The translations under genes and the position numbers were made by a program. Under the pieces are notes generated by a model. It saw nothing but the letters and a program-made list of their open reading frames with translations. It did not search any database and was not told the origin of the DNA. Positions 1 through 64,000 of a stretch of DNA of 64,000 nt are shown piece after piece. The stretch comes from Alphaproteobacteria bacterium (GTDB lineage: Bacteria; Pseudomonadota; Alphaproteobacteria; SP197). The stretch is from contig CBDAUZ010000002.1 in NCBI GenBank assembly GCA_965200745.1, positions 287,847-351,846 of the forward strand, given 5' to 3'. How positions within the stretch are numbered: position 1 is the first letter of the stretch; the number at the start of each line of letters is the position of its first letter.

Positions 1-1661
1 AACCCGGATCCGAAATAGCCCGAACCTATGCCAGAGGCACGCTGGACGGCCTGATCCTCCAGACGGCTCAAGCCGAACTGGCTGACAAATTGGGAATTTC
101 TGTCGGTGAAGACACGCTTCGCAATGAAATTGCCAGGGATCAGGTGTTCACAAACGCATCCGGCGCGTTCGACAGTGCCGTGTTTGCACACTTTCTGACA
201 ACCAACGGAATTACCGAAGAGCGCTATCTGGCTTTTCTCGACGAACAGATCACCAATGTACAACTGGTCGACAGTATTTCATCAGCACCGCTGGCACCCG
301 ACATCCTGGTCAATACGCTCTACCGCTATCGACAGGAAACACGAACGGTCGAGATTGCTGTTCTTGAAAATGAGACGTTGTCAACTCTTCCGCAACCAGA
401 TGTCGGCGAACTCGATGCCTGGTTTGAAGAGCGAAGAGAAAACTATCGTCGACCGGAGTACCGATCAGTTGATTTCCTGTTGGTCTATCCGGAGGACATC
501 GCGGATGCGATCGAGATTGACGATGCGGTGATTCGGCAAGACTACGAAAGCAATCTGGACCGGTGGACTGAACCCGAAGAACGACTTGTCCGGAACATCG
601 TCTTTGACACGCAGGAAGAGGCGTCAGCGGCGCTGGATGCTCTGGAAGCTGGCGCGGACTTTGGCGAGATTTCATCAGGCGCAGACGTCATCAGCGCAAG
701 CGAACCCGAATGGATAACCCGCGAAACGCTGTTCGAAGAGATTGCCGCGCCGGTTTTCAACACGGAATCCGGCAAAATCGCTGGTCCTATCGAATCAACC
801 TTTGGCGGCTGGCTGATTTACCGGATCGACGAGATCAAACCACACAAGGACACGACATTCGACGAAGCACGCGAGACGATTACCGCCGCACTCCAACTTC
901 GTGAAGCACAGGGCGAAATGTACCGTCTGGCAAACAGTATCGATGATCTGATTGCGTCCGGTGCAACCGTCGAAGAAACGGCGTACGAACTGGGCCTCGA
1001 TCGCGGCATTCTTCTGGAAATTTCATCTTCGGGGCAATCCTCGGATATCAACGCTCTGCAGGTCATTCCGTCGGTGCCGGAGTTTCTCGGTGAAGTGTTC
1101 CGGTCGGAGCTCGACTTTCCTTCACCTGTCATCGAGGTTGGCGACGGCGGTGTGCTGGTTGTCGAGGTCACGGACATCGTTCCAAGCCGCCTGCATGAAC
1201 TCGACGAGGTACGCGACAGAGTCCGTGACGATTGGCAACAGGTACGAATCAGCGAAGACGCCCTTGCCGCCGCCGAGGGTATCGCTGCGGGAGCAAGTGC
1301 ACTCGACAACCTTGATGAGGTTTTCGGAGTCGAAGCCGGAACGTTCATGACATCGGAGCCATTCACGAGATCTGGCGATACTGGAGTCAACAATGTCGGC
1401 CGGGACGTGACCAGTGAGATTTTCGAAAAACGGTCATCCGAGTTTGTCATAGCCGCTTCAAACGACAGCAATGCCGTTGTCGTGGCGCGAGTCTTCACCA
1501 TCACGCCTGGTAACCCGCTCGATGGTGATGATGCGCACGATTCACTGTCAGATCAGCTTGCAGACGGCATACGCGCGGATATTCGTCAGGTCGGCAGTGA
1601 CGTTGCCCGCAACGCCGTGTCGGTTTCGATCAACCAAGACCTCATCGAACAGTACTTCTGA
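1..1661 (+). CDS. ppiD: Periplasmic chaperone / peptidyl-prolyl cis-trans isomerase D-like (SurA/PpiD family). 5' partial, continues upstream of the window.
   Basis: Long frame open to window edge. C-terminal PpiD-like sequence. Conserved position immediately upstream of trpE in alphaproteobacteria. Confidence 0.6.
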   Translation, partial: PGSEIARTYARGTLDGLILQTAQAELADKLGISVGEDTLRNEIARDQVFTNASGAFDSAVFAHFLTTNGITEERYLAFLDEQITNVQLVDSISSAPLAPDILVNTLYRYRQETRTVEIAVLENETLSTLPQPDVGELDAWFEERRENYRRPEYRSVDFLLVYPEDIADAIEIDDAVIRQDYESNLDRWTEPEERLVRNIVFDTQEEASAALDALEAGADFGEISSGADVISASEPEWITRETLFEEIAAPVFNTESGKIAGPIESTFGGWLIYRIDEIKPHKDTTFDEARETITAALQLREAQGEMYRLANSIDDLIASGATVEETAYELGLDRGILLEISSSGQSSDINALQVIPSVPEFLGEVFRSELDFPSPVIEVGDGGVLVVEVTDIVPSRLHELDEVRDRVRDDWQQVRISEDALAAAEGIAAGASALDNLDEVFGVEAGTFMTSEPFTRSGDTGVNNVGRDVTSEIFEKRSSEFVIAASNDSNAVVVARVFTITPGNPLDGDDAHDSLSDQLADGIRADIRQVGSDVARNAVSVSINQDLIEQYF

Positions 1662-1662
1662 C

Positions 1663-3198
1663 ATGCCCGTGTTCAGCCCGGACTTCGCGGCGTTTGAAAG
1701 AACCTACAACCAGGGCAAGCCTCAAGTCGTCTGGACACGTCAGGTCGCCGACCTCGACACACCAGTTTCCGCATTTCTGAAAATTGCCGGCGCAAGACCC
1801 GACACCTTTCTCCTGGAATCGGTCGAAGGCGGCGAGACGCTGGGACGATACTCGATTATCGGCCTCAAACCGGACCTGGTCTGGCGTTGTTCCGGAACGC
1901 ACGCTGAGATCAACACCCGTGCACGCTACGATCCCGACGCATTCGAGCCGGACAACCTGGCGCCTGTTGAATCAATGAAACGCCTCATACGGAAGTGCCA
2001 TATCGAGATCCCCGAACATCTTCCGCCCATGGCATCCGCCCTCGTCGGCTATGTCGGATACGAGATGGTGCGCCTGATCGAAAACCTGCCAACCGACAAC
2101 GAGCTGACAATTCCGGTTCCTGACGGTCTGCTTGTCCGGCCGACTATCATGAGCATCTTCGACAATGTCGCGAACGAGGTCACGATCGTAACGCCGGTCT
2201 GGCATTCACCGGACGTTGGCGCGCACGCCGCATATGCAATGGCCTGCGAACGCCTGTCGGACGTAATTGCTGATTTCGAGCGCCTGCTGCCACACGAAAC
2301 CGGGATGGCGGAACCTGGATCCCTGTCTGAAACGTCCTCGAATACGCCGCACGAACGGTTTCTTGAAATCGTCGAGAAAACCAGGGAGTACATCTGCGCA
2401 GGCGACGCGTTTCAGGTTGTACTTTCACAACGTTTCGATGTGCCGTTTCGTCCGTCGCCATTCGCCTATTATCGCGCATTGCGCAGGATCAATCCGTCAC
2501 CATTTCTTGTCTTTCTCCAGTTCAGGGATTTTTCCATTGTCGCCTCGAGCCCCGAGATACTTGTACGCGTGCGTGACGGCCGGGTCACAATTCGGCCACT
2601 GGCGGGTACACGCCGACGCGGCGACAACAAGGCACACGACCAGGCGCTGCGCGAAGAATTGCTGGCAGACCCCAAGGAGCGTGCAGAACACCTCATGCTC
2701 CTCGATCTGGGCCGCAACGATGTCGGCCGTATAGCGGAGATCGGAAGTGTCGAGGTAACAGATAGTTTCGCGATCGAAAATTACAGTCATGTCATGCATA
2801 TAAGTTCGAACGTTGAAGGAATACTGCAGTCCGACAAGGATGCGGTCGACGCACTGTTTGCCGGATTTCCCGCGGGCACAGTCAGTGGCGCACCCAAGGT
2901 CCGCGCGATGGAGATCATTGACGAGCTCGAAACCGAAAGGCGCGGTGTTTACGGCGGCGCCATCGGCTACTTCTCTGCCAATGGATCAATGGACAGCTGC
3001 ATAGCCCTCAGAACCGCGATTATTCGCGACGGCACGTTGCATGTTCAGGCGGGCGCCGGAATTGTTGCGGACAGCGTTCCGGAACTGGAACATGAAGAGT
3101 GTGTCAACAAGGCACGTGCATTGATTCGTGCAGCCGATGAAGCCATGCGTTTTACCGCCAGATCAGGCGCAAACTGGCCAGGTTCGTCCCTGTCATGA
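1663..3198 (+). CDS. trpE: Anthranilate synthase component I
   Basis: Motifs LLESVEGGETLGRYSIIGL and the chorismate-binding C-terminus. ATG at 1663 lies 2 nt after the upstream stop. The ORF track start at 1471 is an in-frame upstream extension. Confidence 0.9.
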   Translation: MPVFSPDFAAFERTYNQGKPQVVWTRQVADLDTPVSAFLKIAGARPDTFLLESVEGGETLGRYSIIGLKPDLVWRCSGTHAEINTRARYDPDAFEPDNLAPVESMKRLIRKCHIEIPEHLPPMASALVGYVGYEMVRLIENLPTDNELTIPVPDGLLVRPTIMSIFDNVANEVTIVTPVWHSPDVGAHAAYAMACERLSDVIADFERLLPHETGMAEPGSLSETSSNTPHERFLEIVEKTREYICAGDAFQVVLSQRFDVPFRPSPFAYYRALRRINPSPFLVFLQFRDFSIVASSPEILVRVRDGRVTIRPLAGTRRRGDNKAHDQALREELLADPKERAEHLMLLDLGRNDVGRIAEIGSVEVTDSFAIENYSHVMHISSNVEGILQSDKDAVDALFAGFPAGTVSGAPKVRAMEIIDELETERRGVYGGAIGYFSANGSMDSCIALRTAIIRDGTLHVQAGAGIVADSVPELEHEECVNKARALIRAADEAMRFTARSGANWPGSSLS

Positions 3199-3258
3199 TT
3201 GGTGACGAACACCACACGCGCAGTGATCCTGCGACCTGCACGGTCATCGGATAACGTC

Positions 3259-3843
3259 ATGCTGGTTCTGATCGATAACTACGACAGCTTTACCTACAAT
3301 CTCTGGCACTATCTCGGTGAACTCGGTGCGACCACCGAAGTCTATCGAAACGACGCCGTGAGTGTTGATGATGTTGTTCGAAAAAATCCGGAAGGCGTCG
3401 TGCTCTCACCTGGACCGTGTGATCCCGATCGCGCAGGAATTTGTCTCGACCTTGTCAAACGATGTGCCGCCGACAGGATACCGTTGCTGGGCGTGTGTCT
3501 GGGACATCAGGCGATCGGTCAGGCCATGGGCGGTGTGATCACGCGGGCACCGGCACCGATGCACGGGAAGCTTTCACAGGTCTCGCACGACGGAACGGGC
3601 ATTCTTGCCAATGTCCCGACACCATTTCGAGCAACACGATATCACTCACTTGTCGTATCGCGTGACGCGATTCCTGATTGCCTTGCAGTGAATGCGCAAA
3701 CCCCGGACGGAATCATCATGGGCGTTCGCCATCGTGATCTGCCGATTCATGGCGTTCAGTTTCATCCCGAGAGTATTGAATCAGAACATGGGCATGCCAT
3801 GTTGCGAAACTTTCTCGAATCCGGAGAGAAGTCATCCTCATGA
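3259..3843 (+). CDS. trpG: Anthranilate synthase component II (glutamine amidotransferase)
   Basis: MLVLIDNYDSFTYNL start, catalytic GVCLGHQ motif and the HG dyad. Alternative TTG/GTG starts at 3199/3202 are possible. Confidence 0.88.
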   Translation: MLVLIDNYDSFTYNLWHYLGELGATTEVYRNDAVSVDDVVRKNPEGVVLSPGPCDPDRAGICLDLVKRCAADRIPLLGVCLGHQAIGQAMGGVITRAPAPMHGKLSQVSHDGTGILANVPTPFRATRYHSLVVSRDAIPDCLAVNAQTPDGIIMGVRHRDLPIHGVQFHPESIESEHGHAMLRNFLESGEKSSS

Positions 3844-4865
3844 CGGCAGACGATCTTCGACCCTATCTCAAATCAATTCATGACGGCCGCCTGCTGTCTA
3901 CCGATGAAGCTGCCGACGCCTTCGGTGTCATCATGTCCGGAAGGGCAACGCCATCTCAAATCGGTGCATTTCTGATGGGACTTGCGGTTCGCGGCGAAAC
4001 CGTCGACGAAGTTACAGGCGCTGCACAGGCGATGCGTGGGTACATGAATCCCATGTCGGCACCGGCAGGTGCAATGGACGTCGTCGGCACGGGTGGCGAC
4101 GGAAAGAAAACACTGAATGTCTCGACAGCAACCGCCATCGTCGTGGCGGGTTGCGGCGTCACGATTGCCAAACATGGTAATCGCGCAGCGTCATCCCAAT
4201 CCGGTGCGGCAGATGTGTTATCCATGTCAGGTGTCAATCTGGACGCGGACCCGACAGTTGTGCAGAGAGCGATCAACGAGATCGGGCTGGGTTTCATGCT
4301 GGCACCGCTCTACCACAGCGCCATGCGGCATGTGATGCCAACACGCGTGGAGTTGGGTACCCGGACCATTTTCAATCTGCTGGGACCATTGGCCAATCCG
4401 GCGCAGGTCACCCGTTATCTCCTTGGTGTCTTTTCGGCTGACTGGGTTGAACCGATTGCACGTGCGCTCGCCAAAATCGGGTGCGAGAAGGCCTGGATTG
4501 TTCACAGTGGCGATGGTTGCGATGAACTGACACTCTCGACGGAGAACATGGTAGCCGTCGTGGACGGAACATCCGTCGCAATGCAAACGGTCAGTGCCGC
4601 GGATGCGGGCCTCGACAGTCGTGAACTTCAGGAAATCGCCGGCGGCGAACCAGCGCAGAATGCCATGGCGCTGAAATCACTTCTCGACGGCGCACACGGT
4701 GCCTATCGTGACACGGTACTTCTGAATTCTGCTGCTGCACTTGTCGTTGCCGACAGGGTACGGGACCTCAAGGGTGGCGTTGAATTGGCGCACAGATCCA
4801 TCGACAGCGGTGCGGCCAGAAACAAGCTCGAAAAGCTTGCCGCATTGACGTCCGGGCGGAATTGA
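3840..4865 (+). CDS. trpD: Anthranilate phosphoribosyltransferase
   Basis: GTGGDG motif, typical TrpD N-terminus, ATGA overlap with trpG stop. Confidence 0.92.
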   Translation: MTADDLRPYLKSIHDGRLLSTDEAADAFGVIMSGRATPSQIGAFLMGLAVRGETVDEVTGAAQAMRGYMNPMSAPAGAMDVVGTGGDGKKTLNVSTATAIVVAGCGVTIAKHGNRAASSQSGAADVLSMSGVNLDADPTVVQRAINEIGLGFMLAPLYHSAMRHVMPTRVELGTRTIFNLLGPLANPAQVTRYLLGVFSADWVEPIARALAKIGCEKAWIVHSGDGCDELTLSTENMVAVVDGTSVAMQTVSAADAGLDSRELQEIAGGEPAQNAMALKSLLDGAHGAYRDTVLLNSAAALVVADRVRDLKGGVELAHRSIDSGAARNKLEKLAALTSGRN

Positions 4866-4869
4866 GACC

Positions 4870-5679
4870 TTGCCCGATATTCTCGCGGAAATCTGCGAGA
4901 CAAAGCGCGCCCATGTCACACAGCGAAAGAAAACCTGTTCGCTTGGCGAGCTGGAAAGTACCGCAAGATCTCTCGCAAAACCGACGAGCTTCTCCGATGC
5001 CCTGTCTCACGCGGCAGCAGAAGGCACGGCGCTCATTGCGGAGATCAAGAAGGCTTCTCCAAGTGCGGGCCTGATCAGACCGGACTTTGATCCTGCGCAC
5101 CTGGCCCGTGCATATCGCGATGGAGGAGCGGCGTGCGTCTCCGTCCTGACGGACGAACCATACTTCCAGGGTCACGACTCGTTCATTCGGGTCGCTAATT
5201 CGGCATCGGGATTGCCCTGTCTCAGGAAGGACTTCTTGGTGGATCCCTATCAGATTGTCGAAGCCCGCGCTCTCGGCGCTGCCGCCGTGCTTGTCATCAT
5301 GGCGGCTGTCGACGACACGCTTGCCGCTGAACTGACCGAAACTGCACAAGCATTTGATCTCGAAAGCGTTGTCGAGGTCCATGATGGTCACGAACTCGAC
5401 CGAGCGCTTCGCATCGGCGGTGACCTCATCGGTATCAATAACCGAAATCTCAAGACGCTGAAAGTCGATCTTTCAACGACCTTGTCACTCGCTCCTCGAG
5501 TCCCTGAAGGCCTGGACGTTATCTGTGAAAGCGGAATTCGAACACACAACGATATTCTACGCTTTGAGGCGCACGGTATCCGGCGTTTTCTTGTTGGTGA
5601 ACATCTCATGCGCCAGAAGGATGTTACTGCGGCAACTCGGCTGCTATTGGGTTCAACAGACACCGTCCAGACGGGTTAG
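4870..5679 (+). CDS. trpC: Indole-3-glycerol phosphate synthase
   Basis: ILAEI...KKASPS...VLTDEPYFQG IGPS signature. Probable TTG start at 4870. Confidence 0.9.
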   Translation: MPDILAEICETKRAHVTQRKKTCSLGELESTARSLAKPTSFSDALSHAAAEGTALIAEIKKASPSAGLIRPDFDPAHLARAYRDGGAACVSVLTDEPYFQGHDSFIRVANSASGLPCLRKDFLVDPYQIVEARALGAAAVLVIMAAVDDTLAAELTETAQAFDLESVVEVHDGHELDRALRIGGDLIGINNRNLKTLKVDLSTTLSLAPRVPEGLDVICESGIRTHNDILRFEAHGIRRFLVGEHLMRQKDVTAATRLLLGSTDTVQTG

Positions 5680-6440
5680 CCCGAGAATGAATCACGGTTG
5701 CGCCGCTCTTGCGCACCGACTCCCACCAGCTGCGCGGGTGGAACCGGTCGAGCATGATCAGAGATCCGTCCATGGTCATCATCGCGGTGGCCGCGACGGC
5801 CATGGCATTCTTATGAATGGCCGGCAGCGGTGTCAGCATCCGCTCACAGTCGCGGCGCAAACTGATGTAGCCACCCGTTTGGGCAAACCAGTCACCGGAA
5901 TGCAGATAGTATTCGTCGGACAGGATGCAGCCCTTGGGCCGTCCCGTCGTTCCAGAGGTGTAGAGGAGGCGCATTCGGTTGCACTGTCGGGACGGGCCTC
6001 AACTTGCGGCGCAGGATTGATCGCCCGTGGCAAGTCCTCTTCGGCAGTAATCACACGAACTGTCAGCATGGCGTTCGTGATCGCTGGTTTCATCTCGGCG
6101 ATACGATCAGGGAGGTAAGATGGCCATAATCATCTCGGAATGTTCGGCCAGATATTCCAGTCGTTGATCGGGACAACCGACGCACCGAGTGCGTTCAACG
6201 CCAGCCAGAGTTCCAGAAAAACCGGCCTGTTCTGCAACAGCAAGCCTGCCCTTTGGTCAGCGCCATAGCCCGCACACTGAAACCGCTGGCGTCAGTGTTC
6301 AACACGGGCGGCCATGTCTGCATAGGTTATGTCACCCGCCGGTATTCCGTAGATTCCGGCTGTTTCGTCAAGTACGCGCAGAAAAGGCGCAGCGCGCTGC
6401 CGTTGTCGTAAAACGTCCGTAAACAGTCTCACGTGCCGCG
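5624..6440 (-). pseudogene. Decayed AMP-dependent synthetase/ligase (acyl-CoA synthetase) gene. The LYTSGTTGRPKG motif and the N-terminal substrate-binding region lie in different frames with an internal TGA.
   Basis: Minus-strand translation gives ...ADMAARVEH*RQRFQCAGYGADQRAGLLLQNRPVFLELWLALNALGASVVPIN and then, in another frame, LLYTSGTTGRPKG...DRFHP..WESVRKSGATV, ending prematurely. No single intact ORF. Confidence 0.7.
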
Positions 6441-6446
6441 GGCACT

Positions 6447-6920
6447 TCAGATGAACAGCTGTATGTTGCTGAAAGGCGCATCGAAATTTGTCAGGTCAAT
6501 GCGCTTGAGTTTGATCTTCAGAACGCCATCGACTTCGACCAATTCGTGTCCTGCCCAGCCCGAATATCGATCCAGCCGATCACCGCGTGTCTCGGTATAG
6601 AGGAACGAAGTGCGCAATTTGTAAACGTTGTCTTCTTCGCCCATTGAAACGATACGCGGCCGTTCCAGTAAATGGTGGCAGCGGCTCTTGGGTTTCTGAC
6701 TGAATGTTCGTTCACCGGACAACCGCTCAACCCTGACAGTAAGCAAAAACAAGTCTTCGTACATAAGTGACGGCTGAAGAACCGGATCCTCTTGCTGCCA
6801 CTCCAATGGCATCCAGTAACGTCCATCTTCGTGAAACAATGCGAGCCAGTCATCCCATTGCATCCTGTCCAGCGTTGCGGCTTCGTCGTAGACAAAGTCA
6901 ATCAGGTCTTCGCGTGTCAT
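6447..6920 (-). CDS. Aromatic ring-hydroxylating dioxygenase beta subunit
   Basis: SnoaL/NTF2-like beta-subunit sequence (MTREDLIDFVYDEAATLD...). ATGA overlap with the alpha-subunit stop at 6917-6920. Confidence 0.8.
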   Translation of the reverse strand: MTREDLIDFVYDEAATLDRMQWDDWLALFHEDGRYWMPLEWQQEDPVLQPSLMYEDLFLLTVRVERLSGERTFSQKPKSRCHHLLERPRIVSMGEEDNVYKLRTSFLYTETRGDRLDRYSGWAGHELVEVDGVLKIKLKRIDLTNFDAPFSNIQLFI

Positions 6921-8245
6921 TCGGCCGCCCCCATGTTCTGGGTCATGAACTTGCGCCAGGCATAGAACTGATTGCGGATCTGGCGTTCGGATGTGCCGTT
7001 GACGACCTCTGTTGCCTCTTCGGGTTCTTCTTCCTCCCACAAGCGACGCAGGTTGACCCATTCGTTTCCGTCTGAATGCAGGCCCTCCTGAGCACGTTCG
7101 TACATTTCAAGATCATCGTGACCGACAATCGACGTCGGCGCATTGATGAAGCGGTTGTACATGAGCCCGCGTTCATAGAGCTTGTCCGGCGCGTCTTTCA
7201 GCTTGAACACCCAGCTTTCCACCAGCGTCTTGTCGACACCGAGGGGGATGAAGTTGCGCAAGATACCGACCGCTCCCTTGACCATGATATTGGGAAAATA
7301 GATCGTGTTGTGGCGAACGTCCCCCAAAATGGCATGAGCCCGCTCTTCGCCGTAGGCTTCGACCATCTTTTCCAGATAGCCCCCTACGCCGTCATAGTCC
7401 TGGTGAATCGACCCGTACACGCCGGTATGCCCGTGTCCGTTTGGCCACACGCGAATTCCGGCCCCTTCATAGAACTCATACGGACTCATGAAGGGAGCGT
7501 AGAGTTGCACGGCCATCGGTGTTTCCGTGGACTTGTGTTTCTCACGCTCCCAGACGCGAACCGCCGTACCAGCCGAGCTTTCATGCGCCACCATCGGGTG
7601 GCAGGTATCGGTCTGGTTATCGATCAGCATTTTCCAGTTGCAGGTGTGCATGTACCGGATTGGCTGATTGACGACTTCCAGTTCACCAGCGGGAGACCGG
7701 TCCGCCATGTTATCGATTGTCGAGAGAGCATCACCAAAATACTCTTTAAAGCTCAAACCTTCCCTGGAAAGGCGGGCGAAGATCAAACCACGATAAACCT
7801 GCACATTCTCGACATGTGACAGACCCCTGGAAGCCTGATCATCACGAAATCCGGCACCATCGTATCCTTTCTTTAACGGGACGGTCAGAAGAGAGCCATC
7901 CGTCTCGAACATCCAGGCGTGATAGGGGCAACGGAAGAATTTTCCGGTGTTGCCGCATTGTTCGGACAGTAATTTTACCCCTCGATGCGGGCAGCGGTTG
8001 TACAGTACGTAAATCTGGTCATCACGGTGGCGCGAAACCAGGATTGGCTGTTTGCCAATTTTCGACGTGATGAAATCGCCGGTTTTTTTGAGCTGACTAT
8101 TGTGTCCGACATAAATCCAGGAGTTGGGAAACAATTGTTCCATTTCCAACTCGTAGATTTCCTGGTTCACATACACGTCCCGATGAACCGCGTAGCCCTT
8201 GACCAGATCGGCAACGGCTCGGGGATTTCCGCGATAGCGAACCAT
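6917..8245 (-). CDS. Rieske [2Fe-2S] aromatic ring-hydroxylating dioxygenase alpha subunit
   Basis: Rieske motif CPHRG...CPYHAW, catalytic non-heme iron domain, AGGAGG RBS upstream of ATG at 8245. Confidence 0.88.
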   Translation of the reverse strand: MVRYRGNPRAVADLVKGYAVHRDVYVNQEIYELEMEQLFPNSWIYVGHNSQLKKTGDFITSKIGKQPILVSRHRDDQIYVLYNRCPHRGVKLLSEQCGNTGKFFRCPYHAWMFETDGSLLTVPLKKGYDGAGFRDDQASRGLSHVENVQVYRGLIFARLSREGLSFKEYFGDALSTIDNMADRSPAGELEVVNQPIRYMHTCNWKMLIDNQTDTCHPMVAHESSAGTAVRVWEREKHKSTETPMAVQLYAPFMSPYEFYEGAGIRVWPNGHGHTGVYGSIHQDYDGVGGYLEKMVEAYGEERAHAILGDVRHNTIYFPNIMVKGAVGILRNFIPLGVDKTLVESWVFKLKDAPDKLYERGLMYNRFINAPTSIVGHDDLEMYERAQEGLHSDGNEWVNLRRLWEEEEPEEATEVVNGTSERQIRNQFYAWRKFMTQNMGAAE

Positions 8246-8666
8246 GGTTTCCTCCTGTTTCCCAGTCAGGCGCCGACGACAAGCATTGGCAGTTTCGGAC
8301 GCGAATTGCGGGTCTGATTCCCGTCATCAATCAAAATTTTTCTTCCGGTCAGGAACCCGCACCGACAATCCGGCACCTTCGACTTCGACCGGATCCATGC
8401 AACCTGCCCGATTGTGTTGTGGTAAGCCGGTTTCCCATTGTCAGTACTTTCTGAACGGATTTCGTGACATCACGTCTGCCAATTTGGCGCCGGCACGAAT
8501 TTCATGCGTATTTTTTTCGACAAGAGCGTTCCGTATCCTGGCGCGTATGCATATAGCCCGAGAACGTTAGGCATCTGGAGGGTTGTGGCCACAGCCGCGA
8601 ATAGTATGGGGATCCCGCATTCGTTTTCGACTCTTTGAATCACTGCCCGTGATCGTATTTGAACGC

Positions 8667-8879
8667 AAGCCGAGAGAGTGCCGCTTCTTCATCGGTTCGT
8701 CCCAGCGCCGACGCTCGTCGCCGCGCACAAGACGCACGACGACTTCGGACAAAAACCAGCTTGTCGGGCAGGCAGAGCGTGGTCATGTCCCACCCGTAAC
8801 ACCGCCGAGAAGCAAAAGTCAGCCCTTTTTCGGCGCCTTCGAAAAACAGGCAACCTGCGATCAGCGTGAATCAGCCCTG
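8667..8879. repeat. Copy 1 of an about 210 bp dispersed direct repeat (about 90% identical to 21153-21357). Non-coding, contains a conserved 7-8 bp hairpin at 8825-8846.
   Basis: Direct alignment of the two copies. Indels break any common reading frame. Confidence 0.85.
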
Positions 8880-9051
8880 ATGGTAGGACACCCGCTTCGC
8901 ACCTTGCCTGCTCTATCAGGATATGCGACCGCAGCTATAGAAAGATTATCAAGAGGAGGACCGTGTCGGCTCGGTTGGCGACTCGGGCGAACCTTGACTC
9001 GACAAGCGCGGTCGCGGAAGGTGAATCCGCTGCGGCCAACATGGTGAGGAG

Positions 9052-10140
9052 ATGAATCTAGAACAGACGTTGAGAACGGTGACCACCCGCATTGCTTCGG
9101 GTGATCTAGCGAACGAGGCGCAGGTCAAACACGCCGTCGTATTGCCTGTCCTCCGCGAGTTGGGATGGGATGACAGTGATCCCAGCGTCCTCCGACCAGA
9201 GTATGCGTTAGATACCGGGTTTGTGGACTACGCGCTTCTGGACCGTGGTCGTCCGCTGATTTTCATTGAAGCCAAAAAGGTTGGGGCTTTGAGTGTGGCA
9301 GGCGAAGCGCAGCTCTTCTGGTACGCGACGAACAAGGGTGTACCTGTGCTCATCCTCACGGATGGGAATCTCTGGGACTTCTATCTCAGCATGGCGGCCG
9401 GCCCGCCGGATGAGCGCCGATTCTATCGAATGAATTTCGGGCTTGAACACAAACTTCCCGAGCACATGAATTTTCTTGAGGTGCATCTGCATAGGGAACG
9501 AGTAGTGTCAGGAGAGGCGAGAAAGAATTCCGAACAACTCCATGAAACTAATCGCAAGAAAGATCATGCGTACCGCATAATTACAACGTCCTGGAAGTTG
9601 CTATTGAGCGAACCCGATGAACTGCTCCGCGACTTGCTGATGGAAAAAGTTGAGAGTGAATGTGGGACACGACCGGAACAACAAGACATCGAAGAATTTC
9701 TGAAGGAGTACGCAAACGTGGTTGTCGAAACGCCCACCGCTCCTCGCGCAGTTCGTTCTCGAAAGAAGAGAGATGTGACTCCGGAACCGGCTGTAGGCCG
9801 GAGTGGGAAGTTGGTTGGATTCGTCTACAGGGGAGAAACCAACCATGTTGGAACGGCGATTGGCACCTTGGTTGCAGTTCTAACTGCACTCATGCAGGAT
9901 GACAGTGAATTTATTGAGAGGTTTTCTCACACAACTATCACAAGAGCTCGCAATTTGGTTGCGAAGGATCAGTCTAATCTCTATCGCGCCGCGCACCTTG
10001 CAGACATGGTGAAGAAATTGCCAAACGGGTGGTGGCTGGGATCCAATCTGAGCGAGGAACAAATTCGAAGATACATCGGGGTTGCGTGTGATGTGGCAGG
10101 GGTAAAGTTGGGTGTGCAATTGAAGCTGCTGGAAGAATAA
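9052..10140 (+). CDS. HsdR_N-type (type I restriction R-subunit N-terminal-like) PD-(D/E)XK nuclease domain protein with an uncharacterised C-terminal half
   Basis: N-terminus EAQVKHAVVLPVLRELGWD...VDYALLDRGRPLIFIEAKK matches the HSDR_N/HSDR_N_2 D...EXK core. GAGGAG RBS. GC about 52%, lower than the neighbours. Confidence 0.7.
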   Translation: MNLEQTLRTVTTRIASGDLANEAQVKHAVVLPVLRELGWDDSDPSVLRPEYALDTGFVDYALLDRGRPLIFIEAKKVGALSVAGEAQLFWYATNKGVPVLILTDGNLWDFYLSMAAGPPDERRFYRMNFGLEHKLPEHMNFLEVHLHRERVVSGEARKNSEQLHETNRKKDHAYRIITTSWKLLLSEPDELLRDLLMEKVESECGTRPEQQDIEEFLKEYANVVVETPTAPRAVRSRKKRDVTPEPAVGRSGKLVGFVYRGETNHVGTAIGTLVAVLTALMQDDSEFIERFSHTTITRARNLVAKDQSNLYRAAHLADMVKKLPNGWWLGSNLSEEQIRRYIGVACDVAGVKLGVQLKLLEE

Positions 10141-10423
10141 GCTGTTCTGTCGCGAAACTGGTGGCGTCGCGACGTCCTCTCGCAAAGTCGCCCCTCTACA
10201 GTGTTCGGGCAACCCGGAAGCCGAGGCTGTCGCTGCTGGAGCCTGACGCACCCGCGGCCCGGTTCGGGGAGCGCAGGTCCTCCACGAAGCTGCGCCAGGA
10301 GCCGACGCACACGACGCAGTAGCCACATTCCTCCCTTCCTGCCGCCTTCACCCTTGGCGGCGTCCAGTAACTTCCGTCATCCGGTGCTCCAAGGCAGCTT
10401 CCGTGCCAGCAGTCCGTGGTCTG

Positions 10424-10740
10424 TCACCTACCCATAGTCAACTGCGTCCATGACGAGGTGATTGGGCGTGGATTCCGGTGCATGTGTTCCCGATGGCTGG
10501 CGAAGAGCAGGAAGTCTCGCAGTCCCTTCCAGGCGAGTTGGGTAGCCATCATGGCGGCGAAGCGGCGGCTGTCGGCGTCGGACTCGACCTCCACCAGCGC
10601 GATCTTGCCCAAGGCCGCCAGAGTCAGGCGGCTCAGGCGTCCCGCCTTGACCGCGTCCGTGAATCGCTCCATCGTGGCCGTGTCGAACTGCCGCATGCCA
10701 ATCTGCGTGCGGCAGGGATAGACGGACAAATCCGGCGTGT
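10424..10740 (-). pseudogene. Possible remnant of a Tn3-family transposase C-terminus. Antisense to the upstream extension of the PAPS-reductase-like ORF.
   Basis: Minus-strand peptide RLSRLTLAALGKIALVEVESDADSRRFAAMMATQLAWKGLRDFLLFASH loosely resembles the Tn3 TnpA C-terminal region. Lies in a 600 bp very high-GC stretch between two genes. Confidence 0.25.
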
Positions 10741-12244
10741 CGACTATTGTCCTACTGACAGAGCCGGAGGACTGCCAGTGGCGAAACGGACGGGAAACAC
10801 ATTGGCTCAACAGACCGAACACTATACTCGCGAATCGACGAACCTTACAATTTCGGAAGTTGACACTAAGTTACCACAGCACGGTGCGTCAGGGTCGATC
10901 AAGAGATCCTGTTACGCTATTCGCGACGTTCCTAGGCTTGCGGTCTCGAAACGCCTGCGCATACCACCGCCGAATCATGATCCGAGCAAGGAGTACCGGT
11001 TCCGGTATCATGCGAAGAAGCACAGCTCCTTGCCCCATGTCGTCAAGTTCTCCGGAGGTCGCTCAAGCGGCATGCTGCTGTTCGTACTATTGGAGAACGG
11101 ACTGCTCGATGCGTCCCGAGGAGATGTCATCGTCTTCAACAATACCTCCGCTGAACACCCGGACACCTACCGGTTCGTACGTGATTGCATGCACACCGCT
11201 TACCGCTATGGAATCCCGTTCTTCCAATTGGAGTTCCAGACATACGAGGACGCCCGGCAGGGCGAGTGGACCCGGCTGCCGACGTACCGTCTCGTCAACG
11301 GTCGACCGAAATCTGCCACGAACACCGAGGGGTTCCACTGGCGAGGCGAGGTGTTCGAAGAGCTGCTTTCTTGGGCAGGCTACGTCCCGAACCAATTCAA
11401 TCGCATCTGCACGAAACACCTCAAGCTCGACGTAACCCGCAGCTTCTTGAAGGACTGGTTCGCGTCGAAGGCAACAATCCCGCGTCTCGGACACTACGGC
11501 AACCACTCTCGCATGGATCCCGATGCGGCCTTTCGGCGCCATCGGCAGAACCAGGGTGGAGTGCCTGAGGAAATCTTCCTACGAAAGCGCGCCTACGCCT
11601 GGAGCCGGCCTCATGTCCGGCCCGGACAACGCTACGATGACTTCCACCCGGGATGGCAGCCGTTCGAGAACAAGGCACTGAAGGGCAAAACGTTCGGTGA
11701 CAAGGCATGCTTCGGAAACGAAGGCGTGGAATACGTCGCTTTCATCGGGCTTAGGGGTGACGAGCCGCATCGGATCCGACGCGTGGAGGCGCGCAACGAT
11801 ACCGATGCCGGTTACGAAGGCGAGCACGTCTACATGCCGCTTAACGACATGGCGGTGACCCGAGACGACGTCAATGCGTTCTGGGAACGCCAAAGCTGGG
11901 ATCTGGAGCTCCCGGAGGACACGCGCCTTTCCAACTGCGTGTACTGCTTCCTGAAAGGAGCAGCGAACCTGGAAGCTATCCACGCCGAGCTGGACGGTGC
12001 CCGGGACTCCGAGGTGCCCGGATTCGGACCCCTTGCCAACACGCCATGCGATCTGCGTTGGTGGATGAGAATCGAAGCGTTGTACGGTCGGGACCTCCGC
12101 GCCGAGAAGCGCACGATCCGCAGAAAGGGCGCGACACACATCGGGTTCTTCGGAAACCACCCGTTTGCCTATGGAGACCTCGCCTCAGGGCGAAACCTCG
12201 GCGTACTGAGCGAGACGCTGCTGCCATGCGACTGCACAGAATGA
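10478..12244 (+). CDS. PAPS-reductase-family PP-loop ATP pyrophosphatase with a C-terminal Cys cluster (DndC/SspD-like). The true start is probably downstream of the ORF-track start, for example TTG at 11030 just before the PP-loop.
   Basis: PP-loop VVKFSGGRSSGMLLF, the CysH-like GLRGDEPHRIRR motif, and C-terminal NCVYCF...PCDLRWW...PCDC cysteines. The first 260 nt overlap the antisense remnant and have no internal ATG. Confidence 0.75.
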   Translation: MHVFPMAGEEQEVSQSLPGELGSHHGGEAAAVGVGLDLHQRDLAQGRQSQAAQASRLDRVRESLHRGRVELPHANLRAAGIDGQIRRVDYCPTDRAGGLPVAKRTGNTLAQQTEHYTRESTNLTISEVDTKLPQHGASGSIKRSCYAIRDVPRLAVSKRLRIPPPNHDPSKEYRFRYHAKKHSSLPHVVKFSGGRSSGMLLFVLLENGLLDASRGDVIVFNNTSAEHPDTYRFVRDCMHTAYRYGIPFFQLEFQTYEDARQGEWTRLPTYRLVNGRPKSATNTEGFHWRGEVFEELLSWAGYVPNQFNRICTKHLKLDVTRSFLKDWFASKATIPRLGHYGNHSRMDPDAAFRRHRQNQGGVPEEIFLRKRAYAWSRPHVRPGQRYDDFHPGWQPFENKALKGKTFGDKACFGNEGVEYVAFIGLRGDEPHRIRRVEARNDTDAGYEGEHVYMPLNDMAVTRDDVNAFWERQSWDLELPEDTRLSNCVYCFLKGAANLEAIHAELDGARDSEVPGFGPLANTPCDLRWWMRIEALYGRDLRAEKRTIRRKGATHIGFFGNHPFAYGDLASGRNLGVLSETLLPCDCTE

Positions 12245-13401
12245 CCGTCGCGCCTGTCTACCTGGACTATCAGGCCACAACCCCAATCGACCCCGCGGCG
12301 CACGAGGCCATGTTGCCGTTCCTGAGAGATCTATTCGGTAATCCCCATTCAAAAGATCACAGCTTCGGTTGGGAGGCGGCGCGGGCGATCAAGGACGCTC
12401 GAGCAAACGTTGCGGGTTTGATCAATGCAGACGACGACGAGATCGTGTTCACCTCCGGCGCCACCGAATCGTGCAACTTGGCCCTCCGAGGGGTCGCGAA
12501 TCGTTCGGGCAACGGCCGGCGAAATCGAATCGTCACGCTGGCGACAGAACACCCGGCTGTGCTCGAGACGGTTCTGGACCTGGAGCGATCGGGCTTCGAC
12601 GCTATCGTGCTTCCCGTCGAGGCGGACGGTCTCCTGAATCTCGCCCACCTCGACAAGGTGATCGATGAACGGACCCTCATCGTCTCGGCGATGGCTGCGA
12701 ACAACGAGATCGGCGTGCTCCAGCCGAGTGCCGAGATCGCGGCCCGATGTCACGACGCCGGCGCACTGTTCCACACCGATGCGACCCAAGCGGCGGGACG
12801 GATCCCGATCGATGTAGACGACTGGGGCGTCGACCTCCTGAGCTTCTCGGGCCACAAGGTGTATGGACCGAAGGGCGTGGGCGCTCTGTTCGTGCGCTCC
12901 GGCGTGCAACTAAAGCCACTCATTACAGGAGGACCGCAAGAACGGGGGCTTCGAGCGGGAACCCTGCCCCCGGCACTCATTGCCGGGTTCGGCGCTGCAT
13001 GTGAGGTCGCCGTAGCGAGACAGGAGCAAGATCGTGTACAGATGGAGACGCTCACGAAACAACTCCATACGGCTCTGCTCGACGGACATCCTACATTGCG
13101 TCTGTTCGGACACGTCGAGAAGCGACTCCCCGGGAGCCTTAATGTCGGGTTCCCCGGGCTCGCGGCCGAGGAGGTGATCCGCAACATATCCGACCATGTC
13201 GCCGTATCGAGCGGTTCGGCATGCGCATCCGCAACATCGGAGCCCTCTAGGGTGCTGCTGGCATTGGGGCTCGACCCGGAGGTCGCCGCCACCGGACTCC
13301 GGATCAGTCTGGGCCGCTTCACGACGGCGCAGGATGTCGACCGTGCAATCGCAGCACTATCCAAGCTTGCACCCCTCGCTCAACTCCATCACAGAGCTTG
13401 A
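12241..13401 (+). CDS. Cysteine desulfurase (class V aminotransferase, IscS/NifS/DndA/SspA-like)
   Basis: MTVAPVYLDYQATTPIDP start (ATGA overlap with the upstream stop), PLP-lysine motif SFSGHKVYGPKG, active-site SSGSACAS. Confidence 0.88.
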   Translation: MTVAPVYLDYQATTPIDPAAHEAMLPFLRDLFGNPHSKDHSFGWEAARAIKDARANVAGLINADDDEIVFTSGATESCNLALRGVANRSGNGRRNRIVTLATEHPAVLETVLDLERSGFDAIVLPVEADGLLNLAHLDKVIDERTLIVSAMAANNEIGVLQPSAEIAARCHDAGALFHTDATQAAGRIPIDVDDWGVDLLSFSGHKVYGPKGVGALFVRSGVQLKPLITGGPQERGLRAGTLPPALIAGFGAACEVAVARQEQDRVQMETLTKQLHTALLDGHPTLRLFGHVEKRLPGSLNVGFPGLAAEEVIRNISDHVAVSSGSACASATSEPSRVLLALGLDPEVAATGLRISLGRFTTAQDVDRAIAALSKLAPLAQLHHRA

Positions 13402-13406
13402 TCACC

Positions 13407-15425
13407 ATGCCAGGACATATCCCCAATGTTCCCGACTTACGTTTCGGCCCGGGAACGAGCGCAGGCTTTACCCCGGCCGGAGTGGCAGTCTTCGACGATC
13501 TTCGTCCTGCCGCGGTCGTGCGCGAGCTCATCCAGAACGGGTTGGACGCTGCTCGAAATGCGGAGGTCAGTACCGCCGTCGTCCGGTTTCGGCTGACCCG
13601 AGTGTCCCGGGACAAGGTCCCGGGGATTAAGAGCTACGCGAGCGCGTTCACCAAGGCGATGAAGACCCAGGAGGGCATGACCGGCGGACAGCTTAGCGGT
13701 CAGGCGAAACTCACAGCGGAGACGATCCGCAAGGCGCTTGCTCAAGACAAGATGGACGTGCTCTCAATCCTTGACAATGGGGTTGGTCTCAACAAGCAAC
13801 GTATGAACGCGCTCCTGAGCGACGGTGTTAGTGTCAAGGACGGCGCGGCGACTGGGACCTATGGGAACGGACACTCCACCGCCATCCCGGCATCGAACCT
13901 TCGCTATGTGCTATACGGCGGGCTCACCGAAGGTGGAGAACGAATCGGTGCAGGCCACGCCGTGCTCGCCTCTCACTACGAGTCGGGGGATCAACACCAG
14001 CGATCTGGAGACGGCTTCTACATCCGGGATTTTCAAGCAAGCCACAAGACGCTCTACGACTACGCGACCGGGCTCCAGCTTCCCCCGTTGATTGCGGAGG
14101 CACTTGACCTGATCGAAAAGGACACTCCACACGGCACCGCCGTCATCATCCCGGCCTTCAACCACTTTCTCGAAGAGGAAGAGAAGGATCTGTGGTCCAT
14201 GGTCTCGTACGCAGCATCGGCCAACTTCTTCGTCGCCGTCGAAAAGGGAGACCTGGTCGTCATCGTGGAGGACCATCGGTGGGGAGTGGACGAGTGCCCA
14301 CGGACCTTAGATCGGTCAAACCTCGCAGATGTGCTCGACCGACACCGGGACGAGCGACGAGCCAAGGCATTCCTCAACGGACAGCGGGCCTACGAAGCCC
14401 ACAAAATCTACCGATCCAGCGCACCACACCTTGTCGAGACCGATGCCGGCCCGATCGAGATTCGGCTCCGCGAAATCCCTGAAGGTAACACACGTGTCGA
14501 TCTGTGCCGTAACGGAATGTGGATTACCGACAACGTTCCCGTGCTGCGCAGGCAAGGCTTCGCAGATCAGGTCCCTTTCCACGCCATCCTCTCGCTCAAT
14601 GCACTAAAGGAAAGCAATCTGCACAACCTCATACGCCTCGCCGAAGGCCCATTGCACGATGCGATCAACCTCAAGCGGCTCCCAGCATCGCAGCGCAAGG
14701 CATGCCGGAGCGCACTCAAGGAAATCAAGCTATGGATCTTGGGAAACACGCAAGCGGCCAAGTCCGATGCGTATCTGTCAGACGACTTCCTGACTCTCGA
14801 CTTCGGCGACATGGACGGCAGCGGCAGAGCGGTGTTCGGCAATGCGTTCTTTGGCATGCCTGTGCCAATTCGGAAAAGTCCGACGCGCGAACGCCAGCTG
14901 TTCCCCGCCGAGGACGATCTGGAAGAAGGTGGCTCGTCCGGAAAGGGCAAGCGCACGAGGAGGGCAGTCCCGAAGACCGATCGTCGTCGGGAACGGCCAT
15001 CGCTGCCTGCGTTCTTCCAGGCCGCCTCGCGTCCGGCAGGGAAGAACCGGCGTCGGATCTGGATCGAGTGCGAGAAGAGCTGCGCCGACGCGCAGTTGCG
15101 TCTCGTCGTCGATGAGGCATTGGATGCAACATGTGAGCGTCCCGGACAGGACTCCTACATGCCTGCCGTGCTCGACAACGTCACAATCGACGCAAGGCCC
15201 GCCAGCGCCGAGGACCTCGTCCGCTGGAACGACCAAGTGATCGGCGTGCGGTTGGGCAACCTCCCCGAAGGTGCATCAGTCGAGGTCGAGACCGACTACC
15301 AGCTTCTCGGAGATTTCAGAAATCTTTCGGAGCCGTCGCTGCGGGTCGAAGTGTTCAGAACCGAGCAGGACCTCGAGACCGGCACAGGCGCCAGCGACCG
15401 CACAGGACAGGAGGCCGAGCGGTGA
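13407..15425 (+). CDS. GHKL (Bergerat-fold, MORC/MutL/Hsp90-type) ATPase with a basic C-terminal region
   Basis: N-box ELIQNGLDAARNA, G1 box ILDNGVGLN, G2 box GTYGNGHS. The start lies 6 nt after the desulfurase stop (or TTG at 13398 overlapping it). Confidence 0.8.
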   Translation: MPGHIPNVPDLRFGPGTSAGFTPAGVAVFDDLRPAAVVRELIQNGLDAARNAEVSTAVVRFRLTRVSRDKVPGIKSYASAFTKAMKTQEGMTGGQLSGQAKLTAETIRKALAQDKMDVLSILDNGVGLNKQRMNALLSDGVSVKDGAATGTYGNGHSTAIPASNLRYVLYGGLTEGGERIGAGHAVLASHYESGDQHQRSGDGFYIRDFQASHKTLYDYATGLQLPPLIAEALDLIEKDTPHGTAVIIPAFNHFLEEEEKDLWSMVSYAASANFFVAVEKGDLVVIVEDHRWGVDECPRTLDRSNLADVLDRHRDERRAKAFLNGQRAYEAHKIYRSSAPHLVETDAGPIEIRLREIPEGNTRVDLCRNGMWITDNVPVLRRQGFADQVPFHAILSLNALKESNLHNLIRLAEGPLHDAINLKRLPASQRKACRSALKEIKLWILGNTQAAKSDAYLSDDFLTLDFGDMDGSGRAVFGNAFFGMPVPIRKSPTRERQLFPAEDDLEEGGSSGKGKRTRRAVPKTDRRRERPSLPAFFQAASRPAGKNRRRIWIECEKSCADAQLRLVVDEALDATCERPGQDSYMPAVLDNVTIDARPASAEDLVRWNDQVIGVRLGNLPEGASVEVETDYQLLGDFRNLSEPSLRVEVFRTEQDLETGTGASDRTGQEAER

Positions 15426-16288
15426 GCGTCCCGTACACCGTCGAGGCAGTCGCTCCGGGACCCTCCAACGCGGTCCGCTCCCACGACCACCCCGTGCTCG
15501 AGTCAGGGAACCTTTCGTTTCCCGGTGGCCGTTATCTCTTGGACTTCCTTCCCCAAGAGAACCGCTCGTCATTTGTCATCACGCACCGGATCGAGGGCGC
15601 GGCCCTGATCAAGCGCATGCTGGAGGCTGGGCAGGCCCGATACGCCTGCGTAGTCTCTTCGCCGATCTCTTCGTATCGTCGTACGCATCTCTCGAGTGAG
15701 GCCCGGCACCAGGTGGGTTGGAACAGCGACGATCTCGGCGATCCACCGCTGTTCACGCCGATGATCCTCTGCGTCGAGCCGCAGACCATCACGATCGATG
15801 CGGATCGAGACGGCGTACATCGAATCTGGCACAAGCAGCGCATCGATGTACGGAAGGGCTCACGCTTGGCCCTCGGCAGCGTCTTCCAGCTCCAATCGTC
15901 GATTCTTCAGCTCCTGTCACTCGAAGAAGACACGCACCTTGGAGAAGGCCAGTTCTTTGTCGATGTGGGGGAAGAGCCCTTCCGCTTCCGTATCAAACTG
16001 AGCACGGAACTGCACAAATTCCTTCGCTTCCGGAAGGACCCCATCCGAAACCACATCATGACTCACATCGTGACGGCCTGCTTCGCACTGCTCCAGAAGG
16101 AGTACGCCAGCGATGACGGGGATACCGGGTGGCAATCGTTTGGTAACCTCCGGGCTCTGGCCGACCACCTCCAACACGAGGGGCATGTGGACTGGAGCGA
16201 TCAAGAATTTCATCCGGAGAGAGTCGCAACGGCGCTTTACCCGCACAAACTACCCACCGCCGATCTCGAGGCGGAGAGCGACGCATGA
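15422..16288 (+). CDS. Hypothetical protein (288 aa) with no recognisable motif, translationally coupled to the GHKL ATPase
   Basis: GTGA start/stop overlap with the upstream gene. Codon usage matches its neighbours. Confidence 0.6.
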   Translation: MSVPYTVEAVAPGPSNAVRSHDHPVLESGNLSFPGGRYLLDFLPQENRSSFVITHRIEGAALIKRMLEAGQARYACVVSSPISSYRRTHLSSEARHQVGWNSDDLGDPPLFTPMILCVEPQTITIDADRDGVHRIWHKQRIDVRKGSRLALGSVFQLQSSILQLLSLEEDTHLGEGQFFVDVGEEPFRFRIKLSTELHKFLRFRKDPIRNHIMTHIVTACFALLQKEYASDDGDTGWQSFGNLRALADHLQHEGHVDWSDQEFHPERVATALYPHKLPTADLEAESDA

Positions 16289-17148
16289 CATTCAAGGAGT
16301 TGAACGACGCGGAGTACGCCACGTTTCGAAAGGACCTACTTCGCGTCAAAGGCAGCGAACGTCAGACGAAGTTCCTCGGAATCGTCCGAAACAGCGACAC
16401 CTTCCTGGAGCACATGTCGGCCATCTCTACGGAAGGCGCAGTCGATGCAGCGCTCGCTGCCGAAGCGATGACGGAGAACGAGTACAAGGATCCACCGTCG
16501 AGTACCGAGCAAGTCCTGTACACCGCATGGTCTTCACTCACACCGGCGGTCGCTTGCCGCTCCACCTTCTGGGCGAACCTCACGATCGAACACATTCGGA
16601 CCGGCCGAATTCAATCCGCCTACTTGGCTGCCAATGGCGGCAATCTGGCCGGAGGTGCCGAGCGCATCGACTTCGTACTGGACGACACGTACGGTCAGGA
16701 GCCAAAGCAGATCGATAATTGCGTGCGTACCGTCCTGAGACGCCTCGGTGGCTTGCGAGAGGTGCGTGGCAACCGCTCGGTGTACGTCGACTGTCCATTC
16801 GCTCGCGCATGGTGGAGGGAACGCATCGCAACCCAAGCCGGAGGTGGCGACGAGGAAATGGCCTCCTGCGTGCGTACCATCCTCCGTACGAATCAGACGT
16901 ACTGGGAGAAGCTGATCGACCGAATCGTGTTCAGAAACTCGACATTCGGTTCGGAGAACATCCGTAGCGCGTTCGTGAGAGCACTCGCCCAGTGCGTGGA
17001 AACCAATCCATCATCGGAATTCACAAGCTCCACGGATTTGCAGCGGCTGTGCCGTCGCGTGACGACTTACCAGGGTGCCCGGGAACTCAGTATCTTGAGT
17101 CGCACCGAGCTGGATGACCTGATGAGGGCAGTGATCACCGAGGCATGA
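16285..17148 (+). CDS. Hypothetical protein (287 aa) with no recognisable motif. Last gene of the operon.
   Basis: ATGA overlap with the upstream gene. Coding-like composition. Confidence 0.6.
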   Translation: MTFKELNDAEYATFRKDLLRVKGSERQTKFLGIVRNSDTFLEHMSAISTEGAVDAALAAEAMTENEYKDPPSSTEQVLYTAWSSLTPAVACRSTFWANLTIEHIRTGRIQSAYLAANGGNLAGGAERIDFVLDDTYGQEPKQIDNCVRTVLRRLGGLREVRGNRSVYVDCPFARAWWRERIATQAGGGDEEMASCVRTILRTNQTYWEKLIDRIVFRNSTFGSENIRSAFVRALAQCVETNPSSEFTSSTDLQRLCRRVTTYQGARELSILSRTELDDLMRAVITEA

Positions 17149-17418
17149 CGCAAGCATACAGTCAAGAGCGCACCCTCATCACCCGAAGCCTTGCCAATGT
17201 CCGCCATGCTCCGCTCCTCCTTGTGCGTTGAGACAGGGTACAAGGAGATCGTGGCGGGACCCTAGGGCGCAAGCCACGAAACGGAGGTCGTCATTTGGCC
17301 GCTTACGACAACACAACGCAGTGCGGCTTCGGTCTCATGGCGGGAGGAGTTCGTCGCCGGTACATGGCCACCGGCGTTGATCACAGGGCCGGGCTGCGTT
17401 TGCATGCAGGCGTCGTCT

Positions 17419-18534
17419 TCACCGCCCGATCCATGCCGCGCCGTAGTCGTTGCGAGGGTTGCGGTAAATGCTGTGCGCATGGTCTGCCATGGTTGCCCCG
17501 ACGTCATACTGCGGTGAGTACTCGAGGACCAGAGTCGGCCCCGTTACCCGGAAATAGGCGAAGCCCAATGGCTCCTGCGGCCCCCACCATCCGAAACAGG
17601 TCTCGTCTATTCCCGCCCGGACAGCCGCCATCGCCGCTGCGTGGTCGTCATCGTTGATGAAGCCCAGGCGGGTATCGATCAACCCGATCAGCAGCGTCTT
17701 CTGCACGCCGGTGAGGTCGGCGCCCCTGATGCCTTCACACGGTACGAGCGTACCGTACTCGCCTGGACCAAGCAGGGCGTTGATGGCGACGTCGCCGAGA
17801 ATGGCGACCGCCTTCTGCTCGACCGTCAGGCTCCCCAGAAGCGCCTGGGCGGCCGCGGTTTCTTCTTCAGTGACAAAGACCTCTTCGCCATCGTAGCGAA
17901 CATGCAGCGGTTGGCCGCCCGTCAGCATCGGCGAAAAGGTGAGATCCGCGCCGTATATCGTCACATTGAAGGCGAGGTGATGTCCTCCGAACTGAAACAT
18001 CCAGGGCTGCGAAACGGACGGCTCGCCCAGAAACGCCACATAGAAGTGCTGCGATCCGTATCTGAGGAAAGGCACACCGGGCAACCCGTCTTCGGCGGCA
18101 AGCTGGTACTCCACGTTTCGAACGCCTCTTTCACTCAGGATTTCAGCGAGAAGCGCGTCCAGAAGCTCTCTCTGTTCCGCCGACATCTTGCCCAGTTTAA
18201 GGCCGCCGCGCGGGATCATTCCCTCCGGAAAGTTCGACCAGTTGGACCGTTGTACGTTGTCTGAAAACGCATAGGTCGCTGCCTGTTTCTGCGCCGGGTC
18301 CAGCGAAGCCAGGAAGGCGGCAGCGGCTTCCTTGATCGCGCTGGTCTTGGCGTCGGTTTCCCGGTCGACGAACGCGCTCTGCAGCGCAAGATCGACAGGG
18401 CCGACATCGACGCCGAAGAGCAGACCCGTCGTGAAACGCGGGAACAGGATCGAGGCGCCTACCAGCACGGTCAGGACAAGAACCGCTCCTGCCAGGACGA
18501 TGGAAATGCGCCTAATCCAGTTCTTGTGTTTCAT
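17419..18534 (-). CDS. Hypothetical membrane-anchored or secreted protein, possibly DUF3500 family
   Basis: N-terminal transmembrane/signal segment RRISIVLAGAVLVLTVLVGA, 371 aa. The family assignment comes from memory of overall sequence character only. Confidence 0.55.
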   Translation of the reverse strand: MKHKNWIRRISIVLAGAVLVLTVLVGASILFPRFTTGLLFGVDVGPVDLALQSAFVDRETDAKTSAIKEAAAAFLASLDPAQKQAATYAFSDNVQRSNWSNFPEGMIPRGGLKLGKMSAEQRELLDALLAEILSERGVRNVEYQLAAEDGLPGVPFLRYGSQHFYVAFLGEPSVSQPWMFQFGGHHLAFNVTIYGADLTFSPMLTGGQPLHVRYDGEEVFVTEEETAAAQALLGSLTVEQKAVAILGDVAINALLGPGEYGTLVPCEGIRGADLTGVQKTLLIGLIDTRLGFINDDDHAAAMAAVRAGIDETCFGWWGPQEPLGFAYFRVTGPTLVLEYSPQYDVGATMADHAHSIYRNPRNDYGAAWIGR

Positions 18535-19155
18535 GGCGTCGACCGTTTCATTGGCTTGTTGAACTGCTTCGGCATCCGGGCATCCCTGTCCGCCGGCGGC
18601 GCACCCTTCTCCGGAATTCCGCGTTCCGGCATACCCGACAGACGGCGAACCCCTTGCGGTCAGGATGCAGCGTCCCGATCGACATCGAGGCAGGGAGCCG
18701 GACCAGGACCCCTCAGCGGCCTTTCACTGCCGCTGGCGTCGAGCGGTACTTGCCTATGCCGTCGCGCATGGCCAGCATGATCGTCTCCACGCTGCTGCCA
18801 TCGCGACGTCTCCCGGCAGGTACGCTGGCGTACCACCAACCCTGTGTCAAGAAAGGGTAGGGCGACGCCGGTTCTAGGAGTACCGGCACTGCGCGGGTCT
18901 GTTTTCGCGAAGACAAGCGTGCTTCGGGCACAGCTGTGACCTGTTCCGGTACCCGGCGGGCCGGATAAGGTCAGGTCATGACAGCTGTTGTATCCAAGAA
19001 TAATCCGACCTGCAGGGGCCTGTTTACCGGATTATTTCGGACCGGATGTTTTTGAGAATCTGGTGTAGTGCGGGAAGGGTTTCCTGTTTCTCTCCAAGTA
19101 GTAGTATTGATTTGATCTTTTCGGCAGCCTGACCCGCGGGTTTTGGCGTCGTCAG

Positions 19156-19239
19156 GCATTCGGTTTCGAGGCCGCCGCCTGGTACTGGCACTTCGTTGAC
19201 GTGGTGTGGCTCTTCCTGTTCTTCCGCATCTACTGGTGG
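19156..19239 (+). pseudogene. Orphan C-terminal fragment of a haem-copper oxidase subunit III (cox3/cyoC-like), about 28 codons
   Basis: Translation [28 protein letters not shown] equals the highly conserved subunit III C-terminus. No upstream body, and no stop codon at the expected position. Confidence 0.7.
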
Positions 19240-19470
19240 GCGGCGGAAAGATTGCCCATCACTGACGGATGCCGTGCTGCCGTCGGGGCCAGGAGTCCAT
19301 CCGACTTGCAATCGGAAGCACACGTGTCGGGGTAGGTCGCCCGACAGGTGGCATCCTCCTGCCCACCGCCCTGTCCGATTTGTATGCCGTGCCCGAACAC
19401 ACCAGCCTTTTGCCGAGAATTGACAGAGATGCCAGCAAGCGGTGTTGCACAGGCCTTCAAGGACGCTATC

Positions 19471-19490
19471 ATGTACATTAACATGTACAT
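19471..19490. promoter_or_regulatory. Candidate antitoxin operator: two copies of the self-palindrome ATGTACAT separated by TAAC, 13 nt upstream of the antitoxin start
   Basis: ATGTACATTAACATGTACAT immediately precedes the RBS GAGGTAGGG and the ATG at 19504. Confidence 0.5.
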
Positions 19491-19503
19491 TTGAGGTAGG
19501 GAC

Positions 19504-19785
19504 ATGGGAGAACAGCATTCGATCGCAGATGCGCGGCGCAACTTGCCGCAGCTAATCCGTCAAGTGGAACGAGGCGAACCGGTGCAACTTACCCGGCGCG
19601 GAAAGCCAGTCGCGGTGCTGCTCGGAAATCAGGCCTTCGAGCGGATTGTTGCCGGTCGACGCAGCTTTACAGAGGCCTATGCAGAGTTCGCGAAGGCGGT
19701 CGATCTTGCGGAACTTGGTATCGATCCGGCGGAATTTCTAGACGGCGTCCGGGATCGGGATCCAGGCCGCGACGTGTGGATATGA
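19504..19785 (+). CDS. Type II antitoxin, Phd/YefM family
   Basis: 93 aa with Phd-like N-terminus (IADARRNLPQLIRQVERGEPVQLTRRGKPVAVLL). ATGA-type overlap with the downstream toxin region. Confidence 0.8.
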   Translation: MGEQHSIADARRNLPQLIRQVERGEPVQLTRRGKPVAVLLGNQAFERIVAGRRSFTEAYAEFAKAVDLAELGIDPAEFLDGVRDRDPGRDVWI

Positions 19786-19788
19786 TCG

Positions 19789-20199
19789 GTGCGGTATCTG
19801 CTCGACAGCAAAATCATCTCCGAGCCGATGCGCCCGGCACCGGCGCCCGGAATCATCAGGGGTTTGCGTGAGCACAGTGATGAGATCGTCATCGCGGCAC
19901 CTGTCTGGCACGAGTTGCGTTTCGGTTGCGCTCGTCTCCCACCCTCAAGGCGCCGGAATGCGATCGAGCGATACCTTGCGGAGGTGGTGCTTGCGACCTT
20001 TCCCGTGCTCGACTACGACCGGCATGCTGCGGACTGGCATGCCCGGGAGCGAGCACGGCTCAGCGCCGCTGGCGAGACACCGCCATTCGTCGACGGTCAG
20101 ATTGCCGCGATCGCCGTTGTCAACGAACTGATCATTGTAACCTCGAACATCCGGGACTTTGAGAGATTCCAGGGAGTGCAGATGCAAAGCTGGTCCTGA
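19789..20199 (+). CDS. vapC: Type II toxin VapC (PIN-domain ribonuclease)
   Basis: GTG start. N-terminus RYLLDSKIISE with the PIN acidic residues, C-terminus IVTSNIRDFERF typical of VapC. Confidence 0.8.
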   Translation: MRYLLDSKIISEPMRPAPAPGIIRGLREHSDEIVIAAPVWHELRFGCARLPPSRRRNAIERYLAEVVLATFPVLDYDRHAADWHARERARLSAAGETPPFVDGQIAAIAVVNELIIVTSNIRDFERFQGVQMQSWS

Positions 20200-20217
20200 C
20201 GCTGGCGAAGCCTGCTG

Positions 20218-20917
20218 TCAGGCCATGTAGCCCCCGCAATTGACGGACAGCGTCGATCCTGAGATGAAACCCGCCTCCTCGGCGGCGAGGAAGACGACGC
20301 AGCGGGCTACCTCTCCGGGTTTGCCGCTGCACCCGACGGGAATACCGGAGTCGATCCGCTCCATCACGGCGTCGCTGATATGGGCGATGAGGTCGGAACG
20401 GATATAGCCCGGGCAGATGTAGTTGACCCTGATGCCCTTGCTTGCGTTCTCGAGGTCCAGCGATTTCGTGAAGCCGAGCATGCCGACCTTGGCGGCGGCA
20501 TAGTTCGCGACGCCGAGCATGCCGGAATGCGCGTTGATCGAACTGATGTTGATGATGCGCCCGAAGCGGCGGCTGGGCATGCCGCCTAGAACCGCATGCG
20601 CCATGTTGAAGCAGGACCCGAGATTGACGTCGATCACAGTCTGCCAGTTCTCCGCATTCGTCTTGTGAAGGAATCCGTCCCGGGAAATCCCGGCGTTGTT
20701 CACAAGGATGTCCACAGCGCCGAGCTTCTCCTCGACCTCGGCGACGCCCTGGGCACAGGCCGCATGATCGGCGACGTCCCAGCGGAAGACCGGGATCCCC
20801 GTCCATTCCCTGAACGCTTCCGCCGCTTCGGTGTTGTCGGCGTAGCGGGCGGCCACCTGGTAGCCGGCGTCGCGGCAAGCCGTGGCTTCCGCCGGTTACG
20901 AGTACGACGCGGGTCAT
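20218..20917 (-). pseudogene. phaB: Acetoacetyl-CoA reductase-like SDR (phaB-like). A roughly 35 nt deletion plus frameshift removes the glycine-rich cofactor-binding loop.
   Basis: [10 protein letters not shown] is in one frame (from 20917), then [19 protein letters not shown]...NNAGI...NISS...YAAAK...PGYI continues in another frame. The expected SRGIGAAI segment is missing. Confidence 0.7.
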
Positions 20918-20935
20918 GTGCTGTGCGCTTCCTTG

Positions 20936-21403
<468 letters not shown>

Positions 21404-21440
21404 TTAAAAGTGTGCTGAAACGAATAGGGAGAGTGAGGGC

Positions 21441-23087
21441 ATGACCGAAATCAAGAAAAACGCGGATGGGAAGGGGAGACCCGGTTCGCCAGTGTTGGAG
21501 AAAATCTATCAGGCTGGAAAGATTTCCAGACGTGGATTCGTCCGCGATTCTGCACTCCTCGGCATGACCATTGGTGGAGTCAGCTCCATTGTAACAGGTG
21601 GTGCGTTTGCCGATGACGGGATGCCGCAACGGGGCGGAACACTTCGTACCGAGTACAACTGGATTCCATATGTTGAAGATCCGGCAGCGGACGGTGTGGG
21701 TACTGGTGCTGTCGGTCTGTCCATTGCGGAATCGCTGGTCTGGGTCGGCGAGGATGGCGTACCACGACCACAACTCATCAAGTCGTGGGAAGCCAACGAA
21801 GACAGTACAGTCTGGACGCTTCATCTCCAGGAAGGTGTAACCTTCAATAATGGCAAGCCGTTTGGTGCTGACGATGTTATCTGGAACATTCAACATTGGC
21901 TTGATCCGGATACGGGATCATCAATGGCAGAAGCACTTGATTTCCTCTCGCCCGATGGCGTGGAAAAAATCGATGATCTGACGATCAAACTTCACCTCAA
22001 TCGGCCCAATGGTGATCTGCTCCTGTCGTTCTACGACTACCCGAGCATGATCGCACCTGAAGGTGGATGGACGGATTTTTACAGCGGCAATGCTGCCGAC
22101 GCCGTCGGTACAGGTCCATTCATGATGGAGGAGTTCACTCCAGACGAACGAATCGTTCTTGTCAGAAACCCCAACTACTGGCGCATGGGTGCTGATGGCG
22201 AACCATTACCGTACCTTGACAAGGTTGTTGTGACCGCGGGATGGGATGATGCAGCCCGGTTGGCGGCTCTCGTCGGTAATGAGGCAGATTTGTTGTCGCC
22301 TGGCGATGGCATCATCGAGGAACTCGAACAGTATCCGGATGAAATCAAGATCCAGTCTTTCAACACCGGCTGGATTACTCCGATTGCCATGCGGGTGGAC
22401 ATGGCGCCGTTTGATGATGTCCGTGTTCGTCAGGCTCTTAAGCTGGTCCAGGACCGCAAGACCATACAGGAACTTGTCCAGCCCAAGGGGCAGGTGGCTT
22501 ACGACCACTGGATTCCAGCTGCTGCAGGTGCCTACTGTCCCGATACCGATGCGGACGGACGACCGCAGGATATCGAAACTGCCAAGGCGTTGCTTGCTGA
22601 AGCAGGCTATGCCGACGGCCTCGAACTTGAGCTCTCGACGCCCGATGACGGCTTTCGGCCATCCTTTGCACAGGTCTACAAGGAAATGGCGGCGCTTGCC
22701 GGTGTTTCGGTAAGCATCAACATGCTGCCAAGCTCCGCGTTCTGGGATCAGTGGCAGGAATGGCCGTTTTCGATCAGTGGATGGAGCGGAAGAATTCCCG
22801 CAACACGGAACATCGCCCTGGCACTTCGGTGTGGGGCAAGCTGGACGGAAACCTACTATTGCAATAACCGTCTCGACATGCTTCTCGACCAGGTTGACGC
22901 AACGGCAGACACGGACAAGCGACGGGAGTTGTACTGCGAGATTCAGAGCATCATGCAAGAAGATACGGGCTATATCATACCGTTCTTCGCTGCCACATTC
23001 GGCGCTCGACGCAGTAACGTCAATCTGCCCGATACCTGGGCGAGAGCCGGAAATCTCTGGCATCACATCTGGCTGTCTCAAGGATAG
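21441..23087 (+). CDS. ABC transporter substrate-binding protein, family 5 (DppA/OppA/NikA-like), with Tat-type signal
   Basis: RRGFVRDSALLGMTIGG twin-arginine signal, family-5 SBP sequence, GAGGG RBS. Confidence 0.88.
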   Translation: MTEIKKNADGKGRPGSPVLEKIYQAGKISRRGFVRDSALLGMTIGGVSSIVTGGAFADDGMPQRGGTLRTEYNWIPYVEDPAADGVGTGAVGLSIAESLVWVGEDGVPRPQLIKSWEANEDSTVWTLHLQEGVTFNNGKPFGADDVIWNIQHWLDPDTGSSMAEALDFLSPDGVEKIDDLTIKLHLNRPNGDLLLSFYDYPSMIAPEGGWTDFYSGNAADAVGTGPFMMEEFTPDERIVLVRNPNYWRMGADGEPLPYLDKVVVTAGWDDAARLAALVGNEADLLSPGDGIIEELEQYPDEIKIQSFNTGWITPIAMRVDMAPFDDVRVRQALKLVQDRKTIQELVQPKGQVAYDHWIPAAAGAYCPDTDADGRPQDIETAKALLAEAGYADGLELELSTPDDGFRPSFAQVYKEMAALAGVSVSINMLPSSAFWDQWQEWPFSISGWSGRIPATRNIALALRCGASWTETYYCNNRLDMLLDQVDATADTDKRRELYCEIQSIMQEDTGYIIPFFAATFGARRSNVNLPDTWARAGNLWHHIWLSQG

Positions 23088-23121
23088 TCTGACAATCCGC
23101 TGACCACGACAAGTTCAAGAT

Positions 23122-23161
23122 ACACCGCCGCCTTCGCCATGATTTGCGAAGGCGGCGGTGT
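23122..23161 (+). terminator. Perfect 15 bp stem / 10 nt loop hairpin between the SBP and permease genes (intra-operon attenuator or mRNA-stabilising stem-loop)
   Basis: ACACCGCCGCCTTCG-CCATGATTTG-CGAAGGCGGCGGTGT. No T-tract follows. Confidence 0.45.
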
Positions 23162-23206
23162 GATGTGCTGCACGAATGAGCCTATTGCTCCGGTAAAGGC
23201 ACAATC

Positions 23207-24151
23207 ATGCTGATGTTCCTCGTCAACCGCCTCGGTTCCATGGTCCTGACCATGCTCGTCATCTCGATCATGGTTTTCTTTGTCGCCGAGGTTGTCCCCA
23301 TTGACCCCGCACGCAACGCTCTCGGTCGCTACGCTTCGGAAACGAAAGTCGAGGAACTGCGAGAAAAGATGGGCCTCGATCGCCCCGTGGTGGTGCGTTA
23401 CCTGGACTGGATCTACCATGTCCTGCAGGGTGATTTTGGAGAGTCCATTCACTTTCGCCGACCTGTAAGTGAACTGGTTGCCGTTCGCCTTGAGCGATCG
23501 TTGGCGCTCGCTGGACTGGGTTTTGCGTTCATGATCCCGATAGGTCTCGTTCTGGGCTGCCTTGCCGGAGTATCGGAAGGCAAGATTCTGGACCGGATCA
23601 TATCCATTACCGGGAGTCTGTTTGTCTCCATTCCACCGTTTGCGAGCGGGATCTTCCTGATTGTGATCTTTGCGCTCTGGCTTCGCTGGCTCCCCGGGGC
23701 GAGCATGCCAAATCCGGACGCAAGCTTCTTCGAATCGATCAAGAAGCTGATCTTGCCAATACTGGCCCTGTCGTTCGACGAGATTGGTTATCTGGCCCGT
23801 TTTACGCGCGTGAGCATGGCCGAAGTCATGGATAGTGACTACATCCGGACGGCAACATTGAAGGGGCTTCCAAAGACGAAAGTCGTGCTCCGGCACGCGC
23901 TTCGCAATGCTCTGATCGCGCCATTCACTGCCATCATGTTGCACGTGAATTGGTTGATCGGTGGTGTCGTCGTGGTCGAGGTTCTTTTCAACTATCCGGG
24001 CCTTGGACGCCTGCTCCTCGATGCAGCCCTGCGCAACGACATCGTGCTTCTAGAGGGCGGAACACTTGTGCTCACATTTGTCGCGGTCGCCTCTCAGGTT
24101 ATCGGTGATATCGGAATCTACTTCATGAATCCGCGTATTCGAATTGAGTAG
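23207..24151 (+). CDS. ABC transporter permease (DppB/OppB-like)
   Basis: Multi-TM permease with the binding-protein-dependent transport signature region. Confidence 0.88.
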   Translation: MLMFLVNRLGSMVLTMLVISIMVFFVAEVVPIDPARNALGRYASETKVEELREKMGLDRPVVVRYLDWIYHVLQGDFGESIHFRRPVSELVAVRLERSLALAGLGFAFMIPIGLVLGCLAGVSEGKILDRIISITGSLFVSIPPFASGIFLIVIFALWLRWLPGASMPNPDASFFESIKKLILPILALSFDEIGYLARFTRVSMAEVMDSDYIRTATLKGLPKTKVVLRHALRNALIAPFTAIMLHVNWLIGGVVVVEVLFNYPGLGRLLLDAALRNDIVLLEGGTLVLTFVAVASQVIGDIGIYFMNPRIRIE

Positions 24152-24517
24152 TTGCCCGTGGAAAAGAACACGAAATCTTGCGGAACAGCGTCTTTCGCCC
24201 GCATGTGGGTGCCACTTGCGGAAGACATCGAAATGAGTGGAATCAACACAATGGTTCTGCTTTTTGAACGCGTATCCATCATCCGCCGGGGTCGTCGTAC
24301 CCATCGTCAAATTGGAATCGGTAGAAACGCTGCACACGGCGAGGAAGGCAGTCGCGCTTCTTGTAACCACAATGCACAGATCGTCAGATACGGTTGCGGG
24401 TGCCCCATTGGTGGATCAGGCTCCTGATGGGCGTCCCGGTCGTACGTACGACATTCGCTCACGCAGCGCGTCAGCCCATGATCGGATCATGGAAGCAGGC
24501 CGTTCACACGCGAACGC

Positions 24518-25423
24518 TTGATACTGAAAAATCACGCGTCGATGACTGAAAACCGGTCCGATCAATTGGTTCAGCAGAGGCAGCAGATGTCGTTGCTTGC
24601 CTTGACAAGAAAATCTTTCTCGGCGCTGGCTTTGTCGAGAAACGCATCCATTGGTGCTGTTGTGATCGCAGGCTGGATTTTCGTTGCAATCGCTGTCCCG
24701 GTCATCGCACCGTACTCACCGACCGATATTCTCGGATCGCGACTCCTGGATCCGTCTTTCGAACACTTGCTTGGAACGGACCATCTGGGACGGGATGTCC
24801 TGAGTCGACTGTTGTGGGGCACGCAGATCATACTGTTTCTTGCTCCCACTTCGGTCTTGCTCGGTGTCGCGATTGGCGCGCCCATGGGACTGGTTTCTGG
24901 CTACGTTGGCGGCAGGCTTGACTCGGTCATCATGCGCGCTGTCGATATTCTTCTGTCCTTCCCTACATTGCTGATCTACATCCTGATCGTGACAAGTATC
25001 GGATCTTCGGCTGCAATTGTTGTCATCGCCATTGCTTTGGGGTCTGTCCCGCCGATCACGCGAATCGTGCGAAGCCTCGTGCTGGACGAACGGACAAAGG
25101 ATTACGTAAGCGCTGCCCGGCTCCGCGGCGAGAAACGTCGATACATTCTCTTGCGCGAAATCTTGCCCAACGTAGTCGCGCCCATCATTGTCGACAGTTG
25201 CATTCGCGTTGGATATGCAATCATGGCAATAGGATCGCTTGGATTCCTGGGGCTCGGCATTCCGCCACCAACGCCGGATTGGGGAGGAATGATCAATGAA
25301 GGAAGGAAGTTCATCTTCAGTATGCCATGGATGGTCGTCGCGCCGGCAGCAGCACTGAGTTCGGTTGTCATCGGTCTCAACATGCTCGCGGACGGTCTGA
25401 GAGAAATCGGACAGAAGAGATAG
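24518..25423 (+). CDS. ABC transporter permease (DppC/OppC-like). The start may be at a downstream Met, for example 24542.
   Basis: Permease sequence with an EAA-like loop. A 366 bp gap separates it from the upstream permease. Confidence 0.85.
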   Translation: MILKNHASMTENRSDQLVQQRQQMSLLALTRKSFSALALSRNASIGAVVIAGWIFVAIAVPVIAPYSPTDILGSRLLDPSFEHLLGTDHLGRDVLSRLLWGTQIILFLAPTSVLLGVAIGAPMGLVSGYVGGRLDSVIMRAVDILLSFPTLLIYILIVTSIGSSAAIVVIAIALGSVPPITRIVRSLVLDERTKDYVSAARLRGEKRRYILLREILPNVVAPIIVDSCIRVGYAIMAIGSLGFLGLGIPPPTPDWGGMINEGRKFIFSMPWMVVAPAAALSSVVIGLNMLADGLREIGQKR

Positions 25424-25606
25424 AAAACGGAATGGAAAGAACTTGTTGCAGTTCGTGCATTCCGGTCGCACAGGTCGGCAACAGACTGCCGTGTGCCCTG
25501 CAATGATGATTCTGACGACCGAACCGGTCCCTGGACCAGTCGTCCGGTCCGCATTCCGTTTACCGCGTGCTCCTTGGCATTGCTGACTGAGCTTGAGGTT
25601 CCGGAA

Positions 25607-27703
25607 GTGGCCCTGACGACACATGAACCCATTCTCGAGGTGGCGAATCTCGAAGTTTCCTATTCAACACGGCACGGACTGGTGAAGGCGATCCGCAATG
25701 TATCCTTCGAAATAGCTTCCGGCGATTCACTGGGACTGGTTGGCGAATCCGGTTGCGGGAAGAGCACACTCGCCTTTGCGATCATGAGCCATGTGGCCAG
25801 AAATGCTTCGGTGACGGGCGGAAGTATTCGATTTTGTGGCGAGGACATGGTGCAGAAGAGCGTGCGCAGTCTGAACAGGATTCGCGGCAGCCGGATTGCC
25901 ATGATCTACCAGGATCCGGTTGCAGCCCTCAACCCGTCGCTTCTGATCGGTGTGCAGCTCTGCGAAGTGCTGACGCAGCATAATGCCATCAATCGTTCGG
26001 AAGCTTGGGATGCCTGCATTGCCATGCTGGAAAAGGTGAATATGCCAGACCCGCCGGCAGTCATGCGTCGCTACCGCCACCAGTTATCAGGAGGACAACT
26101 GCAACGCGCAGTGATTGCGATGGCATTGCTGGCCAATCCGGCGCTCCTCGTTCTGGACGAGCCGACCACAAGCCTTGATGTCACGGTCGAAGCGGGCATC
26201 CTGGATCTGATCGACGAATTGCGACGGGAATTGAACCTCTCGATCCTTTTTATCAGCCACAACCTTGGTGTAATCAGCAGAATTGCGGATCAAGTGGCGG
26301 TCATGTACTCGGGTGAGCTTGTCGAGCAGGGGCCTGTCCGTGATATTTTCCATAATCCTCAACATCCCTACACATCAGCACTGCTGAAATGTGTTCCGAG
26401 TATCGGCACAGGCAGGCAACCCTGGGCGCTGCACCCGATCAAGGGCCGTGTGCCCACTCTGCATGAATCGGCGCCGGGGTGTATCTTCGAGCCCCGGTGC
26501 GACAGAGCCGGCGACCGTTGCCGCAAGGAACATCCTGAGTTTCATAGAGCTGGCGAAAACCATGACGTGCGCTGTTTCTATGCCGGGACACCGACAGTTG
26601 CTGAACTGGCAACCGCGCAAGACGCACCGGGCAACGGAAACGTCGCAACAGGTTCAAACGATATTGTTCTCGATGTCGACGACCTCAAAACCTATTACAG
26701 GGCGCGCGGTAGCAGCTTCGGAATGTCGGGTGGCAACCGGAACAGGGGAATTGTCAAGGCGGTAGACGGTGTTTCATTCAAATCCCGAAAAGTCGAGATC
26801 GTCGGGATTGTTGGTGAATCCGGATGTGGCAAGTCGACACTTGCCAAGTGCATTGCAGGTCTTGAACCGCCCGACGGCGGCACGATGGAGTTCATCGGAG
26901 TCGACATCGCGCGGGGTGTCGAAAAGCGCCCGCAGGAGCTCATCAAGGAATTGCAGATGATCTTCCAGAATCCGGATTCAACACTGAATCCCAAGCGGAC
27001 TGTGAAGGATGCGATAGCGCGTCCGCTGAAGCTGTTCAATACGGTTCCTGCCAGTGAGATAACAGGGGAGGTTGTGCGGCTTCTCGATGCCGTGAAACTT
27101 GGCGAGACCTATCTGGATCGCCTGCCCAGACAGTTGAGCGGCGGCGAGAAACAACGGGTCGCGCTCGCAAGGGCATTCGCGGGGCGGCCATCACTTGTAC
27201 TATGTGACGAACCGCTCTCGTCTCTGGACGTCTCGGTTCAGACGGCCGTCATGAAACTTCTCCTCGAGTTTCAGAGCCGGTTCAAGACGACAATGCTGTT
27301 CATCTCGCATGACCTTGGTATCGTCTACCAACTCAGCGACATGGTCGCTGTGATGTATCTGGGACGAATTTGCGAGATCGGTCCTACAGAGGCGTTGTTT
27401 TCGCCACCCTATCACCCCTATACAGAGGCGTTGCTGTCTGCGGTTCCAATTCCTGACCCTCTCCTGGAGCAAACACGCATTCGGCTTTCAGGCAGTGTTC
27501 CCAGCGCGTTGAATCCACCGACAGGTTGTCGATTCCACACCCGCTGTCCGCGCAAGATCGGATCGATTTGCGAGAGAGAGCCGCCACCATGGCGACAAAT
27601 CGATGACAATCATTTCATTGGCTGCCACATCGACATGGACGAATTGCGTGCCATGCAGCCCGTGATCGGGACGATCAAATCCGGAGTTCAGGTCGATCGT
27701 TGA
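25607..27703 (+). CDS. ABC transporter ATP-binding protein with two fused ATPase domains (DppD-DppF fusion)
   Basis: Two Walker A motifs (GESGCGKST twice), two LSGG signatures, C-terminal oligopeptide-ABC Cys motif. Likely GTG start at 25607 (the ORF track extends to 25493). Confidence 0.88.
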   Translation: MALTTHEPILEVANLEVSYSTRHGLVKAIRNVSFEIASGDSLGLVGESGCGKSTLAFAIMSHVARNASVTGGSIRFCGEDMVQKSVRSLNRIRGSRIAMIYQDPVAALNPSLLIGVQLCEVLTQHNAINRSEAWDACIAMLEKVNMPDPPAVMRRYRHQLSGGQLQRAVIAMALLANPALLVLDEPTTSLDVTVEAGILDLIDELRRELNLSILFISHNLGVISRIADQVAVMYSGELVEQGPVRDIFHNPQHPYTSALLKCVPSIGTGRQPWALHPIKGRVPTLHESAPGCIFEPRCDRAGDRCRKEHPEFHRAGENHDVRCFYAGTPTVAELATAQDAPGNGNVATGSNDIVLDVDDLKTYYRARGSSFGMSGGNRNRGIVKAVDGVSFKSRKVEIVGIVGESGCGKSTLAKCIAGLEPPDGGTMEFIGVDIARGVEKRPQELIKELQMIFQNPDSTLNPKRTVKDAIARPLKLFNTVPASEITGEVVRLLDAVKLGETYLDRLPRQLSGGEKQRVALARAFAGRPSLVLCDEPLSSLDVSVQTAVMKLLLEFQSRFKTTMLFISHDLGIVYQLSDMVAVMYLGRICEIGPTEALFSPPYHPYTEALLSAVPIPDPLLEQTRIRLSGSVPSALNPPTGCRFHTRCPRKIGSICEREPPPWRQIDDNHFIGCHIDMDELRAMQPVIGTIKSGVQVDR

Positions 27704-27799
27704 ATCCCTTGCGCGACGCAACGGATTGGAATCCAGTCTTGATTTCCGCATGGACGATGAGCGGAAGGCCGACGGGTGCCTGTTTCTCGTCGAATGTCG

Positions 27800-28627
27800 T
27801 CATTCGTACCATCCTGTGGTCGACGTGCGAAGCGTCCGGAACTGCTTCATGTCATGGCCACACCAGACTTGTGCCTGAAGTTGTTGGGCGCGTTGGCGGA
27901 TCTTTGAGACGGTCCCGGCGGCTCGGGAAGGTGACAGGGAGTATCCGGCGGGACGGTATGGCGGCCCGAAGTTTTCGAGCGTAAACACGGCATCGGAAGC
28001 GAGTATTACATGTCCGGTTTCCGGCATGCAGATACTCAGACCCAGCATTCCAGCAGCGTGTCCCGCGTTCCAATTCAGTAACGTGATCGAGTTCGTCAGC
28101 CTGATCTCCGTGTCCTCTTCCTCGACAAGACACCATTCAAGTTCTTTCGTCAGCCACTGTGCCGTGTCCTTCCAGGCATAGGAACTGTCCGGATCCCGGC
28201 GGGCATGGTATGCGAGCGCCGTATCGCGTTCCGCGCGGTGAACAATGATCCGGGATTTTTCGAAAAACTCGACGCAACCTGCGTGATCGGAATGCATATG
28301 TGACAGGACAACCCTGTCAATATCATCGGGCCCGATTCCCAGTTGCTCGAGACGGTTTGGTAGATGGCAATCCTCGCCGTCGGGTCCGGCAAACCAGGGA
28401 TAGGAACGCTTGAACGACTCGGACCAGCGACCATTATCATTCATGGCAGCCGGATGGCATCCGGTATCGTAGAGCGTTCGACCATCCATCTCTTCGATCA
28501 GGTATCCAAGAATTGGGCAGATCATTCGTCCGCTGGATTCCGGATCAGCTTCCGCGAGATCGCCGAAAATCACGGCATTGTCCAGTTCCATACGACCAAG
28601 ATCGAGGACGAACAACCGGTTTCGCAC
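27800..28627 (-). CDS. MBL-fold metallo-hydrolase, N-acyl-homoserine-lactonase-like
   Basis: HxHxDH motif (LSHMHSDHAG). Size and N-terminus are typical of AHL lactonases. Confidence 0.75.
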   Translation of the reverse strand: MRNRLFVLDLGRMELDNAVIFGDLAEADPESSGRMICPILGYLIEEMDGRTLYDTGCHPAAMNDNGRWSESFKRSYPWFAGPDGEDCHLPNRLEQLGIGPDDIDRVVLSHMHSDHAGCVEFFEKSRIIVHRAERDTALAYHARRDPDSSYAWKDTAQWLTKELEWCLVEEEDTEIRLTNSITLLNWNAGHAAGMLGLSICMPETGHVILASDAVFTLENFGPPYRPAGYSLSPSRAAGTVSKIRQRAQQLQAQVWCGHDMKQFRTLRTSTTGWYE

Positions 28628-28662
28628 AGTGTAACTCCTTCAACAGATTGCGCGATCTGACG

Positions 28663-29943
28663 CTACGCGTCAGCCCGTGACTTCCAACCGTACCAGAGCG
28701 TTCTGGCCCGAACGCCAATTCCCAGGAAAGGCTGTGGCGGCAACAAGGACGGCCGCGAAAGTGTGCGAACATCATCGATCAGCGTTGATTCCGACCCCAT
28801 CGCGTACTCGGCGAGCAGTCTTCCGGAAATTGTTCCGCGTGCCAGCCCGACACCGCAATACCCAAGGGAGACAAAGACCCCGGGATCCAGGGAACCGAAA
28901 TGTGATGCCCAGTTACGGGTCATGCAAAAAACGCCAGCCCATGTTTGCTCGAACTGGAGAGTTCGCAATCCGGGATATCTCTTCAGCAGTATCTCCTTGT
29001 GCTTCTTTCGGAGTCGCTGCCGTTGATCGTCGGTGAGGCGAAACTGGTTCGAGTAGTATGTCCCGTAACGGACGAGCATGCGGTTGGACAGGGTTCGACG
29101 CATCGTCGTCGTACCGGTAATGCCCCATTCTGCGCTGCCGCCCACTGTGTCCTGTTCCTCATCGGTCATCGGTCGCGAGAGACTCGCACAGGCGATCATC
29201 GGGAAGACGAGGCGGCGAAGAAAGCCGAGTCTTGAGATAAACGCATTGGTTGTCAGCAGGACGTTCCCGGTCGTTACGCTGGCGTCCGTGCATTCAATTC
29301 GTACGGGTGAACCCGGTTCAACACGGCGTACAGATGTCTGTTCGCAGACTTCCACATTTTCGGGCAACGACTGGCCCAGTCCACGGCACAGGGCTGCGGG
29401 ATTCAGAAGAACTGTGCCGGGAGTCAGGATCGCAGCGCGATAGTATCCGGTACCGGTTATTGTTTTCAGAGTACTGCGGTCATACCAGACGTACTTGTTT
29501 TCCGAACCTTCCAGGAGTTTCCTGGTGTTGTTCAGGTGCTTTTCCCGTTCGGCCGTTACAACGGCTGTCAAGTGCCCGATTGGTGACCAATCGCATTCAA
29601 TCACATGTTTCCGAACGCAATCTTCCAGATGTTCACGCCCGGCTACGATCAACCGGGTAATTCGCCTGTTCTCTTCAGCGTTCAGATGTTCTGTGAGGTG
29701 CGGTGTGTCAATGACAAAACCGGCATTTCGACCAGAGGAACCGTATCCGATCTGATGCTCGTCAATCAGCAGAATACGCGCGTTCGGATCGAGTTCACCC
29801 AGTCTTCGTGCAGCAGCAAGACCGGTAACGCCGGCACCGACGACGACCCAGTCGGCCTTGTGTTCGCCCTTCAGACGACGCGGCTCTTCCGGTGTCGGGA
29901 GAACAGAATACCACCCGGATGCATGTCTTGTGTCGTCAGACAT
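28663..29943 (-). CDS. FAD-dependent oxidoreductase (DAO family, amine / gamma-glutamylputrescine oxidase-like)
   Basis: N-terminal dinucleotide-binding motif DWVVVGAGVTGLAAARRL, DAO-family length. Confidence 0.8.
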   Translation of the reverse strand: MSDDTRHASGWYSVLPTPEEPRRLKGEHKADWVVVGAGVTGLAAARRLGELDPNARILLIDEHQIGYGSSGRNAGFVIDTPHLTEHLNAEENRRITRLIVAGREHLEDCVRKHVIECDWSPIGHLTAVVTAEREKHLNNTRKLLEGSENKYVWYDRSTLKTITGTGYYRAAILTPGTVLLNPAALCRGLGQSLPENVEVCEQTSVRRVEPGSPVRIECTDASVTTGNVLLTTNAFISRLGFLRRLVFPMIACASLSRPMTDEEQDTVGGSAEWGITGTTTMRRTLSNRMLVRYGTYYSNQFRLTDDQRQRLRKKHKEILLKRYPGLRTLQFEQTWAGVFCMTRNWASHFGSLDPGVFVSLGYCGVGLARGTISGRLLAEYAMGSESTLIDDVRTLSRPSLLPPQPFLGIGVRARTLWYGWKSRADA

Positions 29944-29990
29944 GGATTACCAGTATTCCTGGTTGCCAGGCGACAGCATATCACCTGGTC

Positions 29991-30839
29991 TCATCCGAAA
30001 TCGAGATCTCGCAGGCTTTGGTGGACGTCTTTCGGGGCGACCGCAACATAGCGTGCCATGTTGTGTATGCTTGCATCACCGCCAATGCCGTATTCGGCGT
30101 CGTATCCATAGTCGTCATCATCATCGTTTTCGGTTCCAACACCACCTTCGTTTCCGGCCAGAAACACAACGCGGGTCTGCGGTTGCTTCGGATTGATCCG
30201 GTTGTAGGGGTGCCAGTTTCCCATGACCTTTGTCTTGTGCCTCGCCTGCGCCTTGTCGAGATATGCCGCAAGGGGTTCGACACCCCCTGCACGCGCAATC
30301 AGGTTTGGTTCGTCGCGCAGCACTTCAAAGGTGTCAAAGCCACGTGTGGACTTCCTCGCCAATTCATAATCGAGAACAACACCGTAACGCCGCGGAAGCC
30401 CGGATACGCCGGATTTGAATTCTTCAAACGGATAGATCGGAATCTCGGTATGATCCGGCAACCTGCCGTTCAGTAGATCGGCGGCTTCCTTGGCCGAGAT
30501 CTTGGCGGCGTATTGCCCGGTGTATCCGTCGTTGTTGTGCCGATTGACGTCTGCACGGTACGTTCTCTCAAATCGTTCTGGCGAGGCGAAGATTCCACCA
30601 CCGTGAACAACAACAATGACAATGTTCCCCCCCGGTGAGGTGACGACATTCTCTTCCGTGAATGATGTGAACCACGTGTTCCAGATTATGTTGTCGTAGG
30701 GCGCGTGTGTGCGGGCGTGAAGCAGTTGCGGCAAGGATGCCACAAATCCGTCCTCTCCCGCATACTCCAGAGCCATTCGCAACGCGTTGGGAACATGTGA
30801 GTCAAATACGATCTGTGCTTCCATCTCAATGTCATGCAT
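29991..30839 (-). CDS. Conserved hypothetical protein, paralog A of a tandem pair (function unknown)
   Basis: 282 aa, about 50-55% identical to the upstream paralog. Shared motifs include ALEYAG.DGFVAS.PQLLHAR, VIVVVHGGGIF and NPARYVAVAP. Confidence 0.7.
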   Translation of the reverse strand: MHDIEMEAQIVFDSHVPNALRMALEYAGEDGFVASLPQLLHARTHAPYDNIIWNTWFTSFTEENVVTSPGGNIVIVVVHGGGIFASPERFERTYRADVNRHNNDGYTGQYAAKISAKEAADLLNGRLPDHTEIPIYPFEEFKSGVSGLPRRYGVVLDYELARKSTRGFDTFEVLRDEPNLIARAGGVEPLAAYLDKAQARHKTKVMGNWHPYNRINPKQPQTRVVFLAGNEGGVGTENDDDDDYGYDAEYGIGGDASIHNMARYVAVAPKDVHQSLRDLDFG

Positions 30840-30868
30840 GTGGGTGTTTTCCTTGTGCCAGATTGCGA

Positions 30869-31789
30869 TCAGGTTCCGAACGAGAGATGGCGCACACCGG
30901 TCAACGGGCGTTGCGGTGCGACAGCAACATAGCGCGCCGGATTGATCATCGCCGTATCGCCACGGATCGCAAACTCTGCCTCGAGGGGCATGCGGTAATG
31001 TGTGGTCCAGGTGCCAGCGTAAGCCTGTTCGACCTTCGATAGTGGGCGGAACACGTCATTTTGGGGGCCACCTTCCTGACCACCAAGGAACAGTATTCTT
31101 GCCTGTTCTTCATCCGGGTCTATTTCGTTGAAATTGTGCCAGCTTCCCATCACCTCCGCAGTCCTTCGATCCCGGGCCCGATCCAGGTACAGCGACGCAG
31201 CTTCAACTCCACCCGCTCGCGCAATCATGAGAGGATCGTCCTTCAGTCGGTCAAATCTCACGTTACCGGAACAGGAGTCCCGTGCCGTTTCGAAATCCAG
31301 AATGGTGGCGTAACGATATGGCAATTTCCCCTCCTTGTCCTTGAATTCCTTGAAGGTGAAAACCGGTATCTCACGGTTGTCAGCGAGCTTGCCTTCCAGC
31401 AGGTCACGCGCTTCGACATCGCGAATTCTGGCGGCGAACAGGCCCGTAAACCCGATCTCGGAGTGACGGCTGGTACTCGCATGATAGAGGGCCCTGAATC
31501 TCTCGGGTGTCGAAAAAATTCCACCGCCGTGTACGACGACGATCACGTGATTGCCGTGTCGAGTCCGGATCACGTTCTCTTCACTGGTAGAAGTGAAGAA
31601 TCGGGTATTCCAGATTTCGTTATCATATGGGGCTCTGGACCGCGCGTGGAGAAGTTGCGGCATTGACGCCACAAACCCATCGTTACCTGCGTACTCCAGC
31701 GCACACCTGAGTGCTTCAGGTAAATACGAATCGAAGAAGACCGAGGCCTCCATACGCGATTGATCCATTTCGTCGTGCCTTGTTTCCAT
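30869..31789 (-). CDS. Conserved hypothetical protein, paralog B of the tandem pair (function unknown)
   Basis: 306 aa. Same conserved blocks as paralog A. Confidence 0.7.
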   Translation of the reverse strand: METRHDEMDQSRMEASVFFDSYLPEALRCALEYAGNDGFVASMPQLLHARSRAPYDNEIWNTRFFTSTSEENVIRTRHGNHVIVVVHGGGIFSTPERFRALYHASTSRHSEIGFTGLFAARIRDVEARDLLEGKLADNREIPVFTFKEFKDKEGKLPYRYATILDFETARDSCSGNVRFDRLKDDPLMIARAGGVEAASLYLDRARDRRTAEVMGSWHNFNEIDPDEEQARILFLGGQEGGPQNDVFRPLSKVEQAYAGTWTTHYRMPLEAEFAIRGDTAMINPARYVAVAPQRPLTGVRHLSFGT

Positions 31790-32046
31790 GTTGACCTGGG
31801 TCCCCTTGGGCTTTCAATTTGCCACACTCACTTTCGTTTCATGTTTGTTTTTCCTTCAACGATTATCAATCCATCACTTCTTTCATTGCCTGGGATCCGA
31901 TCACGATGGTTCCCGACAATCAACTTGAGACTCACTGTCATACAAGATGAGACGGTGGCGTCGCGTGCAGGGGATCGACTGAAGCAATCTGATTGAGCCG
32001 CAAACCGGTCAAGCAATCAGTCTTCCAGATGAACAGCGATCAATTC

Positions 32047-32066
32047 TTGATTGACTGATCAATCTA
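32047..32066. promoter_or_regulatory. Near-palindrome TTGATTGA-CTGA-TCAATCTA in the divergent intergenic region (candidate TetR-type or other repressor operator)
   Basis: 8 bp inverted arms (7/8 match) with a 4 bp spacer, lying within 120 bp of the hypB-like start. Several TGATCA motifs surround it. Confidence 0.3.
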
Positions 32067-32165
32067 TGATCACAATGAAATGAACTGATCGTGTCGAATC
32101 CGTACAAACGGCGTCTGATGCAGCCATGGCTGCAGATCTTCAGGAACCGGGGTACCGAATGAGAA

Positions 32166-33020
32166 ATGGGGTGTTTCCAGATGTGCAACGTGTGCGGTTG
32201 TGGCGAAATGCAGACCAAGATTGATGCAACGGATCCCCTCCACACGCACACCCAGCACCATCACTTTGGTCAGAATGCCGCCGGGGTCAGCGTCGCCGGT
32301 CTCGATGATGCACAACTGATCACGATTGAAGAGAACATACTCTCGAAGAACGACCAATATGCCGACATCAACAGACGTCGCCTGGCCAATCACCACATCT
32401 TCGCCCTGAATCTGGTATCGAGTCCTGGTGCCGGAAAAACGTCGCTCCTGGTCGAAACAGTCAAGGCGCTCTCGTCAGAAGTACCGTGCGCGGTCATCGA
32501 AGGGGATCAGGAAACGGCCTGCGATGCAGACCGAATTCGCGCGACCGGTGTAACGGCTGTCCAGATCAACACAGGCCGGGGCTGCCACCTCGATGCGCAC
32601 ATGGTTGGACACGCACTGGATGATCTCGATCTGGTATCCGGTGGAGTCCTGTTCATCGAAAACGTAGGGAACCTCGTTTGCCCGGCGCCCTTTGACCTGG
32701 GAGAATCCGGAAAGGTCGTCATTCTCTCGGTCACGGAAGGGGACGACAAACCACTCAAGTATCCCGACATGTTCGCCGCCGCCAAACTCATGGTGCTCAG
32801 CAAGGTCGATCTCCTGCCATACGTCGATTTTGATACCGACAAGGCTGTCGAACGGGCGCGACGCATCAATCCGGATCTGGAAATTCTGCAGGTTTCGCTG
32901 CGTGACGGAACCGGAATGACAGACTGGCTGCACTGGATATCAGAAGGTCGAAACAGGATGGCGGAACCGCCTCATCCCGACGGGACCCTGGTATCAGAAG
33001 GTCTGGAAACGCATGCATGA
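32166..33020 (+). CDS. hypB: HypB-like metallochaperone GTPase (nickel incorporation protein family; GhaB-like)
   Basis: N-terminal MCNVCGCG Cys motif and His-rich stretch HTHTQHHH, GTPase P-loop [17 protein letters not shown]-class G domain. Confidence 0.85.
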
Positions 33021-33432
33021 ACTGGCACTCGCACGCAGCCTGATCGAACTGGTCGACGATTATTCTGCCCATCATGGCGGGCGCGAGGTTCGGCGAATTC
33101 ACGTTCGTCTCGGACAGTTGTCCGCCATGACACGGGCGCTTTACTTCTGCTTCGGTTCTGCATCTCGCGGAACATGTTGCGATGGCGCCATGCTCGAGAT
33201 CGAAGAAGTGCCGCTGACCGTGAATTGTCGGACATGCCAGGCCGTCAAGACACCGAGTGGTCGTTACAACTTTCGTTGTCCTGATTGCGGAATGCCGACG
33301 CCAGAAGTCGTAACGGGACGGGAAATGCAGCTTACCTCCATAGAATTGGGGCCTGCGGGATCTGGCAAACGCGTCGGAACCGCCATCACCGAACCGACAA
33401 ATGGAGAGCTGTATGCCAACGGATCTCCCTGA
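33013..33432 (+). CDS. hypA: HypA-like nickel insertion protein (GhaA-like)
   Basis: [11 protein letters not shown]-terminus (the Ni-binding MHE motif) and a CxxC...CxxC zinc site. Overlaps the hypB stop. Confidence 0.85.
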
Positions 33433-34492
33433 AACCTGGGACTTCGTTCCCCATCAGCACCGTGGTCCGCATCGCGAAACTGCACCGGACGCACATATCA
33501 GGTCGCCGAGCAAGCACAATGGACCGTTCAAGGCACCGGGTCTCCGCACTTTCATGGCTGCGCCCTATTGCGAACCTGACAGGGACAAGGTTCGCGCCGC
33601 CGGTGCGAAAATCTGTTTTCTCGGCGCGCCCTGGGATCAGGGAACAATCGTACGAACGGGAACGTCGAGCGGACCACAAGGTGTCCGTGAAGCCTCAACG
33701 CATTATTTCCCGTACATGTTCGAATATGACGTTGACCTCATGTCTTTCTTCAGGGTTGTTGATTGTGGCGACATACCGATCGTCCCGGCCAACAATGCAC
33801 TCTCGCAAGCCTACATGTGCGATTACGTCACCGAGTGTCTGGAAGGCGGCGCCAAGGTAATACTCGTCGGCGGTGATCATTCGGTACCTATCCCCGGAGC
33901 GCGTGCTCTCTCCCGGTATCTGGACCGACACAAGCCCGAAGCGAAGATGGGCTACCTCCACATTGACTGTCACCTCGACGCTGCAGTCGATTGGGGAGGA
34001 ATCGAAATCACGAATGCATCCGGACCTCCCGAAGCGTTGAAACTGTCCAATTGCAATGCAGCCAACATGGCGCACATGGGCTCGCGCAACGGTCTCAATC
34101 CCAAGGACTGGATGGATTTCTGGATCGATAATGACATGCCGATCATTCCCATGTCGGCGATCGTTGAACGTGGGATCGAGCCCTGCACACGATTCATCTT
34201 CGATCGCGCCTGGAACGGTACGGAAGCGGTCTATGTCTCCTGGGATACAGATTCACTGGATGCAAGCTGCATGCCAGGAACAAGTTGTCCCGAGTGCTAT
34301 GGCATCAAGGCACGCGAAGCCATTCAACTCGCGCGTATCGCCGGAGAATACGGTGCCGACGTGCTTGAACTGGCCGAGCTTTCTCCGGTTTTTGATACCA
34401 GCCAGATCAGCACCAAGCTCGCCTGCAACCTGATTTATCACTTTCTCGGAAGTCGCGCGTCGACACTGCGCAGTCAAGGCAGACAGCCGTGA
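33401..34492 (+). CDS. Arginase/agmatinase-family ureohydrolase with intact metal ligands. Candidate Ni-dependent guanidine or guanidino-compound hydrolase.
   Basis: GGDHS, D-C-H-L-D (DxHxD) and SWDTDSLD motifs are present. Sits immediately downstream of the hypB/hypA-like genes. Confidence 0.8.
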   Translation: MESCMPTDLPETWDFVPHQHRGPHRETAPDAHIRSPSKHNGPFKAPGLRTFMAAPYCEPDRDKVRAAGAKICFLGAPWDQGTIVRTGTSSGPQGVREASTHYFPYMFEYDVDLMSFFRVVDCGDIPIVPANNALSQAYMCDYVTECLEGGAKVILVGGDHSVPIPGARALSRYLDRHKPEAKMGYLHIDCHLDAAVDWGGIEITNASGPPEALKLSNCNAANMAHMGSRNGLNPKDWMDFWIDNDMPIIPMSAIVERGIEPCTRFIFDRAWNGTEAVYVSWDTDSLDASCMPGTSCPECYGIKAREAIQLARIAGEYGADVLELAELSPVFDTSQISTKLACNLIYHFLGSRASTLRSQGRQP

Positions 34493-34547
34493 CTCACGCG
34501 TGGCGGACGTCGCATCGGGGATGTGCGTTACCCTGGGAGGAAGTCGG

Positions 34548-35594
34548 ATGAACCCTGCAAAGGCCTTCTTGCACCTTTTTTCACCTCTGGGTGGTGACGA
34601 AGCGGACAACTATCGATCACCAGGCCAGATTTCGTTTTTGCGGGCGCCATATGTTTCGTTGAGCAAGGAAGCCTTGCAGCAGACCGACGCAAGCTATGCA
34701 TTTCTCGGCGCACCCTATGATGAAGGCAACGTTGGCAAGCCAGGCTGTGAGGATGGCTCACGCGAGTTTCGGGTCGCGTCGCTCGACTACTTTCCATACT
34801 GGTTCGAGTTCAATGTCGATCTGCATGGCCGTGCCGTTGACTGTGGCGACGTACAAATGCCGCGGGTCAACCCGACGGTGGCCCATCAGCGAATATACGC
34901 CGCCGTCCGTACAGTCCTGGACGCCGGTTTGACGCCGATCATCTGCGGCGGTGACCGATCGATCTCGATTCCGGCGTCAAGGGCCCTGTCTGACCATCTC
35001 GGTACCGAACGCAAGATGGGTTACATGCACCTGGGTGCACATCTCGATATGGCCGATTCCTGGGCCGGTGAGCAGAATGTCAGCACCTGTGCTCTCGCAC
35101 GGATCACCGAGCTGGAAAACCTGAACCCCCGCAACGTTGCCCACATCGGTGCCCGCAATTCCTTCAATCCCAAGGACCATGTCGATCTGGCCCGTCATCG
35201 GGGAATTCGTTTCCATCCCATGTTCGAGGTGCTGGAACGGGGTGTCGCAGATGTCATGGACGAAGCGTGTACACGGGTCTGGGATGGAACGGATGGCCAG
35301 TATCTGAGTTTCAATTTCAATGTCATGGACTCATCCGCCGCACCGGGCGTCACGGCCACCGAATCAGGCGGGTTTGAAGCCCGCGAAATCATGCAGGTGG
35401 CAGCCAGGGTTGCAGAGCACGGAGGCCCATCTGTTCTCGATGTCACGGAACTCTGTCCGATGTTCGATGTCAGCGGCCAGACATCCCGTATGGCTGTCTG
35501 TGTCATCCTCAGGATCATGGCAGGCATTGCAGCGAAGGACGGCCAGACAATCGATGAAACCATCCGCCGACCTGGTTGGATGCACGGCGGTTGA
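34548..35594 (+). CDS. Arginase-fold paralog with degenerate metal site (probable pseudo-enzyme or structural partner)
   Basis: GGDRS (His to Arg), GAHLD (first Asp to Gly), and SFNFNVMD (two Asp to Asn) at the metal-ligand positions. Strong RBS GGGAGGAAG before the ATG at 34548. Confidence 0.8.
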   Translation: MNPAKAFLHLFSPLGGDEADNYRSPGQISFLRAPYVSLSKEALQQTDASYAFLGAPYDEGNVGKPGCEDGSREFRVASLDYFPYWFEFNVDLHGRAVDCGDVQMPRVNPTVAHQRIYAAVRTVLDAGLTPIICGGDRSISIPASRALSDHLGTERKMGYMHLGAHLDMADSWAGEQNVSTCALARITELENLNPRNVAHIGARNSFNPKDHVDLARHRGIRFHPMFEVLERGVADVMDEACTRVWDGTDGQYLSFNFNVMDSSAAPGVTATESGGFEAREIMQVAARVAEHGGPSVLDVTELCPMFDVSGQTSRMAVCVILRIMAGIAAKDGQTIDETIRRPGWMHGG

Positions 35595-35665
35595 ACGGAA
35601 CGAAAAAGTGCCAGGCAGAAACAAGGGAACCGGATTCCAACCAACCTGAAGAGGGACATCGACAA

Positions 35666-36757
35666 ATGACGAAACCATCGCAACCGACCTGGAGTACAGT
35701 GAGCCGCCGCACCCTTCTTTCGGGTGCCGCCGGAATTGCCGCGACAACAGCCCTGTTGCCGCGGTACGCACGCGCCGAAGGCGAACTCAATGTTCTCGTG
35801 TGGTGCGATCACGCCGATACAAAACTTCTCGAACCGTTCGAACAGGCACACGGCGTCAAGGTCAACGCCAAGACATATGAAGGGACCGGAACCGCACTGG
35901 CGATTCTCGAACAGTCTGCGCCGGGCGACTGGGACGTGATGGTGATCGATGCACCTGACGTCCCGCAAGTTGCCGACCTCGGTATTCTTGAAGAACTTCC
36001 CGAGGATATTGCCCCCTGGAACGATATTTTCCCGCAATTACGCGATGCGCCCTACACGCACGTCAACGGCAAGTCGTACGCAATTCCCGAAAAGTTCGGC
36101 TACTACGGCTTCTGCTACAACAAGGACGTGGTTGACCCGGCGGACGCCAGGCGCGGCGATATTGCCTGGAACGACAAGTACACGGGACGCATTGGTGTCT
36201 ACGACTACTATTTCCCGATCATCCAGATGATCGGGCTGTCCATGGGTCTCAAACCCGCGACGATCAAACGTGACGATCTCGGCGATATTCGCGAAAAACT
36301 CCTGGCCATGAAACCGAACGTCAAGATGGTCGGCGACATCGTCAGCGTCCAGAATGCACTGGTCACCGGATCGGTTGACGTGGTGGTCGGTGGCGCGGAG
36401 TTCACGGTATCCAATCTCATGCCGACAAATCCCGAACTTGACTGGGTTATCTCCGATGATGGTGGTCTGATCTGGAATCAGGGAATCGGTATCCTGAGCA
36501 GCAGTAACAGGAAGGAACTTGCTGCGGAGTTCGTCAAATGGATACTCAGCCCGAAAGGCCAGGGATTGCTGGCAACCTCCGAGTGCTTCTGGGCCATGCC
36601 CGCGAACGAGACCGCGGAACTCTCGACCGAAGAAAAGACAATCCTGCGGTGGGATGACCAGCCGGACTTTCTCGCGCGTTCGCAGGTGTCACTCCTTCCG
36701 GATCCGGAAATGGATGTGGAAATGCTCGATATCTGGACGGAGTTCCTGCAGGCCTGA
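35666..36757 (+). CDS. ABC transporter substrate-binding protein, PotD/PotF (polyamine) family, Tat signal
   Basis: SRRTLLSGAAGIAATTALLP twin-arginine signal, PotD-like length and sequence. Confidence 0.85.
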   Translation: MTKPSQPTWSTVSRRTLLSGAAGIAATTALLPRYARAEGELNVLVWCDHADTKLLEPFEQAHGVKVNAKTYEGTGTALAILEQSAPGDWDVMVIDAPDVPQVADLGILEELPEDIAPWNDIFPQLRDAPYTHVNGKSYAIPEKFGYYGFCYNKDVVDPADARRGDIAWNDKYTGRIGVYDYYFPIIQMIGLSMGLKPATIKRDDLGDIREKLLAMKPNVKMVGDIVSVQNALVTGSVDVVVGGAEFTVSNLMPTNPELDWVISDDGGLIWNQGIGILSSSNRKELAAEFVKWILSPKGQGLLATSECFWAMPANETAELSTEEKTILRWDDQPDFLARSQVSLLPDPEMDVEMLDIWTEFLQA

Positions 36758-36890
36758 GTTCACAGTTGATTCCGGCGGAGAGCAATACAGCCAGTATTCT
36801 TCACCTTTCGCGGCCACTGACTGATTACACCCCGCTGGACAGATCACACAGACAGGAAAGACCTGAGATATAGACCGGCGAAAGTACGCT

Positions 36891-37751
36891 TTGGGAGGGA
36901 GCGACAAATTCGGGGGTGTCTCCCTGACGCGATGGGCGATCTATCCAGCGCTGATTTTCTCGCTGCTGTTTTTCGTGACTCCGTTTTTGATCATGGTCGC
37001 CGTCGGATTCTGGCAGCGCCTGCGCGGACGACTCGAAGCAACCTGGACATTCGCCAACTACGAAAAATTCCTTACGCGGGACTACCTCGTCGAGGCACTT
37101 TTCAATTCGATAGAAGTAACGGTGCTGACAACGGTCATCAGCATTCTGGTCGCGTACCCGCTGGCATACATACTGGCCTACCGCATATCGCTGCGCTGGC
37201 AGAAAATTGTTCTCGTTTTCGCGGTGTTGCCATTCTGGACCGCCTATGTCGTGCGTTCCTACAGTTGGCTTCTCGTGCTGTCGGACACGGGCATCATCAA
37301 TTCAAGCCTGTTGTCGATCGCACTGATCAGCGAACCGCTGACGCTGGCTTACACGCGTGGCGCAACGATCCTCGGTTTTGTCCACTTCTTCACCATGCTC
37401 CTGACGCTGACCATTTACGCGAGTCTGATCCAGATCCCGCGCTCACTTCGCGATGCGGCTTCAGATCTGGGTGCAACCGGATTTCAGGTGTTCCTCAGGA
37501 TAACCCTGCCCCTCAGCATTCCAGGCGTGGCTGTCGGTGCCTTCCTGACGTTTGTCATCACGATTGGTGACTACATCACACCCCAGATCCTCGGTGGCAA
37601 CACGGAGGTCCTTATTCCGCAGGCCATCATGCTGCAGATCTCCCGCTCTGCGAACTTTCCGATGGCCTCTGTCATGAGTGTCACCCTCATGATCGTGGTC
37701 GTCTGCGTCTATTTCGCATCCGCGCGCTATCTGAAGATGGATCGAATCTGA
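36891..37751 (+). CDS. ABC transporter permease (PotB-like)
   Basis: 6-TM permease with an EAA-loop region. Confidence 0.85.
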   Translation: MGGSDKFGGVSLTRWAIYPALIFSLLFFVTPFLIMVAVGFWQRLRGRLEATWTFANYEKFLTRDYLVEALFNSIEVTVLTTVISILVAYPLAYILAYRISLRWQKIVLVFAVLPFWTAYVVRSYSWLLVLSDTGIINSSLLSIALISEPLTLAYTRGATILGFVHFFTMLLTLTIYASLIQIPRSLRDAASDLGATGFQVFLRITLPLSIPGVAVGAFLTFVITIGDYITPQILGGNTEVLIPQAIMLQISRSANFPMASVMSVTLMIVVVCVYFASARYLKMDRI

Positions 37752-38542
37752 TGAGCCGCCTGATCGGTAACATGACCGTGAGTGGTTATCTGTTGCTGGC
37801 GCTCGGATTTATCTATCTGCCCGTCGTTATCCTCGTGCTCTTCTCGTTCCAGAACGGGGACTTGCCTGTCCCACCCTTTGATGGTCCGGGCTTGCGCTGG
37901 TATGCCAAGCTGTTCGCCAATGAGCGTCTCCTCGACGCCCTCGTCAACTCCGTGGCCGTCGCGGTGCTTTCAGCACTCGTCACGACAATTCTGGGATTTC
38001 TGGCCGCCTACAGCCTGTCCAGAACCCCGGTCAAATTCCCGGGCACAGCGCGCTTCCTGCTGATTGCTCCGATCACGGTATCCTATCTGATTATCGGGAT
38101 GGGATTGTTGACGACCTTCAATGTTGTTGGCATCTCGAAGTCGCTGTTCGCGGTCGGCATTGGCCATGTTGTCATCAATCTGCCCCTGGCTTTCGCTATC
38201 ATCTATTCGCAGATGAGCGATCACCACAAGAACATCGATGCCGCTGCACACGATCTGGGCGCCAGCGATCTCCAGACCATCATCCTGGTTTCCCTGCCGA
38301 TGATGAAGGTGCCACTGCTTGCAGCGTTCTGCCTTTCTGCAACTCTCTCCTGGGACGAGTTCATCGTCGCTTTCCTGCTCAGCCGATTTGAAGTGACTCT
38401 ACCCGTCATCATTTTCGAAATGTTGCGTGCCGGTCTTACACCCGAAGTGAATGCTGCCGGAACCGTCGTCTTTGCCATTTCCATGAGCATCATCCTGATC
38501 GCCGCCGTCACTCTTCTGTTCAGACGCGGAGACGGACGATGA
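37751..38542 (+). CDS. ABC transporter permease (PotC-like)
   Basis: Permease sequence. Start overlaps the upstream stop. Confidence 0.85.
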   Translation: MSRLIGNMTVSGYLLLALGFIYLPVVILVLFSFQNGDLPVPPFDGPGLRWYAKLFANERLLDALVNSVAVAVLSALVTTILGFLAAYSLSRTPVKFPGTARFLLIAPITVSYLIIGMGLLTTFNVVGISKSLFAVGIGHVVINLPLAFAIIYSQMSDHHKNIDAAAHDLGASDLQTIILVSLPMMKVPLLAAFCLSATLSWDEFIVAFLLSRFEVTLPVIIFEMLRAGLTPEVNAAGTVVFAISMSIILIAAVTLLFRRGDGR

Positions 38543-39609
38543 GCCAACCGCTGGTCAGATTGCACGACGTTCGCAAGGTCTATGGCAATCTGGTCGCACT
38601 CGACAATGTGAATCTGGCTATAGACCAGGGACAGTTCGTTGTTCTTCTCGGACCGTCCGGAAGCGGCAAGACGACGCTGCTCTCGATACTCGGCGGATTC
38701 ACGACACCGACATCCGGTCGGGTCATGATTGACGGTCAGGATGTGACATCGACTCCCCCTGCGCGACGCCCGACAGTCACGGTCTTCCAGGATTACGCCC
38801 TGTTTCCGCACATGAGTGTTCGCGACAACATCGGGTTCGGGCTTGCGATGCGCAAGGTGTCCAGATCCGCGCGCTACCGACGCGTGGAAGAGGTTCTGGC
38901 CACAGTCGGTCTCGAAGGCCTCGGCGAAAGAAAAATTCACCAGCTTTCAGGCGGTCAGCGCCAGCGCGTTGCCTTGGCCCGGGCCATTGTGGTTGAACCC
39001 GCGGTCCTGTTGCTCGATGAACCCCTGGGTGCTCTTGATCTGAAGATCAGGCAGCAAATGCAGGAGGAACTGGTTCAGATCCAGCGGCGAATTGCAACAA
39101 CATTCGTACACGTCACCCACGACCAGGACGAGGCCATGAACATCGGTGATATCGTCGTCGTGATCAACAATGGCTCCATAGAGGACGTCGGTCCGCCTGA
39201 GCGGGTTTACCTCAGGCCAGCCAGCCTGTTCACCGCCAGATTCATGGGTGACAGCAACATCCTTTCCGGCAAGGCAATTTCGGGGAACAGTGAACTAACA
39301 GCAATCGAAACCGCTCTCGGGTTTCTGACTGTTCGTGGTTGCGCCGAGACCGGATCAACGGCGCATCTGTCCGTCAGACCAGAGCACATCAGAGTGGGTT
39401 CTTCGGATCAGGAAGACATGATTTCGCTGGGCGAGGTCATCATCCAGGATATCGTGTTTCAAGGCGCACATCGGCGATGCCATGCCCGTTCCGGAACCAG
39501 TCAGGAGATCGAACTGTTGTTGCGTCTGCCAGCAGAGCAGTCGTTGACTCCGGGGGAAACCGTTCCCGTTCATGTACGGGCGCACGATCTTGTCCTGTTG
39601 CAAGACTGA
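38539..39609 (+). CDS. ABC transporter ATP-binding protein (PotA-like, with C-terminal TOBE/regulatory domain)
   Basis: Walker A GPSGSGKTT, LSGGQRQRVALARA, Walker B LLLDEP. Confidence 0.9.
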   Translation: MSQPLVRLHDVRKVYGNLVALDNVNLAIDQGQFVVLLGPSGSGKTTLLSILGGFTTPTSGRVMIDGQDVTSTPPARRPTVTVFQDYALFPHMSVRDNIGFGLAMRKVSRSARYRRVEEVLATVGLEGLGERKIHQLSGGQRQRVALARAIVVEPAVLLLDEPLGALDLKIRQQMQEELVQIQRRIATTFVHVTHDQDEAMNIGDIVVVINNGSIEDVGPPERVYLRPASLFTARFMGDSNILSGKAISGNSELTAIETALGFLTVRGCAETGSTAHLSVRPEHIRVGSSDQEDMISLGEVIIQDIVFQGAHRRCHARSGTSQEIELLLRLPAEQSLTPGETVPVHVRAHDLVLLQD

Positions 39610-39675
39610 TCGTGTCGTGGATTCCCTATCCATCCGTCTGCGAGCATTGCGGACCAGCGTGAGAGCCGCATAACG

Positions 39676-40323
39676 ATGCCTGACAACCGGTCACGAAAGA
39701 GAAATGCCCGGGCGGATGCCGTACTGGAGGTTGCTCTCGATCTCTTCTCTACCAAGGGCTATGCCGAAGTCACGATGCAGGAAATCGCACTGCGTGCAGA
39801 TACCACCTATTCCCTTGTGTACTACTACTACAAGAACAAGGAGGACCTGTTTCACGCAGCGGTGTCCTATGCGGTCGATCAGGCAATCGAGAACTACAAC
39901 CGGATCAACGCGGAGAAACACGCGTCACCGGTCGAACTGATCAACAATTGGCTCGAGAACAACATTACCTATTCGGAACCGCTCAAACGTGCTGTCAAGA
40001 TCATGTTCGAGTACTCTGACAAACGTGACGAATCGCCGTCCGTCGCAAGCGACATTGAATACTTCTACATGATCGAACGAAAGCTTCTGACCGACGGAAT
40101 ACGTCTCGGCGTGGAACAGGGTGTGTTCACATGTCATTCACCGGAAGACATTGCAGCATTTGTTTCGACCCACATCGACGGCATTTTCTATGGTGCCCTG
40201 GTTCGTCCCGAGCTGGACATCGAAACGGCAATGCAAGAACTCAGATCCATCCTGTGGCAGCTTCTCCGGTTTCAGCCTGAATCGTGCAGTCGGAACCGGT
40301 GTTCCCCGGAAACAGACAACTGA
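39676..40323 (+). CDS. TetR/AcrR family transcriptional regulator
   Basis: N-terminal HTH: LEVALDLFSTKGYAEVTMQEIALRADTTYSLVYYYYKNKEDLF. Confidence 0.85.
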   Translation: MPDNRSRKRNARADAVLEVALDLFSTKGYAEVTMQEIALRADTTYSLVYYYYKNKEDLFHAAVSYAVDQAIENYNRINAEKHASPVELINNWLENNITYSEPLKRAVKIMFEYSDKRDESPSVASDIEYFYMIERKLLTDGIRLGVEQGVFTCHSPEDIAAFVSTHIDGIFYGALVRPELDIETAMQELRSILWQLLRFQPESCSRNRCSPETDN

Positions 40324-40395
40324 GTGGCACGACAACCATGACTCATCGATTATCCTGCATGGGGCCGGAACAGGACGGTCAAGGGAGAACCTGCC

Positions 40396-40878
40396 ATGTG
40401 TAACGGATTGACGCATCTTGATCGTGACGGACGTGCGCGAATGGTTGACGTCTCGGCAAAGGACCGGACTGACCGAACCGCTGTAGCCGTTGGCAGAATC
40501 TTCATGCAACCGACAACACTCCGGGAAATCGCAAAAGGGTCGATCCCCAAGGGTGATGTGTTTGCTGTTGCCCGCATCGCCGGCATCATGGCGGCGAAAA
40601 ACACGGCAAACATGATTCCGCTGTGTCACCCTCTGAGTCTCTCGTCAGTGAAGGTCGAACTTGCAGCCAACGAGACCGATTCCTGTGTCGATATTTCCGC
40701 GACATGCAGCGTGAGCGACCGAACCGGCGTGGAAATGGAATCACTTGCTGCCGTTTCGATTGCTGCGCTGACAATCTACGACATGTGCAAGGCAATCGAC
40801 CGCGACATGGTTATCGGTGATGTTTGTCTGGTTGAAAAGCGCGGAGGCCGGACGGGAAGCTGGCAGCGCGAACGATGA
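40396..40878 (+). CDS. moaC: Cyclic pyranopterin monophosphate synthase
   Basis: MoaC sequence ([19 protein letters not shown]...). RBS AAGGGAGAA. Confidence 0.9.
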
Positions 40879-42074
40879 TTTCAGTTCTTGAAGCACGACA
40901 GCGGATCCTCGATGCTCTTGTACCGCTGTCGACCGAACAGGTGTCCATTGCCGCTGCACATGGTCGCGTGCTGGCGCAGGACATCACGGCCCGTGTCACG
41001 AAGCCGCCACGAGACGTCTCCGCAATGGACGGTTACGCAGTTCGTGCGGCAGATGTTTGCCGCATTCCGGCCACACTGAAAATTGTTGGTGAAGCAGCTG
41101 CCGGCAAGGCGTCGGAAACACACGTCGGCGACGGTGAAGCCGTGCGCATCTTCACCGGCGGTCTTGTCCCGGATGGCGCGGATACAATCGTCATTCAGGA
41201 ACTGACTGAACGAGACGATGACATCATCAAAGTCAATCAACCGGTTGTCCGGGGACGATACATTCGCAAACGTGGACTGGACTTCCACGCGGGCGACTGC
41301 GCCGGACTCAAGGGCCGGCGTATGGGACCGCGCGAAATCGGTCTGATCGCCGCCATGAATGCAAGCTGGATCCAGGTCACGCGAAAACCCCGCATTGCGA
41401 TCCTGGGAACCGGTGACGAACTCGTGATGCCCGGGAATACCCCGAAACCCGACCAGATCGTCAGTTCGAACTCGCTTGTCCTTGCCTCGTTGGTACGGGA
41501 ATGCGGCGGAACGCCGATCGATCTTGGCCTCGCACGTGACGACGCGAAGACCTTGCGCGCAATCATTCAAAGTGCGCACGATTGTGACATGCTTGTTGTG
41601 ACAGGCGGAATGTCGGTTGGCGAACACGACCTCGTCCGTCAGGTCATGGCCGATGAAGGTCTTGATCTCGACTTCTGGAAAATTGCCATGCGCCCCGGAA
41701 AGCCACTGGCCTTCGGCATGTACGGGCGTGTTCCGATGCTGGGATTCCCGGGAAATCCTGTCTCCACACTCGTTTGTGGTCACATTTTCCTGCGCCCGGC
41801 GATTTCACGAATGCTCGGTGAAGATCCCGCCAGCCGGCATCCCGTGACCGAAACTGTGGTGGTCGGGGCGGATCTGCGGGAAAACGACGAACGGGAGGAC
41901 TATCTGCGTGCACGCCTCGAACCGACAAACGATGGCGCACGCATCGCTGTACCGTTCGCGCGGCAGGACAGTTCCATGATGGCAAATCTTGCGCAGGCTT
42001 CCTGCCTGATCATCCGCATGCCCTTCGCACCTCCGGTCCGAACCGGGGAGATGGTCGACGTCGTTCTACTTTAG
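40875..42074 (+). CDS. moeA: Molybdopterin molybdotransferase
   Basis: MoeA N-terminus and MoCF-biosynthesis domain. ATGA overlap with moaC. Confidence 0.9.
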
Positions 42075-42185
42075 AAATGCGTCGTCGGCGCGCTCCTTTG
42101 ATCGACAACAGAACACGTGACGGAAGTCTCCGTCGAAAAGCGCTGGTATCCTGTCGATGAGCATTGAACAATTGACTTGGCATGT

Positions 42186-42200
42186 GAACACTTGTAGAAC
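42186..42200. promoter_or_regulatory. Alphaproteobacterial LexA (SOS) box GAAC-N7-GAAC upstream of lexA
   Basis: GAACACTTGTAGAAC lies 44 nt upstream of the lexA ATG. It matches the GTTCN7GTTC consensus read on the opposite strand. Confidence 0.65.
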
Positions 42201-42243
42201 ATTCGATACAAGACACTGCAAAATCCGAATGGAACATTCGACA

Positions 42244-42894
42244 ATGCTAACGCCAAAACAGCATAAGTTGCTCCTGTTCATTCATAAGAACCTCCAGGAA
42301 AACGGAGTCTCGCCATCATACGAAGAGATGTGTGAGGCAATCGGTGTTCGTTCCAAGTCCGGCATTCATCGCATGGTTGTGTCGTTACAGGAACGCCAGT
42401 TCCTGCGGCGCCTTCCCTATCGTGCGCGCGCGCTCGAAATTCTGCGTCTGCCGCAGAATGTCAGTAGCGACCAGGAGGGCTATGCCGTTGCACCAGATGC
42501 GGCCAATGACAACACCGTGTATATCTCGATGCACGGGCGAATCGCTGCCGGCACGCCTATCGAGGCCATCAGTGACCCGTCTTTTGTTGTCGGCGTACCC
42601 GCCAACATCGTCGGGGGACGGAATTGCTATGCGCTCGAGGTCGAGGGCGACTCGATGGTTGATCTCGGCATTCTCGACGGCGACACGATCATCGTTGAAC
42701 GTTCCGAAGACGCGGAAAGCGGATCGATTGTCGTCGCACTGATCGACGATCAGGAAGCCACTCTGAAACGCCTGGTTCGCAGGGAAGGGAAGATAGCTCT
42801 CGAAGCTGCCAACCCCGCATACAGCCCGCAAGTCTACCATCCTGATCGCGTCAAGATTCAGGGCTGTCTTGCCGGTCTTCTCCGTCACTATTGA
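42244..42894 (+). CDS. lexA: LexA repressor
   Basis: N-terminal wHTH (LTPKQHKLLLFIHKNLQENGVSPSYEEM), S24 peptidase domain with GDSM and the catalytic Lys region. Confidence 0.9.
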   Translation: MLTPKQHKLLLFIHKNLQENGVSPSYEEMCEAIGVRSKSGIHRMVVSLQERQFLRRLPYRARALEILRLPQNVSSDQEGYAVAPDAANDNTVYISMHGRIAAGTPIEAISDPSFVVGVPANIVGGRNCYALEVEGDSMVDLGILDGDTIIVERSEDAESGSIVVALIDDQEATLKRLVRREGKIALEAANPAYSPQVYHPDRVKIQGCLAGLLRHY

Positions 42895-42965
42895 CTGAAT
42901 TCCGATGAAAAACGACCGATTGTGGGTCGAACAGTTCAGCGCGGGCGACCTGCAGTCCTGAATTC

Positions 42966-44402
42966 ATGTCTTCTGTCGTAACACGATTTGCTCCGTCACC
43001 GACGGGGTTCCTGCATATTGGCGGCGCACGAACGGCGCTGTTCAACTGGCTCTATGCACGCCACTTTGACGGCGCGTTCCTGTTGCGTATCGAAGACACC
43101 GACCGACAACGATCATCGCAGGAAGCAACGGACGCCATCTTCAGCAGTCTGCGTTGGCTCGGTCTGGAATGGGACGCGCCACCGGTGTTTCAGAGCACCC
43201 GTGCCGCCCGTCATGCTGAATCAGCGCGACGCCTGCTGGCAGAAGGTCGCGCCTATCGCTGTTACGCCACGGCTGAGGAATTGCAGGAAATGCGGGAAAC
43301 CGCAAAACGCGAGCATCGGCGACCCAGATATGATGGGCGATGGCGTGACAGGGATCCGGCAGATGCACCGGCAGGTGTTCGTCCGGTCATTCGCCTGAAG
43401 ATGCCGCAATCAGGTCACACGATGATCAACGATCGCGTTCAGGGTGAAGTCGTGTTCGCGAACAGCGAACTCGACGACATGATACTGCTGAGATCGGATG
43501 GTACCCCGACGTACCTCCTGGCCGTTGTCGTGGACGATCATGATTCCTGTGTCTCGCACGTCATTCGCGGTGACGATCACCTGACCAATGCCGCACGCCA
43601 GAGCCAGATTTGTCGTGCCCTTGGCTGGCCGGAACCCGTGTATGCACACATACCACTCATTCACGGTCCGGACGGCGGTCGGATGTCAAAACGGCATGGC
43701 AGCATCAGCGTCGAACAGTACCGCGAACAGGGTTTTCTGCCGGAAGCTGTTTGTAATTACCTGATGCGGCTTGGCTGGAGTCATGGCGATAACGAGATCT
43801 TTTCCACGGACCAGGCGATCGACTGGTTCGACCTGCCGGCAGTCGGCCGGTCGGCAGCCCGGTTTGATCTCGCAAGGCTCACAACCGTCAACGTGCAATA
43901 CCTCAAGACAGCGGATGACCAGCGGCTGGCGAACCTGACGGCACAACTCTTGACAGACACGCTGGGGCGCGAACTGATATCAGATGAAATCGCACTGCTC
44001 GCGCAGGCCATGCCTGCCATGAAGGAACGCAATCGAACGCTCGTGGAACTCGCAAACAGCGCGTTGTTTTTCTTTCAACGCCGCCCCCTTCAATACAACG
44101 ACAAGGCGGCAAAGTTCCTGATTGCCGCACGCGGCATCCTTGGCGATCTTCATTCCAGCCTGAACACGATCGGGAACTGGACAAAGGAAGAACTCGAGAC
44201 ATGCGTTCGGGACGTGGCTGATACCCGTGCGCTCGGTCTGGGCAAGGTCGCGCAACCGCTGCGCGCGGCTCTCACCGGAAGCAATGTCTCCCCGCCGATC
44301 TTTGATGTGCTTTATTTCCTGGGTCGCGAAGAATCACTTGGTCGACTGGCAGACGGGATTGCGTACAGCAAAGGGAATCTATCCGGACAGGAATGCGACT
44401 GA
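42966..44402 (+). CDS. gltX: Glutamate--tRNA ligase
   Basis: RFAPSPTGFLHIGGARTALFNW (HIGH) and KMSKR motifs. Confidence 0.93.
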   Translation: MSSVVTRFAPSPTGFLHIGGARTALFNWLYARHFDGAFLLRIEDTDRQRSSQEATDAIFSSLRWLGLEWDAPPVFQSTRAARHAESARRLLAEGRAYRCYATAEELQEMRETAKREHRRPRYDGRWRDRDPADAPAGVRPVIRLKMPQSGHTMINDRVQGEVVFANSELDDMILLRSDGTPTYLLAVVVDDHDSCVSHVIRGDDHLTNAARQSQICRALGWPEPVYAHIPLIHGPDGGRMSKRHGSISVEQYREQGFLPEAVCNYLMRLGWSHGDNEIFSTDQAIDWFDLPAVGRSAARFDLARLTTVNVQYLKTADDQRLANLTAQLLTDTLGRELISDEIALLAQAMPAMKERNRTLVELANSALFFFQRRPLQYNDKAAKFLIAARGILGDLHSSLNTIGNWTKEELETCVRDVADTRALGLGKVAQPLRAALTGSNVSPPIFDVLYFLGREESLGRLADGIAYSKGNLSGQECD

Positions 44403-44501
44403 TATCCCCGCAGTGATCGCGGACAGTGACGTAGACCGCAGTTTTCAGGTAAACAGGTCAGTCAGAACGAATGAAACCATCCGCCAAGCAAGGCAGGAGA
44501 G

Positions 44502-45839
44502 ATGAACAGCAAGCAGCACGGCCACGTACCAACGGGTCCCCGGAAAGTCAGAGATGTCAACCTGGTTGATTCCGGTACCGGTGAAATCCTCGCCAGATTA
44601 CCCATACTTGAGGGAACAAAGGGATCGACGGTTGTTGACGTCCGAACACTGCATCAGCAATCCGGCCTGTTCTGCTATGACCCCGGGTACACGGCGACCG
44701 CAAGTTGCGAGTCCAAGATCACCTATGTGGACGGCTCGAATGGCGAACTCCTTTACCGTGGCTACCCGATCGATCAACTCGCGCAACATTCAAGTTTTCT
44801 GGAAGTTTGCTACCTGATCCTTAACGGTGAACTTCCGCGCGCAGACGAACTGGCCAAGTTCGACTGGACCATCACGAACCACACGATGATCCACGAGCAG
44901 GTTAATTTCCTGTTCCGTGGATTCCGGCGTGATGCACACCCCATGGCGTTGCTGGTCGGCGTTGTCGGTGCTCTGTCTGCGTTTTACCCCAAGAGCTCCA
45001 ACGTCAATGACCCGCAAGAACGGATGACTGCCGCGATACGCCTCATTGCGAAGCTGCCCACCATCGCGGCGATGACCTACAAATGGTCGATAGGACAACC
45101 ATTTGTGTATCCCCGTAACGATCTCGGGTATGCGGCCAACTTCTTGCACATGATGTTCTCGGTGCCCTGCGAAACCTACGAAGTCAATCCGGTGTTCGAA
45201 CGCGCCATGGATCTCATCCTCGTGCTGCATGCTGATCACGAGCAAAACGCGTCGACATCGACTGTACGTCTGACGGGATCTTCTGGCGCCAACCCGTTTG
45301 CATGCGTGTCGGCAGGTATCGCAAGTCTTTGGGGACCCGCACACGGCGGAGCCAACGAGGCGGTGCTGCAGATGCTTGAGGACATTGGTGAATTCGACCA
45401 GATTTCAGCGTTCCTCGATCGCGCCAAAGACCGGGATGATTCGTTCAGACTCATGGGTTTCGGGCACAGGGTTTACAAGAGTTATGATCCGCGTGCAGTC
45501 ATTCTGCGCGACGCGTGCCATCAGGTCCTTGATCAGATCGATAACCGTGATGAACCGCTTTTGCGGATTGCCGTGGAACTGGAGAGGATAGCATTGGCTG
45601 ATTCCTACTTTGTCGATCGGGGGTTGTATCCGAACGTGGACTTCTATTCGGGTGTGATCCTGCGGGCCATGGGCATCCCAAGGCGCCTGTTTACCGCCGT
45701 CTTCGCAGTGGCGCGTACTGTCGGCTGGATTGCCCAGTGGAACGAGATGCACCTCGATCGGTCACAAAAGATCGGGCGACCACGCCAGGTCTATTCCGGC
45801 AAGCTCAAACGCGATTTTGTGCCCGTCGATCAGCGGTGA
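44502..45839 (+). CDS. gltA: Citrate synthase (type II)
   Basis: GFGHRVYK signature, 445 aa. Confidence 0.93.
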
Positions 45840-45919
45840 TTTCAACACCACGATCTGCCGGAACGTTTGATGTTTCACCGTCCGCGACCGCTGCGGGGTG
45901 TACCTGAAGGGAACAACAC

Positions 45920-46339
45920 ATGCGCTATCTGCACACCATGGTCCGTGTACGCGACATCGACGAATCGCTCGATTTCTACTGTAACAAGCTCGGCCTGAAA
46001 GAGATGGACCGATATGAGAACGAGAAGGGTCGATTCACTCTGGTCTTTCTCGGCGCCGAAGAGAATCCGGATGCCCAGATTGAGCTGACCTACAACTGGG
46101 ACCCCGAAGAATACGGGGGCGGCCGCAACTTCGGACATCTGGCCTATGAGGTCGACGACATCTACGGACTTTGCGAAAGTCTCATGAACGCAGGTGTCGT
46201 GATCAATCGGCCGCCACGCGACGGTCACATGGCGTTTGTGCGTTCACCCGACGGAATTTCGGTAGAACTCCTGCAGAAGGGTGAAAGCCTTCCCCCTGCA
46301 GAGCCCTGGTCAAGTATGGGAAACACCGGACAGTGGTAA
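45920..46339 (+). CDS. gloA: Lactoylglutathione lyase (glyoxalase I, VOC family)
   Basis: MRYLHTMVRVRDIDESLDFY N-terminus typical of GloA. Confidence 0.85.
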   Translation: MRYLHTMVRVRDIDESLDFYCNKLGLKEMDRYENEKGRFTLVFLGAEENPDAQIELTYNWDPEEYGGGRNFGHLAYEVDDIYGLCESLMNAGVVINRPPRDGHMAFVRSPDGISVELLQKGESLPPAEPWSSMGNTGQW

Positions 46340-46361
46340 GGTCTCCTCCCCTGTCGCCGGT

Positions 46362-47507
46362 TCATGACCGTTCGATGCTCGTGAGAATGTAACGCGCAAA
46401 GTCCAGATTTTGCTTCTCCAGCCAGCTTAACGGGCCCGGTTTTGCGAGCGGTGCGCGGACGCCGTTATAGAGGTCTTCCACGACAACACGGTCTTCTTCG
46501 TTTGTCCTGTCGAGAAAGCGCTTTGCTTCCGCAATCTTCTCGTCGACGTTTTCTGTATCGTCCATGACTTCCGGAGCAAACGCGAGACCATAGAGAACGT
46601 CGATCTCCCCTGGCGACCGCGGTTGCAGACTCAGATACCAGAGATGATCCGGTCCCAACACGAACATGTGGCATGGATAGACGGTTCCGAGGACCGATGT
46701 ACGGCGCCTCTTGCCCCGTAGCCGCTTGTTGGCGCGATGCGCGGTCCCGACAGGTGCGTCACTGTCCTTGGTAAACCACTGGTGGGTATAACCGTCACCA
46801 GCCTTCCCGAACCGTGTGTCGTCCACCGGAAAATAGGCACCGACCGTCTTTCGATGTGTAAACGGAAGATGATATCCTTCCATGAAATTCTCTGTGAGAA
46901 GCTTCCAGTTTGTCTTCCAGACGTGTTCCTGTCGGTCAACTTCCACGTAGTCTGATGCGTGATAGGGACGCATAATCCGTTCAAGACCGGCAAGTCTCCT
47001 CTCCGGTTCGGGAATTTCCGGGTTCATCGTGACGTAGATCCAGCCCTGCCACACGGCACACCTGATCTCCGGCAACGCCAGCGCCGTCTTATCAAACAGA
47101 CAATTTTCTTGCATGTGTTGCGCGGCGACGAGCCTGCCGTCAATCTCATACGTCCAGGCGTGATAGGGGCAAACGATTCGACGACATTTTCCCTTGCCGC
47201 TCACAAGCTTCATCATCCGGTGAAGGCAAACATTCGAGAGTGCCCTGATCGAACGATCACGCTGCCTGATGACGATGACAGGCTGCCGGTTCAAACGGGC
47301 AGTTATGTACTCTCCTGGCTCGCTGATACTCTCGGCCCGCCCAACGCAATGCCACTCCCGGCCGAAAATCCTCTCCCATTCAAGGTCAAGAAATTCTTGT
47401 GAGGAGTAGACTTCAGGCGGCATTGTGCGTGCACAGGCGGGTTCGTTCCCGATGTTTCGACGCATCGACTTGACGATGAGATGAATTTCCGACGACATGA
47501 CCTGCAC
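46362..47507 (-). CDS. Rieske [2Fe-2S] domain oxygenase, stand-alone alpha-subunit-like (GbcA/demethylase-type)
   Basis: CLHRMMKL...CPYHAWTY Rieske motif and a catalytic mononuclear iron domain. Confidence 0.8.
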   Translation of the reverse strand: MQVMSSEIHLIVKSMRRNIGNEPACARTMPPEVYSSQEFLDLEWERIFGREWHCVGRAESISEPGEYITARLNRQPVIVIRQRDRSIRALSNVCLHRMMKLVSGKGKCRRIVCPYHAWTYEIDGRLVAAQHMQENCLFDKTALALPEIRCAVWQGWIYVTMNPEIPEPERRLAGLERIMRPYHASDYVEVDRQEHVWKTNWKLLTENFMEGYHLPFTHRKTVGAYFPVDDTRFGKAGDGYTHQWFTKDSDAPVGTAHRANKRLRGKRRRTSVLGTVYPCHMFVLGPDHLWYLSLQPRSPGEIDVLYGLAFAPEVMDDTENVDEKIAEAKRFLDRTNEEDRVVVEDLYNGVRAPLAKPGPLSWLEKQNLDFARYILTSIERS

Positions 47508-47573
47508 AGTTGTGTCCTCGCTTGGCTAAGGTGCTGAAAAGTACGGTGAAGCGTTACGCAATGACAACCCGCA

Positions 47574-48809
47574 TCATGAGATAAACTCGAGAATATTGTG
47601 CGCCGCCATGTCGGACGATGAACCGCACGGATGACGCAGGGAAGCAATCACCTTCCGGAATTCCCTGCACTGCCCCGAACGGAGTCGATCGTCGTGAAGA
47701 AGTGCCGTCACGGCGTCAGAAACAGCATCAACCGTAAACGCGTCCTGAATGAACTCGGGCGTCACCTGCTTGTCCGCCAGGATGTTGACCAACGACAGGA
47801 AACTGGCATTCGACAGGCGTCGAAACCGTGCGGCTGACATCCGGTCAGCGCGACCAACGACGACATGCGGCGTACCGGCAGCCGCAAGTTCCAGTGCTGC
47901 CGATCCAAGTTTCGCGACTGCGGCATCGGCGATTGTCATCAGCGCGACTCGTTTATCGGCATTGGCCGCCTCGACAATCACCCGTACATTCCAGGATTGC
48001 AGCGCGTTTCGCAGCCGGTCTGCCACGCCTTCGACGGTCGGAACAACATAGACGATCTCGGGAAAAAACTGAGCCAGTCGCTCTGCAACCCCCCTGACAA
48101 GAGGAAGCTGATTTCTGATTTCCGCATCGCGACTTCCCGGCATCAATAACACGATCGGTCCAGTCCGACCGTCGAGAATTCTGGCGCGTTCCCGCGCCGG
48201 GCAATCGGGAATTGTCAATCCCGAAACCCGGTGGCCAACAAAGACCGCATCCTGGCTCACCGCATCCCACCACGGTTTCTCGAAAGGAAACAGCAGCAGA
48301 AGCCGGTCGAACAGGCCCGCGATCCGTTGTGTACGCTCTGACTTCCATAACCAGACAGTGGGCGCAACATACTGGATGACCGGGCACGGCGCCGGGTAAA
48401 GCCGCCGGGCAAACTGGTAGGCAAATTCCTGCGAATCAACGGTCACCACGACCGCCGGACGTTGTGTCCGCACAGCGGCAACAGCCTGCCGTATTCGACG
48501 GAGGATTGTTGCGAGACGCAACAAGACGTCCAGATAACCGGTAACCGCCAGATCCGTCATCGGAAACATGGGTTCAAACCCTTCGGCTTCCATTTCGGGT
48601 CCGCCGACGCCCGCAAACCTGACATGTCCGCCGGTCTGGTTGATCAGGCTGCGCATGAGCCCTGCACCAAGAACATCACCCGATGGCTCACCGGCAACTA
48701 TGAAAATCAGAGGGGCAGGCACCGTATGGTCACCGATCGACGAGATGGCATCCTTCCAGAAACAGGCCATTCCTGTTTGCGAGGGCAATTGTCTTTTCCC
48801 GCTCGACAA
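47574..48809 (-). CDS. lpxB: Lipid-A-disaccharide synthase
   Basis: IFIVAGEPSGD N-terminus. The start is likely downstream of the ORF-track start (for example Met at 48770). Confidence 0.9.
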   Translation of the reverse strand: MSSGKRQLPSQTGMACFWKDAISSIGDHTVPAPLIFIVAGEPSGDVLGAGLMRSLINQTGGHVRFAGVGGPEMEAEGFEPMFPMTDLAVTGYLDVLLRLATILRRIRQAVAAVRTQRPAVVVTVDSQEFAYQFARRLYPAPCPVIQYVAPTVWLWKSERTQRIAGLFDRLLLLFPFEKPWWDAVSQDAVFVGHRVSGLTIPDCPARERARILDGRTGPIVLLMPGSRDAEIRNQLPLVRGVAERLAQFFPEIVYVVPTVEGVADRLRNALQSWNVRVIVEAANADKRVALMTIADAAVAKLGSAALELAAAGTPHVVVGRADRMSAARFRRLSNASFLSLVNILADKQVTPEFIQDAFTVDAVSDAVTALLHDDRLRSGQCREFRKVIASLRHPCGSSSDMAAHNILEFIS

Positions 48810-49554
48810 TCAGTGACTCACCCGCTTCGATGACTATGCCGGAAAAGCCCGATTCCACGCACAGTTGCACCGTTGTGGTACCAACCGTGGGAAGATCCGC
48901 GCGCCGATCCTGATCCGGATACCTGATCTTCACGAGTATCGGACCGGGTCCGGACCGCTTCAGACTCCCGCAGCGCCTGATCAACGCATCCGTTCCTTCA
49001 ACCGCTTCCAGACCGAGCACCATACCCTGTTGCACGACGATGGATTGACCAAACTCGAATGATCCGAGCGCATCAAGAATTGATGCTCCGTGGTGAATAT
49101 CCTCCCGTTGTTCCTCGTCCGGGCCGCGTTCTGTCAACACACCGGCAGGCGCAAGTAACGAATGAACAATCTCATCGACTCCGACGATACGACCCGCCCC
49201 GTGCTCCTCGAACAGTCTGATGACAAGCTTGAGCAACGAACCGTCTCCAAGTCGCAGGTCACGGCGTTTCATGAGATGATGCGCGTTTCCGTTCTGCGGC
49301 AACGTGTCTGCCGACGGCCGGCGCACGGTTCCGGTGAGAACGATTTCCTCGACACTTTCGTTCCTGAATATTTCAAGTGCGCCTGGCACGTCCCAGAGAT
49401 CGAGCCAGTGCGGATCATGCGACGTGACGATGTCGGGGTCCGCATGGTCCCGCAACGCCAGCAGGACACTTGCCCGACCCTGTTCCTTCACTGTTTGCGC
49501 CACGATACCCGGAAGTGCACCACCCCCGGCAATGATGCCGAGTTTAGGCAACAT
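48730..49554 (-). CDS. lpxI: UDP-2,3-diacylglucosamine pyrophosphatase LpxI (DUF1009)
   Basis: Position between lpxA and lpxB, GIIAGGGALP N-terminal motif. Confidence 0.8.
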   Translation of the reverse strand: MLPKLGIIAGGGALPGIVAQTVKEQGRASVLLALRDHADPDIVTSHDPHWLDLWDVPGALEIFRNESVEEIVLTGTVRRPSADTLPQNGNAHHLMKRRDLRLGDGSLLKLVIRLFEEHGAGRIVGVDEIVHSLLAPAGVLTERGPDEEQREDIHHGASILDALGSFEFGQSIVVQQGMVLGLEAVEGTDALIRRCGSLKRSGPGPILVKIRYPDQDRRADLPTVGTTTVQLCVESGFSGIVIEAGESLIVEREKTIALANRNGLFLEGCHLVDR

Positions 49555-50347
49555 CAGCAGGTTTGGGTTTGCACAGCCCGCGATTACCTTTCGATTGCAC
49601 AAATGCGAGAACCGCATCGACAGGGCCGCACGGGTTCACGAAATCCTTGATTGCCTTGGCAATCCGGTCCTCGAAAATTCCCTCATCCGAAAACAGGTTC
49701 TGGTACAGCTTGCTCAGCGAGTCGATTTCAGTTCTCGGAAACCCGCGGCGCCTGAGCCCGATCAGATTGATCCCGTCGAGAGCAGCGCGATCGCCATTCG
49801 CCCTTCCGAAGGGAATCACATCGCGTACAACAGCTGAAAATGCGCCAACGATTGCATGCTGACCAACCCGGACATTCTGATGAATTGCCGACCGCCCACC
49901 AAGTATGACGAAATCCCCCACGACGGCGTGGCCACCAAGCAAAGTCTGATTGGCAAGAACAACATTGCTGCCGACCTGACAGTCATGGCCAACGTGGGCG
50001 CCAATCATGAACATGTTGTCGTCGCCAATTCGCGTCACCATCGCGTCGGTGACGGTGCCGGTATTCATGGTGACCTGTTCGCGAATGATATTGTTGCGTC
50101 CGATCTCCAGACGGGTGGGTTCGCCCCTGTACCTGATGTTCTGCGGCGCCTGGCCAAGTGAGGAAAACGGATACACCGTACTCCCGGCCCCGATCGTCGT
50201 TATTCCCTCGACAACAACATGCGACTTCAATTCAACCTTGTCATCGAGGACGACATCGGGGCCAACCACGCAGTATGGTCCGATGATCGCCGTGTCCGCG
50301 AGGCGCGCACCGGGGTCAACGATGGCAGTTGCATGAATTCGGGCCAT
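49544..50347 (-). CDS. lpxA: Acyl-ACP--UDP-N-acetylglucosamine O-acyltransferase
   Basis: Hexapeptide-repeat LbH fold, MARIHATAIVDPGA start. Confidence 0.93.
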   Translation of the reverse strand: MARIHATAIVDPGARLADTAIIGPYCVVGPDVVLDDKVELKSHVVVEGITTIGAGSTVYPFSSLGQAPQNIRYRGEPTRLEIGRNNIIREQVTMNTGTVTDAMVTRIGDDNMFMIGAHVGHDCQVGSNVVLANQTLLGGHAVVGDFVILGGRSAIHQNVRVGQHAIVGAFSAVVRDVIPFGRANGDRAALDGINLIGLRRRGFPRTEIDSLSKLYQNLFSDEGIFEDRIAKAIKDFVNPCGPVDAVLAFVQSKGNRGLCKPKPADVA

Positions 50348-50355
50348 GAAGTCGG

Positions 50356-50841
50356 TCAGCCGTTCTGAAGCATGGCTGTTGCAATACCTTCCGCAACGAT
50401 CACATCATCAACTTTCGTGACGCAGTGGAATCGCCAGAATCGTCCACGCTGGTGATCCTTCCTGACATAAAGCTTCATGACATCTCCCGGCGTGACCGGT
50501 TTGCGGAACCGCGTCTTGTCCACCGTGACGAAGTAGATCACCTGACCCCACGCCTCTTCACCGAGCGTGGCAACCATGAGGACGGCAGACGTCTGCGCCA
50601 TCGACTCGATGATCAGCACCCCAGGCATGACCGGTTGTGCCGCGAAGTGACCCTGAAACTGCGGTTCGTTGATCGAGACATTCTTGATTCCGACAGCACT
50701 CTCGTCGGGAACGATATCAATAACCCTGTCGATCATGAGAAACGGATACCGATGAGGAATGAGCTCCATGATCTTGATGATATCAAGAGACTCGAATGTC
50801 GATTTCTGGTCAAGATAACCTGTATCGCGGGCATCGTTCAT
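50356..50841 (-). CDS. fabZ: 3-hydroxyacyl-ACP dehydratase
   Basis: Hot-dog fold motif HFxxxPVMPGVLIIE. Confidence 0.93.
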   Translation of the reverse strand: MNDARDTGYLDQKSTFESLDIIKIMELIPHRYPFLMIDRVIDIVPDESAVGIKNVSINEPQFQGHFAAQPVMPGVLIIESMAQTSAVLMVATLGEEAWGQVIYFVTVDKTRFRKPVTPGDVMKLYVRKDHQRGRFWRFHCVTKVDDVIVAEGIATAMLQNG

Positions 50842-50845
50842 TCGT

Positions 50846-51862
50846 TCAATCCTGTCTGGCCTTGCGCCTCAGATGGCGTTGTATCTTGCGATATTTCGCT
50901 ACGGGTATCGCCGGAACACCGACATAGGTTTCCCCCGCTTCCAGTGATCCAATCGCTCTCGACATGGCGCCGAGTTTCAACCTGCTGCCGAGCGTCGCAT
51001 GTTCCGAAACGCCACTCTTGCCTCCGAGCATCGCAAAATCCCCGATTACGGCACTTCCGGCAACACCTGCCTGACCTGCTATCACCACACCGTCACCAAG
51101 TTGAACATTGTGGGCAATATGTACCTGGTTATCGATCATCACACCGTTCCCAATAACCGTGTCCTCGATGGTGCCACGAACGATCGTCGTGTTGGCACCG
51201 ATTCCGACATCATTACCGATGAGCACGCGACCAACGTGCGGGATACGGCAGATACCATCGCGCGTGATCGTGAATCCGAAGCCCTCCGTGCCGATACGGG
51301 CACCCGACTGGATACGTACACCGTTACCGACAATACTAAACATCATGGTGACGTTGTCACCAATCTCGCAATCATCGCCGATCCGGATCCTGGACCCGAG
51401 TACTGTCCCGCTTCCAATGTGGCAACGTGCGCCAATTTCCACACCATCTTCCACGACCGCAAAAGCATCTATTCTTGAGCCCTCGCCGATGGTCGCCGAC
51501 GGATGGACACGGGCATCAGGAGATATCCGGCCTCGGGATCGCGCGTGTGGATAGAAAATCCGCGTGATCTTCGTGAACGCCAGTGACGGGTCGTCGCACA
51601 CCAGGGGAGCCGTTGCGGGCGGAAGATATCGCGTGTCAGTTCTCTTGATGAGGCACGCACCCGCAGAGCTGGCCTCAAGTGCTGCAGCAAACCTGATGTT
51701 ATTGAAAAAACACAGTTCGTCGCGATTTGCCGTGGCTGGTGTTGCAACATCTTTGATGTATTTGGAACCGTCGAAGCTGCCGGCCAGCTCCGCGCCCACA
51801 GCCGCAGACAGTTCGGCAAGCGAAAACGGACCAGCTGGTTGGGCGAATCGGCGACCAGGCAC
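50846..51862 (-). CDS. lpxD: UDP-3-O-acylglucosamine N-acyltransferase
   Basis: LbH hexapeptide repeats, conserved lpxD-fabZ-lpxA order. Confidence 0.93.
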   Translation of the reverse strand: MPGRRFAQPAGPFSLAELSAAVGAELAGSFDGSKYIKDVATPATANRDELCFFNNIRFAAALEASSAGACLIKRTDTRYLPPATAPLVCDDPSLAFTKITRIFYPHARSRGRISPDARVHPSATIGEGSRIDAFAVVEDGVEIGARCHIGSGTVLGSRIRIGDDCEIGDNVTMMFSIVGNGVRIQSGARIGTEGFGFTITRDGICRIPHVGRVLIGNDVGIGANTTIVRGTIEDTVIGNGVMIDNQVHIAHNVQLGDGVVIAGQAGVAGSAVIGDFAMLGGKSGVSEHATLGSRLKLGAMSRAIGSLEAGETYVGVPAIPVAKYRKIQRHLRRKARQD

Positions 51863-51867
51863 CCGGT

Positions 51868-52428
51868 CTACTCTTGTTCGGTATCTTTGAGTGTCATTGC
51901 GGGAACGCTGCTGTTCAATTCCGAAATAACGTCTTCCGTGAGATCCAGCGTTTTGTTCGCCACCAGATACTGTGGCCTGCCAAGGATGATATCGATCTCG
52001 CGTTCGGTCATTATGTCTTGCAATATTCGCAGTACGTGACCCTGCAATTCGCCAATAGCTTCGGTTTCCCGTGTCCCGAGGTGACTTTCCTGGTTTCTGA
52101 TGTGATCACGCAATTCCTGCAAATCCCGTTCAAACTCCACTCTCAGCGTTGTCAACTTGTCCTCGGACAGCAATGAAGATTTTGCGGCAATGTCCGTTTC
52201 GCGTTTGCGCAATTCATCTTCCATTTCCGCAATTTCCTCGGAGGCGGCCTTGCGCAACTGCCGGACCTGACTCGTTATCGACTGACCGGCACTTGATTGC
52301 CGAATGATGTACTGCAGGTCAATGAAAGCGACTTTTGAACCGTCGTGTGCAGAAGCCGCCGTGACAAGAAAAGCCAGCGCGACAGCAACAACGGAAGCGA
52401 TCGGAATCTTTCGGACGGAATGCATCAT
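51868..52428 (-). CDS. skp: Periplasmic chaperone Skp (OmpH)
   Basis: Signal peptide plus coiled-coil-rich 186 aa, located between bamA and lpxD. Confidence 0.85.
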   Translation of the reverse strand: MMHSVRKIPIASVVAVALAFLVTAASAHDGSKVAFIDLQYIIRQSSAGQSITSQVRQLRKAASEEIAEMEDELRKRETDIAAKSSLLSEDKLTTLRVEFERDLQELRDHIRNQESHLGTRETEAIGELQGHVLRILQDIMTEREIDIILGRPQYLVANKTLDLTEDVISELNSSVPAMTLKDTEQE

Positions 52429-54692
52429 CAGAACCCGGTCCCGACACTGAACCTGAACGTATCGGTTTCGTCATAGTCTTTCTTCTGGACCGGCCACGCA
52501 AAATCGAATTGCATCGGTCCAATAGGCGAAATGTAGGAAAACCCGACGCCGACAGATCCGCGTGGTGTTGACTCGTCAACGATATCCGCACCCGTTACGT
52601 CAACGTTGAAGAGACTCCCCCAATCCGTGAATACCCGTCCGCGCAGGCCAAGTTCACGGGGAAGACCCAGCGGAACATTGAGTGAAGCAGTCGCGTTCCA
52701 GTACACGTTTCCGCCCAGAACATCGCCTGTCCGGGTATCCCTGGGACCAACGCCGGAGAACGAAAAACCGCGCAGTCTGCTCCCGCCGATGAAGAAACGG
52801 TCCGCGATACCGACATCTTCTCCCAGACCGTCGATAATGCCCGCATCGAGCCGAAGGTCGAGAATCCAGTCACCGCCAAACGGATAATGATAGGTGCCGA
52901 TCATCCGTGTGCTCGCATAGCGGGTATCGCCTCCCAGACCTGCCACTTCGAGGTAATGACGCAGCATGTAACCTTCGGTCGGAAATATGACATCATCGCG
53001 TTTGTCGTAGATCAGCCATTGCGACACTGCTGATACATGCGTCTGCCCTTCCTGGCTCGCGATGAACGGTGACGCTGTGGCCTGAACGTTGAGAATATCT
53101 CTGAACTGGTAGAGATATGCCACTGTGTGACGGAGGTCCCGCGCGAGCTGATAACCCAAACGGACACTCCCGCCGATGACTTCCTGTTCAAACGACGACG
53201 TGGACGTCCTGTCCAGTCGACGCGCAACGATATTCACACCTGCTGCGAGATCCCTGTCCAGAAAGTACGGTTCGACAACATCGAGTTCGAAGGTTCGCGA
53301 TGTATTGGACAATTCCAGATCAAACGCCAGGGTCTGACCATTGCCAAGAAGGTTCCGTTCCGAGAGGGAGATGGTGATCAAACCCTTGTTGAGGGAGGAA
53401 TATCCGATACCGAAAGACAACTGTCCGGTCGATTTCTCCTCGACCGCAATCGTGATGATGACAAGATCGTCGCTGCTGCCAGGTTCGGTCGACACGGAGA
53501 CGGATGTGAAATAGTCGAGCGCACGTATCTGTCGCTCAGATCTTTGCATGCGCGCGAAATTGAGCGCATCGCCTTCAACGATGAGTACCTCGCGGCGAAT
53601 GACTTCATCCGTCGTCCGGACGTTGCCGATTATGTCTATGCGTTCGACATAAACGGCCGGACCACGTACAACCATGAACTGCAGATCAACGATCTGCGCT
53701 TCCGGGTCGCGGATGACATCGTAGTTGATCTCGACGAAGCTGATCCCGCGTTGACCGAAATCAACCGTCATGTCGAGGATATCGTCCTCGATCAGGTCAG
53801 CGTCGTACCAATCACCGGTATCAAAACTGATGAGATCAAGGACATCGTCGGGAGCAACATCACCGAGTTCGGACGTGACCGAAATTTCGCCCACTTCATA
53901 ACGCGGGCCTTCATCGATCGAAAAAGTCACAAAAAATTCTTCAAGTCCCGGCGTGAATTCGGCAACCGCTGCTACAATTTCGACATCCACGTATCCTTCG
54001 GACAGATAGAAACGCCGCAGGAGTTCACGGTCGAATGCCAGCCTGTCAGGGTCATAGGAATCAACAGTGGAGAGGAACCGATACCAGGCCGATTCCTTTG
54101 TCACGATCTCATCGCGCAGCGTGCTGTCTGAGAAGCCCGCGTTGCCAACAAAATTGATTTCGCGGACGATCGTTGCATCGCCTTCCGAAATCTCAAAGAC
54201 CAGGTCCACCCTGTTCTGATCCTGCAGGATGATTTTCGGTTCGACGGTTGCGTTGAAACGCCCCGTACGCCGGTAGATCTCGATCAGCCGCTGCACGTCG
54301 TCGCGAACCTTGGCCGGCGTGTAGATCAATCTGGGTTTGAGGGAGATTTCGCCTTCAAGGTCCACGGAATCCAGAAGCCGGTTTCCCTCGAATGCAATCT
54401 GGTTGATCACGGGATTTTCGACAACTGTGACAATCAGCGCCGTCCCTTCGCGCCGGACCGAGACATCGGCAAAGAAACCTGTTTCGAAAAGGCGCTTGAT
54501 GGAATCGTCAACCAGCTCGATGTCAATCGGGTCGCCGGGGTTGAGTTCCATGTAGCTGCGTATTGTCTCGACCTCGACCCGCTGATTGCCTTCAACGATG
54601 ATTTCACTCACGGTCGTCTGTGCATGTGCCGATCCGACGAACACAGCGACAAACCAGATTGAAGCGAGAAATTTGTTGTGAAATACCTTCAT
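52428..54692 (-). CDS. bamA: Outer membrane protein assembly factor BamA
   Basis: POTRA repeats and C-terminal beta-barrel ending in F. Probable start at the Met preceding the signal peptide (the ORF track extends to 54734). Confidence 0.92.
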   Translation of the reverse strand: MKVFHNKFLASIWFVAVFVGSAHAQTTVSEIIVEGNQRVEVETIRSYMELNPGDPIDIELVDDSIKRLFETGFFADVSVRREGTALIVTVVENPVINQIAFEGNRLLDSVDLEGEISLKPRLIYTPAKVRDDVQRLIEIYRRTGRFNATVEPKIILQDQNRVDLVFEISEGDATIVREINFVGNAGFSDSTLRDEIVTKESAWYRFLSTVDSYDPDRLAFDRELLRRFYLSEGYVDVEIVAAVAEFTPGLEEFFVTFSIDEGPRYEVGEISVTSELGDVAPDDVLDLISFDTGDWYDADLIEDDILDMTVDFGQRGISFVEINYDVIRDPEAQIVDLQFMVVRGPAVYVERIDIIGNVRTTDEVIRREVLIVEGDALNFARMQRSERQIRALDYFTSVSVSTEPGSSDDLVIITIAVEEKSTGQLSFGIGYSSLNKGLITISLSERNLLGNGQTLAFDLELSNTSRTFELDVVEPYFLDRDLAAGVNIVARRLDRTSTSSFEQEVIGGSVRLGYQLARDLRHTVAYLYQFRDILNVQATASPFIASQEGQTHVSAVSQWLIYDKRDDVIFPTEGYMLRHYLEVAGLGGDTRYASTRMIGTYHYPFGGDWILDLRLDAGIIDGLGEDVGIADRFFIGGSRLRGFSFSGVGPRDTRTGDVLGGNVYWNATASLNVPLGLPRELGLRGRVFTDWGSLFNVDVTGADIVDESTPRGSVGVGFSYISPIGPMQFDFAWPVQKKDYDETDTFRFSVGTGF

Positions 54693-54714
54693 CAGTCTCC
54701 CCGAGCACAGCCTC

Positions 54715-55830
54715 CTACGAAAGAGAACCGCCAAACAGGTTCATGACGCCAAGTCGCATCAGGTCATTGAATGTAACGTAAATGAACAACGCTCCCACGA
54801 GTACAATACCAATCTGGGTACCCTTCTGTTGCACTGCCGCACTGACGGGTCGTCCGGTCACGATTTCAGCGATATAAAACAGCAAATGTCCACCGTCGAG
54901 TAGCGGAACGGGAAACAGGTTCACCAGACCCAGATTGACCGACAATATTGCCGCAAAAATCACCAGATTGATAAAACTCGCCTGCGCCATCTTGCCGGAG
55001 ACGTGGGCGATACCCAACGGTCCGGCAAGTTCCTTGCTGCTCACTGAACCGGCAATGATCATTTCCAGAATTTCGAAAATCCTGCCAATCCAGTTCCAGG
55101 TCTCCGCGACGCCTGCCGCAAGGGCTGCAAACGGACCAAGTCGCGTCGAAGTGATTGCACCGGAAACGACACCGATCCGCCCCACCTCACGCATCGCGCC
55201 ATAACTGTCCTCAATCAGGGCGATGTCCGGAACAACCCGCGTGACAAACTCCTCACCATCCCGTTTAACCAGAAGGTCGATCGGGACTTCCGGTCTCAAC
55301 GAGACATAGAGCGCAAGGTCTTCAAAACTCCGCACCGTGTTGCCGTCGACTTCGACGATGATATCTCCCGCCACCAACCCGGCGCTTTCCGCCACGCCGC
55401 CTTCCACGACATCGGATATCTCCGTCGAAACGGTCGGCTGCCCGACGGTGGCATAGACGCAGGCAAACAAGACCGCGGCGAGAATGAAGTTTGCGATCGG
55501 GCCGGCAGCGACGATCGCCGAACGCTGGTAGACCGTCCGCTCCGCGAATGACCTGTCCTCCTCGGCCGTATCCACGGCATCGGGTTCGGCGCCTGGCAGG
55601 TCGCTTTGCCCGAGCATCGACACGTAGCCGCCGAGCGGCAACAGGGAAATACGCCATCGCGTTCCATGCCTGTCAGACCAACCGACCAGCTCCGGTCCGA
55701 TGCCGACCGAAAAAACCTGAACCCGAACGCCATTCATGCGCGCGACGCTGTAGTGCCCGAGTTCATGAAAGAACACGATGACCGTGATGACACTTGCGAA
55801 TGCCACAATGTAACTCAGGGAATCAATCAC
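54715..55830 (-). CDS. rseP: RIP metalloprotease RseP
   Basis: HELGH zinc motif in the first TM helix, PDZ domain. Confidence 0.92.
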   Translation of the reverse strand: MIDSLSYIVAFASVITVIVFFHELGHYSVARMNGVRVQVFSVGIGPELVGWSDRHGTRWRISLLPLGGYVSMLGQSDLPGAEPDAVDTAEEDRSFAERTVYQRSAIVAAGPIANFILAAVLFACVYATVGQPTVSTEISDVVEGGVAESAGLVAGDIIVEVDGNTVRSFEDLALYVSLRPEVPIDLLVKRDGEEFVTRVVPDIALIEDSYGAMREVGRIGVVSGAITSTRLGPFAALAAGVAETWNWIGRIFEILEMIIAGSVSSKELAGPLGIAHVSGKMAQASFINLVIFAAILSVNLGLVNLFPVPLLDGGHLLFYIAEIVTGRPVSAAVQQKGTQIGIVLVGALFIYVTFNDLMRLGVMNLFGGSLS

Positions 55831-55851
55831 AGCACAGGTCCCGGGAGATAT

Positions 55852-57012
55852 TCAGGAAGTCCACTTCGATACCACTACTGCAGCGTCCTGTCTTGCCCTT
55901 CGGTCGCATTCGTATACGTCATCCAGGTCACGGATCCCGACATGGCCGATGGTTTCCAGTGTGTCCTCAATGATAGGTACAATCCGTCCGAACCCGATCT
56001 GCTTCGCAAGGAACGCCTTGACCGCGACCTCGTTTGCCGCGTTGAGAACGATTGGCGCACCACCGCCGGCACGAAGCGCCTCGCGTGCCAGAACCAGCGC
56101 GCGAAACTTCACCAGATCCGGCGCTTCGAAGTTGAGATTGCCGACAGCCACAAAGTCGAGCCTGGGTGCCGGGTTGTGCATTCTTTCGGGCCAGGCAAGT
56201 GTGTAGGCGATCGGCGTGCGCATATCCGGCGTACCCAGCTGCGCAAGGATCGATCCGTCGGAATATGCAACCATGCTGTGAATGATCGATTCAGGGTGAA
56301 CCAGGATCTCGATGCGCTCTTCACCAACGGGAAACAGATGACTCGCCTCAATGAGCTCGAGCCCCTTGTTCATCATCGTCGCGGAATCCACGGATATCTT
56401 GGCGCCCATGTCCCAGTTCGGGTGGCGCACAGCCTCCTCGGGTGTACTTGATTCCATCTCATCCAGGCTCGATTTCCTGAACGGGCCACCCGACGCAGTC
56501 AGAATGATTTTCTCCACCGCATCGGCATGGTCGTAGTCGAATACCTGGTGTATCGCATTGTGTTCCGAATCAACCGGAAGAAGAACACTGCCGGTTCGTT
56601 TCGTCTCATCGACCAGAATCGATCCGGCACAGACAAGCGCTTCCTTGTTTGCAAGCGCCACGACACTGCCATTTCTTACCGCCCGAAGCACGGGTGCCAG
56701 GCCCGCGGCACCGACAATCGCTCCCATCACCCTGTCGGCAGGACGGGCTGCCGCCTCTTCAAGGGATTCCGGTCCGCCCCCGGTTTCAATCCCGGTGCCA
56801 TCGAGTTGCCGTTTCAGTTCCTTGTACAATTCCGGTTTTGCTATCGCCGCGTATCGCGCGCCTGACTCGCGTGCAATCCTGGCCAACGCTTCAACGTTGC
56901 TGTTTGCCGTAACCGCTTCCACACACAATGCACCGCCCGACTTTGAAATCAGGTCTAGCGTGTTGGCGCCAACCGAACCTGTGGCACCGAGAATCGTGAC
57001 CGAACGCGGCAT
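55852..57012 (-). CDS. dxr: 1-deoxy-D-xylulose 5-phosphate reductoisomerase
   Basis: VTILGATGSVG NADPH-binding N-terminus. Confidence 0.93.
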   Translation of the reverse strand: MPRSVTILGATGSVGANTLDLISKSGGALCVEAVTANSNVEALARIARESGARYAAIAKPELYKELKRQLDGTGIETGGGPESLEEAAARPADRVMGAIVGAAGLAPVLRAVRNGSVVALANKEALVCAGSILVDETKRTGSVLLPVDSEHNAIHQVFDYDHADAVEKIILTASGGPFRKSSLDEMESSTPEEAVRHPNWDMGAKISVDSATMMNKGLELIEASHLFPVGEERIEILVHPESIIHSMVAYSDGSILAQLGTPDMRTPIAYTLAWPERMHNPAPRLDFVAVGNLNFEAPDLVKFRALVLAREALRAGGGAPIVLNAANEVAVKAFLAKQIGFGRIVPIIEDTLETIGHVGIRDLDDVYECDRRARQDAAVVVSKWTS

Positions 57013-57030
57013 GTCAGGGGCGAAGATCAT

Positions 57031-57882
57031 TCAGTTGCTCACCGGCAGGAACAGATAGAAAACCCAGAACAAAGCAAACACCGGCGCGGCAAACAGCAGT
57101 GAATCGAGGCGATCCATCACACCACCGTGGCCCGGCAGGATCGAGCCGCTGTCCTTTACAGCGAACACCCGCTTGACCCGCGACTGGAAAAGGTCGCCTG
57201 CCTGTGCGGAAATCGAGATGACGGCCGCAAACACGGTCGCGGTGTCAAGCGACAGGCCAACAAACGAAGCAAAAAGTGTTCCGACAGCACAACCTCCGAT
57301 CAGTCCACCGATCGCTCCGGACCACGTCTTGTCCGGAGAAATGTTCACAGCCAACTTCGGTCCACCAAAGATGCGACCAACGACAAAGGCGCTTGTGTCT
57401 GTTGTCCAGACAACGAGAAACAACCAGAATAACAGAGGTGCACCGACCGGTGCACTCCAGCACCAGAGAATTGCGATAATAGGCAGCGTCACATACAGAC
57501 AACCGAGAGCCGCCCACAACCCGTTCGTGCGCCTCAAGAGAGCGAACAGACCCGTACCCGCAGAACCGACGACAGAAATGTAGAGCGCAGCCGGTAGCGA
57601 GACCGGCACCATCATCGCGTACCAGCAACCGGCCAAGGCGGCAATCGCAAACCATGTACCCCTTGTGCGTGTGACCCGGTACCATTCATGGAGAACCAGC
57701 GCCCCCAGCAAGCCGACCCAGCCAGCAAAAAACCACGGCGTCGGCACGAAGATGGTCGCAAGCGTTATCGATGCGAGAACAAGCGCCGATAGTATTCGCA
57801 GCAACAGCTGCGGGTATCCGTTGTCAGGAGACGGCAATTGCCCCGAACCTGCGGTCGCGTCGGCGGAATTCGTCCAAAGCAA
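57031..57882 (-). CDS. cdsA: Phosphatidate cytidylyltransferase
   Basis: Multi-TM protein with the CTP-transferase signature region near the C-terminus. Confidence 0.9.
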   Translation of the reverse strand: MLWTNSADATAGSGQLPSPDNGYPQLLLRILSALVLASITLATIFVPTPWFFAGWVGLLGALVLHEWYRVTRTRGTWFAIAALAGCWYAMMVPVSLPAALYISVVGSAGTGLFALLRRTNGLWAALGCLYVTLPIIAILWCWSAPVGAPLLFWLFLVVWTTDTSAFVVGRIFGGPKLAVNISPDKTWSGAIGGLIGGCAVGTLFASFVGLSLDTATVFAAVISISAQAGDLFQSRVKRVFAVKDSGSILPGHGGVMDRLDSLLFAAPVFALFWVFYLFLPVSN

Positions 57883-58561
57883 AGTCGAGTGCGTTCCGGT
57901 CGAAATCAGGCCAGAGAATCGGTATGAACACGAGTTCGGAATAGGCGCCCTGCCAGACCAGAAAGTTGCTCAGTCTCTGTTCGCCGCTTGTTCTGATAAT
58001 CAGATCCGGATCGGGCAGATTTGCCGTGTCGAGGTGGCGTGAGAAGCGTTCTTCGTCGATCGAATCCAGTGTGGCAGTTTCCTTCAGGCACTCTTCAATC
58101 AACGCACGCGCCGCGCGAAGGATTTCGTTTCGTGCCCCGTAATTCAGTGCGACTGTTACAGTCAGAACATCACCGGCGGACGTTTCATGTTCCGCTTCGT
58201 ACATCATGCGCCTTACGTCATCTGGCAATCCGTTGCGTTCGCCGATGAACTTGAGCCTGATTCCCTTCTCCACGAGCTTGGGAACCTCGATTGCGAGATT
58301 GTCGCGCATGAGCTCCAGGAGGGTTGATACTTCCAGCGACGGGCGTCGCCAGTTCTCCGAACTGAAGGCAAAAATCGTCAGATAACGGATCTGCAACTCG
58401 ACGCACGCGTCCAGTGTCCGCCTGAGCGCCTCTGCCCCGGCTTCATGACCTGCGGTCCGCGGCAGACCGCGGTCTTGAGCCCATCGACCATTCCCATCCA
58501 TGATGATGGCGACATGCCCCGGTACCTGATCCGGGAGTTGATTGAGTTCCAGTGCTGGCAT
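57824..58561 (-). CDS. uppS: Ditrans,polycis-undecaprenyl-diphosphate synthase
   Basis: HVAIIMDGNGRWA motif. Confidence 0.93.
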   Translation of the reverse strand: MPALELNQLPDQVPGHVAIIMDGNGRWAQDRGLPRTAGHEAGAEALRRTLDACVELQIRYLTIFAFSSENWRRPSLEVSTLLELMRDNLAIEVPKLVEKGIRLKFIGERNGLPDDVRRMMYEAEHETSAGDVLTVTVALNYGARNEILRAARALIEECLKETATLDSIDEERFSRHLDTANLPDPDLIIRTSGEQRLSNFLVWQGAYSELVFIPILWPDFDRNALDFALDEFRRRDRRFGAIAVS

Positions 58562-58567
58562 CCGGGT

Positions 58568-59125
58568 TCAGACCTGCATGATTTCCGTCTGTTTGGTTTC
58601 GAGTATCGCGTCAACCCTGGCGACTTCCTTATCTGTCAGTTTCTGGATCTCGTCACCAAAGCGATGTTGTTCGTCCTGTGAAATCTCTGACTCGCGTTCC
58701 AGTCGCTTGAGCGTTTCCATGCCGTCGCGACGTACGTTGCGGATCGCAACCCTGGCCTGCTCCGCGTATTTTCCGGCTATTCGGCTGATCTCGCGGCGGC
58801 GTTCCTCATTCAGTTGCGGAATCGGTACACGAATGACCTGCCCCTCGCTCTGCGGATTGAGGCCGAGGTCGGAATTCCTGACAGCCTTTTCGACGGATCC
58901 CACCAGACTCTTGTCCCATACCTGTACCGTTATCATTCGCGGCTCGGGTACGCTCACGCTGCCGACCTGATTGATCGGCATTGTCGTGCCGTATGCATCC
59001 ACCGTAACCGGTTCCAGCAAACTCGCAGACGCACGCCCTGTACGCAATCCTGCGAGCTCTCGACCGAGTACGGTGATCGCTCCGTCCATACGCCTTCGCA
59101 GGTCCTTCAGCGTCGCTTCAGTCAT
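58568..59125 (-). CDS. frr: Ribosome recycling factor
   Basis: [20 protein letters not shown] start, 185 aa. Confidence 0.93.
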
Positions 59126-59888
59126 GACCATCCTCCCCTGATATCCGCGTATACCTGCCACGGCCATCCAGTATTGCGGCAACCGCCCCGTGTTCGTGCA
59201 GGGAAAACACTAGCACAGGTAAATTGTTGTCGCGCGCCAGCGACACCGCTGCAGCGTCCATAACTTTAAGGTCCTGCGCAAGGACATCAGTATACGTGAG
59301 AGTTTCGAAACGCCGGGCGCCGGGGTCCGTTCGTGGGTCGGAGGAATAGACTCCATCGACATTCGTCGCTTTCAGGAACGCATCGCAACCCATCTCTATT
59401 GCGCGAAGTGCCGCAGCAGTATCGGTGGTGAAGAAAGGATTGCCCGTACCTGCCGCGAAAATCACGATCCGTCCCTTGTCCAGGTGCGATACAGCGCGCG
59501 GACGCACATACGGCTCGCAAATTGTTGGCATCGGAATCGCTGACTGCACGCGCACATCAACACCCAGGCCTTGCAGTGCGTTTTCAAGCGCCAACGCATT
59601 GATCACCGTCGCCAGCATGCCCATGTTGTCTGCTGTTGCCCGCTCCATCCCGCGGTTTGCCCCGACAACTCCACGAAAAAAGTTTCCGCCGCCGACAACA
59701 ACGCAAACGCCGGTGCCCGAATTCGCCGCAACGGCGAGATCCGCGGAAATGCGCTCGACTTCCATCGGATCAATGCCGAAGTTCTGCAAACCCATCAACG
59801 CTTCACCCGATACCTTCACGAGTACGCGTCTGTATTCACACCCCTTGTGTGTGGCATGCGTGGAAGATTTTTCTCCGTCTGGCACCAC
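59118..59888 (-). CDS. pyrH: UMP kinase
   Basis: [11 protein letters not shown] motif. Confidence 0.93.
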
Positions 59889-59941
59889 TGCCTTGCATCA
59901 ACTCCGTAGCGAAACAGTACCGTTCTGATACAGATGAGCGT

Positions 59942-60877
59942 TCAGGATCCGCTGACTGCCGCAGCAACCTCTTCTGCAAAATTCACTTCGGCTTTCTCGA
60001 TTCCCTCACCCAGTGCATATCGAACAAACCCGGAAATCCTGACACTCGCACCAACGTCCTTCGACATCCGTTCGAGAAGGTCGCGCACGCGGGTTTCGCC
60101 GTCCACGACAAAAATCTGTTCATTCAGTACAACTTCCTGAAAATACTTGCGAAGGCGCCCCTCGACCATCTTCTCGATGATGTTTTCAGGTTTGCCGGAC
60201 TCTCGCGCCTGTTCGGACAGAACGGCCCGCTCGCGATCAACGAGCGCGGGATCGAGAGAATCACGATCGACCGCTTCCGGTTTCGTGGCGGCAATATGCA
60301 TGGCAAGTTGTTCACCAACATCCGCGACCTGTGCGGCATCGGCTTCGGACTCCAGTGCGACAATCACACCGATCTTTCCCATGTTTGGCGATGCTTGGGC
60401 ATGCACATATCCGGCAACGATACCCGAAGGAACGGACAACATCGCCGTCCGGCGCAGCTGGAGATTTTCACCGATCCGGGCAATATTCTCGGTCAGGGTG
60501 TCGCCAACGGTTGCGGATTCACCTGGCATTGCCAAGGCGGCCAATGACCCGACGTCGCCATTCGCCTCCAGTGCAAGTGACGAGCACTGTCGTACAAAGT
60601 CCTGAAACTGTGTGTTTCGTGCAACAAAATCGGTTTCCGCATTGACCTCGACGAGTGCTGCGGACCGCCGATCCTCGGCAATCGCCATCGCGACCAGCCC
60701 TTCTGATGCAACACGACCGGCCTTCTTTGCCGCTGCAGCGAGACCGCGTGTACGCAGCCAGTCGACTGCCGCTTCCATGTCGCCTGCAGTCTCGAGAAGA
60801 GCCTTCTTGCAGTCCATGAGTCCTGCACCGGACTTCTTGCGCAACTCCATGACGACGGTTGCAGATACGTTCGACAT
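59942..60877 (-). CDS. tsf: Elongation factor Ts
   Basis: LRKKSGAGLMDCKKAL UBA-like N-terminus. Confidence 0.95.
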   Translation of the reverse strand: MSNVSATVVMELRKKSGAGLMDCKKALLETAGDMEAAVDWLRTRGLAAAAKKAGRVASEGLVAMAIAEDRRSAALVEVNAETDFVARNTQFQDFVRQCSSLALEANGDVGSLAALAMPGESATVGDTLTENIARIGENLQLRRTAMLSVPSGIVAGYVHAQASPNMGKIGVIVALESEADAAQVADVGEQLAMHIAATKPEAVDRDSLDPALVDRERAVLSEQARESGKPENIIEKMVEGRLRKYFQEVVLNEQIFVVDGETRVRDLLERMSKDVGASVRISGFVRYALGEGIEKAEVNFAEEVAAAVSGS

Positions 60878-60880
60878 TTT

Positions 60881-61783
60881 TCAGTTCACTCCATCGGAAG
60901 ATTCTGGCTCCGCAGTCTTCCGTTCATTTTCGTCGTCAGTGTTTTCCGCCCGTTCTTCCGCATCGGTCTCGGGATTGTCCGGTGTCTCCGGACTTTCAGA
61001 CACCTCGGCACCGTCGGATTCGATGGTCACGAGTGCTTCCAGCGCCGTTTCAAGAACTTCCAGTTGTTCTCCCGCGTCGATACCTGTCGCCCGCTGTTCC
61101 GCCTCGATACCATCGAGTGCCGCATCAGCGACGAGACCGCAATACAGTGCGATGGCGCGAATGGCGTCGTCATTTCCGGGAATGACGAGATCGATACCAT
61201 CGGGATCACAGTTGCTGTCAACGACGGCAGCGACCGGTATTCCAAGCTTCTTTGCTTCGGAAATCGCGATATCCTCCTTGTTGATATCAACGACGAACAG
61301 GATATCGGGAAGACCGGCCATGTTCTTGATCCCGCCCAGAGCCCGTTCGAGCTTGTCCCGTTCGCGGGTCATCCGCAGGATTTCCTTTTTCGTGAATCCC
61401 GTCGCGTCTTCATCGAGTCGTTCCTCGAGGTCACGCAGACGACCAATTGAATTGGAGACCGTCTTCCAGTTGGTGAGCATCCCGCCAAGCCAGCGGTGAT
61501 TCACGTGATACTGCCCGCATCGTACTGCCGCATCCGCAACAGCACTTTGTGCTGGCCGCTTGGTGCCGACAAACAGAAGGCGCCCGCCGTCAGCAACGAC
61601 ATCGCGTATCCGCGTGAGCGCCTGACGCAGCATGGGCACCGTCTGCTGGAGATCAATGATATGGACATCATTGCGTTCACCGAAGATGAACGGCTCCATC
61701 TTCGGATTCCAGCGGCGGGTCTGGTGACCAAAATGCACACCGGCCTCGAGAAGCTGGCGCATGGAAAACTGAGGCATTGTCAT
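60881..61783 (-). CDS. rpsB: 30S ribosomal protein S2 with acidic C-terminal extension
   Basis: [23 protein letters not shown]-terminus, start at MTMPQF. Confidence 0.95.
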
Positions 61784-62199
61784 GAATCTCTTTCCCTTCT
61801 CCGGTTCTTCGTCCGCAGACATGACCGGCAGGGCCGGCACCGGATGGCGCGAAGAATGCTGTTCTGCGCACCTGCGTCTGCGTGCTTGATGTATGCGGCT
61901 TCCTAACGCCGGAAACCGTGCAATTCAAGGTCCGGGCTCTCTAGGCGACCGGCCACCCGACACGCGTGTTATTCAGATGATAATCCTGACGGCGCCCGAC
62001 ACTTCACAACGACACGTCGTTGTCACTTGTTGCTTCGCCGAACAGAGGGTCCTGGCGACAGGTCCCCTGCCCGTTTCGCCGTGTGCGATGCGCGGGTCGA
62101 ACCGATACGCTGTCTTTCACAGATCAGGATTGCCAACAACCGAGGAACAGAATCGCGGTTCTCTTCGTTCGAGGGTTAACGCACGTTCATGCACACGTC

Positions 62200-62982
62200 C
62201 TAGTCCGCAGCTTCAGCTTGCATGGCGGACTCCTGCGCCTGGAAGATGCAGAAAATCTTGCGCACCGTCCCGACGCTGTCCCACTGGTATATTGATCCCT
62301 TGGGCACCATGAATGTGTCACCGGCACAATACGTTCGCGCCTTGCCCGTACCGTCCGTGATCGTGACCTCACCTTCCAGGATATGCATGAGTTCGTTGCG
62401 CGGAAACGGTGCGGGTTTCGTGTGCATTTCACTTGTCTGCCAGACGCCAACCAGCATCTGCCGTGTCACGTCCTCGAAAAAGATCCTGATGCCCTGATCC
62501 GGGACGCCGCCAACGTAGCGGGACGTATCCTGCTCTCCGACAGGATTCAGTGCGCCGGTCGTGTCGATCGTGCGCATCGTCAGCTTGTCGGGGGTCAGCG
62601 TGGCGCCGGACTTGTCATCAAAGATCACCCAGAATTTCAACACATCACCAGTCTGTATCCAGGACAGCGGTGTTCCCTTGGGAATGACAAAACTCTCGCC
62701 GGCATTAATCGTTTGTTCGCTGCCGTTTTCGTCCCTGATGGTAATCGCACCATCGAGTACGAGCATGAATTCGTTCACGTCGTAGGGGCCGAACTTGCCA
62801 ACCATGGGGGTGCAATGCCAGACACCCGAGGTCAGTTGTCCCGTATCGTCGGTGAAATAGACGTGACCACTTTGCACCGGGTTCCCCGACTCGAGCGATT
62901 CGGGCGGGATCTGCTCCCACTCGACAAGCCCGACATCTTCGGGGCCTGATGTTGAATAACGTATGGAGGTCAGGTTCTGCAT
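62200..62982 (-). CDS. Bicupin protein (two cupin/DUF861-like domains)
   Basis: Two internally repeated beta-barrel halves (..GTPLSWIQTGDVLKFWVIFD.. and ..GSIYQWDSVGTVRKIFCIF..). Confidence 0.65.
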   Translation of the reverse strand: MQNLTSIRYSTSGPEDVGLVEWEQIPPESLESGNPVQSGHVYFTDDTGQLTSGVWHCTPMVGKFGPYDVNEFMLVLDGAITIRDENGSEQTINAGESFVIPKGTPLSWIQTGDVLKFWVIFDDKSGATLTPDKLTMRTIDTTGALNPVGEQDTSRYVGGVPDQGIRIFFEDVTRQMLVGVWQTSEMHTKPAPFPRNELMHILEGEVTITDGTGKARTYCAGDTFMVPKGSIYQWDSVGTVRKIFCIFQAQESAMQAEAAD

Positions 62983-63052
62983 CGTCCTAATCCGTCAGTT
63001 CAAGTCTTCGAGAATTCGTTTCAGTTACCTTACCACGATCAGCGCCCGACTA

Positions 63053-63964
63053 TCATCCAGACGCCATGGGTCGAAATGTGACAAGCCCATCCCGTCTGAC
63101 TTGCGTCGGAAGCTGTAATTCCCAATCGATGTAGTCCCGCCTGGCCAACTCCGGATCGTTCGTACTCTCGAACGGTACTTCAGCAACATCTTCAATGTCG
63201 TGCATCGCTCCCGCGCTGCCTGATTCCGTTTGTAGCCCCGCCTGCTTCCACGCGAGCAGACCGCCGTCGAGGACACACGCGACGATGCCGGCCTCTTGCA
63301 GGTCACGGACAGCAAGCGCTGCCAACCGACCGTTTTCGTCGTCCAGCACAACAACAGGTGCCATGCGTCCCACTTCCGGCAAGATTTCGTTCAGTCTTGA
63401 TCTGGAAACCCAGCGTGCGCCCCGCGGGTGTTCCTTGCAAAACGCAGTGGACGAGGACACGTCAATAACAGCGTGATTTTCACGCGCGGCGAACTCTGGC
63501 GAAACAGCCTGAATGCCCTCTGGTTCGTGACTTTGCGGCGTATGAGAAAACGCGGACCTGTCGTGAACAAAAACGCGCGGATACCCCATCTGTCGCAACC
63601 AATGAGCAACCACGCGTGATCGCAGGCCTGTCTGATCCGTGATCACGATCCGCGCATCCCGAACGGCAATCCACCTGTCTGTTTCCTGAATGAGCTGCGT
63701 GCCTTCGACACACACGGCGCCTGCAACCGAACCTGTGGCGCATTCCTCCGGCAACCGGACATCAAACAGATAGGTTGTCGACGCTTCATCCCCTTGCCAT
63801 TGCTCAAGGGTTGGCCAGTCAACACTGCCAACACCGTTGGCCTCGGCGAGATCAATGCACTTCTGTCTGAAACGGCCAGAACCGGAATTGATATCGAATC
63901 GTCTCGACGCCCCGTGTTCCAGCGAAAGACCCGCCCACTCCCAACCGATCGTTCCGTTTCTCAA
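63053..63964 (-). CDS. Rhodanese-domain sulfurtransferase (two rhodanese-like domains). The N-terminus may extend toward the window edge.
   Basis: Tandem rhodanese-like segments (VVVLDDENGRLAALAVRDLQEAGI..., IVITDQTGLRSRVVAHWLRQMGYPRVFV). Confidence 0.7.
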   Translation of the reverse strand: MRNGTIGWEWAGLSLEHGASRRFDINSGSGRFRQKCIDLAEANGVGSVDWPTLEQWQGDEASTTYLFDVRLPEECATGSVAGAVCVEGTQLIQETDRWIAVRDARIVITDQTGLRSRVVAHWLRQMGYPRVFVHDRSAFSHTPQSHEPEGIQAVSPEFAARENHAVIDVSSSTAFCKEHPRGARWVSRSRLNEILPEVGRMAPVVVLDDENGRLAALAVRDLQEAGIVACVLDGGLLAWKQAGLQTESGSAGAMHDIEDVAEVPFESTNDPELARRDYIDWELQLPTQVRRDGLVTFRPMASG

Positions 63965-64000
63965 CGCGTAAACCTGATTTGCGACGTCGAGATTGCGCAG

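Follow-up and report, generated by a model that had tools for sequence, protein, structure and literature searches.

The window (the whole 64-kb stretch of DNA analysed) carries the genes hypB and hypA, a pair of arginase-fold genes, those of a PotABCD-like ABC importer and one for a TetR protein, head to tail on the plus strand from 32166 to 40323, all of them where an earlier note on this DNA had placed them. Successive genes overlap or are separated by gaps of at most 133 nt, and the nine genes (∼8.2 kb) are treated here as a single operon. Its ends were not set by transcription signals, as a promoter and terminator consensus scan of 31700–40500 gave nothing above shuffled expectation. No urease or hydrogenase structural genes were found in the window by Pfam scan of nearly all large ORFs, as the earlier note had stated, nor were dimethylamine-catabolic genes found there. 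A guanidine riboswitch was found neither in an Rfam gathering search of the whole window nor in a permissive search of 31750–32250. On its 5′ side the operon adjoins genes for an MBL-fold protein, a DAO-type oxidoreductase and two paralogs without assigned family; these upstream neighbours recur at 0/80 related loci, and no template or variable repeats of a diversity-generating retroelement were found for the AvpA-like upstream paralogs. A plasmid origin was considered and rejected: the best PLSDB match, the P. mendocina metformin plasmid, shows only 67% identity, and the window holds core chromosomal genes.

The first gene (32166–33020) encodes a HypB-type Ni-binding GTPase (Pfam PF02492, cobW/HypB, E 7e-22; NCBIfam TIGR00073, 289 bits, cutoff 121), the translation of which contains an N-terminal MCNVCGCG (CxxCGC), HTHTQHHH, a GAGKTS P-loop, GCH and ENVGNLVCP. 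The CxxCGC motif matches the N-terminus of E. coli HypB, which puts the probable true start at 32181 (MCNVCGCG). The second gene (33013–33432) encodes a HypA-type Ni metallochaperone (Pfam PF01155, E 8.5e-28; TIGR00100, 91.1 bits, cutoff 88.1) with an MHE start followed by CRTC and CPDC. Both proteins pass the NCBIfam equivalog cutoffs for HypB and HypA, and Pfam, NCBIfam and motifs alike confirm the features first noticed in them, namely CxxCGC, a His stretch and a GTPase in HypB, and MHE and two CxxC in HypA. The chaperone genes lie directly 5′ of the arginase-fold pair and overlap. At the DNA level, hypB has ∼70% identity to rhizobial and Cupriavidus hydrogenase hypB.

The arginase-fold genes match the Arginase family in Pfam with E 4e-49 and 2e-56. 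The first, alpha (33413–34492), is started at 33413 within an ORF opening at 33401, since a protein of 359 aa is indicated both by homologues and by independent gene calling (exactly this protein, at this length, is annotated in independent assemblies); the second, beta (34548–35594, 348 aa, ORF from 34500), is started on the basis of homology to MfmB. In a PDB sequence search alpha matched subunit A of metformin hydrolase (8snf, 8ryi, 8x3g; E 9e-166, 555 bits) and beta matched subunit B (8ryi_C; E 4e-159), with counted identities of 64.8% for alpha–MfmA and 63.5% for beta–MfmB. Each prefers its own counterpart (alpha scores 555 bits with MfmA against 201 with MfmB, beta 533 with MfmB against 209 with MfmA), and the two window proteins are 35% identical to one another. 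On conserved blocks, alpha shares 69% identity with DmgH-alpha of Hyphomicrobium and 67% with that of Aminobacter. Synteny of hypB-hypA-A-B with the P. mendocina metformin plasmid is visible in the DNA itself (67% identity, 76% of query). The closest relatives are heteromeric Ni-dependent ureohydrolases, and the two genes are therefore, judged by sequence, the subunits of one enzyme of the MefH/MfmAB/MetCaCb-DmgH type: a predicted catalytic alpha and a metal-site-degenerate beta, rather than the two hydrolases proposed previously (PMC11399263, PMC11271267, PMC10927577). This heteromeric family is described in three 2024 papers (PMC11399263, PMC11271267, PMC10927577), the phylogenies of which already include sequences of the subclade considered below, so the family can no longer be called little documented, as it had been.

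Alpha keeps the six metal ligands H158, D183, H185, D187, D276 and D278, as well as N199, W192 and E320; N199 stands where the catalytic His of an arginase or agmatinase would be, as in MefH. In beta the ligand positions are occupied by R, G, H, D, N and N, with 4/6 lost, which bears out the earlier remark that only one ureohydrolase is intact; substitution of three to five of the six ligands in beta is the published family criterion (PMC11271267). Beta nevertheless retains Y22 and F82 of the cap, together with the MNPAK...DNYR loop at its N-terminus (18 of residues 1–23 are identical to MfmB), and alpha retains W192, which closes the pocket. With alpha ligands intact, the beta site degenerate and the cap kept, the window residues match the published family definition (PMC11271267, PMC11399263). 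By homology, the stoichiometry is probably alpha2beta4, and extrapolation from relatives at 63–69% identity suggests that the window enzyme, too, would depend on nickel. Relatives in this family need Ni and co-expressed HypAB, and knockout of metAB (hypAB) abolishes growth on metformin.

The resemblance to MfmAB/MefH/MetCaCb (Pseudomonas mendocina, Aminobacter; 8snf, 8ryi, 8x3g) covers the hypB-hypA-alpha-beta order, the alpha ligands with N199, W192 and E320, the degenerate, Y22/F82-capped beta, and C184 and S289. The window does not, however, carry the metformin hydrolase signature of C184 with N288-S289-A290 (PMC11399263, PMC10927577): it has C184 with T288-S289-C290, T instead of Q80, A instead of C200, and an insertion of 4 residues. 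Known metformin hydrolases all share >97% identity (PMC10927577), against 65% for the window. Moreover, the window lacks the hupE/ureJ Ni importer and the codB/NCS1 transporter of the metformin loci, having the PotABCD-like importer and TetR instead, and it is chromosomal, amid core genes, whereas metformin loci lie on a plasmid or transposon. The DmgH enzymes (Aminobacter niigataensis DSM 7050, S184/STS; Hyphomicrobium sp. SMAG_U6089 HVZ03923/4, C184/TTA) belong to the same heteromeric family with the same chaperone pair, are chromosomal and environmentally widespread, and are the likely functional analogue, splitting a small alkylguanidine to urea and an amine. The window differs from them in falling within a separate, well-supported subclade with T80, A200, S289, C290 and the insertion, and in its linkage: DmgH-type loci usually accompany urease genes and an NMT1-type ABC transporter, TSC loci a PotD-like importer, in some cases together with TetR.

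The signature of this TSC subclade is C184, T288-S289-C290, T80, A200 and the 4-residue insertion after about residue 172. HDHDDD and N199 are common to the window alpha and all 42 members, and so are T80 and A200; other lineages have Q or N80, and C200 was found in 36/38 of the TTA/STS loci compared. Q81 and C201 (MfmA numbering) matter for activity (PMC10927577), and the subclade changes are Q80T and C200A. A200 also occurs in three basal lineages, and at position 80 T is shared with Chloroflexi and GdmH while basal lineages have N, leaving the polarity ambiguous. A neighbour-joining tree (100 bootstraps) recovered the subclade in 89% of replicates, and in 100% together with its sister P0027; the tree does not distinguish a position beside the TTA lineages from one within them, the remainder being monophyletic in only 5% of replicates. 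Members come mostly from marine MAGs. A cassette of 8–9 genes is kept in 36–41 of 41 TSC loci in otherwise unrelated contexts (hypB adjoins alpha/beta in 36, hypA is found in 40, the PotD-like binding protein in 39 and a TetR homologue in 20), and ORF clustering across the 41 loci revealed no gene conserved beyond the nine. A urease-linked TTA-type (DmgH-type) paralog is also present in at least 7/41 TSC-bearing assemblies, and two TSC loci in 0. No TSC member is among the published tested homologues (the Hm and Rs pairs of Li et al. and the Hyphomicrobium pair of Sinn et al. are all C/TTA). By sequence, TSC is a distinct, largely marine subclade within the family.

The importer comprises a PotD/PotF-like periplasmic binding protein (35666–36757), PotB-like (36891–37751) and PotC-like (37751–38542) permeases and a PotA-like ATPase (38539–39609). 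The binding protein (Pfam SBP_bac_8, E 3e-22) is called from 35666, with a Tat-type SRRTLL signal, in an ORF opening at 35576, and is called as 363 aa in independent assemblies. Both permeases match BPD_transp_1, and the ATPase ABC_tran (E 9e-39) and TOBE_2; their NCBIfam matches to PotB (E 8e-47), PotC (E 1e-42) and PotA (E 4e-102) fall below cutoff, as the Pot-type matches of the importer all do, and by far. Architecture and binding-protein fold family (SBP_bac_8) are thus those of the PotABCD/PotFGHI polyamine importers, but the binding protein is remote from PotD/PotF, its best PDB matches (E 1e-15), and bears a Tat signal. The ligand is presumably a guanidine compound and not a polyamine. 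A homologous PotD-like transporter also adjoins three S/STS-type (Aminobacter-DmgH-like) loci, so its presence alone is no argument for a new substrate.

The last gene (39676–40323) encodes a TetR-family regulator (Pfam TetR_N, E 4.5e-15), homologues of which also lie beside S/STS-type DmgH loci. A palindrome at 32049–32064, GATTGACTGATCAATC, 101 nt 5′ of the hypB ORF start, matches GATTGACNNGTCAATC at 13/14 positions and is the sole match in the window with ≤1 mismatch. Upstream of hypB, a palindrome matching at ≥10/14 positions was found in 14/16 TetR-containing TSC loci and 0/16 TetR-less ones (Fisher p 5e-7). This co-variation with TetR presence makes it a candidate TetR operator.

Taken together, the genes present, the family assigned from sequence, the metal ligands and pocket residues, the synteny and the co-variation of the candidate operator, all computed here, point with good probability to an operon that imports a small, cationic, N-substituted guanidine and hydrolyses it with a MefH/DmgH-family enzyme of the TSC subclade; nickel dependence, stoichiometry, the substrate and the ligands of transporter and regulator are what we infer. 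The PotABCD-like importer, with its Tat-exported binding protein, would bring the compound in, and the heteromeric arginase-fold enzyme would split it to urea and an amine. HypB, as GTPase, and HypA would load nickel into alpha, predicted to carry the dinuclear metal centre, while beta would be a structural partner, its N-terminal loop forming a cap over the active site of alpha. TetR would probably keep the operon repressed at the 32049–32064 palindrome as long as neither the substrate nor a related ligand is available. No urease gene lies nearby to consume the predicted urea. As to substrate class, the most likely candidate, and our best guess, is a guanidine bearing methyl or other alkyl groups, for instance 1,1-dimethylguanidine, by analogy with the characterised relatives, which of all compounds tested split only 1,1-dimethylguanidine and metformin (PMC11399263). 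A different guanidine compound is nearly as likely, because of the altered pocket and the coexistence with DmgH-type paralogs.

The most serious alternative is that the window encodes a plain DmgH orthologue, converting 1,1-dimethylguanidine to dimethylamine and urea just like the Aminobacter and Hyphomicrobium enzymes, with the features of the subclade reflecting neutral drift; this has a real chance of being correct, if one short of even. The two tested DmgH enzymes, ∼70–72% identical and with S/STS and C/TTA triads, both split dimethylguanidine and not metformin (PMC11399263), so triad variation need not change substrate; neighbour joining, besides, does not place the TSC clade outside the TTA grade, and the transporter and TetR homologues at the three S/STS-type loci fit the same account. 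Drift accords less well with T80 and A200 being fixed in all 42 members at pocket positions where substitutions are deleterious in MfmA, with the fixed insertion, and with the absence of dimethylamine-catabolic and urease genes from the window. Nor does it sit easily with the assemblies that pair a TSC locus with a urease-linked TTA-type one, since such coexistence, never of two TSC loci, fits divided labour better than redundancy. A role in polyamine metabolism, in which agmatine or a polyamine would enter through the importer and the enzyme would yield putrescine and urea, is suggested by the ‘agmatinase’ annotation of homologues in public records and by transporter parts closest to PotA/B/C/D, but is very improbable. 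With the agmatinase model TIGR01230, whose cutoff is 174, alpha and beta reach 116 bits (more exactly 116.5 against 174.3, with 112 against 302 for NF002564), and E. coli SpeB reaches 74 bits in the PDB search against 555 for MfmA. N199 in place of the catalytic His, Pot matches far below equivalog level, and nickel chaperones, which are no feature of Mn agmatinases, point the same way. Among the guanidine compounds tested by Sinn et al., the relatives split only metformin and dimethylguanidine (PMC11399263), and in Tassoulas et al. agmatinase is listed apart, as a homologue with agmatine for its substrate (PMC10927577).

The model offered initially, the free-guanidine hydrolase GdmH with its chaperones GhaA/GhaB (Synechocystis sll1077-1079; 7esr/7oi1), with the arginase-fold genes as two separate hydrolases, has similarly little to commend it. 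GdmH is likewise a Ni-dependent arginase-fold enzyme matured by HypA/HypB homologues, is the next-best characterised PDB relative after MefH and shares T80, but it scores only 162 and 140 bits (∼34% identity on conserved blocks, compared with 65–69% for MefH/DmgH) and is a single-gene homomer specific for free guanidine, where the window predicts an alpha/beta heteromer with a capped pocket. Beta cannot be an independent hydrolase, having lost 4/6 ligands; MefH and DmgH showed no activity on guanidine (PMC11399263), and the window has no guanidine riboswitch. Of the degradation of guanidine or guanidino acids suggested earlier, a guanidine-type compound stands, but the relatives split neither free guanidine nor guanidino acids (PMC11399263). 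It is equally doubtful that hypB and hypA work chiefly for a [NiFe]-hydrogenase or urease encoded at another site in the genome, their place beside the hydrolase genes being fortuitous. They do pass hydrogenase-type equivalog cutoffs, and hypB resembles hydrogenase hypB in DNA, but the hypB-hypA-alpha-beta order is kept in 36–40 of 41 TSC loci and on metformin plasmids, hyp and hydrolase genes overlap in a window free of hydrogenase and urease genes, and metAB is needed for MetCaCb function in vivo. The canonical HypB may additionally serve a hydrogenase encoded beyond the 64-kb window. The core of the earlier proposal, a Ni-chaperone-coupled arginase-fold locus for a guanidine-type compound and not for hydrogenase or urease maturation, is upheld.

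Rather more tentatively, and with the odds slightly against it, TSC may be a functionally distinct branch, mainly marine and possibly host-associated, that acts on a natural guanidine compound other than 1,1-dimethylguanidine, with its own PotD-like importer and alongside the urease-linked DmgH-type paralog of the same genomes; no literature joining sponges and symbionts with agmatinase and guanidine was found. It took metformin pollution to bring the enzyme family to light, and the natural source of dimethylguanidine, the substrate of the presumed ancestor DmgH, has ‘remained elusive’ (PMC12508155, PMC11399263). If the distinct-branch reading holds, the TSC substrate would reveal a natural role for a family so far known only from metformin and a compound without known natural source, and the locus would supply the first defined importer and regulator for such guanidine compounds. 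In this widespread, mostly marine subclade the enzyme comes with an importer of its own, of high-affinity type, and often with a TetR that has a recognisable operator, which offers three independent handles on the physiological substrate: binding-protein ligands, TetR de-repression and enzyme assays. The assignment also corrects a pervasive ‘agmatinase’ mis-annotation, and that two arginase-fold genes make one enzyme matters for nitrogen-cycling inference from metagenomes.

Nine genes on the plus strand, overlapping or closely set, occupy positions 32166–40323 in an ORF map of the window: hypB (32166–33020, likely true start 32181), hypA (33013–33432), two arginase-fold genes designated alpha (33401–34492; homologue length and independent gene calls place the real start at 33413, giving 359 aa) and beta (34500–35594; start 34548 from MfmB homology, 348 aa in 2/3 gene calls), a binding protein (35576–36757, called start 35666, with a Tat-type SRRTLL motif; 363 aa, the predicted mature form starting near residue 38), two permeases (36891–37751 and 37751–38542), an ATPase (38539–39609) and a TetR regulator (39676–40323). 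Each assignment is backed by both Pfam and NCBIfam, with HypB and HypA above NCBIfam equivalog cutoffs, confirming the earlier note's observation that hypB/hypA-like genes precede two arginase-fold genes. The motifs it had named were also found (CxxCGC, a His-rich stretch and a P-loop in HypB; MHE and two CxxC in HypA), and the lack of urease or hydrogenase genes holds within the window, where essentially all large ORFs were scanned.

The two arginase-fold genes, taken at first for two hydrolases, instead match the two subunits of metformin hydrolase (variously named MfmAB, MefH or MetCaCb). In a PDB sequence search, alpha was closest to ‘metformin hydrolase subunit A’ (8snf, 8snk, 8x3g, 8ryi; E 9e-166) and beta to ‘subunit B’ (E 4e-159), each scoring only ~200 bits against the opposite subunit type; identities counted on the printed alignments were 64.8% (alpha/MfmA) and 63.5% (beta/MfmB), and the hypB-hypA-A-B block shared 67% DNA identity with the P. 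mendocina metformin plasmid. Over conserved blocks, the window alpha was 69% identical to the alpha subunit of Hyphomicrobium dimethylguanidine hydrolase (DmgH), and 67% identical to those of Aminobacter DmgH and MefH. The heteromeric family, as defined by Sinn et al. (PMC11399263), Li et al. (PMC11271267) and Tassoulas et al. (PMC10927577), forms alpha2beta4 heterohexamers in which the catalytic alpha subunit binds two Ni ions through six His/Asp ligands and carries Asn199 where arginases have their catalytic His, beta has lost three to five ligands and caps the alpha pocket with an N-terminal loop (Y22, F82), and adjoining hypA/hypB genes are required for activity. The window alpha has HDHDDD ligands, N199, W192 and E320; the window beta has a degenerate ligand set (R, G, H, D, N, N), Y22, F82 and the conserved MNPAK...DNYR N-terminus. 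Every feature of the family that sequence can test is thus present, and this strongly supports the prediction that alpha and beta encode a single enzyme of this Ni-dependent family.

Within the family, the window alpha belongs to a distinct subclade. MefH (C / N-S-A) and Aminobacter DmgH (S / S-T-S) are told apart by position 184 and the triad at 288–290 (PMC11399263), and in the source alignment of the same authors the Hyphomicrobium DmgH they tested (HVZ03923) has C / T-T-A; the window alpha differs from all three, with C / T-S-C. Signatures in 93 database representatives were C/TTA (47), C/TSC (22, plus two C/TTC) and S- or A-/STS (13), and 41/80 genome loci were C/TSC or C/TTC. Positions invariant within the TSC clade and different in ≥85% of other sequences were Q80T, C200A, P190V, T289S, H134Q, R241P, C154V and D29A; the clade also has a four-residue insertion after approximately residue 172, and Cys at position 290, which is Ala or Ser elsewhere. 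Of the nine strict TSC positions, three coincide with pocket residues that the literature names, ten in all (hypergeometric P ~0.001). In MfmAB, damage followed substitution at five ‘close-homologue-specific’ pocket residues, among them Q81 and C201 in MfmA numbering (PMC10927577). Bootstrap values (NJ tree, 100 replicates) were 92% for the whole alpha family, 89% for the TSC clade and 100% for that clade with its sister sequence P0027; the tree does not discriminate between a sister and a nested placement of the clade relative to TTA lineages. The enzymes assayed by Sinn et al. came from Aminobacter and Hyphomicrobium (PMC11399263), and those of Li et al. were Ac (93.8% identical to MetCa), Hm (MBN8913611, C/TTA) and Rs (MBT3556719, C/TTA with N80) (PMC11271267). 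By signature the TSC type is absent from both assayed sets, although unassayed TSC-type sequences stand in both groups' alignments (Oceanospirillaceae MDC1507598; Rhodospirillales MBT3556734 and MBT4039827).

The gene neighbourhood was surveyed by tblastn of the window proteins against 80 related loci, retained from 144 genome matches. TSC loci nearly always carried the cassette hypB-hypA-alpha-beta-binding protein-permease-permease-ATPase, its individual genes being found in 36–41 of 41 loci and TetR in 20/41. Clustering of all ORFs found no further conserved partner genes at TSC loci, and the window's upstream genes did not recur at any of the 80; TSC cassette neighbourhoods were unrelated between genomes. 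Record titles of the TSC loci indicate marine taxa or bear marine-sounding isolate labels (for example Arenicellales, Candidatus Poriferihabitaceae, Alphaproteobacteria bins, ‘OC6_3000m’ and ‘MAG_seacave’), and several of these organisms are presumably sponge-associated.

Most TTA and STS loci lacked the PotD-like transporter. At least 7/41 TSC-bearing assemblies also held a TTA-type locus, a minimum, given that 80 of the 144 matches were retained; none of the 41 held two TSC loci. One TTA locus (L054, positions 7827–14569) lies on the same chromosome as a TSC locus (L003): an NMT1-type ABC system precedes its alpha/beta genes, urease structural genes follow, and it has no hypAB of its own. 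Many TTA-type (DmgH-like) loci likewise lack their own hypA/hypB (L054, L047, L048, L051, L052, L058, L066 and L070). As the TSC locus supplies the sole hypAB pair near either enzyme in genomes with both, the two enzymes may share these chaperones. Context and coexistence should nevertheless be read with caution, since STS and TTA types, both DmgH in vitro (PMC11399263), are paired in two assemblies (VFKA01, JAJFHL01), and three S/STS loci (L059, L061, L069) have a homologous PotD-like transporter with TetR upstream.

In the proposed scheme, the best supported of those considered, the ABC system would import a small cationic guanidine compound, HypB and HypA would insert nickel, the loaded alpha/beta complex would hydrolyse the compound to urea and an amine, and TetR would gate expression. 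The family and architecture of the enzyme are strongly supported; its substrate is named more tentatively. Parsimony favours dimethylguanidine, the substrate of two divergent relatives that have been assayed (KM ~2.6 mM and kcat ~0.9 per s for DmgH), yet we would put it at somewhat under an even chance. The remodelled pocket, together with coexistence with urease-linked DmgH-type paralogs, raises another natural guanidine to almost the same likelihood as substrate of the TSC enzyme, a proposal we hold with similar reserve.

Readings further from metformin hydrolase are disfavoured. The analogy with Synechocystis guanidine hydrolase (GdmH) captured the nickel-loading logic and missed the family: GdmH came next in the PDB search (7esr, 7oi1; 162 and 140 bits) and is 34% identical to the window alpha over conserved blocks, which argues against a GdmH-type hydrolase of free guanidine. 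Agmatinase activity fares no better, E. coli agmatinase reaching 64–74 bits with alpha/beta, beside ~75–97 bits for GbuA, GpuA and PAH. Specific tests likewise went against hypAB serving a hydrogenase elsewhere.

Systems of this kind were described, with crystal structures, in three 2024 papers (PMC11399263, PMC11271267, PMC10927577), and TSC-subclade sequences already lie within published trees. What is new here is the definition of the TSC signature, the constant association of the subclade with a PotD-like importer, a candidate TetR operator and the pattern of paralog coexistence. Dimethylguanidine is a compound whose natural source ‘remained elusive’ (PMC12508155, PMC11399263), and no guanidine importer had been studied (PMC12508155); what DmgH-like enzymes do in nature, and on which substrate, is the question before the field, and the TSC cassette offers a tractable route to it.

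No riboswitch was found for the operon. A 16-bp palindrome, GATTGACTGATCAATC, lies at 32049–32064, 101 nt upstream of hypB, and palindromes resembling GAyTGAyNNrTCArTC (≥10/14 matches) preceded hypB in 14/16 TetR-containing TSC loci compared with 0/16 TetR-less loci (Fisher p 5e-7); shuffled controls seldom attained 10/14 and never surpassed 11. This palindrome is therefore a good candidate for the operator of the operon's TetR, whose binding we infer. Positions 32039–32064 apparently comprise two overlapping palindromes, GATCAAttcTTGATtG and GATTGACTGATCAATC, and extra GATTGA and TCAATC half-sites occur at ~31989 and 32012.

Core genes of the chromosome make up the window's flanks (trpEGDC, moaC-moeA-lexA-gltX-gltA, lpxBIAD, bamA, rseP, dxr, cdsA, uppS, frr, pyrH, tsf and rpsB). 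Between trpC (4870–5679) and moaC-moeA-lexA (from 40396) lie ~35 kb of variable genes (5680–40395): a Rieske oxygenase, a probable defence island, a DUF3500 protein, an Opp-type ABC system and the hydrolase cassette. As trpC and moaC-moeA are neighbours in many alphaproteobacteria, this interval may represent a hot spot for insertions; this would be in line with horizontal acquisition of the cassette. Positions 9052–17148 (+) form a higher-GC island (0.60–0.62, against ~0.55 elsewhere), probably one for DNA phosphorothioation or a candidate island of anti-phage defence. It encodes an HSDR_N-domain protein, a 588-aa protein weakly similar to SspD, a cysteine desulfurase of the DndA/SspA type (E 5e-141), proteins resembling PDC-M33A (675 aa, E 9e-35) and, weakly, PDC-M33B (288 aa), and a DUF6339 protein. 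Divergently transcribed from hypB are tandem paralogs of 282 and 306 aa (29991–30839 and 30869–31789, both minus strand; 51% identical), which had no Pfam or PADLOC match, no DGR-like repeats and no conserved counterpart beside any of the 80 related loci; the one clue is that their N-terminal part weakly matches AvpA in the PDB (5ioo, E 1.5e-9). Positions 21441–29943 contain an ABC system of the Opp/Dpp/Nik family (SBP_bac_5, a permease pair and a fused double ATPase), conceivably a NikA-like supplier of nickel to the nearby putative Ni enzyme, and then, encoded on the opposite strand, a metallo-beta-lactamase-fold protein and a DAO-type FAD oxidoreductase. The window also encodes two alpha subunits of Rieske-type oxygenases (6917–8245 and 46362–47507, both minus strand; Rieske and Ring_hydroxyl_A domains). 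Neither has an adjoining beta subunit, an arrangement that recalls the monooxygenases which N-demethylate quaternary amines.

Follow-up and report, generated by a model that had tools for sequence, protein, structure and literature searches.

The closest described relatives of the locus analyzed here are the nickel-dependent metformin and dimethylguanidine hydrolases MefH/DmgH, also named MfmAB and MetCaCb, which were described in 2024. These enzymes are α2β4 hexamers in which the β subunit is metal-free (PDB 8RYI, 8SNF, and 8X3G). The β subunit (MefHβ/MfmB/MetCb) is required for soluble, active α; its N-terminal loop of about 23 aa caps the α pocket, and its residues Y22 and F82 bury the substrate in α. 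Li et al. and Sinn et al. described β subunits in which three to five of the six metal ligands are replaced. In α, specificity depends on two positions and a three-residue stretch, with Q80 and residues 288 to 290 among the named pocket/specificity positions, and homologs at 62 to 71% identity have either no metformin activity or 20,000-fold less. The assayed pairs belong to clade I, to clade II (Hyphomicrobium, with the motif PGTTAPE), and to the divergent RsMetCaCb. The natural substrates are acknowledged as unknown, the natural source of dimethylguanidine has been called "elusive," and the family was reported to comprise 56 pairs or a "few dozen" sequences.

Here, we compare with this family a locus in a 64,000-nucleotide stretch of alphaproteobacterial DNA (the window). 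A preliminary description had singled out a gene for a catalytically degenerate arginase-fold protein next to its intact paralog and had suggested a maintained pseudo-enzyme, perhaps a hetero-oligomer partner, a substrate-binding subunit, or a regulator. We conclude that the product of this gene is very probably the β subunit, non-catalytic and metal-free, of a heteromeric MefH/DmgH-type nickel ureohydrolase, that its neighbor encodes the catalytic α subunit, and that the complex would hydrolyze a small N-substituted guanidine. The original observation was right; however, the phenomenon has been known, and this kind of pseudo-enzyme partner has been established, since 2024. The hetero-oligomer reading is not new, and our result mainly corrects the annotation of both genes.

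The β gene (34548..35594, forward strand) is an intact open reading frame that begins with an ATG at 34548, ends with a stop codon at 35592–35594, and encodes 348 aa; public assemblies include a gene call for the identical protein (P0001). The strong ribosome binding site reported previously is indeed present, as the sequence GGGAGG at 34535..34540 (forward strand), 7 nt before the ATG. β is 36% identical to the upstream α over 313 aa (BLASTP, E 8e-70), and both match Pfam Arginase (PF00491) over their full length. For these two proteins, all NCBIfam equivalog scores were below threshold, with 116 to 117 bits against the agmatinase cut-off of 174 and values far under the arginase and HutG cut-offs; we therefore rejected agmatinase, arginase, and formimidoylglutamase as identities of either protein. 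NCBIfam holds no model that tells an α from a β subunit. Public records label members of the cluster "agmatinase/arginase family protein."

Among solved structures, β matched subunit B of metformin hydrolase best (8ryi_C, E 2.8e-159), followed by α chains at 1e-60 (phmmer), and it is 63.5% identical to the solved MefHβ, with which it shares the length of 348 aa, the N-terminal capping loop, Y22, and F82. An AlphaFold (AF2) model of β reached a pTM of 0.82, with low confidence at residues 1 to 19 and 62 to 86, which correspond to inter-subunit loops. In a Foldseek search with this model, ranks 1 to 10 were all β chains (8X3G/8SP2/8SNF/8RYI/8SNK; TM 0.80 to 0.91), confirming that the arginase fold is retained and superposes best on β chains; α chains and then guanidine hydrolases followed. 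The latter, GdmH of Synechocystis (Sll1077; 7ESR/7OI1) and the guanidinase of the comammox bacterium Nitrospira inopinata (9FEK), are next in line by sequence as well and share the Ni2+-dependent arginase fold and HypA/HypB-type chaperones with the MefH/DmgH enzymes. Unlike these, they are homo-oligomeric products of single genes that have no degenerate partner, and they are only ~27% identical to β. Tassoulas et al. drew a parallel to the carboxyguanidine deiminase CgdAB, likewise an enzyme of guanidine metabolism, in which only one of two homologous chains keeps the catalytic or metal residues; however, its fold and family are unrelated, and the likeness is an analogy only.

Using the ligands of the solved α subunit (H158, D183, H185, D187, D276, and D278) as a reference, we asked which of them β retains. 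In the pairwise alignment, LVGGDHSVPIP of α faces ICGGDRSISIP of β, HIDCHLD faces HLGAHLD, and SWDTDSLD faces SFNFNVMD, exactly the replacements GGDRS, G-A-H-L-D, and SFNFNVMD noticed before. Accordingly, β has lost four of the six ligands of the binuclear site (H→R137, D→G163, D→N256, and D→N258) and keeps H165 and D167, while all six are present in the upstream α. The previous count of at least four losses is thereby fixed at four, and the structure-informed alignment places the ligands where they had been placed originally. The same columns are conserved across 82 β orthologs, with R in 82/82, G in 78 and S in the other 4, N in 81/82, and N in 82/82, which argues that the degenerate pattern did not arise by chance; each ligand is kept in 78 to 80 of 80 α orthologs. 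This β pattern is shared with MefH (8RYI, 8X3G, 8SNF, 8SNK, and 8SP2), in which a six-ligand α is likewise paired with a β carrying H→R, D→G/S, D→N, and D→N. H165, which is Q in MefHβ and Q or N in 10 of the 82 β orthologs, is kept in the window; together with D167, it would make a residual mononuclear metal site in β conceivable in a strict sense.

The loss of four catalytic ligands could also be a sign that β is a decaying duplicate, i.e., a functionless pseudogene in progress, and degradation of the gene in relatives had been named beforehand as an outcome that would speak against a maintained pseudo-enzyme. However, β is intact in 82/82 loci (343 to 356 aa), its dN/dS of 0.03 to 0.07 equals that of α, and its mean column identity in a 40-sequence alignment is 78%. 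The intactness and the strong purifying selection in all relatives examined rule out a pseudogene in progress; moreover, β has its own strong ribosome binding site, and strains deleted for the homologous metCb no longer grow on the substrate. We therefore give this explanation next to no credence, and β can be regarded as a maintained pseudo-enzyme, as originally suggested.

Conservation is particularly high in those parts of β that contact α in the solved homologs. In the 40-sequence alignment, M1, N2, K5, H9, L10, F11, S12, P13, R23, and P25 of the N-terminal region as well as F82 are invariant, and Y22 is conserved in ≥90%; across loci, Y22 is found in 80/82 and F82 in 75/82, and the window β has both. 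The α and β distance matrices correlate with r = 0.93, and the mean divergence of the two subunits is equal; this co-divergence indirectly favors a physical α2β4 assembly. The proposal of a hetero-oligomer partner finds support in published biochemistry and four crystal structures of the homologous MefHβ/MfmB/MetCb. The idea of a substrate-binding subunit is only partly apt; it holds insofar as two β aromatics bury the substrate in α. We found no support for a regulator.

Alternatively, β might be an independent enzyme or ligand binder with a remodeled site (R137, H165, D167, and D261), and its adjacency to α might reflect the coupling of two steps in a pathway. The invariance of replacement residues (R137 and N258, each in 82/82), the retention of H165 and D167 in most sequences, and the observation that MetCb alone forms a soluble homohexamer are in line with this possibility. 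Nevertheless, we consider it very unlikely, because β shows no metal or ligand density in crystal structures, metal was undetected by ICP-MS in MetCb, β alone has no metformin hydrolase activity, position 165 varies among orthologs, and α and β not only co-diverge but also co-purify in four different homolog pairs.

The α gene (33413..34492, forward strand) matches subunit A of metformin hydrolase in the PDB (E 9e-166) and encodes a catalytic arginase-fold ureohydrolase with all six ligands that is 65.5% identical to PmMefHα. Its start is better supported at 33413, which gives 359 aa and agrees with public gene calls, than at 33401. Upstream, and on the same strand, lie a hypB-like gene for a nickel GTPase metallochaperone (32166..33020; Pfam cobW/HypB/UreG, E 7e-22; TIGR00073, 289 bits with a cut-off of 121) and a hypA-like gene for a nickel metallochaperone (33013..33432; Pfam HypA, E 8.5e-28; TIGR00100, 91 bits with a cut-off of 88). 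The stop of hypB overlaps the start of hypA by 8 nt, the 3′ end of hypA overlaps the start of α by 20 nt, and α and β are separated by 55 nt. These adjoining genes, which were absent from the preliminary description, mark the enzyme as probably nickel-dependent. The order hypB-hypA-α-β is found in nearly all of ~80 related loci, with α directly 5′ of β in 80/82 (median gap, 40 nt), and it is the order of hypB, hypA, and the tandem α/β genes of MefHαβ in Aminobacter niigataensis MD1, Aminobacter sp. NyZ550, and Pseudomonas mendocina MET-2. The MefH locus differs in carrying HupE/UreJ and CodB, whereas the window locus lies on the chromosome of a MAG-type alphaproteobacterium and is followed by a PotD-type ABC importer.

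The almost invariable adjacency of hypBA also bears on the possibility that β is mainly an adaptor for nickel delivery, on which HypA/HypB dock, or an allosteric or regulatory gate on α. Tassoulas et al. raised both gating of the substrate and docking of HypAB by the disordered β N-terminal loop, and few parts of β are as conserved as this loop. However, in one study, the activity measured for the recombinant complex in E. coli extracts did not change significantly when the chaperones were co-expressed, whereas β was indispensable and made α more soluble; β exceeds α 2:1 as a structural part of the hexamer, and the β subunits of MefH and DmgH can be exchanged with only minor effects. We judge such a main role for β to be improbable.

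We favor the heteromeric ureohydrolase reading, in which, by homology, one α and two β subunits would form a trimer and two trimers an α2β4 hexamer. HypB and HypA, whose genes appear to be translationally coupled to α, would load two Ni2+ into α only. Based on the published homologs, β would keep α soluble and folded, and with its N-terminal loop, Y22, and F82, it would cap the α substrate pocket and help to bury the substrate. As β would thus both prop the solubility of α and cap its pocket, neither subunit should be active alone. The assembled complex is predicted to hydrolyze a small N-substituted guanidine at its C-N bond, yielding urea and an amine.

The predicted substrate may be brought in by the importer encoded downstream of β on the forward strand. 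Its genes encode a PotD/PotF-type periplasmic substrate-binding protein (SBP; 35666..36757; Pfam SBP_bac_8/1/6/11), which is a candidate for substrate uptake, two permeases (36891..37751 and 37751..38542), and an ATPase with a TOBE domain (38539..39609). The SBP is closest among solved structures to spermidine/putrescine-binding proteins (E about 1e-15). The permeases and the ATPase were assigned from the related locus L001, with BPD_transp_1 on an identical gene for the first permease, BPD_transp_1 (weak) for the second, and ABC_tran and TOBE_2 for the ATPase; the genes are syntenic, with 64 to 83% identity of the first permease in clade III loci (see below). The importer always accompanies clade III pairs; in these loci, the SBP gene lies directly downstream of β or, in a few, upstream (58 to 85% identity). 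A TetR-family regulator gene (39676..40323, forward strand; Pfam TetR_N, E 4.5e-15) recurs at an equivalent place in many clade III loci (41 to 69% identity) and lies upstream of hypB in Aminobacter-type loci; the candidate repressor probably controls the module. The divergent upstream genes (a tandem pair of unknown paralogs, an oxidase of the DAO family, and a lactonase resembling AhlS) were considered as pathway partners and rejected, as they lie beside α/β in no other locus and are probably unrelated to the module.

We looked for urease and amine-catabolism (dimethylamine-utilization) genes as a sign of a urea-releasing pathway and found none in the 64-kb window. Across its full length, riboswitches and other structured RNAs were searched for with Rfam at gathering thresholds, with zero matches; a guanidine riboswitch that might point to the inducer is thus missing. 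Between 31500 and 40600, predicted promoters and terminators did not exceed the shuffled expectation, so that the operon boundaries are inferred from gene spacing and overlaps alone. Short palindromes around TGATCA, considered as a TetR operator, lie upstream of hypB (32050–32143); the motif is absent from all 81 loci, of which the closest possibly lack this region. Ribosome binding site strength was compared as a stand-in for the 2:1 β:α stoichiometry: a Shine-Dalgarno core of ≥5 nt precedes 44% of β genes and 0% of α genes, with α starts confidently placed in 13 loci only.

The window pair belongs to neither of the assayed types. As criteria for MefH sensu stricto, we took C184, N288-S289-A290, and ≥90% identity to the characterized MfmA/B; the window α has C184, T288-S289-C290, T80 in place of the Q80 of MefH, and an overall identity far below that value. 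Judging from these residues, metformin activity is not expected of the window pair. DmgHαβ, known from Aminobacter niigataensis DSM 7050 (clade I) and Hyphomicrobium (HVZ03923/HVZ03924; clade II), has the same heteromeric Ni-dependent architecture and operon core, and it resembles the window pair in being non-anthropogenic, chromosomal, and widely distributed, with hydrolysis to urea and an amine as the likely reaction type. Nevertheless, identity to Aminobacter DmgH is only 63.7% (α) and 63.5% (β), and the pocket of the window α differs from both DmgH clades at positions 80, 190, 200, 289, and 290; it has T80, V190, A200, S289, and C290, whereas Q80, P190, and C200 are found in both DmgH clades together with S184 and S-T-S in clade I and C184 and T-T-A in clade II. 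This lowers the probability that the window pair is a DmgH, not that it works like one.

The pair instead falls into a separate clade, clade III, which is monophyletic in both subunits (neighbor-joining bootstrap, 100% for α and 99% for β), mostly marine, including sponge-associated members, and recognizable by the α pocket motifs DCHLD, ITNASG, and PGTSCPE. Compared with clades I and II, the α changes Q80T, P190V, and C200A are fixed in 41/41 sequences and T289S is present in 38/41, in addition to C290. RsMetCaCb (MBT3556719/MBT3556720), from a Rhodospirillales MAG, is also a marine Rhodospirillales-type heterohexamer, one without metformin activity; however, it represents another lineage, with PGTTAPE in α and, in β, GGDHS (first His kept) and SIDMNVMD (three ligands lost). 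A clade III pair (MBT3556733/MBT3556734) is present in this MAG as well.

We suggest that clade III naturally acts on a small alkylguanidine, this being the likeliest class of substrate. N,N-dimethylguanidine is the default guess, since it is used by both of the assayed relatives that do not act on metformin; we rate it at slightly less than an even chance. As the combination of C184 and T-S-C in the window α matches neither Aminobacter DmgH (S184, S-T-S) nor MefH (C184, N-S-A), the substrate assignment is weak. A tentative competitor to the substrate assignment, and to no other part of our interpretation, is that clade III enzymes of the same architecture act on a different guanidine, e.g., an alkyl- or amino-alkylguanidine of marine or sponge habitats. 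The fixed pocket changes, including Q80 and 288 to 290, are compatible with this idea, as is the identity of the monophyletic clade III to the assayed clades of only 62 to 74% (α) and 56 to 73% (β); however, N199, W192, and E320 (catalytic) of α and Y22/F82 of β are unchanged, T289S in DmgH raised activity on dimethylguanidine with specificity unchanged, and DmgH activity is common to two clades with an identity of only about 69%, arguing that this activity tolerates much divergence. The assayed set, for its part, consists of clade I, the Hyphomicrobium clade II pair, and RsMetCaCb.

Genomic context can be read in both directions. Clade III pairs often share a genome with another pair: eight genomes hold a clade III pair and a second pair, which is of the clade II DmgH type in seven and, in L035, a divergent pair 4 kb from the clade III pair; this coexistence argues for non-redundant functions. 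Also, the PotD-type importer and TetR regulator of the window differ from the NMT1-type SBP, the urease after β, and the DMFA2-like amidase of the clade II locus L063, and no urease is adjacent to β in the window. On the other hand, an importer of the same ABC family (SBP identity, 63 to 66%) is linked to five clade I-like loci with the DmgH motif PGSTSPE, suggesting a similar cargo. Altogether, it is quite possible, though less likely than not, that clade III constitutes a third functional type of heteromeric nickel ureohydrolase with a natural guanidine other than N,N-dimethylguanidine or metformin.

The hypB-hypA-α-β module, with >300 β clusters and ≥108 genome loci, has a much broader distribution than earlier counts of 56 pairs or a "few dozen" sequences suggest. 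Clade III is distinct and abundant in marine MAGs; we found no paper after 2024 that assayed it, and a search with "DmgH" alone returned mostly cobaloxime chemistry. If clade III does act on another natural guanidine, it would turn over guanidine nitrogen in the ocean by a new route. Clade III had already been catalogued. Its activity would also show the substrate range of the family and the natural pool of methylated or alkylated guanidines that sustained the ancestral scaffold of metformin hydrolase.

The β gene, proposed in the preliminary description to be a catalytically degenerate paralog of an intact arginase-fold enzyme, is a real open reading frame of 348 aa (34548-35594, forward strand; stop codon at 35592-35594). 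The sequence GGGAGG at 34535-34540 lies 7 nt 5' of its ATG, and an identical protein, P0001, is already called as a gene in public assemblies. β shares 36% identity (E 8e-70) with the product of the ORF immediately before it, α, the start of which is better placed at 33413 (33413-34492, forward strand; 359 aa), matching public gene calls; each protein represents a full-length Pfam Arginase domain. The motif changes reported for β (GGDHS to GGDRS, DCHLD to GAHLD, and SWDTDSLD to SFNFNVMD) were borne out. Mapping on the ligands of a solved homolog (H158, D183, H185, D187, D276, and D278) narrowed the loss of "at least four of the six" ligands to exactly four, with R137, G163, N256, and N258 replacing them and H165 and D167 kept. 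The structure-based check proposed in the preliminary description, made by searching the PDB with an AlphaFold2 model of β (pTM 0.82), left this alignment unchanged.

The best PDB sequence match of β is "metformin hydrolase subunit B" (E 2.8e-159), followed by subunit A (E 1e-60), and that of α is subunit A (E 9e-166). Consistently, the ten PDB structures closest to the β model are all β chains (8X3G, 8SP2, 8SNF, 8RYI, and 8SNK; TM 0.80-0.91, 59-63% identity); next come α chains, at 34-35% identity, and after them 7ESR and 9FEK, which are homomeric Ni-guanidine hydrolases. The low-confidence residues of the model, 1-19 and 62-86, correspond to subunit-interface loops in the crystal structures. 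NCBIfam holds no model for the α/β ureohydrolase family, and the public name "agmatinase/arginase family protein" for these genes is in need of correction.

The α/β family, which includes metformin hydrolase (MefH) and N,N-dimethylguanidine hydrolase (DmgH), was characterised in three 2024 papers (PMC10927577, PMC11271267, PMC11399263). In these homologs, β co-purifies with α, single subunits are inactive, α alone is mostly insoluble, and crystals and cryo-EM reveal an α2β4 complex formed as a dimer of αβ2 trimers. Ni2+ is present in α only, and purified β is metal-free. The first 23 residues of β form a cap over the active-site cavity of α, docked substrate is buried by Y22 and F82 of β together with W192 of α, and the β subunits of MefH and DmgH can be swapped with specificity barely altered (PMC10927577, PMC11271267, PMC11399263). 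The suggestion that β is a hetero-oligomer partner is, therefore, correct, yet already established for homologs by the 2024 biochemistry and structures; a degenerate arginase-fold partner subunit is a published phenomenon, and the lineage of the window is already in the supplementary data. Altogether, we consider it very likely that the flagged gene encodes the β subunit of a Ni-dependent α2β4 ureohydrolase, in which β would keep α soluble and cap its pocket. That β is instead a chaperone-docking or regulatory subunit is improbable, and that it has a ligand site of its own is more improbable still.

A protein search for β-type clusters returned >300 at E ≤ 1e-20, and scanning a single genome from each GTDB species located 108 loci, 80 of which were retrieved; the family is far larger than reported. 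Nearly all retrieved loci have the arrangement hypB-hypA-α-β, with α directly upstream of β in 80/82 (median gap, 40 nt). β is intact in 82/82 (343-356 aa), and its degenerate positions are themselves conserved, as R in 82/82, G (78) or S (4), N in 81/82, and N in 82/82, while the α orthologs keep their ligands in 78-80/80. Nei-Gojobori dN/dS is 0.03-0.07 for both β and α in pairs with unsaturated dS, and the pairwise distances of the two subunits are correlated (r = 0.93) with equal mean divergence (0.29-0.30). Among 40 β sequences, the N-terminal loop is among the most conserved regions; M1, N2, K5, H9, L10, F11, S12, P13, R23, P25, and F82 are invariant, and conservation at N21 and Y22 is 90% or higher. 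Thus, the most constrained parts of β are those touching the pocket of α. The intact ORFs, low dN/dS, co-divergence, and conserved loop show that β is a maintained, co-evolving subunit, as the idea of a maintained pseudo-enzyme had it. A decaying pseudogene is excluded by the same data, and we assign it a negligible probability. In one α ortholog (locus L076, 7217-8260), AWNDGAG stands where all others read PG[TS][ST]xPE and the locus is ~260 nt longer, which points to a frameshift in the α gene of this MAG or to a mistake in its assembly.

Directly upstream of α are hypB (32166-33020) and hypA (33013-33432), both above the NCBIfam equivalog cut-off; hypB and hypA overlap by 8 nt, and hypA and α by 20 nt. 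In the reading that we consider very likely, HypAB would load nickel into α, the adjacent ABC system would import a small N-substituted guanidine, and the complex would hydrolyse it to urea and an amine. The intergenic region 5' of hypB (32040-32145) has a cluster of short TGATCA-centred palindromes, a candidate operator; the motif TTGAYTGATCAA is absent from the 81 fetched loci. An Rfam scan of both strands of the whole 64 kb gave no family at gathering score and no tRNAs, riboswitches, or sRNAs.

Based on α motifs, we defined three groups. Clade I (D[S/A]HLD…ITNCSG…PGSTSPE) includes Aminobacter DmgH and a derived branch, MefH, that carries DCHLD…PGNSAPE; clade II (DCHLD…xTNCSG…PGTTAPE) includes the assayed Hyphomicrobium DmgH HVZ03923/HVZ03924; and clade III (DCHLD…ITNASG…PGTSCPE) contains the pair in the window. 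A reciprocally rooted neighbour-joining tree of α and β, bootstrapped 200 times, supports the α/β split at 100% and recovers both clade III (100% for α, 99% for β) and clade I (100% for α, 82% for β) as monophyletic; it does not resolve clade II. Sequence identity between clade III and the other clades is 62-74% for α and 56-73% for β. Compared with clades I and II, its α carries (MetCa numbering) D29A, Q80T, P190V, and C200A (the last three each in 41/41), and T289S in 38/41, while position 290 is Cys in clade III, Ser in clade I, and Ala in clade II. Q80 and 288-290 are pocket or specificity positions named in the 2024 family papers; position 200 adjoins catalytic N199 and position 190 is near W192, and the catalytic N199, W192, and E320 are the same in clade III.

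The pre-anthropogenic activity of the family is N,N-dimethylguanidine hydrolysis, demonstrated with Aminobacter niigataensis DSM 7050 and with a ~70%-identical Hyphomicrobium homolog (PMC10927577, PMC11271267, PMC11399263). Because two divergent clades share it, we infer N,N-dimethylguanidine as the default substrate, tentatively and at slightly under an even chance. Quite possibly, though at distinctly below even, clade III acts on another guanidine compound, as its remodelled pocket, its separate position, and its coexistence with DmgH-type pairs would suggest. Clade III and clade II pairs occur together in seven genomes (L005/L063, L014/L059, L006/L061, L020/L043, L044/L054, L029/L047, and L032/L050). 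Locus L035 (2500-9038) has a clade III pair and, ~4 kb apart, a divergent second pair whose β shows another degeneracy pattern (SFDMNIMD and HFGAHLQ); a Rhodospirillales MAG in the data of Li et al. likewise has two pairs. Clade III is represented by one sequence in the supplementary alignments of Sinn et al. and nine in those of Li et al., with none among the assayed proteins, and we found no later paper that reports an assay of a member. Its record titles are mostly marine and sponge-associated MAGs (Arenicellales, Thiotrichales, "Poriferihabitaceae", deep-ocean, and sea-cave bins), and this distinct marine clade poses a defined, testable substrate question.

In clade III loci, a PotD/PotF-type ABC importer (SBP, two permeases, and ATPase) is almost always 3' of the pair, often with a TetR gene also downstream; in a few, the importer is upstream instead. 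The same transporter family is present at five clade I-like loci (L049, L058, L072, L080, and L081; SBP 63-66% identical), which argues for related cargo. In L063 (4728-15250), the clade II pair is preceded by genes for an NMT1-type SBP and an ABC ATPase and followed by those for a urease α subunit and an N,N-dimethylformamidase-like protein. These surroundings differ from those in the window and fit urea and dimethylamine metabolism; no urease was found within the 64-kb window.

Transcribed divergently from hypB are two tandem paralogs (29991-30839 and 30869-31789, reverse strand), which share 51% identity (E 9e-103) and match neither a Pfam nor an NCBIfam family. Beside them are genes for a DAO-family FAD oxidoreductase (28663-29943) and an AhlS-like metallo-β-lactamase-fold lactonase (27800-28627; a sub-threshold match); none of these genes is beside α/β in any related locus. 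A probable DNA-phosphorothioation-type defence island (9052-17148, forward strand) comprises genes for an HSDR_N-domain protein (9052-10140), a weak SspD-like protein (10478-12244), a DndA/SspA cysteine desulfurase (12046-13401; PADLOC E 6e-141), PDC-M33A (13398-15425; E 9e-35), a weak PDC-M33B (15422-16288), and a DUF6339 protein (16285-17148). GC content is 0.60-0.62 over 10-20 kb versus about 0.55-0.57 elsewhere in the window. Two Rieske/ring-hydroxylating oxygenase α-subunit genes (6917-8245 and 46362-47507, reverse strand) lie in otherwise housekeeping chromosomal surroundings (trpEGDC, moaC/moeA, lexA, gltX, gltA, lpxABI, bamA, rseP, dxr, and cdsA).
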